NCBI GenBank assembly: GCA_030681555.1
Contig: JAUXRW010000125.1
Location: 1,730 to 65,729 of the forward strand
Reading direction: 5' to 3'
DNA from: Acidimicrobiales bacterium
GTDB taxonomy: Bacteria > Actinomycetota > Acidimicrobiia > Acidimicrobiales > VFJN01
Length of the DNA: 64,000 nt
Shown here: piece by piece, positions 1-64,000 of the stretch
Layout of the letters: the number at the start of each line of letters is the position of its first letter
Numbering within the stretch: position 1 is the stretch's first letter
Made by a program: the position numbers and the translations under genes
Notes under the pieces: generated by a model
Database searches by the model: none
What the model saw: only the letters and a program-made list of their open reading frames with translations
What the model was told of the DNA's origin: nothing

Positions 1-14
1 GTCGGATTGTCTGT

Positions 15-43
15 GCGTCGGGCGGCTCCGAGCGGCCCGACGC
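15..43 (-). terminator. GC-rich hairpin downstream of the CoA-transferase gene
   Basis: The inverted repeat gcgtcgggc (15-23) pairs perfectly with gcccgacgc (35-43), leaving an 11-nt loop. It lies about 60 nt 3' of the minus-strand CDS that ends at 103. There is no clear U-tract. Confidence 0.3.
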
Positions 44-102
44 CACCGTAGCGGTTCACGACACACGACACGAGGAGATGACTGTCTCGTGCTGTCCCCG
101 AG

Positions 103-2637
103 TCAGCGCTGGGTGGCGAGGAGGCCGAGTATCTCGGCGGTGTCGGCACCCAGCGCGGGGGCGGGAGCGATTCGCCACGGTCGGTCCCGACGGCGCCAGG
201 GGGCCCCGGGCAGCCGGACGCGTCCCAGCGCCGGATCGTCAACCTCGCACCAGAAGCCGGTGGCGGCCAGGTGCCGGTCGGCCAGCAGGTCAGCCACCGT
301 GGTGACCGGTGTGACGGGCACTCCGCGACGCTGGCCCTCGGCGAAGAGCTCCTGCTTGGTGTAGGTCGCGCTCAACTCCTCCGCCCACTGGTCCAGGAGG
401 TCGGGGGTCTCGATACGGGTGAACAGATCCCGGAACACCGGCTCGCTGGCGGCCTCGTTGCCCGTCCGCTCGAGCATCCAGGCGGCGATGGCGTCCCAGT
501 GATCGGGTTGGAGGATGACGATCGAGGCCCAACCGTCCTTGCAGGCGTACAGGCCCCACGGCCTCAGCAAGGGACGGCGGTTGCCCTGGCGGGCCCGGTG
601 CTGGAGGTCGGACAGGAACATCGGGACACCCGTCTCGCAGGCCACCGCCACCGTCGTCTCCTGCATCGACACGTCGACGAGCTGGCCCCTCCCGGTACGA
701 GCCCGGGCCGCCAGCGCGGCCAGCGCACCGACCGCGGCGTTGACAGCGGCCATGTGACAAGCCAGCGCGGCGGGGCCGCCGGGGACGACCGGCGGAGTGT
801 CGGGGTGTCCTGTCGTGTACAGGACACCCGATCCCGCCCAGGCCACCAGGTTCGAGCCCCGCCAGTTGCGCCGGGGTCCGTCCCGACCGAACGGCGTCAC
901 CGACACCCACACCACGCTCGGGTGTTCGGTCGCCACCGCGTCGTAGCCCGTTCCCAGGCCGTCCAGGTGACCGGGCGCGGTGCCATCGAGGACGACATCC
1001 GCGCTGCCGGCCAGCCGGCGCAGGTTGGCCTGGCCTTCGGGCTGGGTCGGGTCCACGACGACGCTGCGGCAGCCCCCGGCGAACGCGGTCAACCACAGAC
1101 CTTCGTCGACGGTGCACCCGATGCTGCCCCCGGGCGCGTTGCGCAGCGGGCCGCCGTCGGGCGGCTCGGCCAGGACTACCTCGGCCCCCAGCCCGGCGAA
1201 CACCCTCACGGCCTGGGCTATCTCGGGCCCACCGATCGCGACCACGCGCAGACCGGTCAGTGAATCGCGGTCGGAGGCGGCGTCTCCGACCAGTCCTGGC
1301 CGCGGTGTCGCGGGGGTCTCGTACCCGGTCGGATCGAACGGTTCGGGGGTGGCCCCCCAGGGGAGATCGGGGAGTGCAACACGAGCCCAGTCCCGCCAGG
1401 GCCGGTGCGTGGGTTCGAGCTCGCTCACGCTCGGCATCCAGGCCGCGCCCGCGTCGACCAGCGCCGCGATCTCGTCGCCGGTGTATCCGCAGATGTCGCG
1501 GAGCACGTCGACGGTGTCCTCGGCGAACGGCGGACCCGCGTTGGTGAAGCGCCCCGGCGTTTCGGACAGGTGCACCGGGACGCTGGTGAACAGGTCGGTC
1601 CCGATACGGGGATGAGGTGCGAGGGCCCAGAACTGGCGGGCCGCCAGCTGCGGATCGACCACGAGCGCCTCGTTGTCGGCCACGACGGCGGCCGCCACCC
1701 CCGCCTCCTGGAGCCATTGGGCCACCTCGGAGCTGCGGTGCAGCAACGTCCACGCGCTGATCAGCTCGTCGGTCAGGTCGTGGTGCCCCGCCCGGGCCTC
1801 AGGCGTGGACAGGCGGGGGTCGTCGACCCATTCGCGGTGATCCGCCACGGTGCACAAGGACTGCCATTGGGCATCGGAGGTGACGGTCACCGCGACCCAT
1901 CGGTCGTCGCCCCGGCACGGGTACACCCCCTGCGGGGCGGCTCCGGGTTGGCGGTTGCCCGACGCGGCCGGCGTCACCCCGGTGTGGCCGTAGGCCAGCA
2001 CCAGCGGCCCGAGCAGCGAGACGGTCGCCTCCATCTGCGAGAGGTCGATCTGAGCTCCCTGCCCGGTCTCGGCTCGGCGGTGGAGCTCGGCCAGCACCGC
2101 CACGACCGCGTGCACGCCGCTGGAGTAGTCGGGGTAGGAGATGGTCGGGATTCCCGCCGGATCGTGATCCGGGAAGCCGGTGATCCCCTCCAGGCCGACC
2201 AGGGGGGCCTGGTTGGGACCCCAGGCCACGTATTCGTAGTACGGGGTCGCCGGGTCGGATCCGAAGCCGGGCAGGGCTGCGTAAACGATGTCAGGGCGAA
2301 CCGCGGCGACCTCGTCGTAAGTGAGCCCGAGGTTGCCGATGGCCGGGGCGGTGTAGTTGGTCAGGAACACGTCGCTGCTGGCCAGCAGCCGGCGCATGGC
2401 CTTGGCCCCTCCCTCGGTCTTGAGGTCCAGTCCCACCGACCGCTTGCCCGCGTTGAACTCGCCGATGGCGACCCCGGTGTCACGGGCCAGCAGACGCAGC
2501 ACGTCGGGGTTGCGGTCCGACTCCACCTTCACCACGTCGGCACCGAAGAAGGCCAGGTACTTGCCGCACGTGGGCCCTGCGATGGCGATGGACAACTCGC
2601 ACACGCGCACCCCGGTCAGCGGACGCACATCCCCCAT
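103..2637 (-). CDS. Family III (CaiB/BaiF-type) CoA-transferase, two tandem fused domains
   Basis: 844-aa ORF with an ATG at 2637. Both halves open with the family III N-terminal pattern: LTGVRVCELSIAIAGPTCGKYLAFFGADVVKVE in the first half and LTGLRVVAIGGPEIAQAVRVFAGLGAEVVL in the second. Confidence 0.9.
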   Translation of the reverse strand: MGDVRPLTGVRVCELSIAIAGPTCGKYLAFFGADVVKVESDRNPDVLRLLARDTGVAIGEFNAGKRSVGLDLKTEGGAKAMRRLLASSDVFLTNYTAPAIGNLGLTYDEVAAVRPDIVYAALPGFGSDPATPYYEYVAWGPNQAPLVGLEGITGFPDHDPAGIPTISYPDYSSGVHAVVAVLAELHRRAETGQGAQIDLSQMEATVSLLGPLVLAYGHTGVTPAASGNRQPGAAPQGVYPCRGDDRWVAVTVTSDAQWQSLCTVADHREWVDDPRLSTPEARAGHHDLTDELISAWTLLHRSSEVAQWLQEAGVAAAVVADNEALVVDPQLAARQFWALAPHPRIGTDLFTSVPVHLSETPGRFTNAGPPFAEDTVDVLRDICGYTGDEIAALVDAGAAWMPSVSELEPTHRPWRDWARVALPDLPWGATPEPFDPTGYETPATPRPGLVGDAASDRDSLTGLRVVAIGGPEIAQAVRVFAGLGAEVVLAEPPDGGPLRNAPGGSIGCTVDEGLWLTAFAGGCRSVVVDPTQPEGQANLRRLAGSADVVLDGTAPGHLDGLGTGYDAVATEHPSVVWVSVTPFGRDGPRRNWRGSNLVAWAGSGVLYTTGHPDTPPVVPGGPAALACHMAAVNAAVGALAALAARARTGRGQLVDVSMQETTVAVACETGVPMFLSDLQHRARQGNRRPLLRPWGLYACKDGWASIVILQPDHWDAIAAWMLERTGNEAASEPVFRDLFTRIETPDLLDQWAEELSATYTKQELFAEGQRRGVPVTPVTTVADLLADRHLAATGFWCEVDDPALGRVRLPGAPWRRRDRPWRIAPAPALGADTAEILGLLATQR

Positions 2638-2739
2638 GGGCCTTCCCCCCTTCGGCTGGGCCGGATCATACGCGTGGCCAGTTGACGGCGCGGGTCTCGG
2701 TCACTAGTACATAACCGCCACCAACCGGGGGATGCGTTT

Positions 2740-3912
2740 GTGGACTTCGATCTAACGCCCGAGCAGACGGAGTGGCGAGAAGCCGTCCGTTCCTTCCTGT
2801 CGCGCCACCTCACCCCCGAACTACGTGACGAGCTCCTGGCTCTCGGCTTCTCGCACAGCCCTCTGGTGCAGCAGTTCCAGAAGGAGGTGGCGGACCAGGG
2901 CTGGTGGGGCGTCAACTGGCCCGTGGAATACGGCGGCCTCGACAAGACCGCAATGGAGCAGCTCATCCTGATCGACGAGCTGGAGTACGCAGGGGCGCCG
3001 TCGCTGCCCCTCACCGTGACATCCCTGGGGCCGATGATCATCCGGTTCGGTACCGAGGAGAACAAACGGGACTGGTTGCCGCTGGTCACACGGGGGGAGG
3101 CCACCTTCGCGCTCGGCTACTCCGAGCCCGACGCCGGGACCGACCTGGCCAGCCTGCGGACCAAGGCCGAGCTGGACGGCGACGAGTGGATCATCAACGG
3201 CCAGAAGATCTGGAACAGCGAGGCACACCTGGCCACCCACGAATGGCTGGCCGTCCGCACCGACCCCGATGCTCCCAAGCACCGGGGCATCTCCGTGATC
3301 ATCGTCCCGATCGACAGTCCCGGCATCACGATCCAACCGCTGTGGACGTGGGGCGACGTGCGCACCAACCAGGTGTACTTCGAGGACGTGCGGGTCCCCA
3401 AGGGCAACCTCATCGGTGAGGTAAACCAGGGCTGGTACTACATCGTCGGCGCCCTGGCCTTCGAACGCATGGCCCTGGGCACCACGGGTTCTCTCCGACG
3501 CCTGTTCGACGACCTGGTGGACTTCTGCGGACGCACCATGTTCGACGGGCAGACCCTCAGCGAGAGGCCCGAGGTGCAGCTCCGCCTGGCCGAGTTGGCC
3601 GTGGACCTCGAGGTGTCACAGCTCTTCAGCCTGCAGACGGCGACGCTCATGGATGCCGGGGGCATCCCGGCCAAGGAGGCCTCCATGCAGAAGGTCTTCA
3701 CGACCGAGCTGCGGACCAAGCTGGCCGACTGGGGCACCCAGATCGTCGATCTCTACGGGCAGCTCCATCAGTCCGATGAGGACGCGGCGCTCAGCGGTCG
3801 CCTGGAGCGGGCCTACCGGATGGCGCCGTTCCTGCGCTTCGGCGGCGGCACCAACGAGGTCATGCGTTCGATCATCGCCGAACGGGGCCTCGGGCTGCCC
3901 CGGAGCACCTGA
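2740..3912 (+). CDS. Acyl-CoA dehydrogenase
   Basis: 390 aa with a GTG start. It shows ACAD-type blocks (WWGVNWPVEYGG, GYSEPDAGTDLA, INGQKIWNSEAH, FGGGTNEVM). It is divergent from the CoA-transferase gene. Confidence 0.9.
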   Translation: MDFDLTPEQTEWREAVRSFLSRHLTPELRDELLALGFSHSPLVQQFQKEVADQGWWGVNWPVEYGGLDKTAMEQLILIDELEYAGAPSLPLTVTSLGPMIIRFGTEENKRDWLPLVTRGEATFALGYSEPDAGTDLASLRTKAELDGDEWIINGQKIWNSEAHLATHEWLAVRTDPDAPKHRGISVIIVPIDSPGITIQPLWTWGDVRTNQVYFEDVRVPKGNLIGEVNQGWYYIVGALAFERMALGTTGSLRRLFDDLVDFCGRTMFDGQTLSERPEVQLRLAELAVDLEVSQLFSLQTATLMDAGGIPAKEASMQKVFTTELRTKLADWGTQIVDLYGQLHQSDEDAALSGRLERAYRMAPFLRFGGGTNEVMRSIIAERGLGLPRST

Positions 3913-3919
3913 GTCGACG

Positions 3920-5056
3920 ATGGACCTTCAGCCATCACCGGACGAGGCGCTGCTGGCCGAGTCGGCTCGGAAGTCCTTCCTGCGGGATTGCCCGATGTCC
4001 CTCGTCCGTGAGCTCCTCGGGCCGGAGTCCGTGGGCCATTCCCCGGATCTGTGGACCAAGATGGCCGAGCAGGGATGGCTCGGCCTGGGGCTGCCCGAGG
4101 CCCACGGAGGCGCCGGCTCGCTGCTCGACCTCGGGCTGGTGGTCGAGGAGTCCGGTCGGGCCCTGGTTCCCTCGACGTTCCGGTCCACCATGCAGGCCGC
4201 CCTGCTGGTGGCCGGCCTGGGTAACGAGGAGCAGCAGAGCGAGCTGGTGGGCCGGATCTCATCCGGTTTGGCCGTATCGGCGGTGGCCTACACCGAGCCC
4301 CAGGCCATCCACGACCCCCGGTACCTGACCACCCGGGCCGTTCCCGGCGACGATGGGTGGGTCTTGTCCGGCGTGAAGTCGTTCGTGGCCAACGCGCACC
4401 TGGCCGACCCGCTCCTGGTGGTGGCGCGCACGACGGCGGGTGCGCCCGAGCGCGCGCTGACCGTGTTCTGCGTCCCGGCCGGCACCGACGGCGTCACGCT
4501 CGAGCCGCAGGCCACCTTCGCCCACGACCGGCAGTTCCGGGTCCTGCTCGACGGCGTCGGCGTGGGAGACGGCGCCGTCCTGGGAGGCCCGGCCGCCATC
4601 GGTCGGGCCCTGCCGGCGGTGATCGACGCCAGGCAGCGGTGGGTAGCACTGCTCTGCGCGGAGATGGTGGGCGGGGCGCAAAAGGTGCTGGAGCTCACCT
4701 CGGAGTACGTGATCGGACGCGTGCAGTTCGGCAAGCCGATCGGATCCTTCCAGGCCGTCCAACACCATGTGGCCAACATGGCCATGGGGGTCGAGGGCTC
4801 TCGTCTGGCCACCTACCAGGCACTGTGGCGCCTGGCCAACGACCGGCCGGCGGCCAAGTCCGTGGCCATAGCCAAGGCCTGGACCGGTGAGGCCTACAAG
4901 GGGGCGACGGTCATGGCCCACCAGCTCTTCGGAGGCATGGGCTACGTCCGGGAGAACGACCTCCACCTGTGGTCCGAGCACGCCAAGGCCAGCGAGTTGG
5001 CGCTCGGGCCCCGGGACCACCAGTTGCTCAAGGTGGCCAGCGAGCTCGGGCTGTAG
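3920..5056 (+). CDS. Acyl-CoA dehydrogenase family protein (second of an adjacent pair)
   Basis: An in-frame ATG at 3920 lies 8 nt after the upstream stop. The product is 378 aa and ACAD-like (GLPEAHGGAG, QLFGGMGYVRE). The longer track ORF starting at 3653 overlaps the previous gene and was trimmed. Confidence 0.85.
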   Translation: MDLQPSPDEALLAESARKSFLRDCPMSLVRELLGPESVGHSPDLWTKMAEQGWLGLGLPEAHGGAGSLLDLGLVVEESGRALVPSTFRSTMQAALLVAGLGNEEQQSELVGRISSGLAVSAVAYTEPQAIHDPRYLTTRAVPGDDGWVLSGVKSFVANAHLADPLLVVARTTAGAPERALTVFCVPAGTDGVTLEPQATFAHDRQFRVLLDGVGVGDGAVLGGPAAIGRALPAVIDARQRWVALLCAEMVGGAQKVLELTSEYVIGRVQFGKPIGSFQAVQHHVANMAMGVEGSRLATYQALWRLANDRPAAKSVAIAKAWTGEAYKGATVMAHQLFGGMGYVRENDLHLWSEHAKASELALGPRDHQLLKVASELGL

Positions 5057-5110
5057 CTCGGCCCGCCCGTCCTCGAAGGGCTCAGCCGACAATCATAGGA
5101 GGCACGTTCC

Positions 5111-6259
5111 ATGCGAACACCGTTGTGCGACCTGCTCGGGGTGGAGTTCCCGATCATCGCCTTCAGCCATTGCCGCGACGTCGTCGCGGCAGTGACCAAG
5201 GCCGGAGGGTTCGGCGTGCTCGGCGCCATGGCGTTCACGCCCGAGGAGCTCGAGACCGAGCTGAACTGGATCGAGAACGAGATCGGCGATCGGCCCTACG
5301 GCATCGACGTCCTCCTCCCGCAGAAGTACGTCGGCAGCGACGCGGGCGGGCTCTCGATGGGCGAGTTGAAGAACCTCCTCCCCGATGAGCAGCGCCGTTT
5401 CCTGGACGACATGATGGTTCGCTACGAGGTCCCCGAGTTGCCCGACGGCGACGCCGGCCGTGGCCGCGGCGACGGTGACATCGCCCTGGCCGGGCCGGGC
5501 GTCCATCGACTGGTCGAGATCGCCCTCGCCCACCCCATCCGGCTCATCGCCAGCGCCCTCGGGTCCCCTCCCCCCGATCTGGTGGAGAATGCGCATGAAC
5601 GCGGCATCCTCGTCGCCGCCCTCGCCGGCACCAAGCAGCACGCCATGCGGCACAAGGCCATCGGCGTGGACATCATCGTCGCCCAGGGCTACGAGGCGGG
5701 TGGCCACACCGGCGAGATCGCAACGATGGTGCTGGTCCCCGAGGTGGTAGACGCCGTGGCGCCGACCCCGGTGGTGGCGGCCGGCGGCATCGCCCGCGGG
5801 CGGCAGATGGCCGCGGCCATGGCGCTGGGTGCGCAGGGCGTGTGGACTGGGTCCGTGTGGCTCACGACCGAAGAGGCCGAGACGCACCCCGTCATCAAGG
5901 AGAAGTTTCTGGCCGCCACCTCCAGCGACACCGTGCGGAGCCGCTGCAGCACCGGAAAGCCGGCCCGCCAGCTGCGGACGGCTTGGACGGACGAGTGGGA
6001 GAACCCGGCCAACCCGGATCCGCTGCCGATGCCCCTTCAGCCGATCCTCACCGCTCGCGCCCAGGAGCGCATCCGCCGCTCGTCCAACGCTCCGGGCTCG
6101 GGCGCATCCCAACTGGCCACCTACTTCGTGGGCCAGGTGGTGGGCAGCATGAACAAGGTGAAGCCGGCCCGCCAGGTCGTGCTCGAGATCGTGGATGAGT
6201 ACATCGACGCCGCGAGCGCCCTCAGCGACGGCCTGTCCGCGTTGGGAGCCGACCAGTAG
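5111..6259 (+). CDS. Nitronate monooxygenase / FMN-dependent NMO-family oxidoreductase
   Basis: 382 aa. It shows NMO/FabK-like blocks (FPIIAFSH, IVAQGYEAGGHTG, PVVAAGGIA). An AGGAGG sequence lies a few nt upstream of the ATG. Confidence 0.85.
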   Translation: MRTPLCDLLGVEFPIIAFSHCRDVVAAVTKAGGFGVLGAMAFTPEELETELNWIENEIGDRPYGIDVLLPQKYVGSDAGGLSMGELKNLLPDEQRRFLDDMMVRYEVPELPDGDAGRGRGDGDIALAGPGVHRLVEIALAHPIRLIASALGSPPPDLVENAHERGILVAALAGTKQHAMRHKAIGVDIIVAQGYEAGGHTGEIATMVLVPEVVDAVAPTPVVAAGGIARGRQMAAAMALGAQGVWTGSVWLTTEEAETHPVIKEKFLAATSSDTVRSRCSTGKPARQLRTAWTDEWENPANPDPLPMPLQPILTARAQERIRRSSNAPGSGASQLATYFVGQVVGSMNKVKPARQVVLEIVDEYIDAASALSDGLSALGADQ

Positions 6260-6447
6260 CCGAGCTGGACCTGCGCCGCGGCAGTACCGCCAACTCAACG
6301 TGGTCGCCGGGATCTTAAGTCCGCGGGGGCGAGCTCAGTCGATGGGCTCGTCATCGCACGCACCGGCTGGGCGTTTCCCTCCGCTCCGCTAGAACGCGCT
6401 TGCCGTGGGTCGCTCCGCCGGTCCACGCCGGTGCGCCGGCAAGGCTT

Positions 6448-7374
6448 TCACGACCGGTGGAGCCACTCCAGCAGGTCGGGTGGGCCGAGGGTGGCAACTC
6501 GTTCCTGGTAGCGGCGAATCTCGACATCGTTCCGGAGGATCTCCCGCCACGCACCGCTGCGGCCCCGGCGGAAGAACGCTGTGGTGTCGAGCCAGAAGCC
6601 GGCATCGGTGTTCGGCGCCGTGATCGACGCCTGCCGGCGCATCGACTCGAAGCCGGCGGCGTGGACCAGCGCAGGCCACCTGTCCTCGGGCACCCCGATG
6701 CCGAGACGGTCAGCCAGCCGGCGCATCTCGCCCTCGAGGTCGTCTTTGAGATCCTGGTAGTGGACGAGTACGACGTGTTCTCGGTCACGTTCGTCCCAGA
6801 ACGTCTGCACGTGGCCGACCGTGCGCGGCAGCGACGATGACGCCGCGCCGACCGGGCTGTCGTCGAGCACCCAGCGCCAGAACTGTGCCTGCGGTGACTG
6901 GTCGAGGTCGGTCGGAGGCGGCATCGGGACGGGAGGCGCGTCGAGGCCGTCGGCCTCGGCCGCCGCTGCGTTGAGAGCGATCATCCGGCCGAAGTCGAGG
7001 TTGCTCATGTGGTCGGACATGGACAGCGCCACGTCGCGCGGATCGCGTGCGACACAGATGTAGGTGACGCCCTCGGCGACGGGAAGGCCGCTCAGCGGAG
7101 TGTGGGTCTTGATGAAGCGCCGATGGGTCTGGGCGGCCAGGTCCGCGAAGACCTCCTTCCTGGAACGGGTACGCATGTCGAGCCACGGCGAGAGCTTCGC
7201 CAACGGCGCCGGCAGGTCAGGCGTCTGGAAGAGCAAGAGGGCGACGATCATCTGCGTCCACGTGGTGCCGCATTTCGGCGGCGTGCTGATGACGATGTCG
7301 TCAGGCCGGAACTCGAAACCCTCCCACCTGCTGTTGTCGTAGACAATCGTGGAGAAGACCTCGCGTTCAGGCAT
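6448..7374 (-). CDS. PAPS-dependent sulfotransferase
   Basis: 308 aa. It has the 5'-PSB loop PPKCGTTW, RFIKTHTP, and a C-terminal RRGRSGAWREIL block resembling the RKGxxGDW motif of sulfotransferases. Confidence 0.85.
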   Translation of the reverse strand: MPEREVFSTIVYDNSRWEGFEFRPDDIVISTPPKCGTTWTQMIVALLLFQTPDLPAPLAKLSPWLDMRTRSRKEVFADLAAQTHRRFIKTHTPLSGLPVAEGVTYICVARDPRDVALSMSDHMSNLDFGRMIALNAAAAEADGLDAPPVPMPPPTDLDQSPQAQFWRWVLDDSPVGAASSSLPRTVGHVQTFWDERDREHVVLVHYQDLKDDLEGEMRRLADRLGIGVPEDRWPALVHAAGFESMRRQASITAPNTDAGFWLDTTAFFRRGRSGAWREILRNDVEIRRYQERVATLGPPDLLEWLHRS

Positions 7375-7411
7375 AGCCCATCTTCCACCCGGTTACCTCG
7401 GGGCGCCATGA

Positions 7412-7700
7412 GAACTTGCGGCCGATCGATATTCGTCGGACGGCCCCCCGGTCGGCCGCGTCAAGGGGGTGGTGACTCTTATCGATGGCCCTTGCGTTCA
7501 CCCACACCTGGGACCTGGCGCGCGCCACGGGCCAGGACGAGGCGCTCGATCCCGAGCAGCTCCAGCGCATGGTTGCGGCGATGGGAGCGATGCCGGAAGA
7601 GGCGCTGCGAGCGGATGGCATGTTCGGTCCCCCGATCGACGTTGCCGATGATGCCGACGACCAGACGAGGTTCCTCGCCTACGTGGGCCGTCAGGCGTAG
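7412..7700 (+). pseudogene. C-terminal remnant of a DinB-like / TIGR03086-type protein (N-terminus missing, internal frame change)
   Basis: The 71-aa ORF ALAFTHTWDLARATGQDE...FLAYVGRQA parallels the C-terminus of the intact paralogue at 24294-24854 (GLVHGWDLATATGQEY...LVAFSGR). The preceding piece, PVGRVKGVVTLID, is in another frame. The sulfotransferase start at 7374 leaves no room for the roughly 110 missing N-terminal residues. Confidence 0.6.
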
Positions 7701-7715
7701 CCCCTGCGGGCCGAG

Positions 7716-8183
7716 TCATCCCGTGTCCTTGCGCACTGGCCAGACGTAGGGGAGGTGGTCGGGCACGTCGCCGAACGCGGCTCCGTACCACTCCGGGTCC
7801 TTGCGGAGGAGCGCTGACCGGTGACTTCGGTGGACGTCGTCGTCGCCGAGCCACGGTGGGAGTGCGCCGGCCGTGGCGAGCTCTCCTTGCGAGCGGGGCG
7901 GTACGGGCACGGCGGCGGCGGCGAGGTCGTCGAGGATCTTCACCTCGCAGGTGTCGGCATGGCCGCGATGGCACCACTCGCGGCAGACCTCCACGGCGTA
8001 CGCGCCGAGGGCTTCCTCGTGGCCCCGCCACATGAGCACGGCCGGATGGTGCTTCCATCCGTACACCGGCCGCGTCAGGGCACGGAGGATCTGCATCGCC
8101 TCGACGCGCTGCTTGCCCAAGCGGCGGGGGTCGAGCACCGCCGCGCTCTTCGTGAAGTCCGGATACGGGAGGAACGTCTGCAT
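7716..8183 (-). CDS. Pyrimidine-dimer DNA glycosylase (T4 endonuclease V-like, Pyr_excise family) homologue
   Basis: The start is taken at the internal ATG (MQTFLPYPDFTKSAAVLDPRRLGKQRVEAMQIL). That ATG shares one base with the nei stop (TGATG at 8181-8185). The product is 155 aa. The family assignment is from recalled sequence patterns, not from a search. Confidence 0.7.
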   Translation of the reverse strand: MQTFLPYPDFTKSAAVLDPRRLGKQRVEAMQILRALTRPVYGWKHHPAVLMWRGHEEALGAYAVEVCREWCHRGHADTCEVKILDDLAAAAVPVPPRSQGELATAGALPPWLGDDDVHRSHRSALLRKDPEWYGAAFGDVPDHLPYVWPVRKDTG

Positions 8184-8968
8184 CAGCGAGGTACTTGGCA
8201 CGTCTCGCAGGCGTAGGCGGTGCGGCCGGCGAGCGTCCAGGTACGCACCTCGGAACCACAGTCCCGACAACGAGCCTGTTTGTACACGTACCGGCCCTCC
8301 GGCGGGTCCAGCCCCGTGCGGTCGAAGCCGACTGGCGTCTCGACGGTCACGATGCGTCCCGCCTCGGTCGCCCGCTCCATCAGACGGACGAGCGTCGCCC
8401 AGAGGCAGCGCAGGTCGTCGTTCGTCAGCGACGTCCCACTGCGCTCGGGGTGGACGCCGCAGCGGTGCAGGACCTCGGCGCGAAAGACGTTGCCCACCCC
8501 GGCGATGACGCCCTGATCGAGCAGCAGGGCGCCGATCGGCTTCGCGCTCGCCGAGATCCGAGCGAACGCCGCCGCAGGATCATCGGCGCGGAGCGGGTCG
8601 GGCCCGAGCCGGGCGAGCAGCGACCGCCTTTCGCTCTCGTCCAGCAGCTCGCAGCGGGTCGGTGCGACGATGTCCCACGTAGGTCCCGGCGGCTCGATCG
8701 CGAGCCGTAGGCGCACGCCGGACGAGGCGGTTCCCTCCGGTGCGGCTCGGAAGATGGATCCCTGGAGCCCGAGATGCACGTGCAGGTGGACATGGCCGAA
8801 GTCGCCCAACAGGTGCTGGCCGTAGGCCTGGACGTCTTCGACGGTGCGGCCATCGAGGATCCACGCCCCCTCGGCGAAGCGTCCTTGCGGCGACGACGCT
8901 GCGACACGATGGCCGACGAGAGGCCGCCACGCGCGAGCGACGCCGTGGATCGTGTGGCCCTCGGGCAT
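8183..8968 (-). CDS. nei: Fpg/Nei-family DNA glycosylase (endonuclease VIII-like)
   Basis: The start is taken at MPEGHTIH, because the family needs an N-terminal Pro2. There is a C-terminal zinc finger, CRDCGSEVRTWTLAGRTAYACETC. The product is 261 aa. Confidence 0.85.
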   Translation of the reverse strand: MPEGHTIHGVARAWRPLVGHRVAASSPQGRFAEGAWILDGRTVEDVQAYGQHLLGDFGHVHLHVHLGLQGSIFRAAPEGTASSGVRLRLAIEPPGPTWDIVAPTRCELLDESERRSLLARLGPDPLRADDPAAAFARISASAKPIGALLLDQGVIAGVGNVFRAEVLHRCGVHPERSGTSLTNDDLRCLWATLVRLMERATEAGRIVTVETPVGFDRTGLDPPEGRYVYKQARCRDCGSEVRTWTLAGRTAYACETCQVPR

Positions 8969-9100
8969 CTCCGACCGGGTACCCGCAACCGCCCCGGAGC
9001 ATCCCGCGGCGGGAGCGGCAGCGCCTCCGGGCGACGAGCCCAGGTCTGTGTCCCGGTCCCTCAAGGATCCAGCTGCCGGGAATCTGCCTACACCTCGATC

Positions 9101-9556
9101 TCAGGCGCCGCCCGAGCGGCGCTCGTCGAGCGCCCCGACGAGGCGCTCCATGAGTTCAGCCAGGCGTTCCCGGTCCTCCGTCGAGAAGGTGGCCAGAACC
9201 TCGGCCAGCATTGCCGTGGCTCGGTCCCGTACCCGCCGGAGCAGCGTCTGGCCCGCCGCGGTGGCCTCCACGACGATGCCGCGGGCGTCGTCGTGGTCCA
9301 CCCGTCGGGCGACGAGCCCGGCTGCTTCGAGGCGGTCGATGGCCCGGGTCGCGCTGGAGCGGTCGACCCGGAGAACCACCGCAACCTCGGCCATCCGGCA
9401 GGGGCCGTGAGTGACGACGGCATCGAGGGCGTCGGCCTGGCCGGGGTCGAGCGCGACGGCGGGGCCGTACACCGCGGCCCGGATCTCCGGGGTCGAGGCG
9501 ACCCGGCGCAGCTCGCGCCACGCCGTCCGCACCCGCTCGGCCACCTCCCGATCCAT
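9101..9556 (-). CDS. MarR-family transcriptional regulator
   Basis: 151 aa from the ATG at 9556. It has a winged-HTH core (MAEVAVVLRVDRSSATRAIDRLEAAGLVARRVDHDDARG). It is divergent from the MFS gene. Confidence 0.85.
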   Translation of the reverse strand: MDREVAERVRTAWRELRRVASTPEIRAAVYGPAVALDPGQADALDAVVTHGPCRMAEVAVVLRVDRSSATRAIDRLEAAGLVARRVDHDDARGIVVEATAAGQTLLRRVRDRATAMLAEVLATFSTEDRERLAELMERLVGALDERRSGGA

Positions 9557-9564
9557 CGCCACCC

Positions 9565-9601
9565 GTTGCACCGTACAAGAATAGTGGTTGTAGGGTGCAA
9601 C
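9565..9601. promoter_or_regulatory. 14-bp inverted repeat, candidate MarR operator in the marR/MFS divergent region
   Basis: gttgcaccgtacaa (9565-9578) and ttgtagggtgcaac (9588-9601) are complementary at 13 of 14 positions. The right arm ends 1 nt before the MFS ATG at 9603. Confidence 0.55.
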
Positions 9602-9602
9602 G

Positions 9603-11240
9603 ATGACCGCCGCGCCGGACACGACCCCCCACCCCCCCGCGTTCACCCACCGCGAGATCCTGACGGTGTTCAGCGGGCTCATGGCCGGCATGCTCCTGGC
9701 CGCCCTGGACCAGACCATCGTGTCCACGGCCCTGCCCACCATCGTGGGCGAGCTGGGCGGGCTCGATCACCTCTCCTGGGTGGTGACCGCCTACCTGCTC
9801 ACCACCACGGTCAGCACCCCCCTGTACGGAAAGCTGTCGGACCTCTACGGCCGCAAGCTCATGTTCCAGGCTGCCATCGTCATCTTCCTGGCCGGCTCCG
9901 TCCTCTGCGGCGTCGCACAGAACTTGGGCCAGCTGATCGCCTTTCGCGGCATCCAGGGCATCGGCGGCGGCGGCCTGATGGCCATGGCCTTCGCCATCAT
10001 CGGCGATGTCGTCGCCCCCAGAGAACGCGGCCGCTACACCGGCTACCTGGGGGCCGTGTTCGCGGTGTCATCGGTGGCCGGTCCCCTGCTCGGAGGGTTC
10101 TTCGTCGACAATCTCTCCTGGCGGTGGGTGTTCTACGTCAACGTCCCCATCGGCATCGTCGCCCTCATCGTCACCTCCTCGGTGCTGCAGCTCCCCTTCA
10201 CCCGCCGCGACCACCGCATCGACTTCGAAGGCGCCGCACTCCTCGTCGCCGGGGTCTCCACGCTGCTCCTCGCCCTGGTGTGGGGCTGCAACGAGTACGA
10301 GTGGGGATCCACCACCATCGTCGGGCTCCTGGTCGCGTCTGCCGCGCTGCTCGCCGTGTTCGTGGTGTGGGAGGCCCGGGCCGAAGAACCGATCCTGCCG
10401 CTGCGGTTGTTCCGCGGCCGGGTCTTCACCATCGGAGTCCTGCTGTCCTTCGTCGTCGGCGCCTCGATGTTCGGGGCCATCGTGTTCCTCCCCCTGTTCC
10501 TCCAGGCCGTCACCGGCGCCTCCGCGACCAACTCGGGGCTGCTGCTGCTGCCCCTCATGGCTGGGCTCATGACCACCTCGGTGGGATCGGGACGCGTCAT
10601 CGCCCGCACCGGCCGCTACCGGCGCTGGCCCATGGCCGGGATGCTCACCTCTGCAGTCGGGATGGGCCTGCTCTCGACCATGGACTCCGAGACCTCCCGG
10701 CTCGAATCATCGCTGTACATGGCGGTCGTCGGCCTCGGCATCGGCATGGTGATGCAGGTCTTGGTGCTCGCCATGCAGAACGCCTCCGAACCCCGCGACA
10801 TGGGGGTCGTGACCTCGTCGGCCAACTTCTTCCGCAGCCTCGGCGGATCGATGGGCATCTCGGTCTTCGGGGCCATCTTCGCGAGCCTCCTCAGCGACAA
10901 GCTCGGCTCTTTCCTGCCCCCCGGCGCGCTCGACAGGGCCGGGTTCGACCCCAACGCCCTCTCCGCCAGCCCCGCACAGCTCCAAGCCCTGCCCGCGGAG
11001 CTCCTTGAACCCGTCACCCGCGCCCTGTCCGAGGCGATCACCTCCGTGTTCGCCTACAGCGTGCCCGTGCTCGTCGTCGGCCTCATCCTCAGCCTCACCC
11101 TCCCCGGCCTCCCCTTGCGCGACACCGTCCACCTCAGCGGGTCGCTCGAAGGCGCCGACGACAGCGTTGCCGAGACCGCCGACGGCGACGTCCCCGACAT
11201 CGAGGACATCGCGCCCGGCCCCGCCCGCTCCCGGCCCTGA
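9603..11240 (+). CDS. MFS transporter, DHA2 (EmrB/QacA-like, 14-TMS type)
   Basis: 545 aa. Motifs present include LDQTIVSTALPTI and GKLSDLYGRK, and the protein is hydrophobic throughout. Confidence 0.9.
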   Translation: MTAAPDTTPHPPAFTHREILTVFSGLMAGMLLAALDQTIVSTALPTIVGELGGLDHLSWVVTAYLLTTTVSTPLYGKLSDLYGRKLMFQAAIVIFLAGSVLCGVAQNLGQLIAFRGIQGIGGGGLMAMAFAIIGDVVAPRERGRYTGYLGAVFAVSSVAGPLLGGFFVDNLSWRWVFYVNVPIGIVALIVTSSVLQLPFTRRDHRIDFEGAALLVAGVSTLLLALVWGCNEYEWGSTTIVGLLVASAALLAVFVVWEARAEEPILPLRLFRGRVFTIGVLLSFVVGASMFGAIVFLPLFLQAVTGASATNSGLLLLPLMAGLMTTSVGSGRVIARTGRYRRWPMAGMLTSAVGMGLLSTMDSETSRLESSLYMAVVGLGIGMVMQVLVLAMQNASEPRDMGVVTSSANFFRSLGGSMGISVFGAIFASLLSDKLGSFLPPGALDRAGFDPNALSASPAQLQALPAELLEPVTRALSEAITSVFAYSVPVLVVGLILSLTLPGLPLRDTVHLSGSLEGADDSVAETADGDVPDIEDIAPGPARSRP

Positions 11241-11388
11241 CCGGTGGGCTCGCTCCGCCCGGCAGGTCGGGCCACCGGTCGTGCTGCGCTCGGCCAGAGG
11301 TTGCGGACCCGGCGACCGGTGATCCCGAAGTCTGCCGCGAGGTCTTTGCTCCGGATCCCCCGCTCGCAGCTCCGGGCGACCCGGTCAC

Positions 11389-11916
11389 TCAGGCTCGGCG
11401 ATCCGATGCAGAGCCGCCCGCCGGATGGTCGGCGGAGGTGAAAGGGGTGGCGAGGATGGTGAGCAGGCTGCGACGCAACGAGCTGAGCGATCGCTCGCCG
11501 AGCGCGGACTCCATCTTCGCGAACGCGCGCATCGCCTCGCGGACGGCAGCACGCCCCTTATCGGTGAAGCTGATGAGCTTCGCCCGCCGATCGTGCGGGT
11601 CGGCAGTGCGCACGAGGTAGCCGAGCTGCTCGAGGTCGATGACCAGCTCGGACATCGCCTGCTTGGTGATCCCCGCCTTCTCGGCGAGCTCGGTCAATCG
11701 TATGCCTTCGAAGGTGACGTGCGCCATGACGTTGTGGTGCACGACGCGGTGGTCGTCGAACCCGGCGGCGACGAGGTGACTCTGCAGCGCCTCTGCCAGG
11801 TGGCGCTCGACGAGGGTGATGAGCAGGAGCACCGGCGTGTCTTCGTCCGGATCGGGCACGGCCCCAAAGTAGTCAGGAACCTTGACTAGTGTGAGACACC
11901 ACGCGATAGTCGTCAT
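11389..11916 (-). CDS. MarR-family transcriptional regulator
   Basis: 175 aa. HTH core is LTELAEKAGITKQAMSELVIDLEQLGYLVRTADPHDRRAK. A 7-bp inverted repeat, gatagtc (11905-11911) / gactatc (11924-11930), brackets the start codon. The exact start is uncertain. Confidence 0.8.
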   Translation of the reverse strand: MTTIAWCLTLVKVPDYFGAVPDPDEDTPVLLLITLVERHLAEALQSHLVAAGFDDHRVVHHNVMAHVTFEGIRLTELAEKAGITKQAMSELVIDLEQLGYLVRTADPHDRRAKLISFTDKGRAAVREAMRAFAKMESALGERSLSSLRRSLLTILATPFTSADHPAGGSASDRRA

Positions 11917-11960
11917 GCCGCCTGACTATCTCCGTCGGGCCAGGACGAGGGAGCCGCCCC

Positions 11961-12947
11961 ATGGAGCGCCAGCCGCACGAGACGATCTGGCAGCTTGCAA
12001 CAGCAACGGTCGCGTCACGCACGCTGCACGTTGTTGCCGAGCTCGGCGTCGCCGACCACATCGACGAGGCGCCGGTGCTGTCCAAGGAGCTGGCAACGAG
12101 GTGCGGCGCCGACGCAGGCGCCCTCGACCGCGCCCTGATGCTCCTTGCCGCACACGGCGTGTTCGATCGCGTGGGCGACGCCTACGCGCACACCGATGCG
12201 TCCCGTCTGCTCCGCTCGGACCACCCCTCGTCGATGCGTGCCTTCCCTCGCATGATGGGCATGACGTCGTTCAGCACCAGCCTCGGTCATCTCGAACACT
12301 CCGTCCGGACAGGCGAGCCCGCCTTCGGCCTCGTGGAGCCGGACGGCCTGTTCGCGCACCTCCAGCGCCACGAGGACGAAGCTCGCATCTTCGACGCGTC
12401 CATGACAGCCAAGGCGGCCGGAGACACCGCCGCAATCCTCGCTGCCTACGACTTCAGCCGATTCTCGACGATCGCCGATATCGGCGGCGGACGCGGGCAC
12501 CTGCTCCGCGCCGTGCTCGAAGCTGCACCGAACACCACCGGCATCCTGTTCGAACTTCCCGCCGTGATCGACGCCGTCGACACGCCGGCGGAGAGGTTCG
12601 CGCTGCACGCGGGCGACTTCTTCAGCGACGCGCTGCCGGCGGCGGACGCCTTCATCCTGATGGAGGTCGTCCACGACTGGGACGATGACCAGGCGGCGAC
12701 CATCCTCTCGGCGGTGCGACGCGCCGCCGCTCCCGGCGCGACCGTCCTCATCATCGAAGCGGTGGCCGACGAGGAGGTCCTCGACCCCGTCGTGCGAACC
12801 CTGGACATGATCATGCTCGCCATCACCGGAGGCCGCGAGCGCACGGCGGCCGAGCTCGACCAACTGCTCGCCAGCGTCGGCTTCCGCGACACCAGGATCC
12901 TGCCGACACCCAGCCCGCTGCGGATCGTCGAGGCGGTCGCCGTCTGA
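11961..12947 (+). CDS. SAM-dependent O-methyltransferase (Methyltransf_2 type with N-terminal dimerisation domain)
   Basis: 328 aa with an ATG preceded by GAGGGAG. The SAM motif is IADIGGGRGHL, and the overall layout matches small-molecule O-methyltransferases. Confidence 0.85.
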   Translation: MERQPHETIWQLATATVASRTLHVVAELGVADHIDEAPVLSKELATRCGADAGALDRALMLLAAHGVFDRVGDAYAHTDASRLLRSDHPSSMRAFPRMMGMTSFSTSLGHLEHSVRTGEPAFGLVEPDGLFAHLQRHEDEARIFDASMTAKAAGDTAAILAAYDFSRFSTIADIGGGRGHLLRAVLEAAPNTTGILFELPAVIDAVDTPAERFALHAGDFFSDALPAADAFILMEVVHDWDDDQAATILSAVRRAAAPGATVLIIEAVADEEVLDPVVRTLDMIMLAITGGRERTAAELDQLLASVGFRDTRILPTPSPLRIVEAVAV

Positions 12948-13085
12948 ACCACGAGCAGCCCGACTTCCCGCCAGGCCTCACCATTGCCGTCGACTTGGCC
13001 GCATCGTCCCCAACGCCGGAGCAGAGGACAGTCGCCCCCACAGCGACCGGCGACCGGGGTCTCCGCTAGGCCGTGGGGCGGTCGA

Positions 13086-13565
13086 TCAGGGCGAGACGGG
13101 GGTGCCGCTTGCGTACTCGTGTGCCGCTTGGACGAGTTGGGTGACGACCGAGCGCTCGTGGTCATCCCGAGGTGCGTAGAGCATCACAGCGTTGGAGGGG
13201 ATCTCGCCACGGCGAGCGACGGGATGTTGCTCGGCCCATCCGGCTTCGACGGCGTCGGTGACCAGCTCGGGCGGGAGCATGACGTGGAGGCTCTGGTCTT
13301 CGCCGGGGTGGAGATGAGCGAACTCGGCGTCGATGAGGAACGCACCTGCAGGTGCGTCGACGGCGCGGGGCAGGCAGAGCGCGCGTGCTCCCGGAACGGA
13401 GATGAGACTGGGGCGCTCTTCGACTCCCGGTAGCGCGAAGAGGTCGGCGGCGAGACGTTCGCGTTGCTCGCTGCCTTCTGGCTGCTGGTCGAGTTGGGTG
13501 TGCGGGTTCGTTTCGGTGGTCATCGGCCGCGGGCCAGGTCGAACCGGGAGCGGGCGGGGATTCAT
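13086..13565 (-). CDS. Conserved hypothetical protein, resembles the small 'luciferase family' (DUF5519-like) actinobacterial proteins
   Basis: 159-aa ORF. The core, PGVEERPSLISVPGARAL...EFAHLHPGEDQSLHVMLP...GWAEQHP, matches my recollection of that family. The start may instead be the second Met (MTTETN). Confidence 0.55.
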   Translation of the reverse strand: MNPRPLPVRPGPRPMTTETNPHTQLDQQPEGSEQRERLAADLFALPGVEERPSLISVPGARALCLPRAVDAPAGAFLIDAEFAHLHPGEDQSLHVMLPPELVTDAVEAGWAEQHPVARRGEIPSNAVMLYAPRDDHERSVVTQLVQAAHEYASGTPVSP

Positions 13566-14021
13566 GGTCAGGATGCTTGCGCGCAGAGGGCGTCGACGTC
13601 GAGCCAGACCAGCTCGCGATTCATGCGGCCGCCGTCGAACTCGCAGACGTGGAGCAGCCCGGAAGTCGACGGGGTGTCGTCGATTCCGAAGTCGAAGCCC
13701 CTGAAGCTCCGATCGCGCGTACGCGGTGCTGCACCTCGTCGACGACGAAGTCGGGTCCGTGGAGTCGCCGGATCGTGGATGTCACCGCTGGCTGCACGCT
13801 CTGGGCCGAGCCGCCCAGCCGCCGGGGCGCACCGAGTCATCGAACTGCAGCGCAGCCGGGAACTGGACCATGAGCCTGGGCGGTTCCTCTAGCCAGGTAC
13901 ATCCAAGCGCCGGCACCATGCCGTGCCGGCGAGCACCCCGCGCCCCCGAGTCCGCCACTACTCCTCGTGATCCAGGCCGTTTCCCATGTCCTCTTCAGAC
14001 AACCCGGGCGCGCCCACCCAG

Positions 14022-15374
14022 TCAGCCGGTGAGCGGCGTGGCGGTTCCTGCGGCGATCTCCGCCATCTCCTCACGTTCCGGGCCGGGCCGTGGCCCCGGC
14101 GTCGACAGCAGCTCGGCGAACACCGCAGTGATGCGCTCCTGCATGAGAACGTCGTCGTCGAGCGCGCTGGTGCGATCGAGCAGTCCGCTGCGACGGACGG
14201 CGATACGGAGGACGTCGTCATCCGCAAGTGCTGCCGCGCCTGCGGCAACGATGCTGAACAGCTCATACGCGCCGCCGTCGTGCCGGGTGAAGTCGACGGA
14301 CTCGCCGCGCCACACGCGCCTGCGCTGCTCGTCGAGCGCGGTCGCCAACGAGTACCGCTCGCGCGCCGCTGGTATCACCGCGGCGAGGTACGCCCCGAGC
14401 ACGTCCCGGCGCGAAGGCTGCCCTCGCAGCACGTCGCGGAGTGCCCGGGCGTGGATCAGGGCGAACGACAGCCCGTGGGCAAGCGTCGGGTCGGTGTGCG
14501 CGAGCGCGTCCCCAACCGGGACGAACGGAGAGGAGGGATCGACGAACCGCAGCGAGTTGCGCAACCCCGCCATTGGCATGACGCGCGTGATCGGCTCCAC
14601 GCCTTCGGGATCGACCCATCGGCGCAACAGGGGAATGGTCTGCAGTGCCCGTTCGAATCGGTCCTCGTTCGCGAGCTCGCGCCACTCCGCGACGCCGCTG
14701 GGGATGGCGAGCAGGGCGGAGAACGTGCCGTTGTCGCCTGGGAACGTCGCGTAGCCGAGATACCCGAGGTCACCACGCGGACCAAGCAGCCACGGACCGT
14801 CGGGCAGCTGGAACCCCGGACGCTGGCGGTAGTACCGACACAGGTAGACCACGCCGCAGTCGCTCGACAGCGGCTCGGACGAGTCGGCGAACCACTTCGG
14901 CGTCGGCGTCCGCCGGCCCATCGCGTCGACGACGATCTCGGCGTCGACTGCGTCGTGTCGCTCGGCCGTCGTCCGCGGCCGGATGTCGATCCCGGGCTCC
15001 CGGGCCGCGGCGCGCCGAAGCGCCCATTCGATGAGCGGTCGCCGCGCCGCGACGTACTGCAGCCGCTCGTCGCCCGGCTGGCGTTGTCCGCTGAGCTTGC
15101 GCGCGATGTCGACGTCGTGCGCGCCCGCGGTCAGAAGAGCGTCGTACACGTCGGGGAGCTCGTCGATCATCTCGACACGGCCACGCGGGATGAACGCGTG
15201 CGGCTGCAGGAAGTGCGGGATGCCGCGGCGCTCCCATGCCGGCGCGTCGAGGGGCTCGCCGAGCTCGAAGGCATCACGTTCTGTGAGGATCACCCGGTGG
15301 CCATCGCGGGCCAGGAGCAACGCCGTCGAGAGCCCCGCCACCCCGCCCCCGAGCACAGTCACACTGCGCGACAT
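14022..15374 (-). CDS. FAD-dependent oxidoreductase / monooxygenase
   Basis: The start is trimmed to ATG 15374, giving MSRSVTVLGGGVAGLSTALLLARDGHRVILTERD, a Rossmann GxGxxG fold. The product is 450 aa. Confidence 0.85.
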   Translation of the reverse strand: MSRSVTVLGGGVAGLSTALLLARDGHRVILTERDAFELGEPLDAPAWERRGIPHFLQPHAFIPRGRVEMIDELPDVYDALLTAGAHDVDIARKLSGQRQPGDERLQYVAARRPLIEWALRRAAAREPGIDIRPRTTAERHDAVDAEIVVDAMGRRTPTPKWFADSSEPLSSDCGVVYLCRYYRQRPGFQLPDGPWLLGPRGDLGYLGYATFPGDNGTFSALLAIPSGVAEWRELANEDRFERALQTIPLLRRWVDPEGVEPITRVMPMAGLRNSLRFVDPSSPFVPVGDALAHTDPTLAHGLSFALIHARALRDVLRGQPSRRDVLGAYLAAVIPAARERYSLATALDEQRRRVWRGESVDFTRHDGGAYELFSIVAAGAAALADDDVLRIAVRRSGLLDRTSALDDDVLMQERITAVFAELLSTPGPRPGPEREEMAEIAAGTATPLTG

Positions 15375-15740
15375 GTCCGGACGGTAGTCTTTGCGTCTGC
15401 CGCACGCCCCGGGGCGCGCGCGAGCCCTCCTGGCCGTCGCTGCCTCGCGACCCCGTGCCGGCAGGCGGAGGAGCGAGGGACTGCCGCACGTTGAGGTGAC
15501 ACGTTGGATCAGGCGGCCCAGCGGTGATGCCGGTCGAGGACGTACTTCTGCGACACGGCGAAGAACCCCTCCATCTCCGAACCTCCACGCACCTCGCAAC
15601 AGGGGTGCGAGATACCTCCGGCCGGTGGCTGCGAGTCACCGCAGTGCTGATGGAGGGTGGCGCCGGCCCGCATCCGACTTCCGGGCCGGGAGCGTCATGG
15701 CCCGACCGGCCCGGTCCGCCGTGGCGTCGCTCCGGGCGGT

Positions 15741-16754
15741 TCAGGTGGAGGCGACGCCCTCGTCGTCCCAGGTCGAGTCGACCGACTGCTCGGGGCGTCG
15801 CTCGCCTTGGGCGGCGATGTCGTCGAACGCTCGCTTGTCGGCCTCGGTGAGCGGGGGTTGGACGATGCTGCGGGGCCACAGGTGGCGGGCCCACACCACG
15901 TTCGTCTCCGCTGCGTAGAGCGTGAGCTGGGCCGTGAGGAAGATCCATGAGATCAGCCCCAGCACGGACGCGAAGTACCCGTAGACCTGCGATGCATGTC
16001 GGAGCTGGTGATCGACCAGGTAGGCCCCGGCGGCCTGGAGGGACGTCCACCCGATGCCGCCGACGACGGCGCCCGGGAGCAGCGACCGCGTCGGGATGTC
16101 CTTCACCGTGAGGACGCGGAAGGCGAGGGCGAAGAGACCCACGTTGACGACGACAGTCCCGAGCAGCCCCCCCACCCAGACCAGGGCCCCGCTCCCGCCT
16201 GCGGACGAGAGCGCGACGGCGGTCGTCGCTGCCAGACCGATCGCCAGCACCCCGAGCAGCCCCAGCCCGCGCAGGAGACGGTTCACGAAAGGGGGCCGGT
16301 CGACCCCCGGCACGTTCCACACCTCAGCCATGGCGAGCTGGCAGGCCTGGGTCACCCCGAGCGTTCCCCACATCAGCCCGACGAGTCCCAGGCCGACGCC
16401 GAGCGTGCTGCCCCGGAGCGGGTTGATGGCCTGCCCTAGCTGCGGGCCGACGATCGGGAAGTCGCTCAGGGCCGACCGGATGACCGCATCGCGCAGATCG
16501 CTGTTCCGGTCCATGATGAACCCGAGGAAGGTCGTCAGCAGCAGGAGCAGGGGGAACACGGCGAGGAAGCCGTAGTACGCGATGAGCGCGGCCAGGGACC
16601 CGGCCCGGTCGTCACCGAACTTCTTGATCACCCCGAACCCGAACGCGAGCGGGCGGTACGCCTGCTGGAAGGCGTCGACCCGACGGACCCCCCGCTCGAG
16701 GACGTTCACGCGGCTGCCCTGCGCAAGCGATGTCGGGTGGCATGCGACCCCCAC
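15741..16754 (-). CDS. YihY/BrkB-family inner-membrane protein
   Basis: 337 aa. It has the family hallmark AGSLAALIAYYGFLAVFPLLLL and multiple TM segments. The start (GTG 16754 or a later GTG) is uncertain. Confidence 0.85.
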   Translation of the reverse strand: MGVACHPTSLAQGSRVNVLERGVRRVDAFQQAYRPLAFGFGVIKKFGDDRAGSLAALIAYYGFLAVFPLLLLLTTFLGFIMDRNSDLRDAVIRSALSDFPIVGPQLGQAINPLRGSTLGVGLGLVGLMWGTLGVTQACQLAMAEVWNVPGVDRPPFVNRLLRGLGLLGVLAIGLAATTAVALSSAGGSGALVWVGGLLGTVVVNVGLFALAFRVLTVKDIPTRSLLPGAVVGGIGWTSLQAAGAYLVDHQLRHASQVYGYFASVLGLISWIFLTAQLTLYAAETNVVWARHLWPRSIVQPPLTEADKRAFDDIAAQGERRPEQSVDSTWDDEGVAST

Positions 16755-17162
16755 GTCGTGCTCTCCATCGGACCGCCTCCACTCCTCGACGGCACGGATC
16801 CCCGCCTGGCTGTAGATCCCGTCCGCGTTTGCCGCACCGGGCCACGTCGCGGCACTGGTCGCAACGAAGGTAGGCGTCGGTTCGAGGCGATGCGCCGCGG
16901 CCCCTCCCCCGCCACGGCCACCGAATCTCGACAGCTGCCGGGTCCCCCGGTCGTGGGGGCGAGCGACACCTCGTTCATGGCCGAGGCCACGCCGATGCGA
17001 CCACGAGGACGACAGCGAGGCACATCGATGCCAGGACGCCGGTGCGGTCGTCGTCGTCGTCCGGCGTGCTCGAGGATGGATCAGGGGGTTGCATCGGGTG
17101 CGCCCGCCGCTGCGGTTCCGTCATCCGCCGCTGAGGCCACCGTCGGCGGGCGGGCGGCCGGC

Positions 17163-17581
17163 CTAGCCTGGCTGGTCAGGGCCGGGCGCGACGATCATCC
17201 AGGGCGTGCCGAAGCGGTCGACGCACATCCCGAACGCGGCCGAGAAGAACGTCGGCAGGAGCGGCTGGGTGACCTGGCCGCCCTCGGCGAGCGCGTCGAA
17301 CACCCGGTTGGCGTCGTCCACGGCGGCGGCGTCGTAGCTGACCACCATCCCCTGCACCGGCCCGAAGCCGTCGGTCGTGGGGTCATCGGAGCCCATGAGG
17401 AGGTCGTCCCCGATGGAAGCGCGGCGTGGATGATCATGTCGGCGTGCTCCGGGGGCGGCTCCTCCTCGCCGGGGACGTCCCGCATCGTGAGCAGGGTCAG
17501 CTCGCCGCCGAGCACCTCGGCATAGCGGGTGAACGCCTCGCGGCAGTTGCCGCCGAAGAACAGGTAGGGGCGGAAGGCCAT
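17163..17581 (-). pseudogene. VOC/glyoxalase-fold (PhnB-like) gene with a 1-nt frameshift
   Basis: The N-terminal part, MAFRPYLFFGGNCREAFTRYAEVLGGEL...IIHAALP, starts at ATG 17581. The rest, IGDDLLMGSDDPTTDGFGPVQG...GTPWMIVAPG, is in another frame. The switch lies within about 17412-17418. The span is 419 nt, which is 3n-1. Confidence 0.7.
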
Positions 17582-17672
17582 GTCGGATCTCCTGGATCGG
17601 GTCGGCAGGTGGTCGGCCGGTGGACGCCGGCGGTGCCGCGAACTCATAGCGGCGCGCCAGCCGGGCAAGGTG

Positions 17673-18166
17673 TCAGAGGGTCTCGGCGAGCTCGACGAGC
17701 TGGTCGAGCGCCGTGCCCCACCCCTCCTGGAAGCCCATCTCCTCGTGGCGGTCGCGGTCCGCCGCGTCGCCGTGGATGGCGATGGCGCGGTAGCGGGTGC
17801 CGCCGCTGCCGTTCGGCTGCAGCTCGATCACGGCCGTCATCTGCAGCTCGCCAGGCGCCGACGAGCTCGGGCGGTAGCCGGGCGCCAGCGCGGAGGTCCA
17901 CGACAGCCGCTCGTTCGGGACGATCTCGAGGTAGCAGCCGACGTTGTCGAACTCCTGGCCCTCAGGCGAGCGCATGACGGTGCGCAAGGCCCCGCCGGGG
18001 CGGAGGTCGATCTCGCACTTCGGCGTCTCGAAGGGCTTGGGCGTGAACCACTCCTTCAGCAGCTCCGGCGTGGTCCAGGCCCGCCACACGAGCTCGGGGG
18101 GACGTCGACCTCGCGCTCCAGCACGAGGTCGAGGGTTGGGTCGATGGTCTGCGGGGTGAAGGTCAT
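17673..18166 (-). pseudogene. SRPBCC / AHSA1-domain gene with a 1-nt frameshift in a homopolymer
   Basis: ATG 18166 overlaps the ArsR stop (ATGA) and encodes [24 protein letters not shown]. The remainder ([17 protein letters not shown]...) is in another frame. The switch is at the G6 run at 18096-18101 (C6 on the coding strand). The span is 494 nt, which is 3n-1. Confidence 0.7.
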
Positions 18167-18498
18167 CCGTGCTCCTTGAGGTCGAGGACGAAGGCGTCCA
18201 TTCGGTCGAGTCGCCGCTCCCAGATCCGACGCTGCTCGGCCAGCCAGCCGTCGGCGGTGTCGAGGCCGTCCGAAGCGAGCCGGTAGGTCCGAACCCGCCC
18301 GACCTTGATCGAGGTCACCAGGTGGGCGGCTTCGAGGAGGGCGAGGTGGTGGGTGAACGAAGGGAGTGACATGTCGAACGGCTGGGCCAGCTCCGATGTG
18401 GTGGCTGGACCGGACACCAGCCGCTCGACGACCTGGCGCCGAGTCGGGTCGGCCAAAGCGTGGAAGACCTCGTCGACGGCCTCCCGATGCTTAGGCAC
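18163..18498 (-). CDS. ArsR/SmtB-family transcriptional regulator
   Basis: 111 aa with the pattern [16 protein letters not shown]...[28 protein letters not shown]. It starts at a GTG. Confidence 0.9.
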
Positions 18499-18546
18499 GT
18501 ACCTAACTTACGCCGGACGAACACTTAGGTCAATACCTAAGTGTTT
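18491..18546. promoter_or_regulatory. Two palindromes sharing a TTAGG/CCTAA core, candidate ArsR operators
   Basis: The first is ttaggcacgtacctaa (18491-18506), which overlaps the ArsR start codon. The second is the perfect 10-4-10 palindrome acacttaggt-caat-acctaagtgt (18521-18544). Both sit in an AT-richer stretch between ArsR and the cupin gene. Confidence 0.6.
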
Positions 18547-18606
18547 GTTCGTGGACCGGGTCGTAGAGCAGGCAGGATGTCGGGAACCGCTCCGAGGAGG
18601 ACCGCG

Positions 18607-19026
18607 ATGACCGCTGCGCCACAGGACGAGGGACCGAACCCCTTCGTCATCGACATCGAGGCCGCCACCGTCGAGAACGGCACCTTCCGAACGGCGCTCT
18701 GGACCGGCGCCAACCTCCAGATGACAGTGATGGCGATCGAGCCCGGCGGCGAGATCGGGCTCGAGGTGCACGAGGACCGCGATCAGTTCCTCCGCGTCGA
18801 GAGCGGTCGTGGCCGCGTCCAGATGGGTCCGGCGGAGAACGACCTGCCGTTCGAGCGCGAGGTCGAGGACGGCTGGGCGATCCTCGTGCCCGCTGGCACC
18901 TGGCACAACGTGACGAGCATCGGCAGCGAGCCGCTCAAGGTGTACGCCCTCTACGCGCCACCGGAGCACCCGCACGGCACCGTCCATGCGTCGAAGGCCG
19001 ACGCCGACGCCGCCGAGCACCACTAG
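18607..19026 (+). CDS. Cupin-domain protein
   Basis: The start is trimmed to ATG 18607, which has GAGGAGG about 9 nt upstream. The cupin core is IEPGGEIGLEVHEDRDQFLRVESGRGRV...VPAGTWHNV. The product is 139 aa. Confidence 0.8.
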   Translation: MTAAPQDEGPNPFVIDIEAATVENGTFRTALWTGANLQMTVMAIEPGGEIGLEVHEDRDQFLRVESGRGRVQMGPAENDLPFEREVEDGWAILVPAGTWHNVTSIGSEPLKVYALYAPPEHPHGTVHASKADADAAEHH

Positions 19027-19234
19027 CGCTCCAGGCTCGGCGTCTTCCTCAAGCGGACGGCGGCATCGAGAGCTTGCGCTCGGCGCCTCGTCCGATCCGG
19101 CCGCTGGCCCGTCGTCGTCGACCCGGACGTCGATCAGGCGAGATCGGCGGGACGAGGTCGGGCACCGCCCCGTGTACTGGCCGGGGCGGACCGGGCCCAA
19201 CCCGCGGGGGCGGCGGCTCGGTAGCGTCTCGGGC

Positions 19235-28038: not shown

Positions 28039-29310
28039 TCAGGCGGGGCTGACGGGCTCCGTGATGACGTCGATCCCGCCGGTGCGCGGGGTTGGGCCAC
28101 GGGCCAGCAAGAGGATGGCGAGCGTAGCGATGGCGCAGTAGGCAGCAACGTGGAGGGCGAAGGGCTGCATGGTGCCGTCGAAGGCGCCGTCGGCCAGGGT
28201 GCCGAGGAGCGCGCCGCCGGCCGTCGACACGGTGCCGACGATCGCCGCGCCCATGCCGGCGACCTGGCCGAGGGGTGCCATCGCCGCCGTGTTGCTGCTC
28301 GGGATCACGAGCGTCACTGCCGGGAGGAGCAGGGCGATGGCCAGCCCGAACGCCCAGAGCGAGGGCCTCCCGTCCGTGGCGATGGCCACACCGGCGAGCG
28401 CCAGCCCGGCGATGAGCAGGTAGGCGGCGCCGGCGCGCACCAGGCGGGCCAGGCCGATGCGGGACACGATGCGCGCTGCCACGAGCGATCCCACGGCCAG
28501 CGGGCAGGCCAGCACGCCGAAGATCAGCGGGAACCGGTCGGCCTCGCCGAACACCTCGTCGATGATGACCTCCGAGGTGCCGATGTACGACGTGAGGATC
28601 CCGAACGACGCCGTGATGGCCAGGGCGAAGCTGAGCGTCTGACGGTTGCGGAACACCGTGCGGGCGGCGACCGCCAGCGAGCGGGGCGACACCGACCGCC
28701 GGTCCGCCTCGTGCAGCGTCTCGGGCAGGCGCACCGACCACAGGGCGAGGGCCAGGCCGATGCCCGCCTGCAGCCACAGGACGCCGCGCCACGGCGCCAC
28801 CGCAAGCACGCCCGCCCCCACCGCCGGGGCGAAGATCGGGATGAGGACGAACGTCGCCATGATCAACGACATCGTGCGGGCCATCGCGTCGCCCTGGAAC
28901 GTGTCGCGCACCATCGCCACGGAGAGTGATCGGGGCGCCGCCGCGCCGAGGCCCCACACGAAGCGGCAGGCCACGAGGCCGGCCAGCGACGTCTGGGCGA
29001 CGGAGGCCACCGCACCGACGACGAAGACCGCCATGCCGATCTGGAGCATGCGCCGACGCCCGTAGCGGTCGGACATCGGCCCGTAGACGAGCTGGCCGAG
29101 CGCGAGGCCGAGGAAGTAGCCGGTGATGATCCGCGAGATCTCGGTGTCGCCGGGGGCGAGGCCGAAGTCGGCCCGCATGTCCGGGAGGGCGGGGAGGAGC
29201 AGGTCGATCGACAGCGCCGACGCACCCATGCAGGTCGTGACGATGGCGAGGAACTCCCGGCTGCCGGGGGCCGCGCCCCGACGGGCCCAGGTGCCCACCG
29301 TCGTCGCCAT
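28039..29310 (-). CDS. MFS transporter (Bcr/CflA-like, 12-TMS type)
   Basis: 423 aa with an ATG at 29310. It contains GQLVYGPMSDRYGRRRML and is hydrophobic throughout. Confidence 0.9.
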   Translation of the reverse strand: MATTVGTWARRGAAPGSREFLAIVTTCMGASALSIDLLLPALPDMRADFGLAPGDTEISRIITGYFLGLALGQLVYGPMSDRYGRRRMLQIGMAVFVVGAVASVAQTSLAGLVACRFVWGLGAAAPRSLSVAMVRDTFQGDAMARTMSLIMATFVLIPIFAPAVGAGVLAVAPWRGVLWLQAGIGLALALWSVRLPETLHEADRRSVSPRSLAVAARTVFRNRQTLSFALAITASFGILTSYIGTSEVIIDEVFGEADRFPLIFGVLACPLAVGSLVAARIVSRIGLARLVRAGAAYLLIAGLALAGVAIATDGRPSLWAFGLAIALLLPAVTLVIPSSNTAAMAPLGQVAGMGAAIVGTVSTAGGALLGTLADGAFDGTMQPFALHVAAYCAIATLAILLLARGPTPRTGGIDVITEPVSPA

Positions 29311-29337
29311 CCGGCTGCCTCCTCACTGGTTTCGAAC

Positions 29338-29637
29338 GTGGCCTCGCAGCCGGACCGTCCGACGCTATCGACCGACCGTGCCGGCTCCTACGCTGCGGTC
29401 GTTGCCCCGAGTGACCTCGAGGAGCTGGTGACCTCGGCCGGCGAGTACCCGCAGGCCGGCACGGCGGCCGGTGCGTCGCGGGTGCTCCACCTCCCGGCGT
29501 CCGGCCGGTGGGCGCTCCTCGGCCTGGACGGTCCCGCCGGGTTCCAGTTCGAGTTCGACCTGATGGACGGACCGGTCGCGGACACGCTGGCCGCGCCGCC
29601 CACCGAGCACCCGGCCCTCGTCCGGCGGCCGGCCTGA
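29338..29637 (+). CDS. Hypothetical protein
   Basis: 99-codon ORF with a GTG start. Third codon positions are strongly G/C-biased, as in the confident genes. I recognise no family. Confidence 0.45.
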   Translation: MASQPDRPTLSTDRAGSYAAVVAPSDLEELVTSAGEYPQAGTAAGASRVLHLPASGRWALLGLDGPAGFQFEFDLMDGPVADTLAAPPTEHPALVRRPA

Positions 29638-29639
29638 GC

Positions 29640-30335
29640 TCAGGTTCCCCGGGAGGCGGCAACCTCGCGGGCGGTGTCCGCAAACGGGCTCCAGAGGAAC
29701 CAGCGGGGGAGGGCCTTGACGAGCGCCGGAGGCCCGTCGACGCGGATGGCGCCGGCGGCCGTCGCGCCCCGCCACGTCTCGAACCCGGAGAACACCTCCG
29801 CCAGCGCGGGGGTGGTGGTGGTGACGATGAGGTCGGGGTCGAAGCCCGGAGGCTGCAGGCACACCGACGCCTCGCCGCGGTCGAGCACCATCCAGAGCAC
29901 CTGCCGGACGGGCGCGGTGTGCTCGAACTGGATGACGACCCGCCCGGGGGGCAGCTGCTCGGCGTCCACCCGTCGGTGCATCCACCACATCAGGTTGACG
30001 GCCTCCACGTCCTGGGGCCGCAGCTCGTCGTACATCCAGTGCACCGCCCAGCGCCCGAGCGCCTCGACGACGACGCCGAGGTCCTCCCCGGCCGGGGTGA
30101 GGTGGTACTCGCTGCCACGCCCCGTGGGGGAGGGCCAGAGGTCGAGGACGCCGTTGCGCTCGAGGTGGCGGAGGCGCTGCACGAGCAGCGATCGGGAGAT
30201 GCCGGGCAGGCCGCGTGCGATGTCGTTGAAGCGGGTGTTGCCGAGGACGAGCTCCCGCAGGATCAGCGGGGTCCACCGGTCCGCAAGCACCTCGCTGCCG
30301 AGGGACACCGGGCAGAACCGGCCATAGTCGGGCAC
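29640..30335 (-). CDS. HxlR-family transcriptional regulator with C-terminal extension
   Basis: 231 aa with a GTG start. The N-terminal winged HTH is CPVSLGSEVLADRWTPLILRELVLGNTRFNDIARGLPGISRSLLVQRLRHLERNGV. Confidence 0.85.
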   Translation of the reverse strand: MPDYGRFCPVSLGSEVLADRWTPLILRELVLGNTRFNDIARGLPGISRSLLVQRLRHLERNGVLDLWPSPTGRGSEYHLTPAGEDLGVVVEALGRWAVHWMYDELRPQDVEAVNLMWWMHRRVDAEQLPPGRVVIQFEHTAPVRQVLWMVLDRGEASVCLQPPGFDPDLIVTTTTPALAEVFSGFETWRGATAAGAIRVDGPPALVKALPRWFLWSPFADTAREVAASRGT

Positions 30336-30441
30336 GCCGGCATGTTCTCACGCTGTCGGGGTCCGTGCAGTCCCGGACGTGGGCCGGCCAGGTATGGATC
30401 GTGGACTAGGCCCAAGCGCAGGAGGTGCGTACGTTTCGAAC

Positions 30442-31578
30442 ATGCCTACGACGACCGACGCACCGGAGAACGACCACTTCGCCAAGGCCGCCGCCGTCGG
30501 CGCCGACCTCGCCAAGCTGGCGGGCCAGCACGACCTCGAAGGGAGCTTCGTCGCCGACTCCTTCGCCCGCCTCGGCGAGGCGGGGCTGCTGTCGATGGGC
30601 GTCCCCTCGGAGCTCGGCGGCGGGGGCGCCACGATCCGCCAGGTCGCCGCCGTGCAGAGGGAGCTGGCGCACCACTGCGGCTCGACCGCGCTGGCCAGCT
30701 CCATGCACCAGCACGTCACCGCGTTCACGGCCTGGCGCTACCGCCGCGGCCTTCCTGGCGCGGAGGCGACCCTCCGGCGGATCGCCGACGACGGCATCGT
30801 CCTCGTCTCCACGGGCGGCGCGGACTTCACGCAGCCACGCGGGGAGGCGCGCAAGGTGGAGGGCGGCTACCAGGTCTCCGGCCGGAAGGTGTTCGCCAGC
30901 CAGGCTCCGGTGGGCACCGTGATGTCGACGATGTTCCGCTACGAGGATCCGGAGCAAGGCACCCGCGTGCTGAACATGGCCGTGCCGATGGGCGAGGGCG
31001 TCGAGGCGCAGGGGAACTGGGACGCCCTCGGCATGCGCGGCACGGGCAGCGACGACGTCGTGATCGAGGACGTCTTCGTGCCCGACGAGCGCGTGCTGGC
31101 CAACCGTCCCTACGGCGTCATCGACCCGCCCCTCCAGGTGATCGTCAGCATCGCCATGCCCATCGTCGCCGCCGTCTACCTCGGCGTGGCCGAGGCCGCC
31201 TTCCGCGCCGCCGTCGAGGCTGCCGCGCCCAGGGGTGACGACCCGATCGTTCAGCGCCAGGTGGGCCTGATGGCGCACCGGCTGCAGGTCGCCTCCTGGG
31301 CCCTCGACCGGGCCCTGGACGAGGTCGGCGACGACCCCGACCCGTCGCCGCACCGGATGAACGCGGCCCTCCTGGCCAAGCGGGAGATCGCCCTGGCCGG
31401 CATCGAGGTCTGCGACATCGCGATGGACCTCGGGGGCGGCGCCGCCTTCGCCAAGGGATCGGTCATCGAGCGCTGCTACCGCGACGTGCGCGGCGCGAAG
31501 TTCCACCCGCTCACGCCCGAGGTCACGCTTCTCCACGCCGGCCGGCTGGCCCTCGGCCTGCCGGTCGAGGACCTCTGA
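30442..31578 (+). CDS. Acyl-CoA dehydrogenase family protein
   Basis: The start is trimmed to ATG 30442, giving 378 aa. It contains GVPSELGGGGATI and DALGMRGTGSDDVVIEDVFVP. It is divergent from the HxlR gene. Confidence 0.85.
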   Translation: MPTTTDAPENDHFAKAAAVGADLAKLAGQHDLEGSFVADSFARLGEAGLLSMGVPSELGGGGATIRQVAAVQRELAHHCGSTALASSMHQHVTAFTAWRYRRGLPGAEATLRRIADDGIVLVSTGGADFTQPRGEARKVEGGYQVSGRKVFASQAPVGTVMSTMFRYEDPEQGTRVLNMAVPMGEGVEAQGNWDALGMRGTGSDDVVIEDVFVPDERVLANRPYGVIDPPLQVIVSIAMPIVAAVYLGVAEAAFRAAVEAAAPRGDDPIVQRQVGLMAHRLQVASWALDRALDEVGDDPDPSPHRMNAALLAKREIALAGIEVCDIAMDLGGGAAFAKGSVIERCYRDVRGAKFHPLTPEVTLLHAGRLALGLPVEDL

Positions 31579-31737
31579 GCACAGGGCTGCGCGCCCACGC
31601 TGAGGCCGGCCTCCCCGGCGGTTCCCGACGGGGTCGCGTCACATGCCCAGCATCCCGGGCCGCCGTCGAACGGGATCTCCTGCAGGTCGACGAACCCGGC
31701 CGGGTAGGAGAGGGTGCGGTTGCGAGGGTTGCTCCCG

Positions 31738-32274
31738 TCAGTCGGCCTGGCAGGCGGCGATGGCCTCGAGGATGGTGGCGTCGATCCGCTCGTTCAGCCC
31801 CGGGTCGAACTCGGCGGCGAGCAGCGAGTCCCGGAGCACGCCGCTGTCGCGATAGCGCCCGGCCACGCACTCGGCGCGGTCGGTGGGCAGCTGGGCGTCG
31901 CGCGACAGTGCCTGCCCGACCTGCTCGACCAGGTCGGTGCACCCGTCGAGCGCCGCGAACACGATGTCGCCCTCGGTCTCGGTGAGCGGGGGTTGGCTGA
32001 GCTCCGGCCCCGTCCCCTCGCCCACGTCGAGTCCGAGCTCCCGGAGGCGCTCGGTGGGGATCTCGTCGACGATCCGGCCCGCCGCGCACCGGGCGTCGGG
32101 CTCGGCGAACCGGATCGAGTTCTCGTCGGCCGACCCGCCCACGAGCACCGCCTCGACCAGGCGCTGCTCGTCCGTGGCCGTGTCCGCCGACGTGGAGCAC
32201 CCACCCGCGACCAGGAGGCCCGCCGCCAGCGCAGCTCCGGCCTGCCGGGTGCATCGGGATCGCCTCGCCGCCAT
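31738..32274 (-). CDS. Putative secreted protein or lipoprotein
   Basis: 178 aa. It has an N-terminal basic/hydrophobic signal ending in LLVAGGCS, which is lipobox-like but not canonical. I recognise no family. Confidence 0.6.
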   Translation of the reverse strand: MAARRSRCTRQAGAALAAGLLVAGGCSTSADTATDEQRLVEAVLVGGSADENSIRFAEPDARCAAGRIVDEIPTERLRELGLDVGEGTGPELSQPPLTETEGDIVFAALDGCTDLVEQVGQALSRDAQLPTDRAECVAGRYRDSGVLRDSLLAAEFDPGLNERIDATILEAIAACQAD

Positions 32275-32296
32275 GGCCCCGACGGTATCGAGGCAG

Positions 32297-32773
32297 CTAG
32301 CGGGCGGCTCGCTCGCCCAGGCGGCCGACGGCTGTCTGGAGGCTCTTCTGTATCTGTGGCGCGGCCAGCTTGAGGAAGGGCCGGAAGAGGGGCGCCGGAG
32401 CCAGGTACATCGTGTAGGAGATGATGGTGCCGCCGTCGACGGTGGCCGTCAGTCGGCAGTCCTCGACGATCGACGTGACGAACCGGGGGCGGGCCGCCGT
32501 GCCCGTGAAGGACCAGCGCTCGCCCGGGTCCCAGGCGATGAACATCTCGTCGACGGAAGCGCCGGGCAGCTTCACCCGACGGGTGGCGCCGACGCCCGAT
32601 GGCGCCCCGGTGACCTCCACCGAGCGCACGTTCGGGAACCACTCGGGCCAGCGCTCGTGGTCCGCCAGCACGGCGAACACGGCGTCCGGGGACGCCGCCG
32701 ATGCTCCGGTGCCGGTGAGGGCGAGGGGGGCGGACGGGATCCAGTCGAGGGTCTGCCGGGTGAGCTCAGCCAT
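32297..32773 (-). CDS. SRPBCC (polyketide cyclase/dehydrase-like) family protein
   Basis: The start is trimmed to ATG 32773, giving 158 aa. It contains VFAVLADHERWPEWFPNVRSVEV. Confidence 0.75.
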   Translation of the reverse strand: MAELTRQTLDWIPSAPLALTGTGASAASPDAVFAVLADHERWPEWFPNVRSVEVTGAPSGVGATRRVKLPGASVDEMFIAWDPGERWSFTGTAARPRFVTSIVEDCRLTATVDGGTIISYTMYLAPAPLFRPFLKLAAPQIQKSLQTAVGRLGERAAR

Positions 32774-32783
32774 CGCCAGGACG

Positions 32784-33158
32784 CTAGGCCAGCGCCCGCC
32801 CGGCCGCGTAGCCGAGGGCGGTCGCCGCGAGCCCGCCGACGAGCGAGATCGCCACGTAGGCGGCAGCGCTGCCGAGACGGTCGGTCCGCAGGAACGTGAA
32901 GGTCTCGTACCCGAACGTCGAGAAGGTCGTGTAGGCGCCGAGGAGGCCGACGGCCAGGGCCGTCGTGGTTGAGGGCGACCAGCGGTCGGCCGCGGGACCG
33001 GCCAGCACGAAGGCGACGAGGAAGCAGCCGGAGAGGTTGATCCCGAGCGTCGCCCACGGGAACGAGCGCACGCCCACGGCCACCCCGATGCGGTAGCGCG
33101 CCACGGCGCCGACGGCTCCGGCGAGGGCCACGAGGAGGGTCGGCATGCGGTCCAGCAT
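32784..33158 (-). CDS. crcB: Fluoride ion channel CrcB/FluC
   Basis: About 124 aa with four TM segments. It contains FPWATLGINLSGCFLV and LLGAYTTFSTF. The start is ATG 33158 or ATG 33146. Confidence 0.85.
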   Translation of the reverse strand: MLDRMPTLLVALAGAVGAVARYRIGVAVGVRSFPWATLGINLSGCFLVAFVLAGPAADRWSPSTTTALAVGLLGAYTTFSTFGYETFTFLRTDRLGSAAAYVAISLVGGLAATALGYAAGRALA

Positions 33159-33218
33159 GCCCCGAGCCGTGCACGGCCCCCAGTTTGGATCGCTCGGGCC
33201 CTGAGGCTGCCTAATCTC

Positions 33219-34949
33219 GTGCCCGTGGGCCACCCCGGCGACGCTCCTGGCGACGGTGAGGCGGAGGCCGCGCTCCCCGGGCAGGAGCGCTTCGACGACC
33301 TCGTGCCGCCGTGGCTGTTCGTGCTGCGGGGCTCACCCTCGCGATGGGTGCTGGCGGTGGGGGTGCCGCTGGTCTGCTCCGTCCCGCTGTTCGCCATCTC
33401 TCGCCCCGATCAGCTCCGGCCCGGCCCGGCGCTGCTCCTGGCCATCGTGCTCGTCGCCGCACTCGGCGCCTGGTCGGCGGCGGCCGTCTGCGCCGGCCTC
33501 GTGGTCCTCCTCTTCTGGTGGCAGGCCATCCCGCCGGTCGGCTCGTTCCGCATCGAGGACGGACGGGACCTCGTGGGTCTCCTCGGGATGGCGGCCATCA
33601 GCGCGGGGCTCGTGCTCGGCGCCCGGCGGGTCCAGCACACGGCGGCGAGCGTGCGCGCCCTCGACGGGCGGCTCCGCCTCCACGCGGCGGAGGAGACCGC
33701 GCAGCGGTCCAGGGCCGAGCACGTGGTCACAGAGGCGAGCGCCGTCCTCGACTTGGCGAAGGTGCTGGCCGGCGCATCCACGAAGGCCGGGGTCGCCCGT
33801 GCGGTCCTCGACGGCATCGACCTCCCGATGCGTGCGGACAACGGCTCGGTGGCCGTCGTCGAGGGGAAGCACCTCCGGGTGCTGGCTGCGCTCAACGCGC
33901 TGCCGTCGTCGCTCGCCGCCATCGAGCAGGTGGACATCACCACCAGCGAGTGGCTCGGCGACGTGCTGGCCGGCCGACCGGCCCTCGTCGACGATCGCGA
34001 GGCGTTCGCCGCTGAGCACCCGAACGCCCGGGCGCTCCTCCTCTACCCGTTCGGGTCGTGGGCGGTCGTGCCGTTCCGCTCCGACAACAACGTCGGCCTC
34101 CTCTCGGTGCACTTCCCGCAGCCCGCGCCCGTGCAGGCTCACGCCACCTATTTCACCCTCTTGGCGGAGATCCTGGCCACGGCCCTCGAGCGGGCCCACG
34201 CCGAGGAACTGCAGCAGCTGCACCTCGACGCGCTCGAGCAGGCCTTCGCAGAGCGCGACCGCATCGCCCGGACTCTCTCGCGCATGCTGCTTCCCGCCAA
34301 GCTGCCCGCCCTGCCCGGCTTCTCGGCGTCGGCGTGGCTCACGCCAGCCAGCGCCGACGAGGTGTCGGGCGACTTCTACGACGTGTTCCCGGTGGGTGCC
34401 GGTGACTGGGTGGCCGTGCTCGGGGACGTGTGCGGCAAGGGTGCAGAGGCGGCTGCCGTCACCTCGCTGGCCCGTTACGCCGCCCGGGTGGCGGCTCTCG
34501 ACAGCCCGGAGGCCCCCCGCATCGCCGAGGTGGCCAACCAGGCCCTCATCGAGGACCCCAGCGAGCTGTTCTGCACGATGGCGGTGATCCACTTCACCAG
34601 GAACACCGGCACCATCGACGTGACGCTGGCCGGCCATCCTCAGCCCCGCCTGCTCTCGAACGGCTCCGTCCGGCGCCTGGGGCACTTCGCCCGACCGCTC
34701 GGGCTGTCGGAGTACGACACCCAGGGCGACCGCTACCCGTTCGAGCCCGGCGACCTCGTGGTGCTGTTCTCGGACGGCTTGATCGAACGGAACCCGGACT
34801 TCGGCGAGGACCAGCTCGATGCCGCCCTGGCCGGTTGGACCGAGCTCGGGGCGGCCGCCGTCACCTCCGCCCTGCACGAGCTGGTGCGCGAGATCGACAC
34901 GGTCCGGGCCGACGATCTCGCCGTCCTGGTCATCGGCCGGGATTCGTAG
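33219..34949 (+). CDS. Membrane-associated GAF-like sensor / SpoIIE (PP2C) phosphatase, RsbU-like
   Basis: 576 aa with a GTG start. It has N-terminal TM segments and a central sensor region. The C-terminal PP2C/SpoIIE blocks are SGDFYDVF, VLGDVCGKGAEAA and VVLFSDGLIE. Confidence 0.85.
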   Translation: MPVGHPGDAPGDGEAEAALPGQERFDDLVPPWLFVLRGSPSRWVLAVGVPLVCSVPLFAISRPDQLRPGPALLLAIVLVAALGAWSAAAVCAGLVVLLFWWQAIPPVGSFRIEDGRDLVGLLGMAAISAGLVLGARRVQHTAASVRALDGRLRLHAAEETAQRSRAEHVVTEASAVLDLAKVLAGASTKAGVARAVLDGIDLPMRADNGSVAVVEGKHLRVLAALNALPSSLAAIEQVDITTSEWLGDVLAGRPALVDDREAFAAEHPNARALLLYPFGSWAVVPFRSDNNVGLLSVHFPQPAPVQAHATYFTLLAEILATALERAHAEELQQLHLDALEQAFAERDRIARTLSRMLLPAKLPALPGFSASAWLTPASADEVSGDFYDVFPVGAGDWVAVLGDVCGKGAEAAAVTSLARYAARVAALDSPEAPRIAEVANQALIEDPSELFCTMAVIHFTRNTGTIDVTLAGHPQPRLLSNGSVRRLGHFARPLGLSEYDTQGDRYPFEPGDLVVLFSDGLIERNPDFGEDQLDAALAGWTELGAAAVTSALHELVREIDTVRADDLAVLVIGRDS

Positions 34950-35040
34950 GGCGGCCGGTGGTCTGCCGACCCGGGGGGCCGGGTAGGGGGCCCTCGGCCG
35001 CTCCCATTCGGGGGTGCCGCATGAGCTTCGATCGGGGCAC

Positions 35041-35415
35041 ATGGAGTCCTTCACGATCCCTTTGACCGCGTCCATCGAGACGCCCCGCACGGCGCGGAGC
35101 GCCGTCGCGGAGCGCCTGGGGCCGCACCCCCGCTGCGAGGAGCTCCTGCTCTGCGTGTCGGAGCTCGTGACCAACGCCGTGCTCCACGCCCGCTCGCCCC
35201 GGCACATGAAGGTGACAGCCCACGGCGACCAGCTGACCGTCGAGGTGGCCGACGGCGACCCGACCGTGCCGGTCCGTCGCGAGCACGACCCGACCGCGCC
35301 CACCGGGCGGGGCCTGCGGATCCTCGACCAGCTCACGAGGCGGTGGGGCACAAGGGCGAACGGCGACGGGAAGACGGTGTGGTTCGAGTTCGACCTGGGG
35401 GAGGGGGCGGCTTGA
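35041..35415 (+). CDS. RsbW/SpoIIAB-type anti-sigma-factor serine kinase (HATPase_c_2)
   Basis: 124 aa from ATG 35041. It contains LCVSELVTNAVLHA and GRGLRILDQLTRRWG. Confidence 0.8.
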   Translation: MESFTIPLTASIETPRTARSAVAERLGPHPRCEELLLCVSELVTNAVLHARSPRHMKVTAHGDQLTVEVADGDPTVPVRREHDPTAPTGRGLRILDQLTRRWGTRANGDGKTVWFEFDLGEGAA

Positions 35416-36200
35416 CCCTCGCGCCATCGGGAGAGGTCCGGTTGCTGGGGCTGCCCGTGGAGGTGCACCGTTGCGCCAGCCAGCACTCCGAGGCCCTTCG
35501 CCGGGAGCTATCCCTGCTGGAGCACACGTCCGACCCCGATGCTGCCCCCGCACGTCTGCAGGCGCTGAGCGACGAGCTGGCCCGGCGGTACGGCGGCCTG
35601 ACCGTCGGGCAGGACGAGCGGCTGGCCCAAGCGGTGATCGACCAGGAGGAGACGATCGACCTGGCCTACGAGCTCCCGTTGGAGGTCGCCGACGCCTGCG
35701 ACGACCTGGGTGCCCTCCTGGATGAGCTCGACCAGTTCTGCCTGGAGGGCGACTTGCTCACCCTCGTCACCCCGCCGGAGGCCCTCGCGTACCGGCGGTG
35801 GTTCCTCGGCGAGTTCAGCAGCCAGCTCCGGGAGCGCCGCCCCCCACAGCCCTGGCAGCCGGCGAAGGCGGTCGAGGTCGCCGCACCGACCTCCGCTTCC
35901 ACTTCGTGGGCCGACGAGGTCACGATCGTCGTCGTCGAGGACCTCGACCTCGGCTTCGCCCCGACGCTGCGCGACCGGATCCTCGTCCACACCGAGGCAG
36001 GAGCTTCCAGGGTGGTGCTGGACCTGTCGGGCTGCGAGTTCCTCGACTCGGCGGGCGTGAGCCTGCTCCTCACCACCCGGATGCGGCTCGGGTCCGTCGG
36101 TGGCGAGCTGCGCATCATCGGTGCGCACGGCCAGGTGGCCAAGGCGCTGCAGATCAGCGGCGTCAGCGAGGTCCTCCTCGGCAGCGACCCGGACGCCTGA
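35412..36200 (+). CDS. STAS-domain anti-sigma-factor antagonist with an uncharacterised ~150-aa N-terminal domain
   Basis: A TTG start at 35412 overlaps the upstream stop (TTGA), with a GGAGG-rich stretch about 7 nt upstream. The C-terminal STAS domain is VVLDLSGCEFLDSAGVSLLL...LRIIGAHGQVAKALQISG. The start codon choice is the main uncertainty. Confidence 0.75.
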   Translation: MTLAPSGEVRLLGLPVEVHRCASQHSEALRRELSLLEHTSDPDAAPARLQALSDELARRYGGLTVGQDERLAQAVIDQEETIDLAYELPLEVADACDDLGALLDELDQFCLEGDLLTLVTPPEALAYRRWFLGEFSSQLRERRPPQPWQPAKAVEVAAPTSASTSWADEVTIVVVEDLDLGFAPTLRDRILVHTEAGASRVVLDLSGCEFLDSAGVSLLLTTRMRLGSVGGELRIIGAHGQVAKALQISGVSEVLLGSDPDA

Positions 36201-36201
36201 C

Positions 36202-36804
36202 GTGGGCGGCGCCGACGCCCCTCAGCTCCGAGAGCTGGCCGTCCTCGCCCAGGGCTGCCAGGCCTGCGACCTCTGGAAGCGCGGCACCCAGACGGTTTTC
36301 GGCGAGGGGCCCGCAGAAGCGCGGCTCGTGCTCGTGGGCGAGCAGCCGGGGGACAGGGAAGACAAGGCAGGCCACCCGTTCGTGGGCCCGGCCGGCCGTG
36401 TGCTGAACGACGCCCTGGCCGAAGCGGGCATCGAGCGGGAGCGCATCTATGTCACGAACGCCGTGAAGCACTTCAAGTGGACGCCGCGCGGCAAGCGTCG
36501 GATCCACGAGCGCCCCAACCGCACGGAGGTGGTGGCCTGCCACCAATGGCTGGAGCGCGAGCTGGCTTCGATCGCAGACGAGGCCGTGGTGGTGGCGCTC
36601 GGTGCGACGACGGGCCAGTCCCTCTTCGGCGCGTCCTTCCGGGTGGGGGCCTCGCGCGGGGTGCCCCTCGACCTGGACGGCCGACCGGTGGTCGCCACGA
36701 TCCACCCGTCTGCGGTGCTGCGCTCCCGCGACGCGCAGGAGCGGGCTGCCGCCTTCGGCGGGCTCGTCACGGACCTCCGCCTGGCCGGCGAGCTCGCATC
36801 GTGA
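36202..36804 (+). CDS. udgX: UdgX-type uracil-DNA glycosylase (family-4-like, Fe-S, KRRIH loop)
   Basis: 200 aa with a GTG start 1 nt after the STAS stop. Motifs present are GCQACDLW (Fe-S Cys), GEQPGDRED (36337-36351 encodes GEQPG), FKWTPRGKRRIHERP (KRRIH is at 36493-36507) and HPSAVLR. Confidence 0.85.
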   Translation: MGGADAPQLRELAVLAQGCQACDLWKRGTQTVFGEGPAEARLVLVGEQPGDREDKAGHPFVGPAGRVLNDALAEAGIERERIYVTNAVKHFKWTPRGKRRIHERPNRTEVVACHQWLERELASIADEAVVVALGATTGQSLFGASFRVGASRGVPLDLDGRPVVATIHPSAVLRSRDAQERAAAFGGLVTDLRLAGELAS

Positions 36805-37556
36805 GCGGCGTCGGGCGGGCCCGCATCGGGTGCTCCGGTTGGTCGTACAAGGACTGGCGCGGGATCGTGTACCCGGCCGACGCACCGGCCCGCACCTGGT
36901 TCTCCCTCTATGCCGAGCTGTTCGACACCGTCGAGATCAACCACACCTTCTACCGGCTGCCGCCGGCCACGACCGTGGACCACTGGGAGCAGCAGGCTCC
37001 GGACGACTTCTGCTACGCCGTCAAGGTCGGGCAGTTCGGGTCGCACCGCATGAAGCTCCGGGACGCCGTCTCGTGGCTGCCCCGCCACCTCGAGCGGGCC
37101 GAGCTGCTCGGGGCCCACCTCGGCCCCAACCTCGTCCAGCTGCCGCCGCGGTGGCGTCGCAACGTCGAGCGCCTCGACGAGCTGCTCTCCGTCGCGCCGA
37201 AGCACCTCCGCTGGGCCGTAGAGGTGCGGGAGGAGTCGTGGCTCCACGACGACGTGTTCGCGACGCTGGCCCGCCACGATGCCGCCCTGTGCGTGCACGA
37301 CCTGCTGGCCGACCACCCGTGGGAGCGCACGGCCTCCTGGGCCTACGTCCGGTTCCACGGTCCGCGGGCGCTGGAGGACAAGTACCGGGGTCGGTACGGC
37401 CCCCGCCGGCTCGCGAAGGTGGCCGATCGCATCGGCACGTGGCTCGACGAGGGCTCCGACGTCTATGCGTACTTCAACAACGACTACGACGGGCACGCCG
37501 TGACCGACGCCGCCTGGCTGCGGGCCCGTGTTGCCAAACCGCGGGTGAGTGGGTAG
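36801..37556 (+). CDS. DUF72 (UPF0759/YecE-like) protein
   Basis: 251 aa. The GTG start overlaps the udgX stop (GTGA). It contains IGCSGWSYKDWRGIVYP, VEINHTFYRLP and YAYFNND. Confidence 0.85.
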   Translation: MSGVGRARIGCSGWSYKDWRGIVYPADAPARTWFSLYAELFDTVEINHTFYRLPPATTVDHWEQQAPDDFCYAVKVGQFGSHRMKLRDAVSWLPRHLERAELLGAHLGPNLVQLPPRWRRNVERLDELLSVAPKHLRWAVEVREESWLHDDVFATLARHDAALCVHDLLADHPWERTASWAYVRFHGPRALEDKYRGRYGPRRLAKVADRIGTWLDEGSDVYAYFNNDYDGHAVTDAAWLRARVAKPRVSG

Positions 37557-37632
37557 GCCTGCGAAGCCGCACGAACCGGAGGTCCCGTGATGCCGACCAA
37601 GCCCAGCTGGCCCCACGCGGCGAGGCGCTGAC

Positions 37633-38481
37633 GTGGCTCGCCCCGTCTGGACGGGGTCCATCAGCTTCGGCCTCGTCAACGTGCCCGTGAAGGCCTACAC
37701 AGCGGTTCGCGACCACGACGTCCACTTCCACCAGCTCGAGAAGAGGTCGGGATCCCGAATCCGGAACCGCAAGGTCTCGGAGAAGTCGGGCAAGGAGGTC
37801 GACTCCAGTGCCATCGAAATGGGCTTCGAGGTCAGCAAGGGCAAGTATGTGACGTTCAGCTCCGAAGAGCTCGACGAGCTGCGTCCCGCCTCCACCCGGG
37901 CCATCGAGGTGTCCGACTTCGTCGCCCTGGCCGATGTCGACCCGATCTACTACGAGCGCACCTACTGGCTCGGCCCCGACGGCGACGCCGGCAAGCAGGC
38001 CTACCAGCTGCTGCTCGCGGCGATGGAGGAGCGTGAGCGCGTGGCCATCGGCACCGTGGTCATGCGCAACAAGCAGTACCTCACCGCCATCCGGCCGCTC
38101 GACGGCGCCCTGGCCATGTCGACGATGCGGTTCGCCGACGAGGTCGTGCCCCGTTCGGAGGTCGACGGGGTGCCGAACCGCCGGGCCAAGCCGGATGCCA
38201 AGGCCATGAAGCTGGCCACGCAGATCGTCGACTCGCTGGCTGCCGAGTGGGACCCGAAGCGGTACCACGACACCTACGCCGAGGAGCTGAAGAAGCGCAT
38301 CAAGGCGAAGGACCGCGGCAAGAAGGTCGTGGAGGAGCAGCCGCCCGCCGAGACCGATGCCGACGTGCTCGACCTCATGGAGGCCCTGGAGAAGAGCGTT
38401 CAGAGCGCGAAGGGGCGACGCAGCGCGGCCAAGGCGAGCCCGTCGGGCAAGAAGGCGTCGAAGGCGCGGAAGAGCGCCTAG
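37633..38481 (+). CDS. ku: Ku (NHEJ DNA end-binding protein)
   Basis: 282 aa with a GTG start. It begins ARPVWTGSISFGLVNVPVKAY and has a Lys-rich C-terminal tail. Confidence 0.92.
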   Translation: MARPVWTGSISFGLVNVPVKAYTAVRDHDVHFHQLEKRSGSRIRNRKVSEKSGKEVDSSAIEMGFEVSKGKYVTFSSEELDELRPASTRAIEVSDFVALADVDPIYYERTYWLGPDGDAGKQAYQLLLAAMEERERVAIGTVVMRNKQYLTAIRPLDGALAMSTMRFADEVVPRSEVDGVPNRRAKPDAKAMKLATQIVDSLAAEWDPKRYHDTYAEELKKRIKAKDRGKKVVEEQPPAETDADVLDLMEALEKSVQSAKGRRSAAKASPSGKKASKARKSA

Positions 38482-38490
38482 AGCGACACC

Positions 38491-40047
38491 GTGGCGTCCA
38501 CGAAGGCACGGCTCGAGCAGTACCGCTCCAAGCGCGACTTCGAGATCACGTCGGAGCCCTCCGGGAGCGGGCCACCACCGGCCAAGGGCGGTCGCCGGTT
38601 CGTCGTGCAGAAGCACCGTGCGAGCCAGCCCCACTACGACTTCCGCCTCGAGGCCGACGGTGTGCTGGTGAGCTGGGCCGTGCCGAAGGGACCCACCCTG
38701 GACCCGAAGGCGCGGCGCATGGCCGTCCACGTCGAGGACCACCCGCTGGGCTACTTCGACTTCGAGGGCGTGATCCCCGAGGGCCAGTACGGCGGCGGCG
38801 ACGTCATCGTCTGGGACTGGGGTACGTGGGAGCCGGCCGACGGCAAGGATCCGATCGCGGCCGTCGAGTCGGGTGACCTCCACTTCGATCTCCACGGCGA
38901 GAAGCTGCGCGGACGCTTCGTGCTCGTCCGTCGTGGAGCGGGCGGCGACAAGGAGCAGTGGCTGCTCCTGCACAAGGCCGACGAGCACGCCGTACCGGGC
39001 TGGGACCCGGAGGACCACCCCCGGTCGGTGAAGTCGGGACGCACCAACGACGAGGTCAAGGCCGCCCCCTCGGCGACGTGGTCGTCGCGGCGCTCCTTCG
39101 CCGCCCCCACGGCCGAGGAGCTCGAGGCTCTCGATGCCCTCGGCAAGGCGGGGGAATGGCAGCTCGGCGAGCACACGCTGCGCCTCACGAACCTCGACAA
39201 GGTGCTCTTCCCCGGGAAGGGCCGAGGTCGGCCCGTCACCAAGCGGGACCTCATCCGCCACCACGCCAAGATGGCGCCGGCCATGCTGCCGTACCTGCAC
39301 GACCGACCGGTGAACATGCACCGCTACCCGGACGGCATCGAGAAGGCGGGCTTCTGGCACAAGGCCGCACCTGACCATGCGCCGGAGTGGATCCGCCGGT
39401 GGCGGAACGTCGACGCGGATCCCGGTGAGACCAAGGTGTACGTCGTCGTCGACTCACCCGCTGCGCTGGCGTGGGCGGCCAACTTCGGTGCCCTCGAGTT
39501 GCACCCGTGGACCTCCACCGCCGATCACCAGCACCAGCCCACGTGGGCGATGATCGACGTCGACCCTGGCACCAAGAGCACGTTCGCCGACGCGCTCGTC
39601 CTGGCCCGCCTCTACCGCACGGCGCTCGAGCACCTCGGCGTGGAGGCGACGCCGAAGGTCACCGGCAAGCGCGGCATCCAGATCTGGGTGCCGGTGGCCG
39701 ACGGCTACAGGTTCGAGGACACGCGACTCTGGGTGGAGAAGGTCTCGCGGGCCATCGGGAACACAGTCCCCGAGATGGTCAGCTGGGAGTGGGAGACGGA
39801 TAAGCGCGGCGGTCTGACCCGCCTCGACTACACGCAGAACGCGATCAACAAGACGCTGGTCGCTCCCTTCAGCGCCCGCCCCGCTCTCGGGGCCCCGGTG
39901 TCGGTGCCCATCACGTGGGAGGAGCTCGACGATCCGAAGCTCCGCCCCGACCGCTGGAACATCCGCAACGTCTGCGAGCGCCTCGACACCGCCGGCGACC
40001 CGCTGGCCCCGCTCATCGGCCAGCAGCAGCGTCTGCCCAACCTCTGA
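38491..40047 (+). CDS. ligD: LigD-like protein with 3'-phosphoesterase and polymerase domains but no ligase domain
   Basis: 518 aa with a GTG start 9 nt after ku. The PE domain shows FVVQKHRASQPHYDFRLE...VHVEDHPLGYFDFEG. The polymerase domain shows LTNLDKVLFP...MIDVDP...KVTGKRGIQIWVPV. There is no adenylation (KxDG) region. Confidence 0.88.
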   Translation: MASTKARLEQYRSKRDFEITSEPSGSGPPPAKGGRRFVVQKHRASQPHYDFRLEADGVLVSWAVPKGPTLDPKARRMAVHVEDHPLGYFDFEGVIPEGQYGGGDVIVWDWGTWEPADGKDPIAAVESGDLHFDLHGEKLRGRFVLVRRGAGGDKEQWLLLHKADEHAVPGWDPEDHPRSVKSGRTNDEVKAAPSATWSSRRSFAAPTAEELEALDALGKAGEWQLGEHTLRLTNLDKVLFPGKGRGRPVTKRDLIRHHAKMAPAMLPYLHDRPVNMHRYPDGIEKAGFWHKAAPDHAPEWIRRWRNVDADPGETKVYVVVDSPAALAWAANFGALELHPWTSTADHQHQPTWAMIDVDPGTKSTFADALVLARLYRTALEHLGVEATPKVTGKRGIQIWVPVADGYRFEDTRLWVEKVSRAIGNTVPEMVSWEWETDKRGGLTRLDYTQNAINKTLVAPFSARPALGAPVSVPITWEELDDPKLRPDRWNIRNVCERLDTAGDPLAPLIGQQQRLPNL

Positions 40048-40096
40048 CCGCTGCCCTCCGCGACCTTTGGAGGGGTGTGACCCGCCGGCGGAGGGC

Positions 40097-41068
40097 TCAG
40101 CCGGCGGTGAGGACGAGCTTGCCGAAGGTGGAGCCGTCGGCGAGGCGCTCGAAGGCGGCCCGAGCGTCGGACAGCGGGCGCACATCATCGATGACGGGGC
40201 GCAGGCCCGTGCCCTCGGCCAGCTCGAGCAGTCCCACCAGCTCCTCCTTGGTGCCCATCGTCGAGCCGACGACGGACAGCTGCAGGAAGAACACCCGGTT
40301 CAGGTCGGCGGAGGGCGCAGGCCCGCTCGTGGCGCCGCTGACGACGATCCGCCCGCCCGGCCGCAGCGCACGCAGCGAGTGCTCCCACGTCGCGGCGCCG
40401 ACCGTCTCGATGACGAGGTCGACCTTCGCCGGCAGCCGCTCGCCGGTCTCGACGGCCAGGTCGGCGCCGAGCTCGATGGCCCGTTCCCGCTTCTGCGCAT
40501 CACGTGACGTGCAGAAGACCGTGTGACCGAGGGCCTTGCCGATGGCGATGGCTGCCGTGGCCACCCCGCCCCCGGCGCCCTGCACGAGCACGGTGCCAGG
40601 CGCATCGAGGTCGGCGCGGGTGGTGAGCATCCGGTAGGCGGTGAGCCAAGCGGTGGGGAAGCAAGCCGCCTCCTCCCACGACATGACGGACGGCTTCGGC
40701 ACGGTGTTGCGGGACGGCACGACGACCTGCTCGGCGAGGGTGCCCGGGTGCAGCTCGGAGAGGAGCGTGCGCTTGGGGTCGAGCGTCTCATCGCCACCGC
40801 CGGCCGCAGGATCGGCGATCACAGCGTGGACGACGACCTCGGTGCCGTCGTCGAGCACGCCGGCGGCGTCGCACCCCAGCGTCGTCGGCAGCCGGTCGGC
40901 GGCCAGACCCACCCCCCGCAGGGACCACAGATCGTGGTGGTTCAGGGAGGCCGCCCGCACCTGCACCCGCACCCAGTCCTCGGGCAGCTCGGGCTCCGGC
41001 ACGTCCCGCACGGAAAGGCCGGTGAGCGGGTCGTCGTTGGACTGCGAGGTGCACTGGACGGCGAGCAT
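40097..41068 (-). CDS. Zinc-type alcohol dehydrogenase / quinone oxidoreductase (MDR superfamily)
   Basis: 323 aa with an ATG at 41068. It contains VLVQGAGGGVATAAIAIGKALG and a typical MDR layout. Confidence 0.88.
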   Translation of the reverse strand: MLAVQCTSQSNDDPLTGLSVRDVPEPELPEDWVRVQVRAASLNHHDLWSLRGVGLAADRLPTTLGCDAAGVLDDGTEVVVHAVIADPAAGGGDETLDPKRTLLSELHPGTLAEQVVVPSRNTVPKPSVMSWEEAACFPTAWLTAYRMLTTRADLDAPGTVLVQGAGGGVATAAIAIGKALGHTVFCTSRDAQKRERAIELGADLAVETGERLPAKVDLVIETVGAATWEHSLRALRPGGRIVVSGATSGPAPSADLNRVFFLQLSVVGSTMGTKEELVGLLELAEGTGLRPVIDDVRPLSDARAAFERLADGSTFGKLVLTAG

Positions 41069-41210
41069 CTGACCAGCCGAGCACAGGTCGGGCCGGGCCC
41101 GGAAACCCGACGGATCGCCCGGCGAGCCGACCCCTGCATGTGGGGGTCGTCGTGTGCCGTGCCACCACCCCCGGGGGGGACATTCCGGAGGAGGAATCGA
41201 AGCAAGCCGA

Positions 41211-41240
41211 CGGGCGGGCCGAACGCAGACGGCCCGCCCG
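41211..41240 (-). terminator. Perfect 11-bp GC hairpin downstream of the E1 gene
   Basis: cgggcgggccg (41211-41221) and cggcccgcccg (41230-41240) flank an 8-nt loop. The hairpin lies 27 nt 3' of the E1 stop and is followed on the minus strand by a moderately T-rich stretch. Confidence 0.55.
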
Positions 41241-41266
41241 ATCAGTGCAGTGGCCTCGACGCGGCT

Positions 41267-43351
41267 TCAGTACGCGAGGGCCCGGCGAGCGGCCTCCGCG
41301 ATGTCGGCGACCTGCGGGAGCACAGCGTCCTCGAGCGTCGGCTCGTAAGCGACGTGGCAGTCGAGGGCCCCCACCCGGCCGACGGGAGCATCGAGGTGCT
41401 CGAAGCACGCCTCGGCGATCCACGCCGCCACCTCGCCGCCGAAGCCGGCCGTACGGATGTCCTCGTGGACCACCAGCACCCGGCTGGTGCGCTGCACGGA
41501 CTCGGCCACGAGGTCGCTGTCCCACGGGATGAGGCACCGCAGGTCGATGATCTCGATCGACGCTCCCTGCTCCTCCGCGAGGAGCAGGGAGGCCCTCCGG
41601 GAGCGCTCGACCGTGGCGCCGTAGGTGACGATCGTCAGGTCGGTGCCCGCTTGGTCGATCGTGCCCTTGCCGAGGGGCAGCACCCAGCCCTCCTCCGGGA
41701 ACGGGTCGCGCGTGTAGGGCTGGCGCAGGAGGTGCTTGTGCTCGAGGAACAGCACCGGGTCGTCGCACCGGAAGGCGGCCCGCAGCATGCCCACCGCGTC
41801 CCGGGCGCGGGACGGGTACATGACGACCAGGCCGGGGATGTGGGCGAAGATCGACTCGCCGCTCTGGCTGTGCCAGATGGCGCCGCCGGCCAGGTAGCCG
41901 CCGATCGGCACCCGCAGCACCATGGGGCACGAGTAGGCCCCGTTCGATCGCCAGCGGGTAGTGGCCGCCTCGGTCTTGATCTGCTGCATGGCGGTCCAGA
42001 TGTAGTCGAAGAACTGGATCTCCGGGCACGGCTTGAGACCCCGGATGGCCTGACCCACGGCGCGCCCGACGATGTTGGCCTCGGCCAGTGGCGTATTGAA
42101 GCAGCGGGCCACCCCGAAGTCGCGCTGGAGGCCGAGGGTGGTTCCGAAGACGCCGCCCTTGCCCTCGAGCTGCCCGATGAGCTCCACCGGCGCGTCGGCC
42201 ACGTCCTCACCGAAGACCCGGATCCGCTCGTCGGCCGCCATCGCCTCGTGCAGGGTGCGGCGGATGGCCTCGCCGAAGGCCACGACCTCCCCCTCCGTGC
42301 TCGGGGCGCCGGGATCGTCGATCGCCGGGAGGGCGGTGACGTTGCTGAGGAGGGTGGTCGGCGACGGGCGGGCGGCAGCCATCGCCGCCTTCGCCGCCGC
42401 GGCCACCTCGGCCTGCCCGTCGGCCCGCAGCTGCGCCACGTCGTCGGCCGTCGCCCAACCCCGGGCGATGACCGCCCGTTCGAGGAGCGTGATCGGGTCG
42501 TGGTCGCGCTCGTCCTGGAGCTCGCTGTCCGGCCGGTACTTCGCCTGCGTGTCGGCGGCCGAGTGGGAGTACGGGCGGGTGACGGTGGCGTGGATGAGGC
42601 CCGGACCCTCGGCCGCTCGCACCCGGGCCACGGCCACCTGGCCGGCCTCCCGGGCGGCGAACCAGTCGCGCCCGTCCACCTTCGTGACCGCGAGGCCGCG
42701 GAAGCCCGCCACCATCTCGGAGATGGGGGCTGGCGACTGGTCCTCCGACCGCACCGAGATGGCGTAGCCGTTGTCGGCCACGAGGAAGAGCACCGGGAGG
42801 TGGAGACGGCAGGCGGTGTTGAGGCTCTCCCAGAACTCCCCTTCGCTGGTGGCGCCCTCGCCCAGCGACACGTAGGTCAGCTCGTCGCCGTGCGCCTCCG
42901 CGCCGGGCAGCGACCGGCCCTGGATGTACCGCGTGGCCTCGGCGCAGCCCACCGCCGGCAGGCACTGCGATCCGGTGGCCGACGTCTGCGACACCACGTG
43001 CAGGTCGCGATTCCCCCAGTGGCAGGGCATCTGCCGCCCGCCCGACGCCGGGTCGTCCGCCGAGCCCACCGCCTGCAGCAGCATCTCGTAGGGCGTGACG
43101 CCGAGGGCCAGCATCAGGGCCCGGTCGCGGTAGTAGGGGAAGAACCAGTCGTAGCCGGCTCGCAGCGAGCGGGCGAGGCCGAGCAGCAGCGCCTCGTGCC
43201 CGGCGCCGCTGATCTGGAAGAACACGCGGCTCTGCTTCTGCAACGCGATCTCGCGGTCGTCGAGGGCACGGGACACGTGCGCGGTCCGCAGGTCGGCCAG
43301 GGCCTCCGTGGCGAGGGCGGACTCGGACGGGGCATCGGGGTGGTGGGCCAC
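41267..43351 (-). CDS. Thiamine-diphosphate-dependent 2-oxoacid dehydrogenase E1 component, fused alpha/beta
   Basis: The start is trimmed to GTG 43351, upstream of which the divergent PAS gene begins. The product is 694 aa. The alpha part shows YRDRALMLALG and GEGATSEGEFWE. The beta part shows VFGEDVADA and PIGGYLAGGAIWHSQS. Confidence 0.85.
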   Translation of the reverse strand: MAHHPDAPSESALATEALADLRTAHVSRALDDREIALQKQSRVFFQISGAGHEALLLGLARSLRAGYDWFFPYYRDRALMLALGVTPYEMLLQAVGSADDPASGGRQMPCHWGNRDLHVVSQTSATGSQCLPAVGCAEATRYIQGRSLPGAEAHGDELTYVSLGEGATSEGEFWESLNTACRLHLPVLFLVADNGYAISVRSEDQSPAPISEMVAGFRGLAVTKVDGRDWFAAREAGQVAVARVRAAEGPGLIHATVTRPYSHSAADTQAKYRPDSELQDERDHDPITLLERAVIARGWATADDVAQLRADGQAEVAAAAKAAMAAARPSPTTLLSNVTALPAIDDPGAPSTEGEVVAFGEAIRRTLHEAMAADERIRVFGEDVADAPVELIGQLEGKGGVFGTTLGLQRDFGVARCFNTPLAEANIVGRAVGQAIRGLKPCPEIQFFDYIWTAMQQIKTEAATTRWRSNGAYSCPMVLRVPIGGYLAGGAIWHSQSGESIFAHIPGLVVMYPSRARDAVGMLRAAFRCDDPVLFLEHKHLLRQPYTRDPFPEEGWVLPLGKGTIDQAGTDLTIVTYGATVERSRRASLLLAEEQGASIEIIDLRCLIPWDSDLVAESVQRTSRVLVVHEDIRTAGFGGEVAAWIAEACFEHLDAPVGRVGALDCHVAYEPTLEDAVLPQVADIAEAARRALAY

Positions 43352-43429
43352 GGTCGCACCGCCGACGCTACCGCTCGTCCTGCCGCCATCGGCGGCGTCA
43401 CCCGGGCGCCGTGGACGTAGCCTGCCTGC

Positions 43430-43843
43430 GTGACCCCCGAACCTCCGGGGGGCGGGCCCCGCAGCCTTCCCCTCATCCTCGCTCGGGAGCTGGCCGCCAA
43501 CTTGGCCACCCCCATGTTCCTCATCGATGCCGAGGGGATGCTGGCGTACTGCAACGACGCCGCCGAGCAGATCCTGGGTCGCTCGTTCGGCGAGATCGAC
43601 GCTCGCACGGCCGGCGAGCTCGGCGACCTGCTCAAGCTCGCCGACCTCGACGGCAAGCCCGTGCGACGGCGTGACTCGCCTCCCGGCGTCGCCCTGCTCG
43701 AGCGCTGCCCTGCGCATTGCGAGATGCTCATCACCGCGCTCGACGGCCGCCAGCGCCGCGTCGAGGTGACGGCGTACCCGCTGTTCGGGAAGGCCGACGA
43801 CATGCACGGGGTGCTGACGGTGTTCTGGGAGGCCCGGGCGTGA
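43430..43843 (+). CDS. PAS-domain protein
   Basis: 137 aa with a GTG start. The PAS core is PMFLIDAEGMLAYCNDAAEQILGRSFGEI...RRVEVTAYPLF. Confidence 0.75.
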   Translation: MTPEPPGGGPRSLPLILARELAANLATPMFLIDAEGMLAYCNDAAEQILGRSFGEIDARTAGELGDLLKLADLDGKPVRRRDSPPGVALLERCPAHCEMLITALDGRQRRVEVTAYPLFGKADDMHGVLTVFWEARA

Positions 43844-44724
43844 GGGTGCGGGTGTGGGGGTGCCGCGGGTCGCTGGCCACCCCCGGACCGGACACCGTGC
43901 GCTACGGCGGCAACACGTCGTGCGTCGAGGTGCGCAGCAGCACCGGCGACGCCCTGGTGCTCGACGCCGGCACCGGCATGCGCCCCCTTGGCCTCGCGCT
44001 GGAGGCAGAGGGCGTGCAGCGCATCCACGTGCTGCTCAGCCACCTGCACCTCGACCACCTCCAAGGGCTGGGGTTCTTCGCCCCGCTGTTCGACCCCGGC
44101 GTGGAGGTCCACATCTGGGGTCCGGCGTCGCCCGTGCAGTCGCTCTCCGACCGGATCGCCACCTACCTCTCGCCCCCGCTGTTCCCGGTGCGGCTGGCCG
44201 ACGTGCCGTCGAAGCTCCAGTTTCACGACGCACCCGAGGACGAGGTGCAGATCGGCTCCGTTCGGGTGCGGGCGTCGCTCGTCACGCACCAGGGCCCCAC
44301 CGTCGGGTATCGCATCGAGGAGGACGGTCGGTCGGTCGTCTACCTGCCCGACCACGAGCCGAGCCTCGGGGTCGACGTCGCGGACCAGCCGGTCGAGTGG
44401 ATCAGCGGCCACCACCTCGCCCACCGCGCCGACGTGCTCCTCCACGACGCGCAGTACGGCGACGACGAGTACCCGCGCCACGTCGGCTGGGGCCATTCGG
44501 CGGTCGGGCACGTGGTGGCGTTCGCGCGCAAGGCCGAGGTCGATCGCCTCGTCCTGTTCCACCACGATCCCGGCCACAGCGACGAGCAGCTCGAGGACCT
44601 CGTCGAGGAGGCGCGCCTGCTGTGGGGCGCCGACCACCAGCGCGTCTGCTGCGCGTGGGACGGCATGAACATCGAGCTGTCCCCCGACCACATCTCCCTG
44701 CCCGCCCCACCGCTACCGGCGTAG
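43840..44724 (+). CDS. MBL-fold metallo-hydrolase
   Basis: 294 aa. The GTG start overlaps the PAS stop (GTGA). It has the HxHxDH motif LLSHLHLDHLQGLG. Confidence 0.85.
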   Translation: MRVRVWGCRGSLATPGPDTVRYGGNTSCVEVRSSTGDALVLDAGTGMRPLGLALEAEGVQRIHVLLSHLHLDHLQGLGFFAPLFDPGVEVHIWGPASPVQSLSDRIATYLSPPLFPVRLADVPSKLQFHDAPEDEVQIGSVRVRASLVTHQGPTVGYRIEEDGRSVVYLPDHEPSLGVDVADQPVEWISGHHLAHRADVLLHDAQYGDDEYPRHVGWGHSAVGHVVAFARKAEVDRLVLFHHDPGHSDEQLEDLVEEARLLWGADHQRVCCAWDGMNIELSPDHISLPAPPLPA

Positions 44725-44897
44725 CGGGCTCCTGCAGAACCTGGCGGCGTGCGCCTCGCTGGCCAGGGTCTGCGGGTCGATGGTGTCACCCCCAGGGCGC
44801 GGCGGCGACCAGCGGTCCCCGGCGAACTCGCGGCTGCTACCGGACGGATCTGTCCTGCATGCGTCGGCGACGTCGACGTGCCTGGGCCGAGACGCGC

Positions 44898-44929
44898 CGC
44901 AGGCTGGCCGCCGAAGCGACCAGCCTGCG
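44898..44929. terminator. Perfect 10-bp hairpin between convergent genes
   Basis: cgcaggctgg (44898-44907) and ccagcctgcg (44920-44929) flank a 12-nt loop. The hairpin lies between the MBL gene end (44724) and the secreted-repeat gene end (44957). Confidence 0.45.
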
Positions 44930-44956
44930 GGTACAGCTCAGTTGTGACTGGCTAGA

Positions 44957-46366
44957 TCACGAGGGGGCGGGGAGCACCCCGAGCAGATCGGCCACGAGGT
45001 GCGTGGCGTGCTGCGTGAAGAAGCAGATCTCGCTCTCGTTGCCGACCTGGGTGATGACCAGGTTCGCTCGCGTCTGGCCGGCCACCAGGTTCAAGTTTGA
45101 CGTCTCCGGGACCGGGGTGGACGCGCTCTGGCACGGGTAGACAGTCACGTAGGTCGGGGTGACCTCCGTGGCCGTGCCGGTAACGTTGAGGACGACCGCT
45201 TGTCCGGGGGAGGCCTTGCCTTCCAGGTTGAGCACGAGTCGGCCGTTGGCCACCGGCTTGGGGGTGTTGGCCGGCGTGTTCACGATCTGGCCCCCGGTCG
45301 GGATCGGTGCACCGGTCGGCCGGGTTTCCAGCACGCGGAGTGGGTCGTCCAACGGGGCGTAGCTCGCTCCGTCAGGGAAGTACCCGAACCGGTCAGCGAT
45401 GAGGTGCGTCGAGTTCGATGTGTAGAAGCACACGTCGCCGACGCCGATGCCGTCGTTGACGTTCTCTGCGGCCACGGCGGCATCCGCCGACTTCGTGATC
45501 ACGAGGTTGGCGGCGATGACGCCGTTCTCGAGGTTCAGGCTCGAGGCGAGCGGCGGATCGGGCTCGATGTTGCCGTTGTTGCCGTTGATGTTGTCGTGGC
45601 AGTCCCAGATGGTGACGTAGCCGCCCTCGGACGCAACGCCAGCAACGTTGAGCACGATGGCATCAGCGATGCCGCCGACGGTGAAGTGGTGCACCTGGTT
45701 GGCCGTCGGCTTGCCGCCGGCATAGCCGGTCTGCACGACGCCGCCGCCGGAGGGACGGGTGTCGAGGTAGCGATGCGGCGCCTCGTCGGCCACATAATCG
45801 CCGCTCCCCGTCCGGAAGTAGCCGGTGACGTCGACCAGGAGGTGGGTGGCGTTGCGGCTGTAGATGCAGAGGTGGTCGATGAATTCCTCGGCCACCGCTC
45901 CGCTGGCGCCGACCTTTGAAATCACGGTGTTCGGCCGGATGTCGTTGCTGGTGAGATTGACGTTGGACACGTTGGCCGGCGGATCGGGTTCCAGGGTGTC
46001 ATCGCCAAGATTCATGTCGGCGCAGTCCCACACGGTGAGGTAACCGTCGGTGCCGGTCGACTCGACCCCGGTGACCGTGGCCACGGCGACAGGCGCAGTG
46101 CTGGGCACGGGGGTGCCCGTGCCGCGAACCTTCACCTTGGTGATGGAGTTCGCGCCCGCCTTGACGGCGTTGGCCGGCGTGGTCTCGAACGGCGCGCCAC
46201 GGGTCTCGAGTACGCGCGTCGGCGTCACGGGGACGAAGTCGTCTGCGGACGTTGGGTCAGCTTGCGCTGTCGGCGTGAGGGCGAGCGACGCGCCCAGGAG
46301 GGTCAGCGTCAGCAGGCCGAAGAGGCCCCGCCTCTGTCGTCGTGAACCGAACGGCAGTCGTTGCAT
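44957..46366 (-). CDS. Secreted protein made of three tandem ~140-aa repeats of an uncharacterised Cys-containing module
   Basis: The start is trimmed to ATG 46366, which gives the signal peptide MQRLPFGSRRQRRGLFGLLTLTLLGASLALTPTAQA. The repeats lie at about 45812-46237, 45374-45796 and 44975-45361. They share R(V/Y)L(E/D)TR, NV(T/A)G, Y(L/V)T(V/I)(W/Y)xC, S(N/S)xNL, N(L/T)VI, xC(I/F)(Y/F) and THL(L/I/V)xD. Confidence 0.85.
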   Translation of the reverse strand: MQRLPFGSRRQRRGLFGLLTLTLLGASLALTPTAQADPTSADDFVPVTPTRVLETRGAPFETTPANAVKAGANSITKVKVRGTGTPVPSTAPVAVATVTGVESTGTDGYLTVWDCADMNLGDDTLEPDPPANVSNVNLTSNDIRPNTVISKVGASGAVAEEFIDHLCIYSRNATHLLVDVTGYFRTGSGDYVADEAPHRYLDTRPSGGGVVQTGYAGGKPTANQVHHFTVGGIADAIVLNVAGVASEGGYVTIWDCHDNINGNNGNIEPDPPLASSLNLENGVIAANLVITKSADAAVAAENVNDGIGVGDVCFYTSNSTHLIADRFGYFPDGASYAPLDDPLRVLETRPTGAPIPTGGQIVNTPANTPKPVANGRLVLNLEGKASPGQAVVLNVTGTATEVTPTYVTVYPCQSASTPVPETSNLNLVAGQTRANLVITQVGNESEICFFTQHATHLVADLLGVLPAPS

Positions 46367-46571
46367 AGGAAAAGTGACCTTTCGTAGAGGTGGGCAGACA
46401 TCCCACGAGGCCCCGCAAGCCGGGAACCTGTCTACCAGACGTCTCAGGACAGGGACAGGGTTCCGACACATCCGACATTTCTCCGAAAATGGGCACAGAC
46501 AGTGCGCAGCGATGCGGCGAGCCCTCCGGCCGCACGTCCTCCGCAGCTCCCCACTCGCCGCGGCCCAGCCC

Positions 46572-46644
46572 GTCGGCGAACCCGCGACGCCACGTACACA
46601 AAAGTGTGTGCTCGGTGTCGTTGGTTCGATCCCCCGAGCCGACC
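46572..46644 (+). other. tRNA-like relic (not a functional tRNA)
   Basis: GGTTCGATCCC (46623-46633) matches a canonical T-loop. gtcggcg (46572-46578) can pair at 6 of 7 positions with agccgac (46637-46643) at tRNA-like 73-nt spacing. The D, anticodon and T stems do not form. Confidence 0.2.
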
Positions 46645-46818
46645 TCGCGACGGTACGTGCACACTTCTGTCAACCGGGCGTCGCGAGTTCGGCGGGGAGG
46701 CCAGCAGGGGCTGCCCTCGCCGCGCCCTTGACCTGCGTCCGGGCCAGCTCGTCCTGGCCAGCGAGGCACGCTGCGCCCCAGCAGCCAGCCCAGAGCCAGG
46801 TCCTCTCCGACAGGATCG

Positions 46819-48156
46819 TCAGGGCTGGGGTTGGAGCTGCTCCATCTGGGCCTCGAGCTCGACGATGCGGGCCTTGAGGCGCTTGATGAGATCGGCGGCC
46901 TGGGTGAGCTTGATGTTGGCCTCGTCGTGGTCGAGGTAGCGCTGCAGCATGGCCTCGCTGGCCGTGAGCCGCCGTTGCATGCGGACGCACCGGTCGTAGA
47001 GGTCGACGTACAGGTCGGAGAAGCGCGGTCCGAGGAGCACGGCCTCGGGCTCGCCGAGGGAGTCCATGCGATCGGCGTGCGGCTCGTGGCCCAGGACGGC
47101 GCGGGCGGTGGCCCGGAGGTAGGCGATCCCGTTGCGCTCGTCGGGCTCGAGGTGGGCCCCCTCGGCCCACTCGTTCCACGCGTTGATGAAGACCACGCCG
47201 CCGCGCGAGCGAGCGCGCTCGTACACCTGGTGCAGCCAGCGCTCGTAGGCCTCGGGCGTGTTGTTGATGACGGCGAGCGAGCGGCCGTCGCCCCGGCGCG
47301 GGGTGTTGTCCCAACCGGGGAACACGCACTCGTGCCGGGTCCACTCGGGCTCGGGCTGGTCGAGGAACGTGCGGACGACGTCGGCGTAGTCGTAGACGGC
47401 GTTGCCGGGTGCGGCGTCGGTCGTGTCGGTCGTCTGCACCAGCTCGCCGAGGCCGTGGGGCAGGAACTGCGCGGCGGCGTCGCAGTGGTGGTCGGCGGGG
47501 TCGTCGAAGCGCCCGTGGGTATCGAACTTCACGATGTACGGATCGCCGAGCCCGGCGTCGATAGACACCTGGCGGAGCCGGGCGATGAACCCCTCGGCGT
47601 CGGGCAGCGACTGCACCCGGTAGACGAGGAACAGCGGGCGCCCGTCGATCCGCACGTAGCGGTGGTCGCGGAACGCCTCCACGAGGTAGAGGACGTGCTC
47701 CTCCCGCTCGTCGACGTTGTAGGTCTGCTTGAGCAGGATCTCGTGCTCGCCCGCGTCCCAGGCGCGCGTCCAGTTCTCGTTGGCCCAGCAGAGGCAGAAG
47801 GGGAAGTCGGGCGACCCGCTGCGGAGCACCTCGTCGAACACCCGGTCGAGCACGCGCCGACCACCGAACCAGTAGTGGTAGTAGCAGAAGGCGTCGATGC
47901 CGTGAGCCCGCGCCAGCGCGGCCTGCTGCTCCCGGACCTCGGGGACGCGGAGGTCGTAGAACCCGAGGTCGCCGGGCAGGTGCGGCTGGTAGTGCCCCTC
48001 GAAAAGGGGCTTCGCCTTCACCACGTTGTTCCACTCCGTGAAGCCCTTGCCCCACCACGCATCGTTCTCCGGGACCGGGTGGAACTGCGGCAGGTAGAAG
48101 GAGATGACCTTCGGGTGATCGGGGGCGGGCGCCTCGTACTCGTGCTCGTCGGTCAC
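46819..48156 (-). CDS. WbsX-family (glycosyltransferase/glycoside-hydrolase-like) polysaccharide biosynthesis protein with C-terminal coiled coil
   Basis: The start is trimmed to GTG 48156, giving 445 aa. It contains ISFYLPQFHPVPENDAWWGKGFTEWNNV, CWANENWTRAWDG-like and NAWNEWAEG blocks. The tail is LIKRLKARIVELEAQMEQLQ. Confidence 0.8.
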   Translation of the reverse strand: MTDEHEYEAPAPDHPKVISFYLPQFHPVPENDAWWGKGFTEWNNVVKAKPLFEGHYQPHLPGDLGFYDLRVPEVREQQAALARAHGIDAFCYYHYWFGGRRVLDRVFDEVLRSGSPDFPFCLCWANENWTRAWDAGEHEILLKQTYNVDEREEHVLYLVEAFRDHRYVRIDGRPLFLVYRVQSLPDAEGFIARLRQVSIDAGLGDPYIVKFDTHGRFDDPADHHCDAAAQFLPHGLGELVQTTDTTDAAPGNAVYDYADVVRTFLDQPEPEWTRHECVFPGWDNTPRRGDGRSLAVINNTPEAYERWLHQVYERARSRGGVVFINAWNEWAEGAHLEPDERNGIAYLRATARAVLGHEPHADRMDSLGEPEAVLLGPRFSDLYVDLYDRCVRMQRRLTASEAMLQRYLDHDEANIKLTQAADLIKRLKARIVELEAQMEQLQPQP

Positions 48157-48166
48157 GCCGGATCGC

Positions 48167-48946
48167 TCACAGGATCGGTCGGAACCGCAGGCCGCGGTTG
48201 AGGTAGGCCGTGGCGAGCCGGAACGGGGTGGGCAGCGACCGGTCCCCACGGACCACCTCGACCATGTCGCGGTCGACGGTGATCTCGGCGATGGCGCTGC
48301 GGTCGGTGCCGGCCACCATCACGAGCTCGACGATGAGGTTGGTGAGGGCCGGGCGATCGGCCCAGTAGCCCCCGGCGTACTGCCAGAGATCCTCGTCCAT
48401 GTGGGCCCAGTTCCAGTCCTCGATGATGTACCGGCCACCGGGCCGGAGCCGGGGAAAGGTGACCTCGAAGGTGGACCGGGTCTCGCGGTACAGGTGGGAG
48501 GCGTCGTCCACGATGAGGTCGAGCGGACGATCCTCGAGGTGCTCCTCGAGGATCCCGGCCAGCGCGATCTCGTCGGCTTGGTCGACGCCGTAGAACCGCT
48601 TCAGCTGCCCGGACGCCGCGGTGGCGGCGAACTCGTCGAGCGCGGTCACCGGCTCGGCCTCGAGCTCCACGGCGAGGTGGATCTCCGGCCGCAGCAGCGC
48701 GTTCAGGAACGCCGTGCTGCCGCCCTTGTAGAGGCCGACCTCGAAGATCGTGGAGATCTCCTCAGGAGGCAGGCGGTCGACCAGCCAGTCGACCATCTCC
48801 TTGCGCTTCACGAGCATGAACTCGCGGCTCGTCGCCGGGTGCACCGTGTACACCTCCGGGTCGACGGAGAGCAGGAACCGCGTGCCGCCGACCTCCAGCA
48901 CGTCGTCGCTCAGCCAGTGCAACCCAGCGTGGGTGTCGATGCTCAC
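48167..48946 (-). CDS. Class I SAM-dependent methyltransferase (CmcI / sugar O-methyltransferase-like)
   Basis: 259 aa. The GTG start overlaps the upstream stop (GTGA). It contains IFEVGLYKGGSTAFL, DLIVDDASH and PGGRYIIEDW. Confidence 0.75.
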   Translation of the reverse strand: MSIDTHAGLHWLSDDVLEVGGTRFLLSVDPEVYTVHPATSREFMLVKRKEMVDWLVDRLPPEEISTIFEVGLYKGGSTAFLNALLRPEIHLAVELEAEPVTALDEFAATAASGQLKRFYGVDQADEIALAGILEEHLEDRPLDLIVDDASHLYRETRSTFEVTFPRLRPGGRYIIEDWNWAHMDEDLWQYAGGYWADRPALTNLIVELVMVAGTDRSAIAEITVDRDMVEVVRGDRSLPTPFRLATAYLNRGLRFRPIL

Positions 48947-49887
48947 CGGGCGCTGCGGAGGGCGCGGTACAGCGAGCGCAGGCCGGCCGTCGCCCGGAAC
49001 GTCTTCGTGCGGTAGACCGCGTCGAGCTCCTGCCGCGCCTGGACGGCGTCGGACAGCTGGGCCTCCATGGCCGCCACCTTCTCCTCCAGCGTCGCGAAGT
49101 CGACCTCCAACGTGGCCCGCTGTGAGCGCTCCTGGCGGAGCTGCTCATCGATGTCGGCGAAGCGGCGCACCTGCGCCTCCTGCTCTGCGGTGCCGTCGAC
49201 GGGCACCGCGCGGAGGACGAACTGGTAGCTCTGCGCCTCGGGATCCTCGAGGGCGGCACGGAGGATCTCGGAAGGCACGTCGGACGCGTTCACCTCGAGC
49301 TCGGTCTCGAACGGCGGCCGCATCACCCGGTGCAGCTCCACCAGGTGGAAGCCGGCGTCCTCGACGAGCTGGGTGATCGACGCCCGCGTGAAGAAGCGCA
49401 GGTGGGTGCGATCGAGCAGCCCGTAGTCCCGGTACTCGAAGCGACCGGCGAGCAACGCCAGCTTCACGTCGACGTGGGCTACGTTCGGCAGGGAGATCAC
49501 GGCGTAGCCGCCGGGGCGCAGCGCTTCGCGGCACTCCTGGAGCACGCCCGCCGGGTCGATGAGGTGCTCGAGCACGTCGCCGGCGTAGACGACGTCGAAC
49601 TCGCGCCCGGCCACGGCCTTGGTGACCGCGCCGGGGTCGAAGAGGCTGGTGACCACGACGTCGTCGGCTATCTCGGCGGCGGCCTCGGCGGCGCGGGCGT
49701 CGTACTCGATACCGACCACCCGGCAGCCCTGCTCGACGAGGGCCTGGGTGACGTGCCCGGCCGCGCAGCCGAGCTCCAGGACGTCCTTGTCCCGACCGAT
49801 CATGGCCAGGGAGAAGGCGTGGGCGTTGTTCGGAGCGGTGCGATCGACGGGGGCCCAGTACTTGAAGCTGTCTGTGTTCGCAGCCAT
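48943..49887 (-). CDS. Class I SAM-dependent methyltransferase with C-terminal coiled coil
   Basis: The start is trimmed to ATG 49887, giving 314 aa. It contains VLELGCAAGHVTQAL and DVVYAGDVLEHL. The tail is LEVDFATLEEKVAAMEAQLSDAVQARQELDAVYRTKTFRATAGLRSLY. Confidence 0.85.
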   Translation of the reverse strand: MAANTDSFKYWAPVDRTAPNNAHAFSLAMIGRDKDVLELGCAAGHVTQALVEQGCRVVGIEYDARAAEAAAEIADDVVVTSLFDPGAVTKAVAGREFDVVYAGDVLEHLIDPAGVLQECREALRPGGYAVISLPNVAHVDVKLALLAGRFEYRDYGLLDRTHLRFFTRASITQLVEDAGFHLVELHRVMRPPFETELEVNASDVPSEILRAALEDPEAQSYQFVLRAVPVDGTAEQEAQVRRFADIDEQLRQERSQRATLEVDFATLEEKVAAMEAQLSDAVQARQELDAVYRTKTFRATAGLRSLYRALRSAR

Positions 49888-50002
49888 GACCCGAAGACGG
49901 TAGTCCACCGGCCTCCGAGGGCGATATGTCGGGAACTCGGTTCCGCTTTGCGGTCGCGTTGCGCGGTGTCCTGGTGCCACCCTGCACCGGTACTGTTCGA
50001 AG

Positions 50003-51760
50003 ATGGCACGCACCCGGAGGCGGTGGCGGCGGACCTTCGCGGTCGCCCTGCTGGGGACGGTGCTCGGCATCACCCTGGCTCCCGCCATGGTCGCTTCCCA
50101 GGAGGCACCCGTAGCCCCGCCCCCCGAGGTCGACGGCCCCGTCCCCACCGCCGCCGGGCTGCGCGGGGGTCCGATCACCTCGGTGCGCCGGCCGCTCGCC
50201 GAGCACGGCTACGTGGAGCAGGAGTTCTTCCTCGCCGGCACCGCCAACGCATACGAGGCCGCAGGCTTGTGGGGCGAGGACGGGCGTTGGGGCACCACCG
50301 TCCGCGCCTCGTCGCCCTACGCCACCCGGCTCCTGGTGCGCCGCCCGATCGATCCGTCCCGCTTCAACGGCACGGTCATCGTCAGCTGGCTCAACGTCGA
50401 CGGCGGCTTCGAGAACGACGTCGAGTGGGTCCAGGCCGGCGACGAGCTCATGCGGGAGGGCGCCGCCTACGTGGGGGTGTCGGCGCAGTCGCTCGGCGTC
50501 AGCGGCCTGCTGGGCGCCGTCGTCTGGGACACCACGCGCTACGCCCGGCTCGGCCTCACCGACGATGCCCTCTCCTACGACGTCTTCACCCACGCCGGCG
50601 CAGTCCTGAAGGATCCCGGCGAGGTCGACCCGCTCGAGGGCCTCCCCGCGGAGCGCCGCCTGATCGCCACCGGCCAGTCGCAGTCGGCGCAGCGGCTCGT
50701 CACCTACATGAACGCCTTTCACCCATCGGCCGACGTGTACGACGGGTTCCTGCTCCTGTCACGGTTCGCGGGGGCGGCGCCGCTCGGTGCCGCCCCGATG
50801 ACGTACCCGGATCCGGACGCGCCCTCCCGGCCCGATCCGCTCACCGCGCTGTTGGCCGGCCCGCCCCGGGCGCAGCTCCGGGACGACCTCGACGTCCCGG
50901 TGTTCGTCCTCCTCACCGAGACCGAGGCGTCCCAGAACGACGCTGTCCGCCGCCCCGACTCCGAGCGGTACCGGACGTGGGAGGTGGCGGGCAGCGCGCA
51001 CCTCGACACGACGCTCCTCGGTGCCCAGCGCTCGTTGCTGCGGCGCGAGTTCCCGCTGGCCATCGTCGACCCGATGGCCAGCTGCGCATCGCCCAACGCC
51101 TTCCCCACCGCCTACGCGGTGCGAGCGGCCCTGCGCGCCATGGGCGCCTGGGTGGCTGACGGTGACGCGCCGCCGTCCGCGCCACGCCTCACCCGGGACG
51201 CCGCAGGGGCGATCGTGCGGGACCCCGACGGCAACGCCCTCGGCGGCGTGCGCCTCCCGGAGATCGAGGTGCCGACCGCCTCGCACAGCGGCGAGTCGAG
51301 CGTCGACGGGATGTGCAGCCTGGTCGGCTCCACGGTGCCCTTCGACGCCGCCGAGCTCGCAGCCCGCTACCCCCATCCGCAGGCCTACATCGATGCCGTG
51401 GCCGAGGCGTCGGCCTCCGCCGTCGAGGCCGGTCACATGGTGCCCGAGGACGTCGCCGTGGCCGCCGCCACCGCCACCCGTTCGGTCGGGGGCACGGCCA
51501 GCCCCGCCGGCGCCGCTGCTCCCGAGAGCGGGGCCGCCACCCCCGGCGCGGCCGGCCCCGATGCCGTCGCCACGCCTGACCGAGGAGCGGCGGCGGCGGC
51601 ACCCGATGCGCCCGACCGGGCGGAGGCGAAGCGTTCCGATCCCGGGTGGATGGCCACCACCGGACGCGACCTCATCACCCCCGTGCTGATCGGTTTCCTC
51701 CTGCTGCTCAACGGCCGGGTCGTGCTGACGATCGCCAACCAGCGCCGCTCCGGTCGCTGA
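50003..51760 (+). CDS. Secreted alpha/beta-hydrolase-like protein with low-complexity linker and C-terminal membrane anchor
   Basis: 585 aa. It has the signal peptide MARTRRRWRRTFAVALLGTVLGITLAPAMVA and a GQSQSAQ nucleophile-elbow-like motif. An Ala/Pro-rich linker precedes the terminal sequence MATTGRDLITPVLIGFLLLLNG...NQRRSGR. Confidence 0.8.
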   Translation: MARTRRRWRRTFAVALLGTVLGITLAPAMVASQEAPVAPPPEVDGPVPTAAGLRGGPITSVRRPLAEHGYVEQEFFLAGTANAYEAAGLWGEDGRWGTTVRASSPYATRLLVRRPIDPSRFNGTVIVSWLNVDGGFENDVEWVQAGDELMREGAAYVGVSAQSLGVSGLLGAVVWDTTRYARLGLTDDALSYDVFTHAGAVLKDPGEVDPLEGLPAERRLIATGQSQSAQRLVTYMNAFHPSADVYDGFLLLSRFAGAAPLGAAPMTYPDPDAPSRPDPLTALLAGPPRAQLRDDLDVPVFVLLTETEASQNDAVRRPDSERYRTWEVAGSAHLDTTLLGAQRSLLRREFPLAIVDPMASCASPNAFPTAYAVRAALRAMGAWVADGDAPPSAPRLTRDAAGAIVRDPDGNALGGVRLPEIEVPTASHSGESSVDGMCSLVGSTVPFDAAELAARYPHPQAYIDAVAEASASAVEAGHMVPEDVAVAAATATRSVGGTASPAGAAAPESGAATPGAAGPDAVATPDRGAAAAAPDAPDRAEAKRSDPGWMATTGRDLITPVLIGFLLLLNGRVVLTIANQRRSGR

Positions 51761-51763
51761 CCG

Positions 51764-51958
51764 CTACTCCCGGTCGGCCAACCCGCTGGCCAGCTCGACC
51801 CCGGCAAGCACGAGGCGGACGACCACGGCGTCGGCCGTGCTGCGATCGGTGGCACCGCTCCGCCAGCTGTCCATCGCGCCGGTGGCTCCAGCCACGAAGA
51901 CGGCGGACGCCACCTCCGCGATCTCCGGGGACAGGCCGACGCCGCGCTCGAAGAGCTC
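51764..51958 (-). pseudogene. Orphan C-terminal fragment of a TetR-like regulator
   Basis: It encodes ELFERGVGLSPEIAEVASAVFVAGATGAMDSWRSGATDRSTADAVVVRLVLAGVELASGLADRE followed by a stop at 51764-51766. There is no in-frame start and no HTH-encoding sequence upstream. Confidence 0.5.
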
Positions 51959-52197
51959 AGTGGCGGCGGCGGGCCGGCTCCCTGTCCATGGAGGCCTCGC
52001 GAAGCAGCCTCGGCACGGCTGGGAGGGGTAATCGGCGGGGCCACGTCGAGAGGTTGGTCGGCGCCCTTCTCAGACCCGCGGAGTTCCGGTACCGTGACCC
52101 GGAATGGTGAACCCGGCGGCCCGGCTGGCGGTTCGCGCCGTGGCGGTCCGGTGCGAACCCCAAGGGTCCTCGCGCCGGGCCCCGCACCCCGCCACCG

Positions 52198-52782
52198 TCA
52201 TCCGTCCACCGGCTGGTCGGCCGTGGCCCGCAGGCCCCGCACGACGTTGGCGAGGACGGCGTCCCGGAAGGCTTCGGTGACCTCGGTACGGTCGATGCTG
52301 CGCCGCATGATGAACGGGCCGATGACCATCGCCAGGGCGGCCTCGAGGTCGACGTCCCGCCCGATCTCGCCCCGCAGTTGCGCGAGCTTCAGGACGGTTC
52401 GCACCGGCCGGCGACGCTCCTCCAGCATGGCGGCCACGAGGGCCCGCAGCTCCGGGTCGCGGTCGCCCGCCGCCAAGAGCATGGGGATGAGCTCGGGGTG
52501 CCCCCGCTCGTCGTCGGCGCTCTTGAACCGGTGGAAGAGCAGCCGGAGGTCCTCGTTCAGGTCGCCGGTGTCGGGGGTGACGTGCTCGACGAAGCACCCG
52601 CTGACCGCCGCCATGAGCATCGCCTGCTTCGTTCCGAAGTGACGGTAGAGCGTCGTCTTCGCGACCCCCGACGTGGCCGCGACGTCCTCGAAGGTGACGG
52701 CCTCGATCCCCTTGTGCACCGCCAGCTCGAGCGTGGCGGCGAGTGCCCCTAGGCGGGCCTCTTCGCTACGGGGTCGCCCCAT
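52198..52782 (-). CDS. TetR-family transcriptional regulator
   Basis: 194 aa from ATG 52782. The HTH is VTFEDVAATSGVAKTTLYRHFGTKQAML. It is divergent from an MFS gene. Confidence 0.88.
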   Translation of the reverse strand: MGRPRSEEARLGALAATLELAVHKGIEAVTFEDVAATSGVAKTTLYRHFGTKQAMLMAAVSGCFVEHVTPDTGDLNEDLRLLFHRFKSADDERGHPELIPMLLAAGDRDPELRALVAAMLEERRRPVRTVLKLAQLRGEIGRDVDLEAALAMVIGPFIMRRSIDRTEVTEAFRDAVLANVVRGLRATADQPVDG

Positions 52783-52830
52783 AGGACGTGAGCGTAGTGG
52801 AAGCAAGGTGATTTCTGGTCAGCCGGTGCT

Positions 52831-54561
52831 GTGACCGCAATCACGCGCCGCACCGTGGGGGGGCGCCTCTACAGTGTTCCGAACCGCTGCCGTAGCGAAA
52901 CCGGCGTCCGCCGCCCCGTCGCCTTCCACCGCCTGGAGTTCCGCTTGTCCGCCACCCCCGTCGATCTCGAGCACGTCGACCCCCGTACCTACGCCAACCG
53001 CTGGAAGATCCTCACGGTGCTCTGCACCAGCCTGATGATCGTCATCATCGGCAACACCGCCCTCAACGTCGCCATCCCCCGCCTGGCCAGCGACCTCGAT
53101 GCCTCGACCTCGGACCTCCAGTGGATGGTCGACTCCTACGCCCTGGTCTTCGCCGGGATGCTCTTCACCGCCGGCACGCTGGGCGACCGATTCGGCCGCA
53201 AGGGAGCGCTGCAGCTCGGCCTCGCCCTCTTCCTCGTGAGCACCGTCCTCGCCGCGGTGGGCACGACGTCCGGTGCCGTGATCGCCGCCCGAGGCCTGAT
53301 GGGCCTCGCCGCCGCCTTCGTCATGCCGTCGACGTTGTCCATCCTCACCAACGTGTTCCCCAGCCACGAGCGGGCCAAGGCCATCGCCGTGTGGGCGGGC
53401 ATCGCCGGCGGCGGCGGCGCCGTCGGCCCCGTGGCCTCCGGGTTCCTGTTGGAGCACTTCTGGTGGGGCTCGGTCTTCCTCGTCAACGTGCCCGTGATCG
53501 TCCTCGCCCTCGTCGGCGGGCGGCTGCTGATCCCGACGTCGAGCGACCCCGAGCAGCCGCCCCTGGATCTGCCCGGGGCGCTGCTGTCGATCCTCGGGCT
53601 GGGTGCCCTCGTCTACGGGATCATCGAGGGCCCGCACCACGGATGGACCAGCTCCCAGACGCTCGGCACCTTCGCCTTCGCCGCCGCAGGGCTGGCGGCC
53701 TTCGTGTGGCGCGAGCTCACGGCCCGGCACCCGATGCTCGACCTGCGCTACTTCAGCGACCGCAGGTTCAGCGTGGCCTCGGGCGGCATGACGCTCGTGT
53801 TCTTCGCGATGTTCGGGACGTTCTTCCTCGTCTCGCAGTACTTCCAGCTGGTGCTCGGCTACTCGCCCCTCGAGTCGGGCCTCTTCCAGGCGCCGATGGC
53901 CGTCGTCATGATGGCGCTGTCGCCGCAGGTTCCCCGGATCGTCGGCCGGTTCGGTGTCACCACCGTCGTCCCGCTGGGGCTCGGGTCCGTGTCGCTCGGG
54001 CTGCTCCTCTTCGCCCGCATGGGCGTCGACACAGCCATCTGGTGGATGTACGGCCCGATTCTCGCCCTCGCCGTCGGGATGGCACTGACGATGACGCCGC
54101 TCACGACCCTGATCATGTCGGCCGTCCCGCTCGGCAAGGCCGGCGTCGGCTCGGCCATGAACGACACCACCCGGGAGCTGGGCGGGGCCCTTGGCGTGGC
54201 GGTGCTCGGCTCGCTGCTGACGTCCACCTACGCCGGCTCGATCGGCGACTCGCTCGGCGGCCTCTCCGGCTCCGATCGCACCCTGGCCGAGTCGGGGATG
54301 GTCGGGGCGTTCCGCGTCGCCGAGGGGCTCGGCGGCTCCGGGCAGGAGCTGGTGCGCACGGCGAAGGAGGCCTTCGTCGACGGCATCCAGGTGGCGTCGG
54401 TCGCCGGCGCCGTCGTGGTGGCGATCGCCGCCGTCGCCGCGTGGCGGCTGTTGCCCTACCGGCCGTCGGCTCCGACCACGGTCGCCGGTCCGGCCACCAC
54501 TGACGTGCCCGCCAGAGCGGCGGGCGACACGCTCGAGGACGCCGTCCCCGTCCCCGGCTGA
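52831..54561 (+). CDS. MFS transporter, DHA2 (14-TMS type)
   Basis: It contains NTALNVAIPRLASDL and GTLGDRFGRKGAL, with hydrophobic segments throughout. The start is uncertain: GTG 52831 as in the track, or TTG 52945, which has GGAG upstream. Confidence 0.88.
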   Translation: MTAITRRTVGGRLYSVPNRCRSETGVRRPVAFHRLEFRLSATPVDLEHVDPRTYANRWKILTVLCTSLMIVIIGNTALNVAIPRLASDLDASTSDLQWMVDSYALVFAGMLFTAGTLGDRFGRKGALQLGLALFLVSTVLAAVGTTSGAVIAARGLMGLAAAFVMPSTLSILTNVFPSHERAKAIAVWAGIAGGGGAVGPVASGFLLEHFWWGSVFLVNVPVIVLALVGGRLLIPTSSDPEQPPLDLPGALLSILGLGALVYGIIEGPHHGWTSSQTLGTFAFAAAGLAAFVWRELTARHPMLDLRYFSDRRFSVASGGMTLVFFAMFGTFFLVSQYFQLVLGYSPLESGLFQAPMAVVMMALSPQVPRIVGRFGVTTVVPLGLGSVSLGLLLFARMGVDTAIWWMYGPILALAVGMALTMTPLTTLIMSAVPLGKAGVGSAMNDTTRELGGALGVAVLGSLLTSTYAGSIGDSLGGLSGSDRTLAESGMVGAFRVAEGLGGSGQELVRTAKEAFVDGIQVASVAGAVVVAIAAVAAWRLLPYRPSAPTTVAGPATTDVPARAAGDTLEDAVPVPG

Positions 54562-54621
54562 CCGCCACGGGCCATCCGGCCACGTCGGCCATGGCAACAT
54601 CGACCCCATGCCAGGACCGAC

Positions 54622-54945
54622 GTGGCAGGCCTGATCCCGAAGCCGGCCGGGGACCTGTGGGGACGGGTCGACAAGGTGTTGGCCGACGGCGACGTCGTCC
54701 TGACCAGGTTTGACCGCACTCTCACCGAGGAGAGCGGGACGTTCACCGAGGTCGGCGACGCCCTCACGACGGTGGACGGCACCGTGCGCGAAGCCACGGA
54801 CGTGCCCGGCGCGGTGAAGGAGTCGCTGCAGGACCTCGAGATCACGCCCGAGCTGCTCGACCAGATGCCGGAGGTGGCCACGAAGCTCGACGAGGTGCAT
54901 CGCATCGTGCGATCGCTGGGCCAGCCCCGCGCCGGCGCGAGGTGA
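54622..54945 (+). CDS. Hypothetical acidic protein
   Basis: 107 codons with a GTG start and very strong G/C bias at third codon positions. Its stop overlaps the next gene's GTG start (GTGA). I recognise no family. Confidence 0.6.
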   Translation: MAGLIPKPAGDLWGRVDKVLADGDVVLTRFDRTLTEESGTFTEVGDALTTVDGTVREATDVPGAVKESLQDLEITPELLDQMPEVATKLDEVHRIVRSLGQPRAGAR

Positions 54946-55805
54946 GCACGTCCTGGGAGGCATGGCGGGCCGCCTCGACGATCATCGGTCGCGGCGGCGT
55001 CACGGTCGCCGCCTATGACGTCGGCCCGGTCGACGGCCCGCCGTACACGTTCCTCCACGGCTACCCGTCGGCCTCGATCGACATCGCCGCAGTCGCCGCC
55101 CGGCTGCCCGACCACCGGATGCTCGCGGTCGACTTCCCGGGGTTCGGCGCGTCGCCCAAGGCGCCGGGCATGGAGCTGTCCATCCACCGAGCAGCCGACG
55201 CCGTCGAGGCCCTGTGGGCCGATCGCTCCGTAGCCTCCACGCTGGTCGTCGCTCACGACTACGGCGTGTCCGTGGCCCAGGAGCTGCTCGCCCGCTGCGC
55301 CGAGGGGACGCAGCCCGTGGAGCTCACCGCCGTGGTGTGGATGAACGGCGGCCTCTACCCCGACATCCATCGGCCGACGCTCGGCCAGGAGCTGCTGCTC
55401 GACCCTGAGCAGGGCGCGGCGCTCGCCGCCGCCATGGACGAGGAGATGTTCGCCGGGGGCATCGCCGGCACGTGGGGTACCCGTGTGCCGCTCGACGCCG
55501 AAGCGGTGCACGCCATGTGGTGCTCGATGGACGAGTCCGGCGGTGCCCACCTCATGCACGAGCTGCTCCACTACCTGGCCGACAGGCGCACCCACGCCGA
55601 CCGCTGGCGGAGTGCGCTGGAGACGAGCGACCTCCCCATCGAGTTCGTGTGGGGCGACCTCGACCCGGTGTCGGGCGCGCACATGATCGCCCGCGTGGAG
55701 GAGCGCATCCCGACGGCCGCCGTGCACCGCCTCCCCGACGTCGGCCACTGGCCGCCGCTCGAGGCGCCCGACGAGGTGGCCGCCGCGATCCGGCGGCTTT
55801 GCTGA
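54942..55805 (+). CDS. Alpha/beta hydrolase
   Basis: 287 aa. It contains FLHGYPSAS, VAHDYGVSVAQ (nucleophile-elbow position) and DVGHWPPLE. Confidence 0.85.
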   Translation: MSTSWEAWRAASTIIGRGGVTVAAYDVGPVDGPPYTFLHGYPSASIDIAAVAARLPDHRMLAVDFPGFGASPKAPGMELSIHRAADAVEALWADRSVASTLVVAHDYGVSVAQELLARCAEGTQPVELTAVVWMNGGLYPDIHRPTLGQELLLDPEQGAALAAAMDEEMFAGGIAGTWGTRVPLDAEAVHAMWCSMDESGGAHLMHELLHYLADRRTHADRWRSALETSDLPIEFVWGDLDPVSGAHMIARVEERIPTAAVHRLPDVGHWPPLEAPDEVAAAIRRLC

Positions 55806-55824
55806 GGATCGGTGTCCTGAGGAT

Positions 55825-56643
55825 CTAGATCGACAGCAGGCGAGTGCGGAACAGGTCGAGGACCTGATCGAGCGCGGCGCGCGTGGGCTCGCCGGGCTCG
55901 TCGATGAGGTGCTCGGTGACGACCGAGTGCGGGTTGGGCATCACGGCCCCGGGCCGCGCCGACGAGTCGTCGAGCTCGACGGCGATGAACGCGTCGCCGA
56001 GCTCCTCGCGGAGGAAGTCGAAGCGGTCCCCGGGGCTGAGCTTGTCCCCCTTGAACCGCAGCCCGAGCACCTGCAGCCCGTCGGCGGCGCAGCGCTGCTT
56101 CACCTTCGCGAGGTCGCTCGGGGAGATGTCGATCGAGCGCCGGTGGCGCTTCGACAGCGCGACTGGCAGGGACGGCTGCGACAGCACCGGCGCGAGCAGG
56201 CGTTCGTCGGTGGCCATCGCGAGAGCGAAGCCGCCGGTGAAGCACATCCCGATCGCGCCAACCCCGGGGCCGCCGCACCGCTCGTGCTCGGCGACGGCCA
56301 GCGCGCGGAGCCAGTCGATCACGGGCGACGTCTTCCCGATGGCCAGCATCGAGAACTCCCGGCTGACGCAGACGGGCCCAAGCGTGCTGGCCATCACCCG
56401 GGCGCGCCCGGCCGCGCTCATCGTCTCCAGGTCGAAGCCGGGAGGACCGAAGAGGTGCGGCAGCACCGCCGTGCACCCGATGGCCACAACCCGGTCGGCG
56501 AACTCGATCACGCGCCGGCTGATCCCGGGCATCTCGGCGATCACGATCACCGCTGGCCCCGAGCCCCGCCGGTAGACGTCCCGCGCCTTGCCACCGTCGC
56601 TGAAGGTGGTGCGCTCGTAGTGCGAGAGGAGATCGTCGGCCAT
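55825..56643 (-). CDS. Dienelactone hydrolase family protein
   Basis: 272 aa with an ATG at 56643. It contains GAIGMCFTGGFAL, the Cys-nucleophile context typical of DLH. Confidence 0.8.
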   Translation of the reverse strand: MADDLLSHYERTTFSDGGKARDVYRRGSGPAVIVIAEMPGISRRVIEFADRVVAIGCTAVLPHLFGPPGFDLETMSAAGRARVMASTLGPVCVSREFSMLAIGKTSPVIDWLRALAVAEHERCGGPGVGAIGMCFTGGFALAMATDERLLAPVLSQPSLPVALSKRHRRSIDISPSDLAKVKQRCAADGLQVLGLRFKGDKLSPGDRFDFLREELGDAFIAVELDDSSARPGAVMPNPHSVVTEHLIDEPGEPTRAALDQVLDLFRTRLLSI

Positions 56644-56845
56644 CGCCGGACCCTACCCCCGCCTGGGCCCGGCGGCTCCGACGCACGAAATAGCGCGGGT
56701 TCGGGGCGCCACCGGCCCTTTAGGGGCCACCGGCGTTCCAAACCCGCCCTCGAGGGCCGTCGTCGCGTAGCCGTCGGTCTCGGCAGCCATCTCCCTCATG
56801 CACCACGGTCGTCCTTCCCCCGATGTCGCTCGATCGTCGGACCCG

Positions 56846-56873
56846 CCGCCGCGGCCCGCAAAGCACGCGGCGG
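56846..56873 (-). terminator. GC hairpin downstream of the alpha/beta hydrolase gene
   Basis: ccgccgcg (56846-56853) pairs with cgcggcgg (56866-56873), leaving a 12-nt loop. It lies about 40 nt 3' of the minus-strand stop at 56911. Confidence 0.35.
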
Positions 56874-56910
56874 GCGGCGCGCTCCGCTACCTCACGCCGG
56901 CACCGCCGGC

Positions 56911-57834
56911 CTACCGATCCGCGGGGTCGGACCCGGCTTCGGCGCCGTCGACCGTGAAGGCGTGCTCTGCGATCCAGGCCGCGACGTCGACCGGTTGGCT
57001 CCGGATCACCCAGTGCCTAGCCCTCACCGTGCGCCGATGCAGCTGCGGAGCCACCTCTTCGAGGTCGGCGAGCAGCCAGCCGGGCACGAAGCGGTCGTTC
57101 GTGGCCTCGATCAGCTGGACCGGCACGTCCGTGCGGCGCTCGGTCGGGTGGTGCAGCTTCGGCCCGATGTTGGCGCGGTACAGCTGCATCCCGTGGGCGA
57201 CGTCAGCGCCGAGCGTCGGCGCCGGCCAGGCCTCGTCCACCCGGGCACCGTCGACGCGAGCGAGGGCGCGGCCCCACAACCCTCGCGTGCGCCCAATGGC
57301 ATCGCGCTGTGCCGAGGCCAACCGGGCCAGCCCCGGCACGTGGAAGAACCCGACGTAGGACGAGCGGATGCCCTGGCGGAGCAGGGTGAGGTAGGCGTGG
57401 TTCTGCAGGGCTGAGCGCATCCACCGCCCGACGTGGCCGAGCGGGGGGCCGGACATGGAGGTGAACGAGGCGATGCGCTCGGCGGTGGGCGCCGACAGGA
57501 TCGCCTCCCAGCCCTGGATGGAGCCCCAGTCGTGGCCCACGAGGTGCACCGGCCGGTCGGGGCTCACCGCGCCGGCGACGGTGGCGATGTCGTCGACCAG
57601 GCGGTCGATCGCGTAGCCCTCGAGCGAGGCGGGTGCGTCGGAGCGCCCCGCGCCCCGCACGTCGTGGGCGGCCACGTGGAAGCCGTGGTCCACGAGGGCC
57701 TCGGCGACCAGTCGCCAGACCGCGCTCGTGTCGGGAAAGCCGTGGACGAGGAGGACGGTGGATCGCGACGGGTCGCCCCACTCCCGGACCGCCAGCTGGA
57801 GGCCGTCGCTGGTGCGCACGCGACGGTCAGCCAC
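56911..57834 (-). CDS. Alpha/beta hydrolase (epoxide-hydrolase-like)
   Basis: GTG start at 57834, overlapping the upstream gene end by 8 nt. The product is 307 aa and contains LLVHGFPDTS and LVGHDWGS. Confidence 0.85.
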   Translation of the reverse strand: MADRRVRTSDGLQLAVREWGDPSRSTVLLVHGFPDTSAVWRLVAEALVDHGFHVAAHDVRGAGRSDAPASLEGYAIDRLVDDIATVAGAVSPDRPVHLVGHDWGSIQGWEAILSAPTAERIASFTSMSGPPLGHVGRWMRSALQNHAYLTLLRQGIRSSYVGFFHVPGLARLASAQRDAIGRTRGLWGRALARVDGARVDEAWPAPTLGADVAHGMQLYRANIGPKLHHPTERRTDVPVQLIEATNDRFVPGWLLADLEEVAPQLHRRTVRARHWVIRSQPVDVAAWIAEHAFTVDGAEAGSDPADR

Positions 57835-58654
57835 GGGTCCGCCACGTCGACGCGCGGGCCGCACCCCGTCCGACGAGGTCGACCAGCGGCGTGGGGGCGA
57901 AGCGGCTGAGGTACCAGCCGCCCCACGACTCCGTGCCCACCGGAACGATGGAGCGGTTGCGGCGGATCGAGGTGATGATCGCCTTGGCGACGTGTTCGGG
58001 CGGGTGGGAGCGGCCGAAGGCCTTCAGGGCCAGGTCCTTCGTCTTCTCGCCGCTGGCGCCGAGGTAGCGGGTGCTGGCGGCGATGGGCGTGTTGATCACG
58101 CCCGGGCAGATGGCGGAGACGCCCACGCCGTGGACCGCCCAGTCGTGGCGCAGGCAGCGGGGGAGGTGGAGCACAGCGGCCTTCGTCGTGCAGTACGCGG
58201 GTGTGTCGGCGGCCGGGATGTAGCCCAGCCCGGAGGACACGTTGACCACGTGGCCGCTGCGGCGGGCGACCATGGCCGGCCCGAAGACGGCGCAGCCGTT
58301 GATGACGCCGCGGAGGTTCACCCCGAGGATGGCGTCCCAGTCCTCCTGCGTGGTGTCGAGGAAGCGACCGGACATGCCGATGCCGGCGTTGTTGACGACG
58401 ATGTCCGGCACGCCGAGGGCCTGCTCCACCGACGTTGCCAGCTCTGCCATCGCACCGGCGTCCGAGACGTCGACGGTCCGGGCGTGGTGCTCGGCGCCGA
58501 GCTCGTGGGCCGTGTCCTTCGCTGCGACCTCGTTGATGTCCACGGCGATGACCCGCGCACCGGCCTCGGCCAGCGCGAACGCCGTGGCCCGACCGATGCC
58601 GCTGCCTGCGCCGGTGACGACGGCCAACGAGCCCGGCATGGTGACCTTGGCCAT
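57827..58654 (-). CDS. Short-chain dehydrogenase/reductase (SDR)
   Basis: The start is trimmed to ATG 58654, giving 275 aa. It contains AVVTGAGSGIGRA, NNAG and YCTTKAA. Confidence 0.88.
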   Translation of the reverse strand: MAKVTMPGSLAVVTGAGSGIGRATAFALAEAGARVIAVDINEVAAKDTAHELGAEHHARTVDVSDAGAMAELATSVEQALGVPDIVVNNAGIGMSGRFLDTTQEDWDAILGVNLRGVINGCAVFGPAMVARRSGHVVNVSSGLGYIPAADTPAYCTTKAAVLHLPRCLRHDWAVHGVGVSAICPGVINTPIAASTRYLGASGEKTKDLALKAFGRSHPPEHVAKAIITSIRRNRSIVPVGTESWGGWYLSRFAPTPLVDLVGRGAARASTWRTRG

Positions 58655-58952
58655 CAGACGACCTTTCCTCGGGGATGCGACCGCAGTGCCGCGTCGCTCT
58701 CCGCTCCATCTTCCCGCGTTCGCCGGGGGGTCCGGCAGCGGGTCGTTCCTGCCGTCGCCCCCTTCGACCCGTCGTTCCTGCGCTCCGAGAGGCCGCTCGA
58801 CGCCCGCTGAGAGCGCAGGAACGAGGCCTTCAGCGGATCCGGACGTTGCGCAGGCGGAGGCGAGGCGGTCGGGCACGCCGCCACTGGGCCAGGGAGGCGG
58901 TTACCGTGGCACGTCGGAGCGGGTCGCTCGCCAAAGGTGCCAGGATGCCGCG

Positions 58953-59879
58953 ATGACTCGCTGGACCACCGCCGACATCCCCGACCAGACCGGCCGCACC
59001 GTCCTCATCACCGGGGCGAACAGCGGGCTCGGCCTGCGGTCGGCGGAGGCGCTGGCCGCGGCGGGCGGCCGCGTGCTCCTGGCCTGCCGCAACGCGACGC
59101 GCGCGGCAAAGGCGCACGCCGAGGTCGCAGCGGTCGCCACCGGCCCCGCGCCGGAGGTCGTGTCGCTCGACGTATCCGACCTCGACGACGTCCGGCGTTG
59201 TGCCGGCCAGCTGGCAGGCGACCTCGAGCACCTCGACGTGCTGATGAACAACGCCGGGGTGATGGCCGTGCCGCTGGCCCGCACACCGCAGGGATTCGAG
59301 ATGCAGATGGGCACGAACCACCTCGGCCACTTCGCGCTGACCGCGCGCCTCCTGCCGCTGCTGCAGCGGGCGCCCGCCCCGCGCGTGGTCACCGTCTCGT
59401 CGTTCGGTCACAAGGCGGGGCGGATCCGCTGGGACGACCCGAACTGGAACACCGGTCGCTACCTCGCGTGGCCGGCCTACTTCCAGACGAAGCTGGCCAA
59501 CCTCCTGTTCACCGGGGAGCTGCACCGGCGGGCCACGGAGGCGGGGAGCGGCGTGCTCGCAGCCGCCGCCCACCCCGGCTACGCCGCCACGAACCTGAGC
59601 ACCACAGGACCAGGATCACGCAACGCGTTCATGCACCGGGCCGCCGGGATGACCGATCGCCTGCTCGGCCAGTCCGACGAGATGGGCGCCCTGCCACAGC
59701 TCTACGCGGCGACGATGCCGGACGTGTCGGGCAACGACTACTGGGGCCCGGACGGGTTCCTCGAGCAACGGGGGCACCCGACGAAGGTCGGTCGCACGCG
59801 CCGGGCGGCCGATCCTGGCGCGGCCCGCCGCCTCTGGGCGCTCAGCGAGGAGCTCACCGGGGTCACCTTCACGTGGTGA
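58953..59879 (+). CDS. Short-chain dehydrogenase/reductase (SDR)
   Basis: The start is trimmed to ATG 58953, giving 308 aa. It contains VLITGANSGLGL, NNAG and YFQTKLAN. Confidence 0.88.
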   Translation: MTRWTTADIPDQTGRTVLITGANSGLGLRSAEALAAAGGRVLLACRNATRAAKAHAEVAAVATGPAPEVVSLDVSDLDDVRRCAGQLAGDLEHLDVLMNNAGVMAVPLARTPQGFEMQMGTNHLGHFALTARLLPLLQRAPAPRVVTVSSFGHKAGRIRWDDPNWNTGRYLAWPAYFQTKLANLLFTGELHRRATEAGSGVLAAAAHPGYAATNLSTTGPGSRNAFMHRAAGMTDRLLGQSDEMGALPQLYAATMPDVSGNDYWGPDGFLEQRGHPTKVGRTRRAADPGAARRLWALSEELTGVTFTW

Positions 59880-60138
59880 GCCCCGCGTAGGCGACGCGGA
59901 GGCGGCCCTGCACGGGATCGACCTTGAGGGACGCGCCGTCGGGGTGGACCGCAGTGACGTCCGCCGATCGTCCCTCGAGCTGGCCCACCCCTGCCCCTCC
60001 CCCGGCAGGGCCGCCCGAACCGGCGGACGTTGCCCCCCCGCCCCATCGCGGTCGTCCCGGGGCTCGGCGGCGGGGCACCGGTCGCCCTCTCGGTGCCCAC
60101 GGACGAAGATGCTCCCCTGCCGACCGTGAGGACCTGAC

Positions 60139-60438
60139 GTGGACGTGCCCGACACCGAACCCGACACCGCCGACGCCCCGCCTGCGTCCGCGGCGCCGGC
60201 GACGCCGCCCTCGATGACGCCGCCGCCGTCCACACGGGCGACCTCGGCAGGCTCGCGGTTGGCCCCTGCTCGCAGTGCTCGCCCTCGTGCTGGCCATCGG
60301 CGCCGCATCGCCGCGAAGACCCAGGCCGACCGGGCCGGCCACCTCGCCGCCGGGCGGGACGACCGCCGGGAGGTGGCGCAGGTGTGGGACGAGTTCGCGG
60401 AGGCCTCCATGACGCTCGGCGAGGGCGTCTCGGGCTGA
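60139..60438 (+). CDS. Small Pro/Ala-rich protein, possibly membrane-anchored; the reading frame is uncertain in its middle
   Basis: 99-codon ORF with a GTG start. Its TGA shares one base with the crotonase ATG (TGATG). In the middle part (about 60258-60305), third-position G/C bias favours the +1 frame, which encodes WPLLAVLALVLAIGAA. Confidence 0.4.
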   Translation: MDVPDTEPDTADAPPASAAPATPPSMTPPPSTRATSAGSRLAPARSARPRAGHRRRIAAKTQADRAGHLAAGRDDRREVAQVWDEFAEASMTLGEGVSG

Positions 60439-61217
60439 TGGCGGGAGACGATCCGACGATCAGCGTGCGCGACGACGGCCCGGTGCGGGTCGTCACCGTC
60501 GAGCGCCCCGAGCGCCGCAACGCCTACGACCGGGCCACGGCCGAGGCGCTGGCGGCCGCGTTCCGTGCGTTCGACGCCGACGACGCCCTCTCGGTGGCCG
60601 TGCTCACCGGCGCCGGGGGGACGTTCTGCGCCGGTGCCGACCTGCACGGCGTGGCCGCCGGTCGGGGCAATCGGGTCACGGAGGACGGCGACGGTCCGAT
60701 GGGCGTCACGCGCCTGCGCCTCGGCAAGCCCGTGATCGCGGCGATCGAGGGCTTCGCCGTGGCCGGCGGGCTCGAGGTGGCGGCGTGGTGCGACCTGCGC
60801 GTCGCCGCCCGGGACGCGGTGCTCGGGGTGTACTGCCGACGGTTCGGCGTGCCGCTCGTCGACCTCGGCACGATCCGGCTCCCCCGCCTCATCGGCCACA
60901 GCCGGGCGATGGACCTGATCCTCACGGGCCGGGGGGTGGACGGCGAGGAGGCGCTGACGATGGGCCTCGTCAACCGCGTCACCGAGCGAGACGGGGCCCT
61001 CGAGGGGGCGATCGAACTGGCCCACCAGCTCGCCGCGTTCCCGCAGCTGTGCCTGCGCGGCGATCGGCTGTCGGCCATCGAGCAGTGGGGGATGACCGAG
61101 GACGACGCGCTCCAGAACGAGCTCCGCCACGGCCGGGCCACGATCAGCAGCGGCGAGACCCAGGCCGGCGCCGCCCGCTTCCGCAGCGGCGAGGGCCGCG
61201 GCGGCCGCCCCACCTAG
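60438..61217 (+). CDS. Enoyl-CoA hydratase/isomerase (crotonase) family protein
   Basis: The start is trimmed to ATG 60438, giving 259 aa. It contains VLTGAGGTFCAGADL and AAIEGFAVAGGLEVAAWCDLRVAA. Confidence 0.88.
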   Translation: MAGDDPTISVRDDGPVRVVTVERPERRNAYDRATAEALAAAFRAFDADDALSVAVLTGAGGTFCAGADLHGVAAGRGNRVTEDGDGPMGVTRLRLGKPVIAAIEGFAVAGGLEVAAWCDLRVAARDAVLGVYCRRFGVPLVDLGTIRLPRLIGHSRAMDLILTGRGVDGEEALTMGLVNRVTERDGALEGAIELAHQLAAFPQLCLRGDRLSAIEQWGMTEDDALQNELRHGRATISSGETQAGAARFRSGEGRGGRPT

Positions 61218-61340
61218 CACCCGCCGAGCGCGGGGTCGCCGGTTCGCTCAACTCGCCGGTTCGCTGGTGCGCAGCGCCCATCTGGGCCGAACGGCCCGAT
61301 CTGGTGCGCGAGGGCCAGCGGCAGCGCGACGGCTCGATGG

Positions 61341-61550
61341 TTGACGGTCATGCTGGCGGTCGATGTCATCGGACATTTCGGACGGTCGTCGGGGATGTCA
61401 CGGCGAGCGGCCCGGGCCCACCTGTGCGCCGACCGGTTCCACCCCGGCCCGCAGGGCTACCGGGTGTGGGCCGAGCGCATCGCCACGGTGGCCCACGAGG
61501 TGCTCCCGCCGCTCGGCCCGCCCGTCGCCGGTCAGCTCCTGGTGCGGTAG
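61341..61550 (+). pseudogene. C-terminal fragment of an SGNH/GDSL hydrolase
   Basis: It encodes ...CADRFHPGPQGYRVWAERIA, the block V DxxH context of SGNH hydrolases. The roughly 200 upstream residues of such enzymes are absent, because the crotonase gene ends at 61217. Confidence 0.5.
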
Positions 61551-61559
61551 TCCTCCGGG

Positions 61560-61742
61560 GACGGCACGTCGCGCTCCTGCAGCCGCACGCATGCCGAGGA
61601 ACCGGGCGTGGACGTGTCGGGCACGCCTACCGCACCGCGGGTAGCCCATCTTGGCGTCCTCGGCGACCTGGACGAGGTCGCACCCGATGGCCAGCTCGGT
61701 GCCCCCCGGGCCAGGCAGCAGCCGTGCACCTGGGCGAATCAC
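61560..61742 (-). pseudogene. Internal fragment of a crotonase-family gene
   Basis: It encodes PGPGGTELAIGCDLVQVAEDAKMGYP, the crotonase oxyanion-hole region. The flanking sequence changes frame and lacks the rest of the fold. Confidence 0.45.
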
Positions 61743-61861
61743 CGGCTTGGCCAGGTCTCAGATGCCCATCCACGTCTCGGTGACGTGCCGGGCCACTGGA
61801 CCCCACCGGCCAGCGAGACGCCGGGGCGCGGCGCGCGCTGATCTTCGACTGGCCCCGCCCG

Positions 61862-62377
61862 TCATACGAGGGCCCGCACCATCGCCACCCGGCGGGCGGG
61901 GTCGAGGCCGTGCGCCGCTTCGGCGGCCATCACGTCCCGCAGCTGTGGGCCGAGCTCGTCGTCGGCGAGGTCACGGAACCCGCATCGGCGGTAGTAGGGC
62001 GCGTTCCAGGCGACCTCCCGGAACGTGGTGAGCGTCATGGCCACGTGGCCGTGGTCGATGGCCCACGACGCCACGTGCTCCAGCAGGCGACGACCGATGC
62101 GCTCGCGGGCCCGTGCCGGGTGGACGCTGACCTGCTCGACGTGGGCGGCGCCGTCGACGAGGTCGACGAGCACGTACCCGACGGCGGCGTCCTCGACGGG
62201 TTCGGCCGCGACCCACGCCCGACCCCTGTCCACGTACGCGCGGAGCGTGGGGACCGGCGGCGGCTCGTCGTCGGCCACCTCCGGCATCCCGATGGCCGCG
62301 AAGGCCCGGCCTGCTGCCAGCTCGATGGCGCGGAGCGCCTCCAGCTCCTCGGCGCGCGCCGGTCGGATCGTGACCAC
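61862..62377 (-). CDS. GNAT-family N-acetyltransferase
   Basis: 171 aa. It contains VEQVSVHPARARERIGRRLLEHV and APYYRRCGF. Confidence 0.85.
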   Translation of the reverse strand: MVTIRPARAEELEALRAIELAAGRAFAAIGMPEVADDEPPPVPTLRAYVDRGRAWVAAEPVEDAAVGYVLVDLVDGAAHVEQVSVHPARARERIGRRLLEHVASWAIDHGHVAMTLTTFREVAWNAPYYRRCGFRDLADDELGPQLRDVMAAEAAHGLDPARRVAMVRALV

Positions 62378-62383
62378 GATGTG

Positions 62384-63075
62384 ACCCTAGGCAGCGGGGA
62401 CGTCCTGGGCATCGACGCCGACCAGGGCCAGGAACGCCCGCGCCGCTGGAGCAAGTGGGCCGCAGCGGTGCACGACCATCGTCCCCCGCAGCGCCGGACG
62501 GGTGGCGCCGAGCGTGCCGTCGGGAGCGGGTTCCACCTCGGCGTGTCGGGCGGCCGACTGGCCCCCGTTCGAAGCGTGGACCGAGGGCATCGTCGCCGCC
62601 GACGCGCGGGCGACACGCTCCGGGCCGCCGACTCGTCGCTCCACGGTTCGGGTACTTCAGCGACCTCATCGAGCAGAAGCGGGCTCAGCCGGCAACGACG
62701 CCGTCTCCGCCCTCGTCTACGCGCCCGGCGGCGCGGACGTGCACCTCCTGCCCATCTCGGCTTCGCCTTCACGATGACCGCGGGCGGCAACGACACGACG
62801 ACCGGGCTCCTCGGCAGGGGCGCCGAGCTCCTCACCCGCTACCCCGACCAGCGCGCCCGTCTGCTATCGGACCCCCCTCGTGCCGAACGCCGTCGAGGCG
62901 CGGTGGCGCCTGTCCGTCCCGGTGCAGGGTCTGGCCCGCACGACCACCCGGCCCGTCGCAGTGGACGGCGTCGACGTCCCCCCGGCAAGAAGTGCTTCTC
63001 CTCTAACGGTCGGCGAACCGCGATCCGCGTGCCGTCGGTCCCTGCCGATCCGGTGATGGTGATGGTGGCCACGGC
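62384..63075 (+). pseudogene. Decayed cytochrome P450 gene (both ends missing, several frame changes, internal stop)
   Basis: P450 pieces are spread over three frames: LGIDADQGQERPRRWSKW, YFSDLIEQKRAQP, GNDAVSALV, FAFTMTAGGNDTTTGLLGRGAELLTRYPDQRARLLSDP and VPNAVEARWRLSVPVQGLARTTTRPVAVDGVDVPP. The next piece, KKVLLL-TAA-RSANRDP, puts a stop at 63004-63006 where Tyr is expected. There is no Cys-ligand loop before the next gene. Confidence 0.75.
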
Positions 63076-64000
63076 TACCTCCGCTCGATGATCCAGCTGG
63101 CGACGAGGTCGGCAACCTCGTCGGCGCCACCGCTCTCGAAGTAATGCTCGCCGGGCACGAGGTCCAGCCGCTTGTCGGTGGCGGCCAGCGCGTCGAAGAT
63201 CGCCCGGGCGTCCGACGGGAACACGCCGCGATCGGCGGTCGACTGCACGACCAGGGACGGCACGGTGATGCGGGCGAGGTGGGGGGCGCCCTGGCACTGC
63301 GACGTCTCGAGGCACCACATCGAGAGCCACGACCGGAGCGTGCTGGTGGCTCCGATGGCGAACGGGCCGTAGTTCGCGCTGCGGGGATCGCCGGCGTAGC
63401 ACCCGGGGGCGCGGTCCGACGGGTCGAGCGAGAGGTCGGCGAACCGCAGGTCGGCCCACACGCGGGGGATGGTGAACAGGCGGTCCCATGCGCCCGCGCC
63501 GCGGAGCCGGGTGAGCTCGTCGCGGGTCCACGCGGTGATGCGGTGGTTCCGCTCCCGCTGCGCGGCCCGGTAGCAGTCGACGAACTCCGGGGGGTATGGC
63601 GGCCCGTGGGCCGGGTCGAACATGTCCAGCGCGGGGTCGACGGACAGCGGGTCGGTCTCGTCGACCACCGACGGGTCGAGCCACGCAGTGAGCACCTCGG
63701 GCCGGCCCGGGTGGGCGTTCAGCGAGACGTACAAATCGGCGGCGGGCAGGTCGAGGACCGCGTCGGGGACCGGCAGGTCGAACGCGGGCGTGAGGTGCGG
63801 CCCCACCGCCTGCGACTGGTACGCGCCCATGAGCGAGCCGCCACCGGAGTTGCCGACCAGCACCACAACGTCGGCGCCTGCCTCCTCCCGCAGCCAGCGC
63901 ACCCCCGCGCCGATGTCGACGAGCGCGTGCTCGAGCAGGAAGTAGGGCTCGTTGCCGCGATAGCGGGTGTTCCACCCGAGGAACCCGAGGCCCCGTGCCG
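63075..64000 (-). CDS. Alpha/beta hydrolase-like protein (5' end beyond the window)
   Basis: The frame stays open to position 64000 (...GLGFLGWNTRYRGNEPYFLLEHALVDIGAGVRWLREEAG...). It contains VLVGNSGGGSL, a nucleophile-elbow-like motif. The track ORF starts only at the internal GTG at 63902. Confidence 0.8.
   Translation of the reverse strand, partial: ARGLGFLGWNTRYRGNEPYFLLEHALVDIGAGVRWLREEAGADVVVLVGNSGGGSLMGAYQSQAVGPHLTPAFDLPVPDAVLDLPAADLYVSLNAHPGRPEVLTAWLDPSVVDETDPLSVDPALDMFDPAHGPPYPPEFVDCYRAAQRERNHRITAWTRDELTRLRGAGAWDRLFTIPRVWADLRFADLSLDPSDRAPGCYAGDPRSANYGPFAIGATSTLRSWLSMWCLETSQCQGAPHLARITVPSLVVQSTADRGVFPSDARAIFDALAATDKRLDLVPGEHYFESGGADEVADLVASWIIERR

Follow-up and report, generated by a model that had tools for sequence, protein, structure and literature searches.

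An unnamed family of predicted exported triple-module proteins in the Acidimicrobiia, with a modeled triple jelly-roll fold and a possible role in binding a wall glycopolymer

One gene in the window analyzed here (a 64,000-nucleotide stretch of an Acidimicrobiales genome) appears to encode a secreted protein built from three copies of a single module, and it lies beside genes for glycan modification. A preliminary description of the sequence considered the module to be without an assigned family and proposed that the protein could be a surface glycoprotein or a glycan-binding protein. What is this module, why does it come in threes, and what might such a protein do next to a glycan cassette? 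Acidimicrobiia are plentiful in freshwater, marine, soil, and wastewater communities, and to our knowledge their cell envelope is almost unstudied.

RESULTS

Gene model and export signal

The open reading frame spans positions 44957 to 46471 of the reverse strand, and the start codon is assigned to ATG 46366 because it is preceded by GAAAGG 11 nt upstream and because the upstream ~140 nt, together with the ATG itself, can be aligned with the orthologous loci L083 and L081 (Table 1). The leader carries ACGTCTGGTAGACAG ~75 nt upstream of the ATG and the ribosome-binding site, ACGAAAGG, 11 nt upstream. A promoter scan of the leader upstream of ATG 46366 detected no sigma-70 consensus, promoter and terminator scans around the gene (44957 to 46366) gave no match, and the same was true of an Rfam search of positions 44500 to 47200. 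The corresponding NCBI protein (P0001, 423 aa) begins at Val47 of the 469-aa product and therefore lacks the signal peptide, so the start of this public gene model should be moved 46 codons upstream. An unusually long upstream noncoding region of about 450 bp had been remarked upon; it is real here, where 452 nt separate the gene from the stop codon of the WbsX gene, but it is not a general feature, and with gaps of only 26 to 145 nt in orthologues, it is peculiar to the source genome.

The N terminus has the parts expected from the earlier reading of a signal peptide, namely, an RRQRR n-region with many paired arginines (compatible with either Sec or Tat export), a 16-residue hydrophobic core, and a cleavage-type site between AQA and D. 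It is retained in P0002 (68% identical to the query) and also in P0005, P0006, P0008, and P0009, and the protein is thus predicted to be exported. In the AlphaFold2 model, this region has low pLDDT and forms a helix at residues 17 to 28. A clear signal was recognized in 144 of 246 family relatives by a crude hydrophobicity test, and many of the remainder are truncated. The mature protein is acidic (pI ~4.5), and its composition favors Thr, Ala, Val, and Gly.

Table 1. Features of the triple-module gene and its upstream neighbors (positions are those of the window)
Feature	Position	Strand	Details
Module 3	44969..45361	(-)	Residues 336-466; eight predicted beta-strands; Cys412 and Cys448
Coding sequence	44957..46366	(-)	469 aa plus stop; signal peptide and three modules, no other domain
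Module 2	45374..45796	(-)	Residues 191-331; eight predicted beta-strands; Cys256 and Cys313
D/N/G-rich loop after first Cys of module 2	45548..45598	(-)	HDNINGNNGNIEPDPPL; subfamily specific
Module 1	45812..46237	(-)	Residues 44-185; eight predicted beta-strands; Cys115 and Cys167
Acidic loop after first Cys of module 1	45974..46021	(-)	ADMNLGDDTLEPDPPA; subfamily specific
Signal peptide	46259..46366	(-)	Residues 1-36, MQRLPFGSRRQRRGLFGLLTLTLLGASLALTPTAQA, followed by D; read from sequence
Promoter-proximal leader, conserved	46367..46510	(-)	Alignment with L083
Glyco_tran_WbsX gene	46819..48249	(-)	PF14307, E = 1.8e-131; upstream, same strand; conserved syntenic partner
Methyltransf_24 gene	48167..48946	(-)	Conserved syntenic partner
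Methyltransf_23 gene	48943..50178	(-)	Conserved syntenic partner in L081, L082, and L083

Three modules, each with a cysteine pair

The preliminary description's three tandem repeats were recovered in full. They are mutually 38 to 41% identical in alignment (pairwise BLASTP E values of 6e-19, 7e-17, and 5e-19) and share the motifs listed for them: R(V/Y)L(E/D)TR, NV(T/A)G, a YxTxxxC block, SxxNL, NxVI, xC(I/F)(Y/F), and THLxxD. Repeats 1 and 2 close with GYF and repeat 3 with LLGVL, and only the first two carry an EPDPP-containing insert after the first cysteine; module 3, without an insert, is the nearest to the family consensus. The acidic loop of module 1 is kept in P0002 to P0004, whereas canonical family members lack it, and the D/N/G-rich loop of module 2 was modeled with a pLDDT of ~73. 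The six cysteines occupy equivalent columns, two per repeat. Each pair is a candidate disulfide; both cysteines are present in 693 of 726 family modules, but 24 retain the second alone.

A large family in which triplication is the rule

The module does lack an assigned family: the 469-aa protein had no match in Pfam or NCBIfam at E ≤ 10, in PHROGs, or in sequence and profile searches of the PDB, and no correspondence to a characterized domain family emerged. Matches to CgeC and YbhB, both of 15 bits, were at chance level and were dismissed. Nor did a search of the literature for the motif or for a "triple jelly roll" in bacteria find any description of the family. The suspicion that such modules are widespread in unannotated actinobacterial exoproteins was borne out by thousands of clusters (11,420 at 50% identity with E ≤ 1e-3 and 6,475 with E ≤ 1e-10), nearly all of them from Acidimicrobiia.

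The unnamed module is a predicted beta-sandwich of ~130 residues with the signature P-x-R-x-L-(D/E)-T-R ... LNVT ... (Y/F)xT(V)xPC ... P..SNLN ... N.V ... C ... D..GY, the columns of which are 86 to 100% conserved across the family; two Arg, three Asn, and one Asp recur in 96 to 100% of modules. All three query modules bear this signature and score 182 to 221 bits against the module HMM. Three matched stretches occur in 141 of the best 150 matches, 242 of 247 family proteins have three modules, and so do 79 of the 101 uninterrupted open reading frames in independently fetched loci, which were retrieved with an 8-residue single-module peptide pattern. Triplication is an obligate, family-wide property, a point that the preliminary description missed. 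With one such 8-residue pattern, up to 3 paralogous loci were detected per MAG. Within a single protein, many modules match one another at ~64% identity, a sign of concerted evolution rather than of fixed, noninterchangeable positions like those of CWB2. Judged by its signature, its three modules, and its predicted export signal, the query is a member of an unnamed "RxL(D/E)TR" triple-module family of Acidimicrobiia exoproteins.

Predicted structure

Given an alignment of 101 sequences, AlphaFold2 returned a confident model with three sets of 8 strands, a pLDDT of 88.8, and a pTM of 0.87; from the single sequence, the pLDDT was 41. According to this prediction, the three modules would come together as one compact triple jelly-roll body. 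From the pTM and from whole-chain TM scores, none of which reaches 0.45, we infer that this packing may be pseudo-threefold. Whole-chain TM scores of 0.32 to 0.42 were attained only by assemblies of three jelly rolls: the TNF-family single-chain trimer 4zch_B (Foldseek probability of 1.00, TM of 0.38/0.41, root mean square deviation of 10.5 Å) and the viral proteins A0A3G5A5X5, A0A1X9VNK7_2, and A0A6J5RA88. Single-domain matches have TM scores of 0.12 to 0.2. The best Foldseek E value (2.6e-5) belongs to STIV 4ind_A, with a TM of only 0.18/0.21, and its homologue Q6Q0L3 has a TM of 0.17/0.19.

For the beta-sandwich modules, the Foldseek matches to tandem CBM22, to GH101, and to accessory domains of Vip3/Cry proteins were weak, those to the CBM22 tandem (PDB accession number 4xup) having E values of 2e-3 to 5e-3 and TM scores of 0.16 to 0.22. 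In every module across the family, the conserved LNVT forms part of a beta-strand and is thus probably structural; N-glycosylation at this site was dismissed for the same reason.

A portable unit in relatives and a conserved glycan locus

Relatives carry the triple unit at the C terminus (173 proteins), at the N terminus (34), or as a stand-alone protein (32). Its fusion partners include S8 peptidase, GDSL lipase, SpoIID, M15 plus PG_binding_1, CAP, and GSDH domains, as well as RCC1, NHL, and Kelch beta-propellers. In these relatives, the unit is a portable module joined to many enzymes, which also went unremarked in the preliminary description. LPXTG signals are nearly lacking (2 of 247 family proteins). 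A cleaved C-terminal sorting signal resembling the T9SS CTD was rejected as a poor fit: the unit is ~400 aa long, also occurs N-terminally or alone, and is found in monoderm hosts.

The neighboring glycan-modification genes named at the outset (WbsX and two methyltransferase genes) are indeed present, and their synteny is conserved. Members of the stand-alone subfamily sit after a methyltransferase-methyltransferase-WbsX cassette, with the order MT23-MT24-WbsX-[triple protein] kept in L083 and L081/L082 and a single methyltransferase seen in L001 (MT24-WbsX-[triple protein]). In 4 of 5 relatives' loci, the cassette lies inside a Wzm/Wzt glycan-export locus: in L081/L082 and L001, the genes that come next after the triple protein are GT4, GT2, DUF2304, a fused GT4, Wzm, and Wzt with Wzt_C, and L084 has the same genes up to Wzm, where the contig ends. 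In the source window, the three-gene cassette alone adjoins the gene, and glycosyltransferase and Wzm/Wzt genes are not adjacent. The arrangement holds across genomes that have diverged to 45 to 68% identity. It is not family-wide; enzyme-fused paralogues are dispersed across genomes.

DISCUSSION

A tentative assignment as a wall-glycopolymer binder

Of the two roles first suggested for the protein, we favor glycan binding. Specifically, there is a fair prospect, if one somewhat short of even, that the exported triple jelly-roll protein is a pseudo-trimeric, noncovalent binder of a cell-wall glycopolymer. Its likely ligand would be the polysaccharide whose synthesis and capping are assigned to the neighboring WbsX gene and two methyltransferase genes and whose export is assigned to the Wzm/Wzt genes of orthologous loci. 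Binding would keep the protein, and the fused enzymes of its paralogues, on the monoderm cell surface, as SLH x3 and CWB2 x3 units do in Firmicutes, through an unrelated fold.

We advance a broader version with more reserve: the triple unit might be a general noncovalent surface-display anchor of the Acidimicrobiia that recognizes a methyl-capped, Wzm/Wzt-exported wall polysaccharide, and the stand-alone member here might be a dedicated wall-polymer-binding protein, lectin-like or scaffold, encoded together with the polymer-capping genes. Several observations count against a wall binder. Glycosyltransferase and Wzm/Wzt genes do not adjoin the gene in the source window, the modules show concerted evolution rather than CWB2-like fixed positions, the synteny would fit equally well if the protein were the acceptor of the glycan, and the module, sought in IMG/VR and GenBank phages as part of an endolysin or receptor-binding protein, gave no match there, although its presence would have lent independent support.

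Alternative readings

The glycan acceptor is the first alternative to be weighed, and we regard it as unlikely. In this case, the protein would be a surface (S-layer-like) glycoprotein that carries the glycan of the neighboring locus, its triple jelly roll serving as a structural or lattice body and not as a binder. The synteny with an ABC-transporter-type glycan locus is conserved, and in Geobacillus and Paenibacillus the S-layer glycan (slg) clusters combine Wzm/Wzt with capping methyltransferases near the S-layer structural gene; the acidic, Thr-, Ala-, Val-, and Gly-rich composition and the stand-alone architecture without an enzyme domain would suit an acceptor as well, and jelly-roll pseudo-trimers, as the viral capsid matches illustrate, are natural tiling units. 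However, no gene resembling an O-antigen ligase or oligosaccharyltransferase was seen in the relatives' 15- to 20-kb loci, the 469-aa protein has no Ser/Thr/Pro-rich linker tracts, and its sole conserved N-x-T is the LNVT that looks structural. Fusion of the unit to dozens of unrelated, dispersed enzymes also fits a targeting module better than an acceptor.

Those fusions bear equally on a second alternative, which we find rather more doubtful, that the unit is a carbohydrate-binding module or lectin directed not at the cell's own wall but at an external substrate, either environmental polymers (plant, algal, or fungal glycans) or other cells, as an adhesin. Some partners are glycoside hydrolases, as in the GH5 (cellulase) fusions P0027, P0039, and P0052, polar positions (Arg, Asn, and Asp) show strong conservation, and the beta-sandwich modules have the carbohydrate-binding and accessory-domain matches described above. 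Yet those to CBMs are weak, and GH5 is the partner in only ~1 of 59 representatives; proteases, lipases, propellers, and peptidoglycan-acting domains prevail, and because the partners are mostly not glycoside hydrolases, the fusions speak against substrate targeting. Moreover, the query subfamily is linked to a locus for glycan biosynthesis, not degradation.

Finally, it is improbable that the unit is a protein-protein module (for oligomerization, as a scaffold, or as a receptor-like head of the TNF/C1q type) with no glycan ligand and a coincidental or regulatory glycan neighborhood, since the very strict copy number of three and the best whole-chain match, to 4zch_B, are offset by TM scores below 0.5, the lack of sequence kinship to the TNF or C1q families, and a synteny too deeply conserved for coincidence to be likely.

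Significance

A domain family that comprises more than 11,000 clusters (50% identity), keeps to a strict copy number of three, and has no Pfam, NCBIfam, or PDB entry is a large annotation blind spot, and it merits a database entry even without an assigned function. If the triple unit is a wall-polymer anchor, the family would determine which proteins make up the class's surface proteome (proteases, glycosidases, lipases, and propeller proteins), would present a third convergent case, beside SLH x3 and CWB2 x3, of a three-repeat pseudo-trimer that binds a wall polymer, and could serve as a display tag for Acidimicrobiia.

Comparison with known systems

The triple unit can be set beside four known systems, as follows.

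(i) Beta-sandwich CBMs, such as the CBM22 tandem, are likewise accessory modules on secreted enzymes, but strict triplication and compact packing are atypical of them, and partners of the triple unit are mostly not glycoside hydrolases. No Pfam CBM match was obtained for any CAZy CBM family.

(ii) TNF-family trimers, STIV, and triple jelly-roll proteins of giant viruses and phages resemble the model in forming a compact body from three 8-stranded beta-sandwiches, and the short intermodule linkers of the triple unit suit neighboring N and C termini. With sequence identities of 7 to 10% and TM scores below 0.5, the likeness does not extend to kinship of sequence families (TNF, PF00229, and C1q, PF00386, had no Pfam match and no PDB sequence or profile match), and the contexts differ, the triple unit being a bacterial exoprotein module and its counterparts a cytokine or capsid proteins.

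(iii) CWB2 proteins of Clostridioides difficile require three tandem repeats for wall anchoring; they are encoded both beside the proposed PSII locus and elsewhere, the core members lying beside this proposed biosynthesis locus of the polymer that they bind (PMC4973711). Both families have three repeats and a large set of paralogues with variable functional domains, but they differ in fold and phylum, and CWB2 (PF04122) had no Pfam match at E ≤ 10. CWB2 repeats are positionally noninterchangeable, whereas the modules of one triple-unit protein are often nearly two-thirds identical, which counts against a CWB2-like anchor.

(iv) In Bacillus and Paenibacillus, SLH trimers attach to a secondary cell-wall polymer via its modified terminal residue (PMC8942822; PMC4973711). 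The SLH repeat is alpha-helical and ~55 residues long, in contrast to the ~130-residue, all-beta modules of our model, SLH (PF00395) had no Pfam match at E ≤ 10, and the modification of the SLH ligand is pyruvate, where the gene described here instead adjoins methyltransferase genes. In other respects, the two run parallel: three tandem copies are placed at the C terminus or right after the signal peptide, on many functionally unrelated exoproteins; an Arg-containing motif is conserved (TRAE in SLH and (D/E)TR in the triple-unit modules); and SLH trimers fold as one pseudo-threefold body, as the triple unit may also do.

A secreted protein with three predicted jelly-roll modules

The query gene lies in one long ORF (see table), and its 469-aa product was proposed from sequence to be a secreted protein of three tandem modules. 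The feature is real and that description is accurate. The three repeats fall exactly at the positions first assigned, are 38 to 41% identical to one another (pairwise BLASTP E values of 6e-19, 7e-17, and 5e-19), contain every motif ascribed to them, from R(V/Y)L(E/D)TR to THL(L/I/V)xD, and carry two cysteines each, with the EPDPP-containing insert after the first cysteine confined to repeats 1 and 2. The start at ATG 46366 is also right: GAAAGG precedes it at 11-nt spacing, and 140 nt of upstream sequence plus the ATG align with the orthologous loci L083 and L081. The public record (P0001, [quoted passage not shown] 423 aa) lacks a signal peptide because its start is placed at Val47 (GTG); we prefer the ATG because the N-terminus is conserved in the closest relative, P0002 (68% identity), and the upstream region aligns. 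This N-terminus, MQRLPFGSRRQRRG followed by LFGLLTLTLLGASLAL and TPTAQA↓D, reads as a typical export signal. The n-regions of the query (SRRQRRGLF) and of its homologues P0005, P0006, P0008, and P0009 share a twin-arginine-like S/T-R-R-R-R motif, so export of the subfamily through Tat rather than Sec is possible, and the route bears on whether the cysteine pairs can be oxidized before export.

Single-sequence AlphaFold2 was uninformative (pLDDT of 41), but a 101-sequence alignment gave a confident model (mean pLDDT of 88.8, pTM of 0.87) with eight beta-strands per module. We conclude that the protein is modeled as three sandwiches of jelly-roll type that probably pack about a pseudo-threefold axis; so high a pTM in a chain of three domains implies that their arrangement is fixed and compact. 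The top Foldseek matches in the PDB are the STIV "triple jelly roll" protein (4ind_A, E value of 2.6e-5) and a single-chain APRIL-BAFF-BAFF TNF-family trimer (4zch_B, probability of 1.00, TM scores of 0.38/0.41), while single-domain matches (Vip3, Cry, CBM22, and GH101 accessory domains) all have query-normalized TM scores of 0.12 to 0.21. Among predicted viral structures, the matches are picornavirus P1 polyproteins, which have three jelly rolls, and uncharacterized giant-virus or phage proteins (whole-chain TM scores of 0.32 to 0.42). No match in either collection reaches a TM score of 0.45, and none is a close structural relative.

In a canonical jelly roll, the fourth and seventh strands (E and H) adjoin in one sheet. 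In the model, Cys1 follows the fourth strand and Cys2 lies within the seventh, which makes a Cys1-Cys2 disulfide in each module geometrically plausible. Both cysteines occur in 693 of 726 modules, neither in 9, and Cys2 alone in 24; the pair is strongly conserved, yet its coupling is not obligatory.

A large family centered on Acidimicrobiia

The module was presented as having no assigned family, and our searches bear this out: the query has no Pfam match at an E value of ≤10, no real NCBIfam match, no match to PDB sequences by single sequence or profile, and none in PHROGs. Precomputed annotation of the homologues with a newer Pfam release marks partner domains only, never the repeats; tests for membership established none for SLH, CWB2, TNF/C1q, or the CBM families; and we found no description of the module in the literature. 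A three-repeat profile scored against 1.84 billion representative proteins nevertheless matched 11,420 clusters (50% identity) at an E value of ≤1e-3 and 6,475 at ≤1e-10. Judged by the names of its sources and by scanning GTDB species genomes, the family is nearly confined to Acidimicrobiia (Ilumatobacteraceae, Acidimicrobiales), with a few members in Actinomycetes, e.g., Jatrophihabitans. One member lies on a contig binned as Pseudomonadales (L072, JAPYTQ010000054.1), probably a binning error rather than a true presence in a diderm organism.

The triple unit is the hallmark of this very large family. Exactly three matched stretches occur in 141 of the 150 best representatives, and HMM reanalysis found three modules in 242/247 proteins. 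Both sets were ranked by total score, so we made a less biased count by a six-frame scan of 84 fetched loci, 79 of which had been located by a single 8-residue module pattern. Of 101 uninterrupted module-carrying ORFs there, 79 have exactly three modules; contig ends or frameshifts interrupt most of the others. The unit stands at the C-terminus of 173 proteins and at the N-terminus, right after the signal peptide, of 34; in 32 it stands alone, and in 3 it is internal. The modules show moderate positional orthology, with the best match in another protein occupying the same position in 145 to 175 of 242 cases. Within one protein, modules are often ~64% identical to each other, which points to concerted evolution. 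The query is a member of a divergent subfamily (P0002 to P0016), and its less similar modules have clear positional orthologues.

Genomic context

TABLE Coordinates of features in the window and in orthologous loci
Feature	Sequence	Positions	Strand	Remark
Stand-alone LigD primase-polymerase gene	Window	18914-20188	+	18 kb from Ku/LigD
Ku gene, then LigD gene	Window	37591-40047	+	LigD: phosphoesterase and primase-polymerase domains
Putative fused E1 gene	Window	41267-43807	-	846-aa ORF
Query gene	Window	44957-46366	-	
Long ORF	Window	44957-46471	-	
Repeat 3	Window	44975-45361	-	Cys412, Cys448
Repeat 2	Window	45374-45796	-	Cys256, Cys313
Repeat 1	Window	45812-46237	-	Cys115, Cys167
ATG to Val47	Window	46228-46366	-	
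Conserved upstream element	Window	~46435-46450	-	~75 nt before start codon
Conserved upstream element	L083	~4018-4033		
Inverted repeat, first	Window	46574-46608 / 46660-46694		35-nt arms, 80% complementarity
Inverted repeat, second	Window	46631-46652 / 46679-46700		22-nt arms, 82%
Glyco_tran_WbsX gene	Window	46819-48249	-	Precedes query gene
Methyltransf_24 gene	Window	48167-48946	-	Precedes query gene
Methyltransf_23 gene	Window	48943-50178	-	Precedes query gene
Second paralogue	L001	11878-13485	+	Directly downstream of first
Second paralogue	L081	6108-7787	+	P0012; directly downstream of first

The glycan-modification neighbors noted in the preliminary description keep their order in orthologous loci: Methyltransf_23, Methyltransf_24, and WbsX precede the triple-unit gene in L083 (P0002) and L081/L082 (P0003, 49% identity), and Methyltransf_24 and WbsX do so in L001 (P0004, 47%); in L084 (P0007, 46%), the contig starts too near the gene for the cassette to be visible. 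A second triple-unit paralogue follows the first in L081, L082, and L001, succeeded by GT4, GT2, DUF2304, a fused double GT4, Wzm (ABC2_membrane), Wzt (ABC_tran plus Wzt_C), and further GTs, which is a classical ABC-transporter-dependent polysaccharide locus; L084 has the same series up to Wzm, where its contig ends. The L001 second paralogue is split over three reading frames, indicating a pseudogene or long-read assembly errors. Around the query, the adjoining glycan genes are the three-gene cassette only. Downstream of the query lie genes for a metallo-beta-lactamase-fold protein, a PAS protein, and the putative fused E1 dehydrogenase, and the other ORFs scanned in the 64-kb window include no GT or ABC genes. 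The WbsX-family and Methyltransf_23 proteins end in heptad-rich, coiled-coil-looking tails (...LKARIVELEAQMEQLQ and ...ATLEEKVAAMEAQLSDAVQARQELD, respectively), reminiscent of the WbdD-type enzymes that terminate chains in ABC-transporter-dependent glycan pathways.

The upstream noncoding region is long, as proposed (452 nt), but this length is peculiar to the present genome, the orthologues having 26 to 145 nt. Its proximal ~140 nt are conserved with L083. Its distal part, missing from the shorter intergenic regions of the orthologous loci, contains two imperfect inverted repeats; it might serve the WbsX operon as a terminator-like hairpin or represent an inserted element. An element shared with L083, ACGTCTGGTA(G/A)ACAG, holds the short palindrome GTCT-ggt-AGAC and is a possible promoter or operator, in which the search for a sigma-70 consensus was negative.

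Elsewhere in the window, the Ku and LigD genes are components of nonhomologous end joining, with the primase-polymerase duplicated. The 846-aa ORF, judged from its translation, appears to join both subunits (alpha and beta) of the E1 component of a 2-oxoacid dehydrogenase in one chain; long ORFs overlapping it in other frames or on the other strand are artifacts of high GC content.

Possible function of the triple unit

A survey of homologues' architectures shows the triple unit joined to many unrelated domains: S8 peptidases, GH5 cellulase, GDSL lipases, and SpoIID; Peptidase_M15_4 together with PG_binding_1, and a thermolysin-type domain; CAP and glucose/sorbosone dehydrogenase domains; RCC1, NHL, Kelch, and PD40 propellers; PKD, HYR, Big, fn3, and cadherin-type domains; and CotH, LTD, and DUF5650. 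Enzyme-fused members are dispersed among unrelated neighborhoods. LPXTG-like signals are present in 2 of the 247 proteins, and several genomes have at least three triple-unit loci, though that scan used one narrow pattern.

By functional analogy, we tentatively favor, short of an even chance, a pseudo-trimer that, once exported, would bind a wall glycopolymer noncovalently through its compact triple unit. A search for the module in endolysins and receptor-binding proteins of phages (IMG/VR and GenBank), which might have given wall binding independent support, was negative. An S-layer-like glycoprotein accepting the glycan of the locus is unlikely. A role as a CBM or lectin directed at exogenous polymers is more doubtful still and is disfavored by the partner spectrum, in which glycoside hydrolases are a small minority (~1/59 diverse representatives). 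A protein-protein interaction head is improbable.

Wall-glycopolymer binding is favored because the feature set parallels two known systems. SLH trimers bind a modified terminal residue of the secondary cell wall polymer (PMC8942822), and CWB2 triplets of C. difficile bind PSII, with core genes adjoining the proposed polymer locus (PMC4973711). Like these, the present proteins combine export, an obligate set of three repeats predicted to fold into a single compact body, fusion to many unrelated extracellular enzymes (peptidoglycan-acting ones included), absence of a covalent anchoring signal, several paralogues per genome, and a stand-alone member inside a wall-polysaccharide locus. If this reading is true, the triple unit would be a triple-repeat wall anchor structurally unrelated to the known ones.
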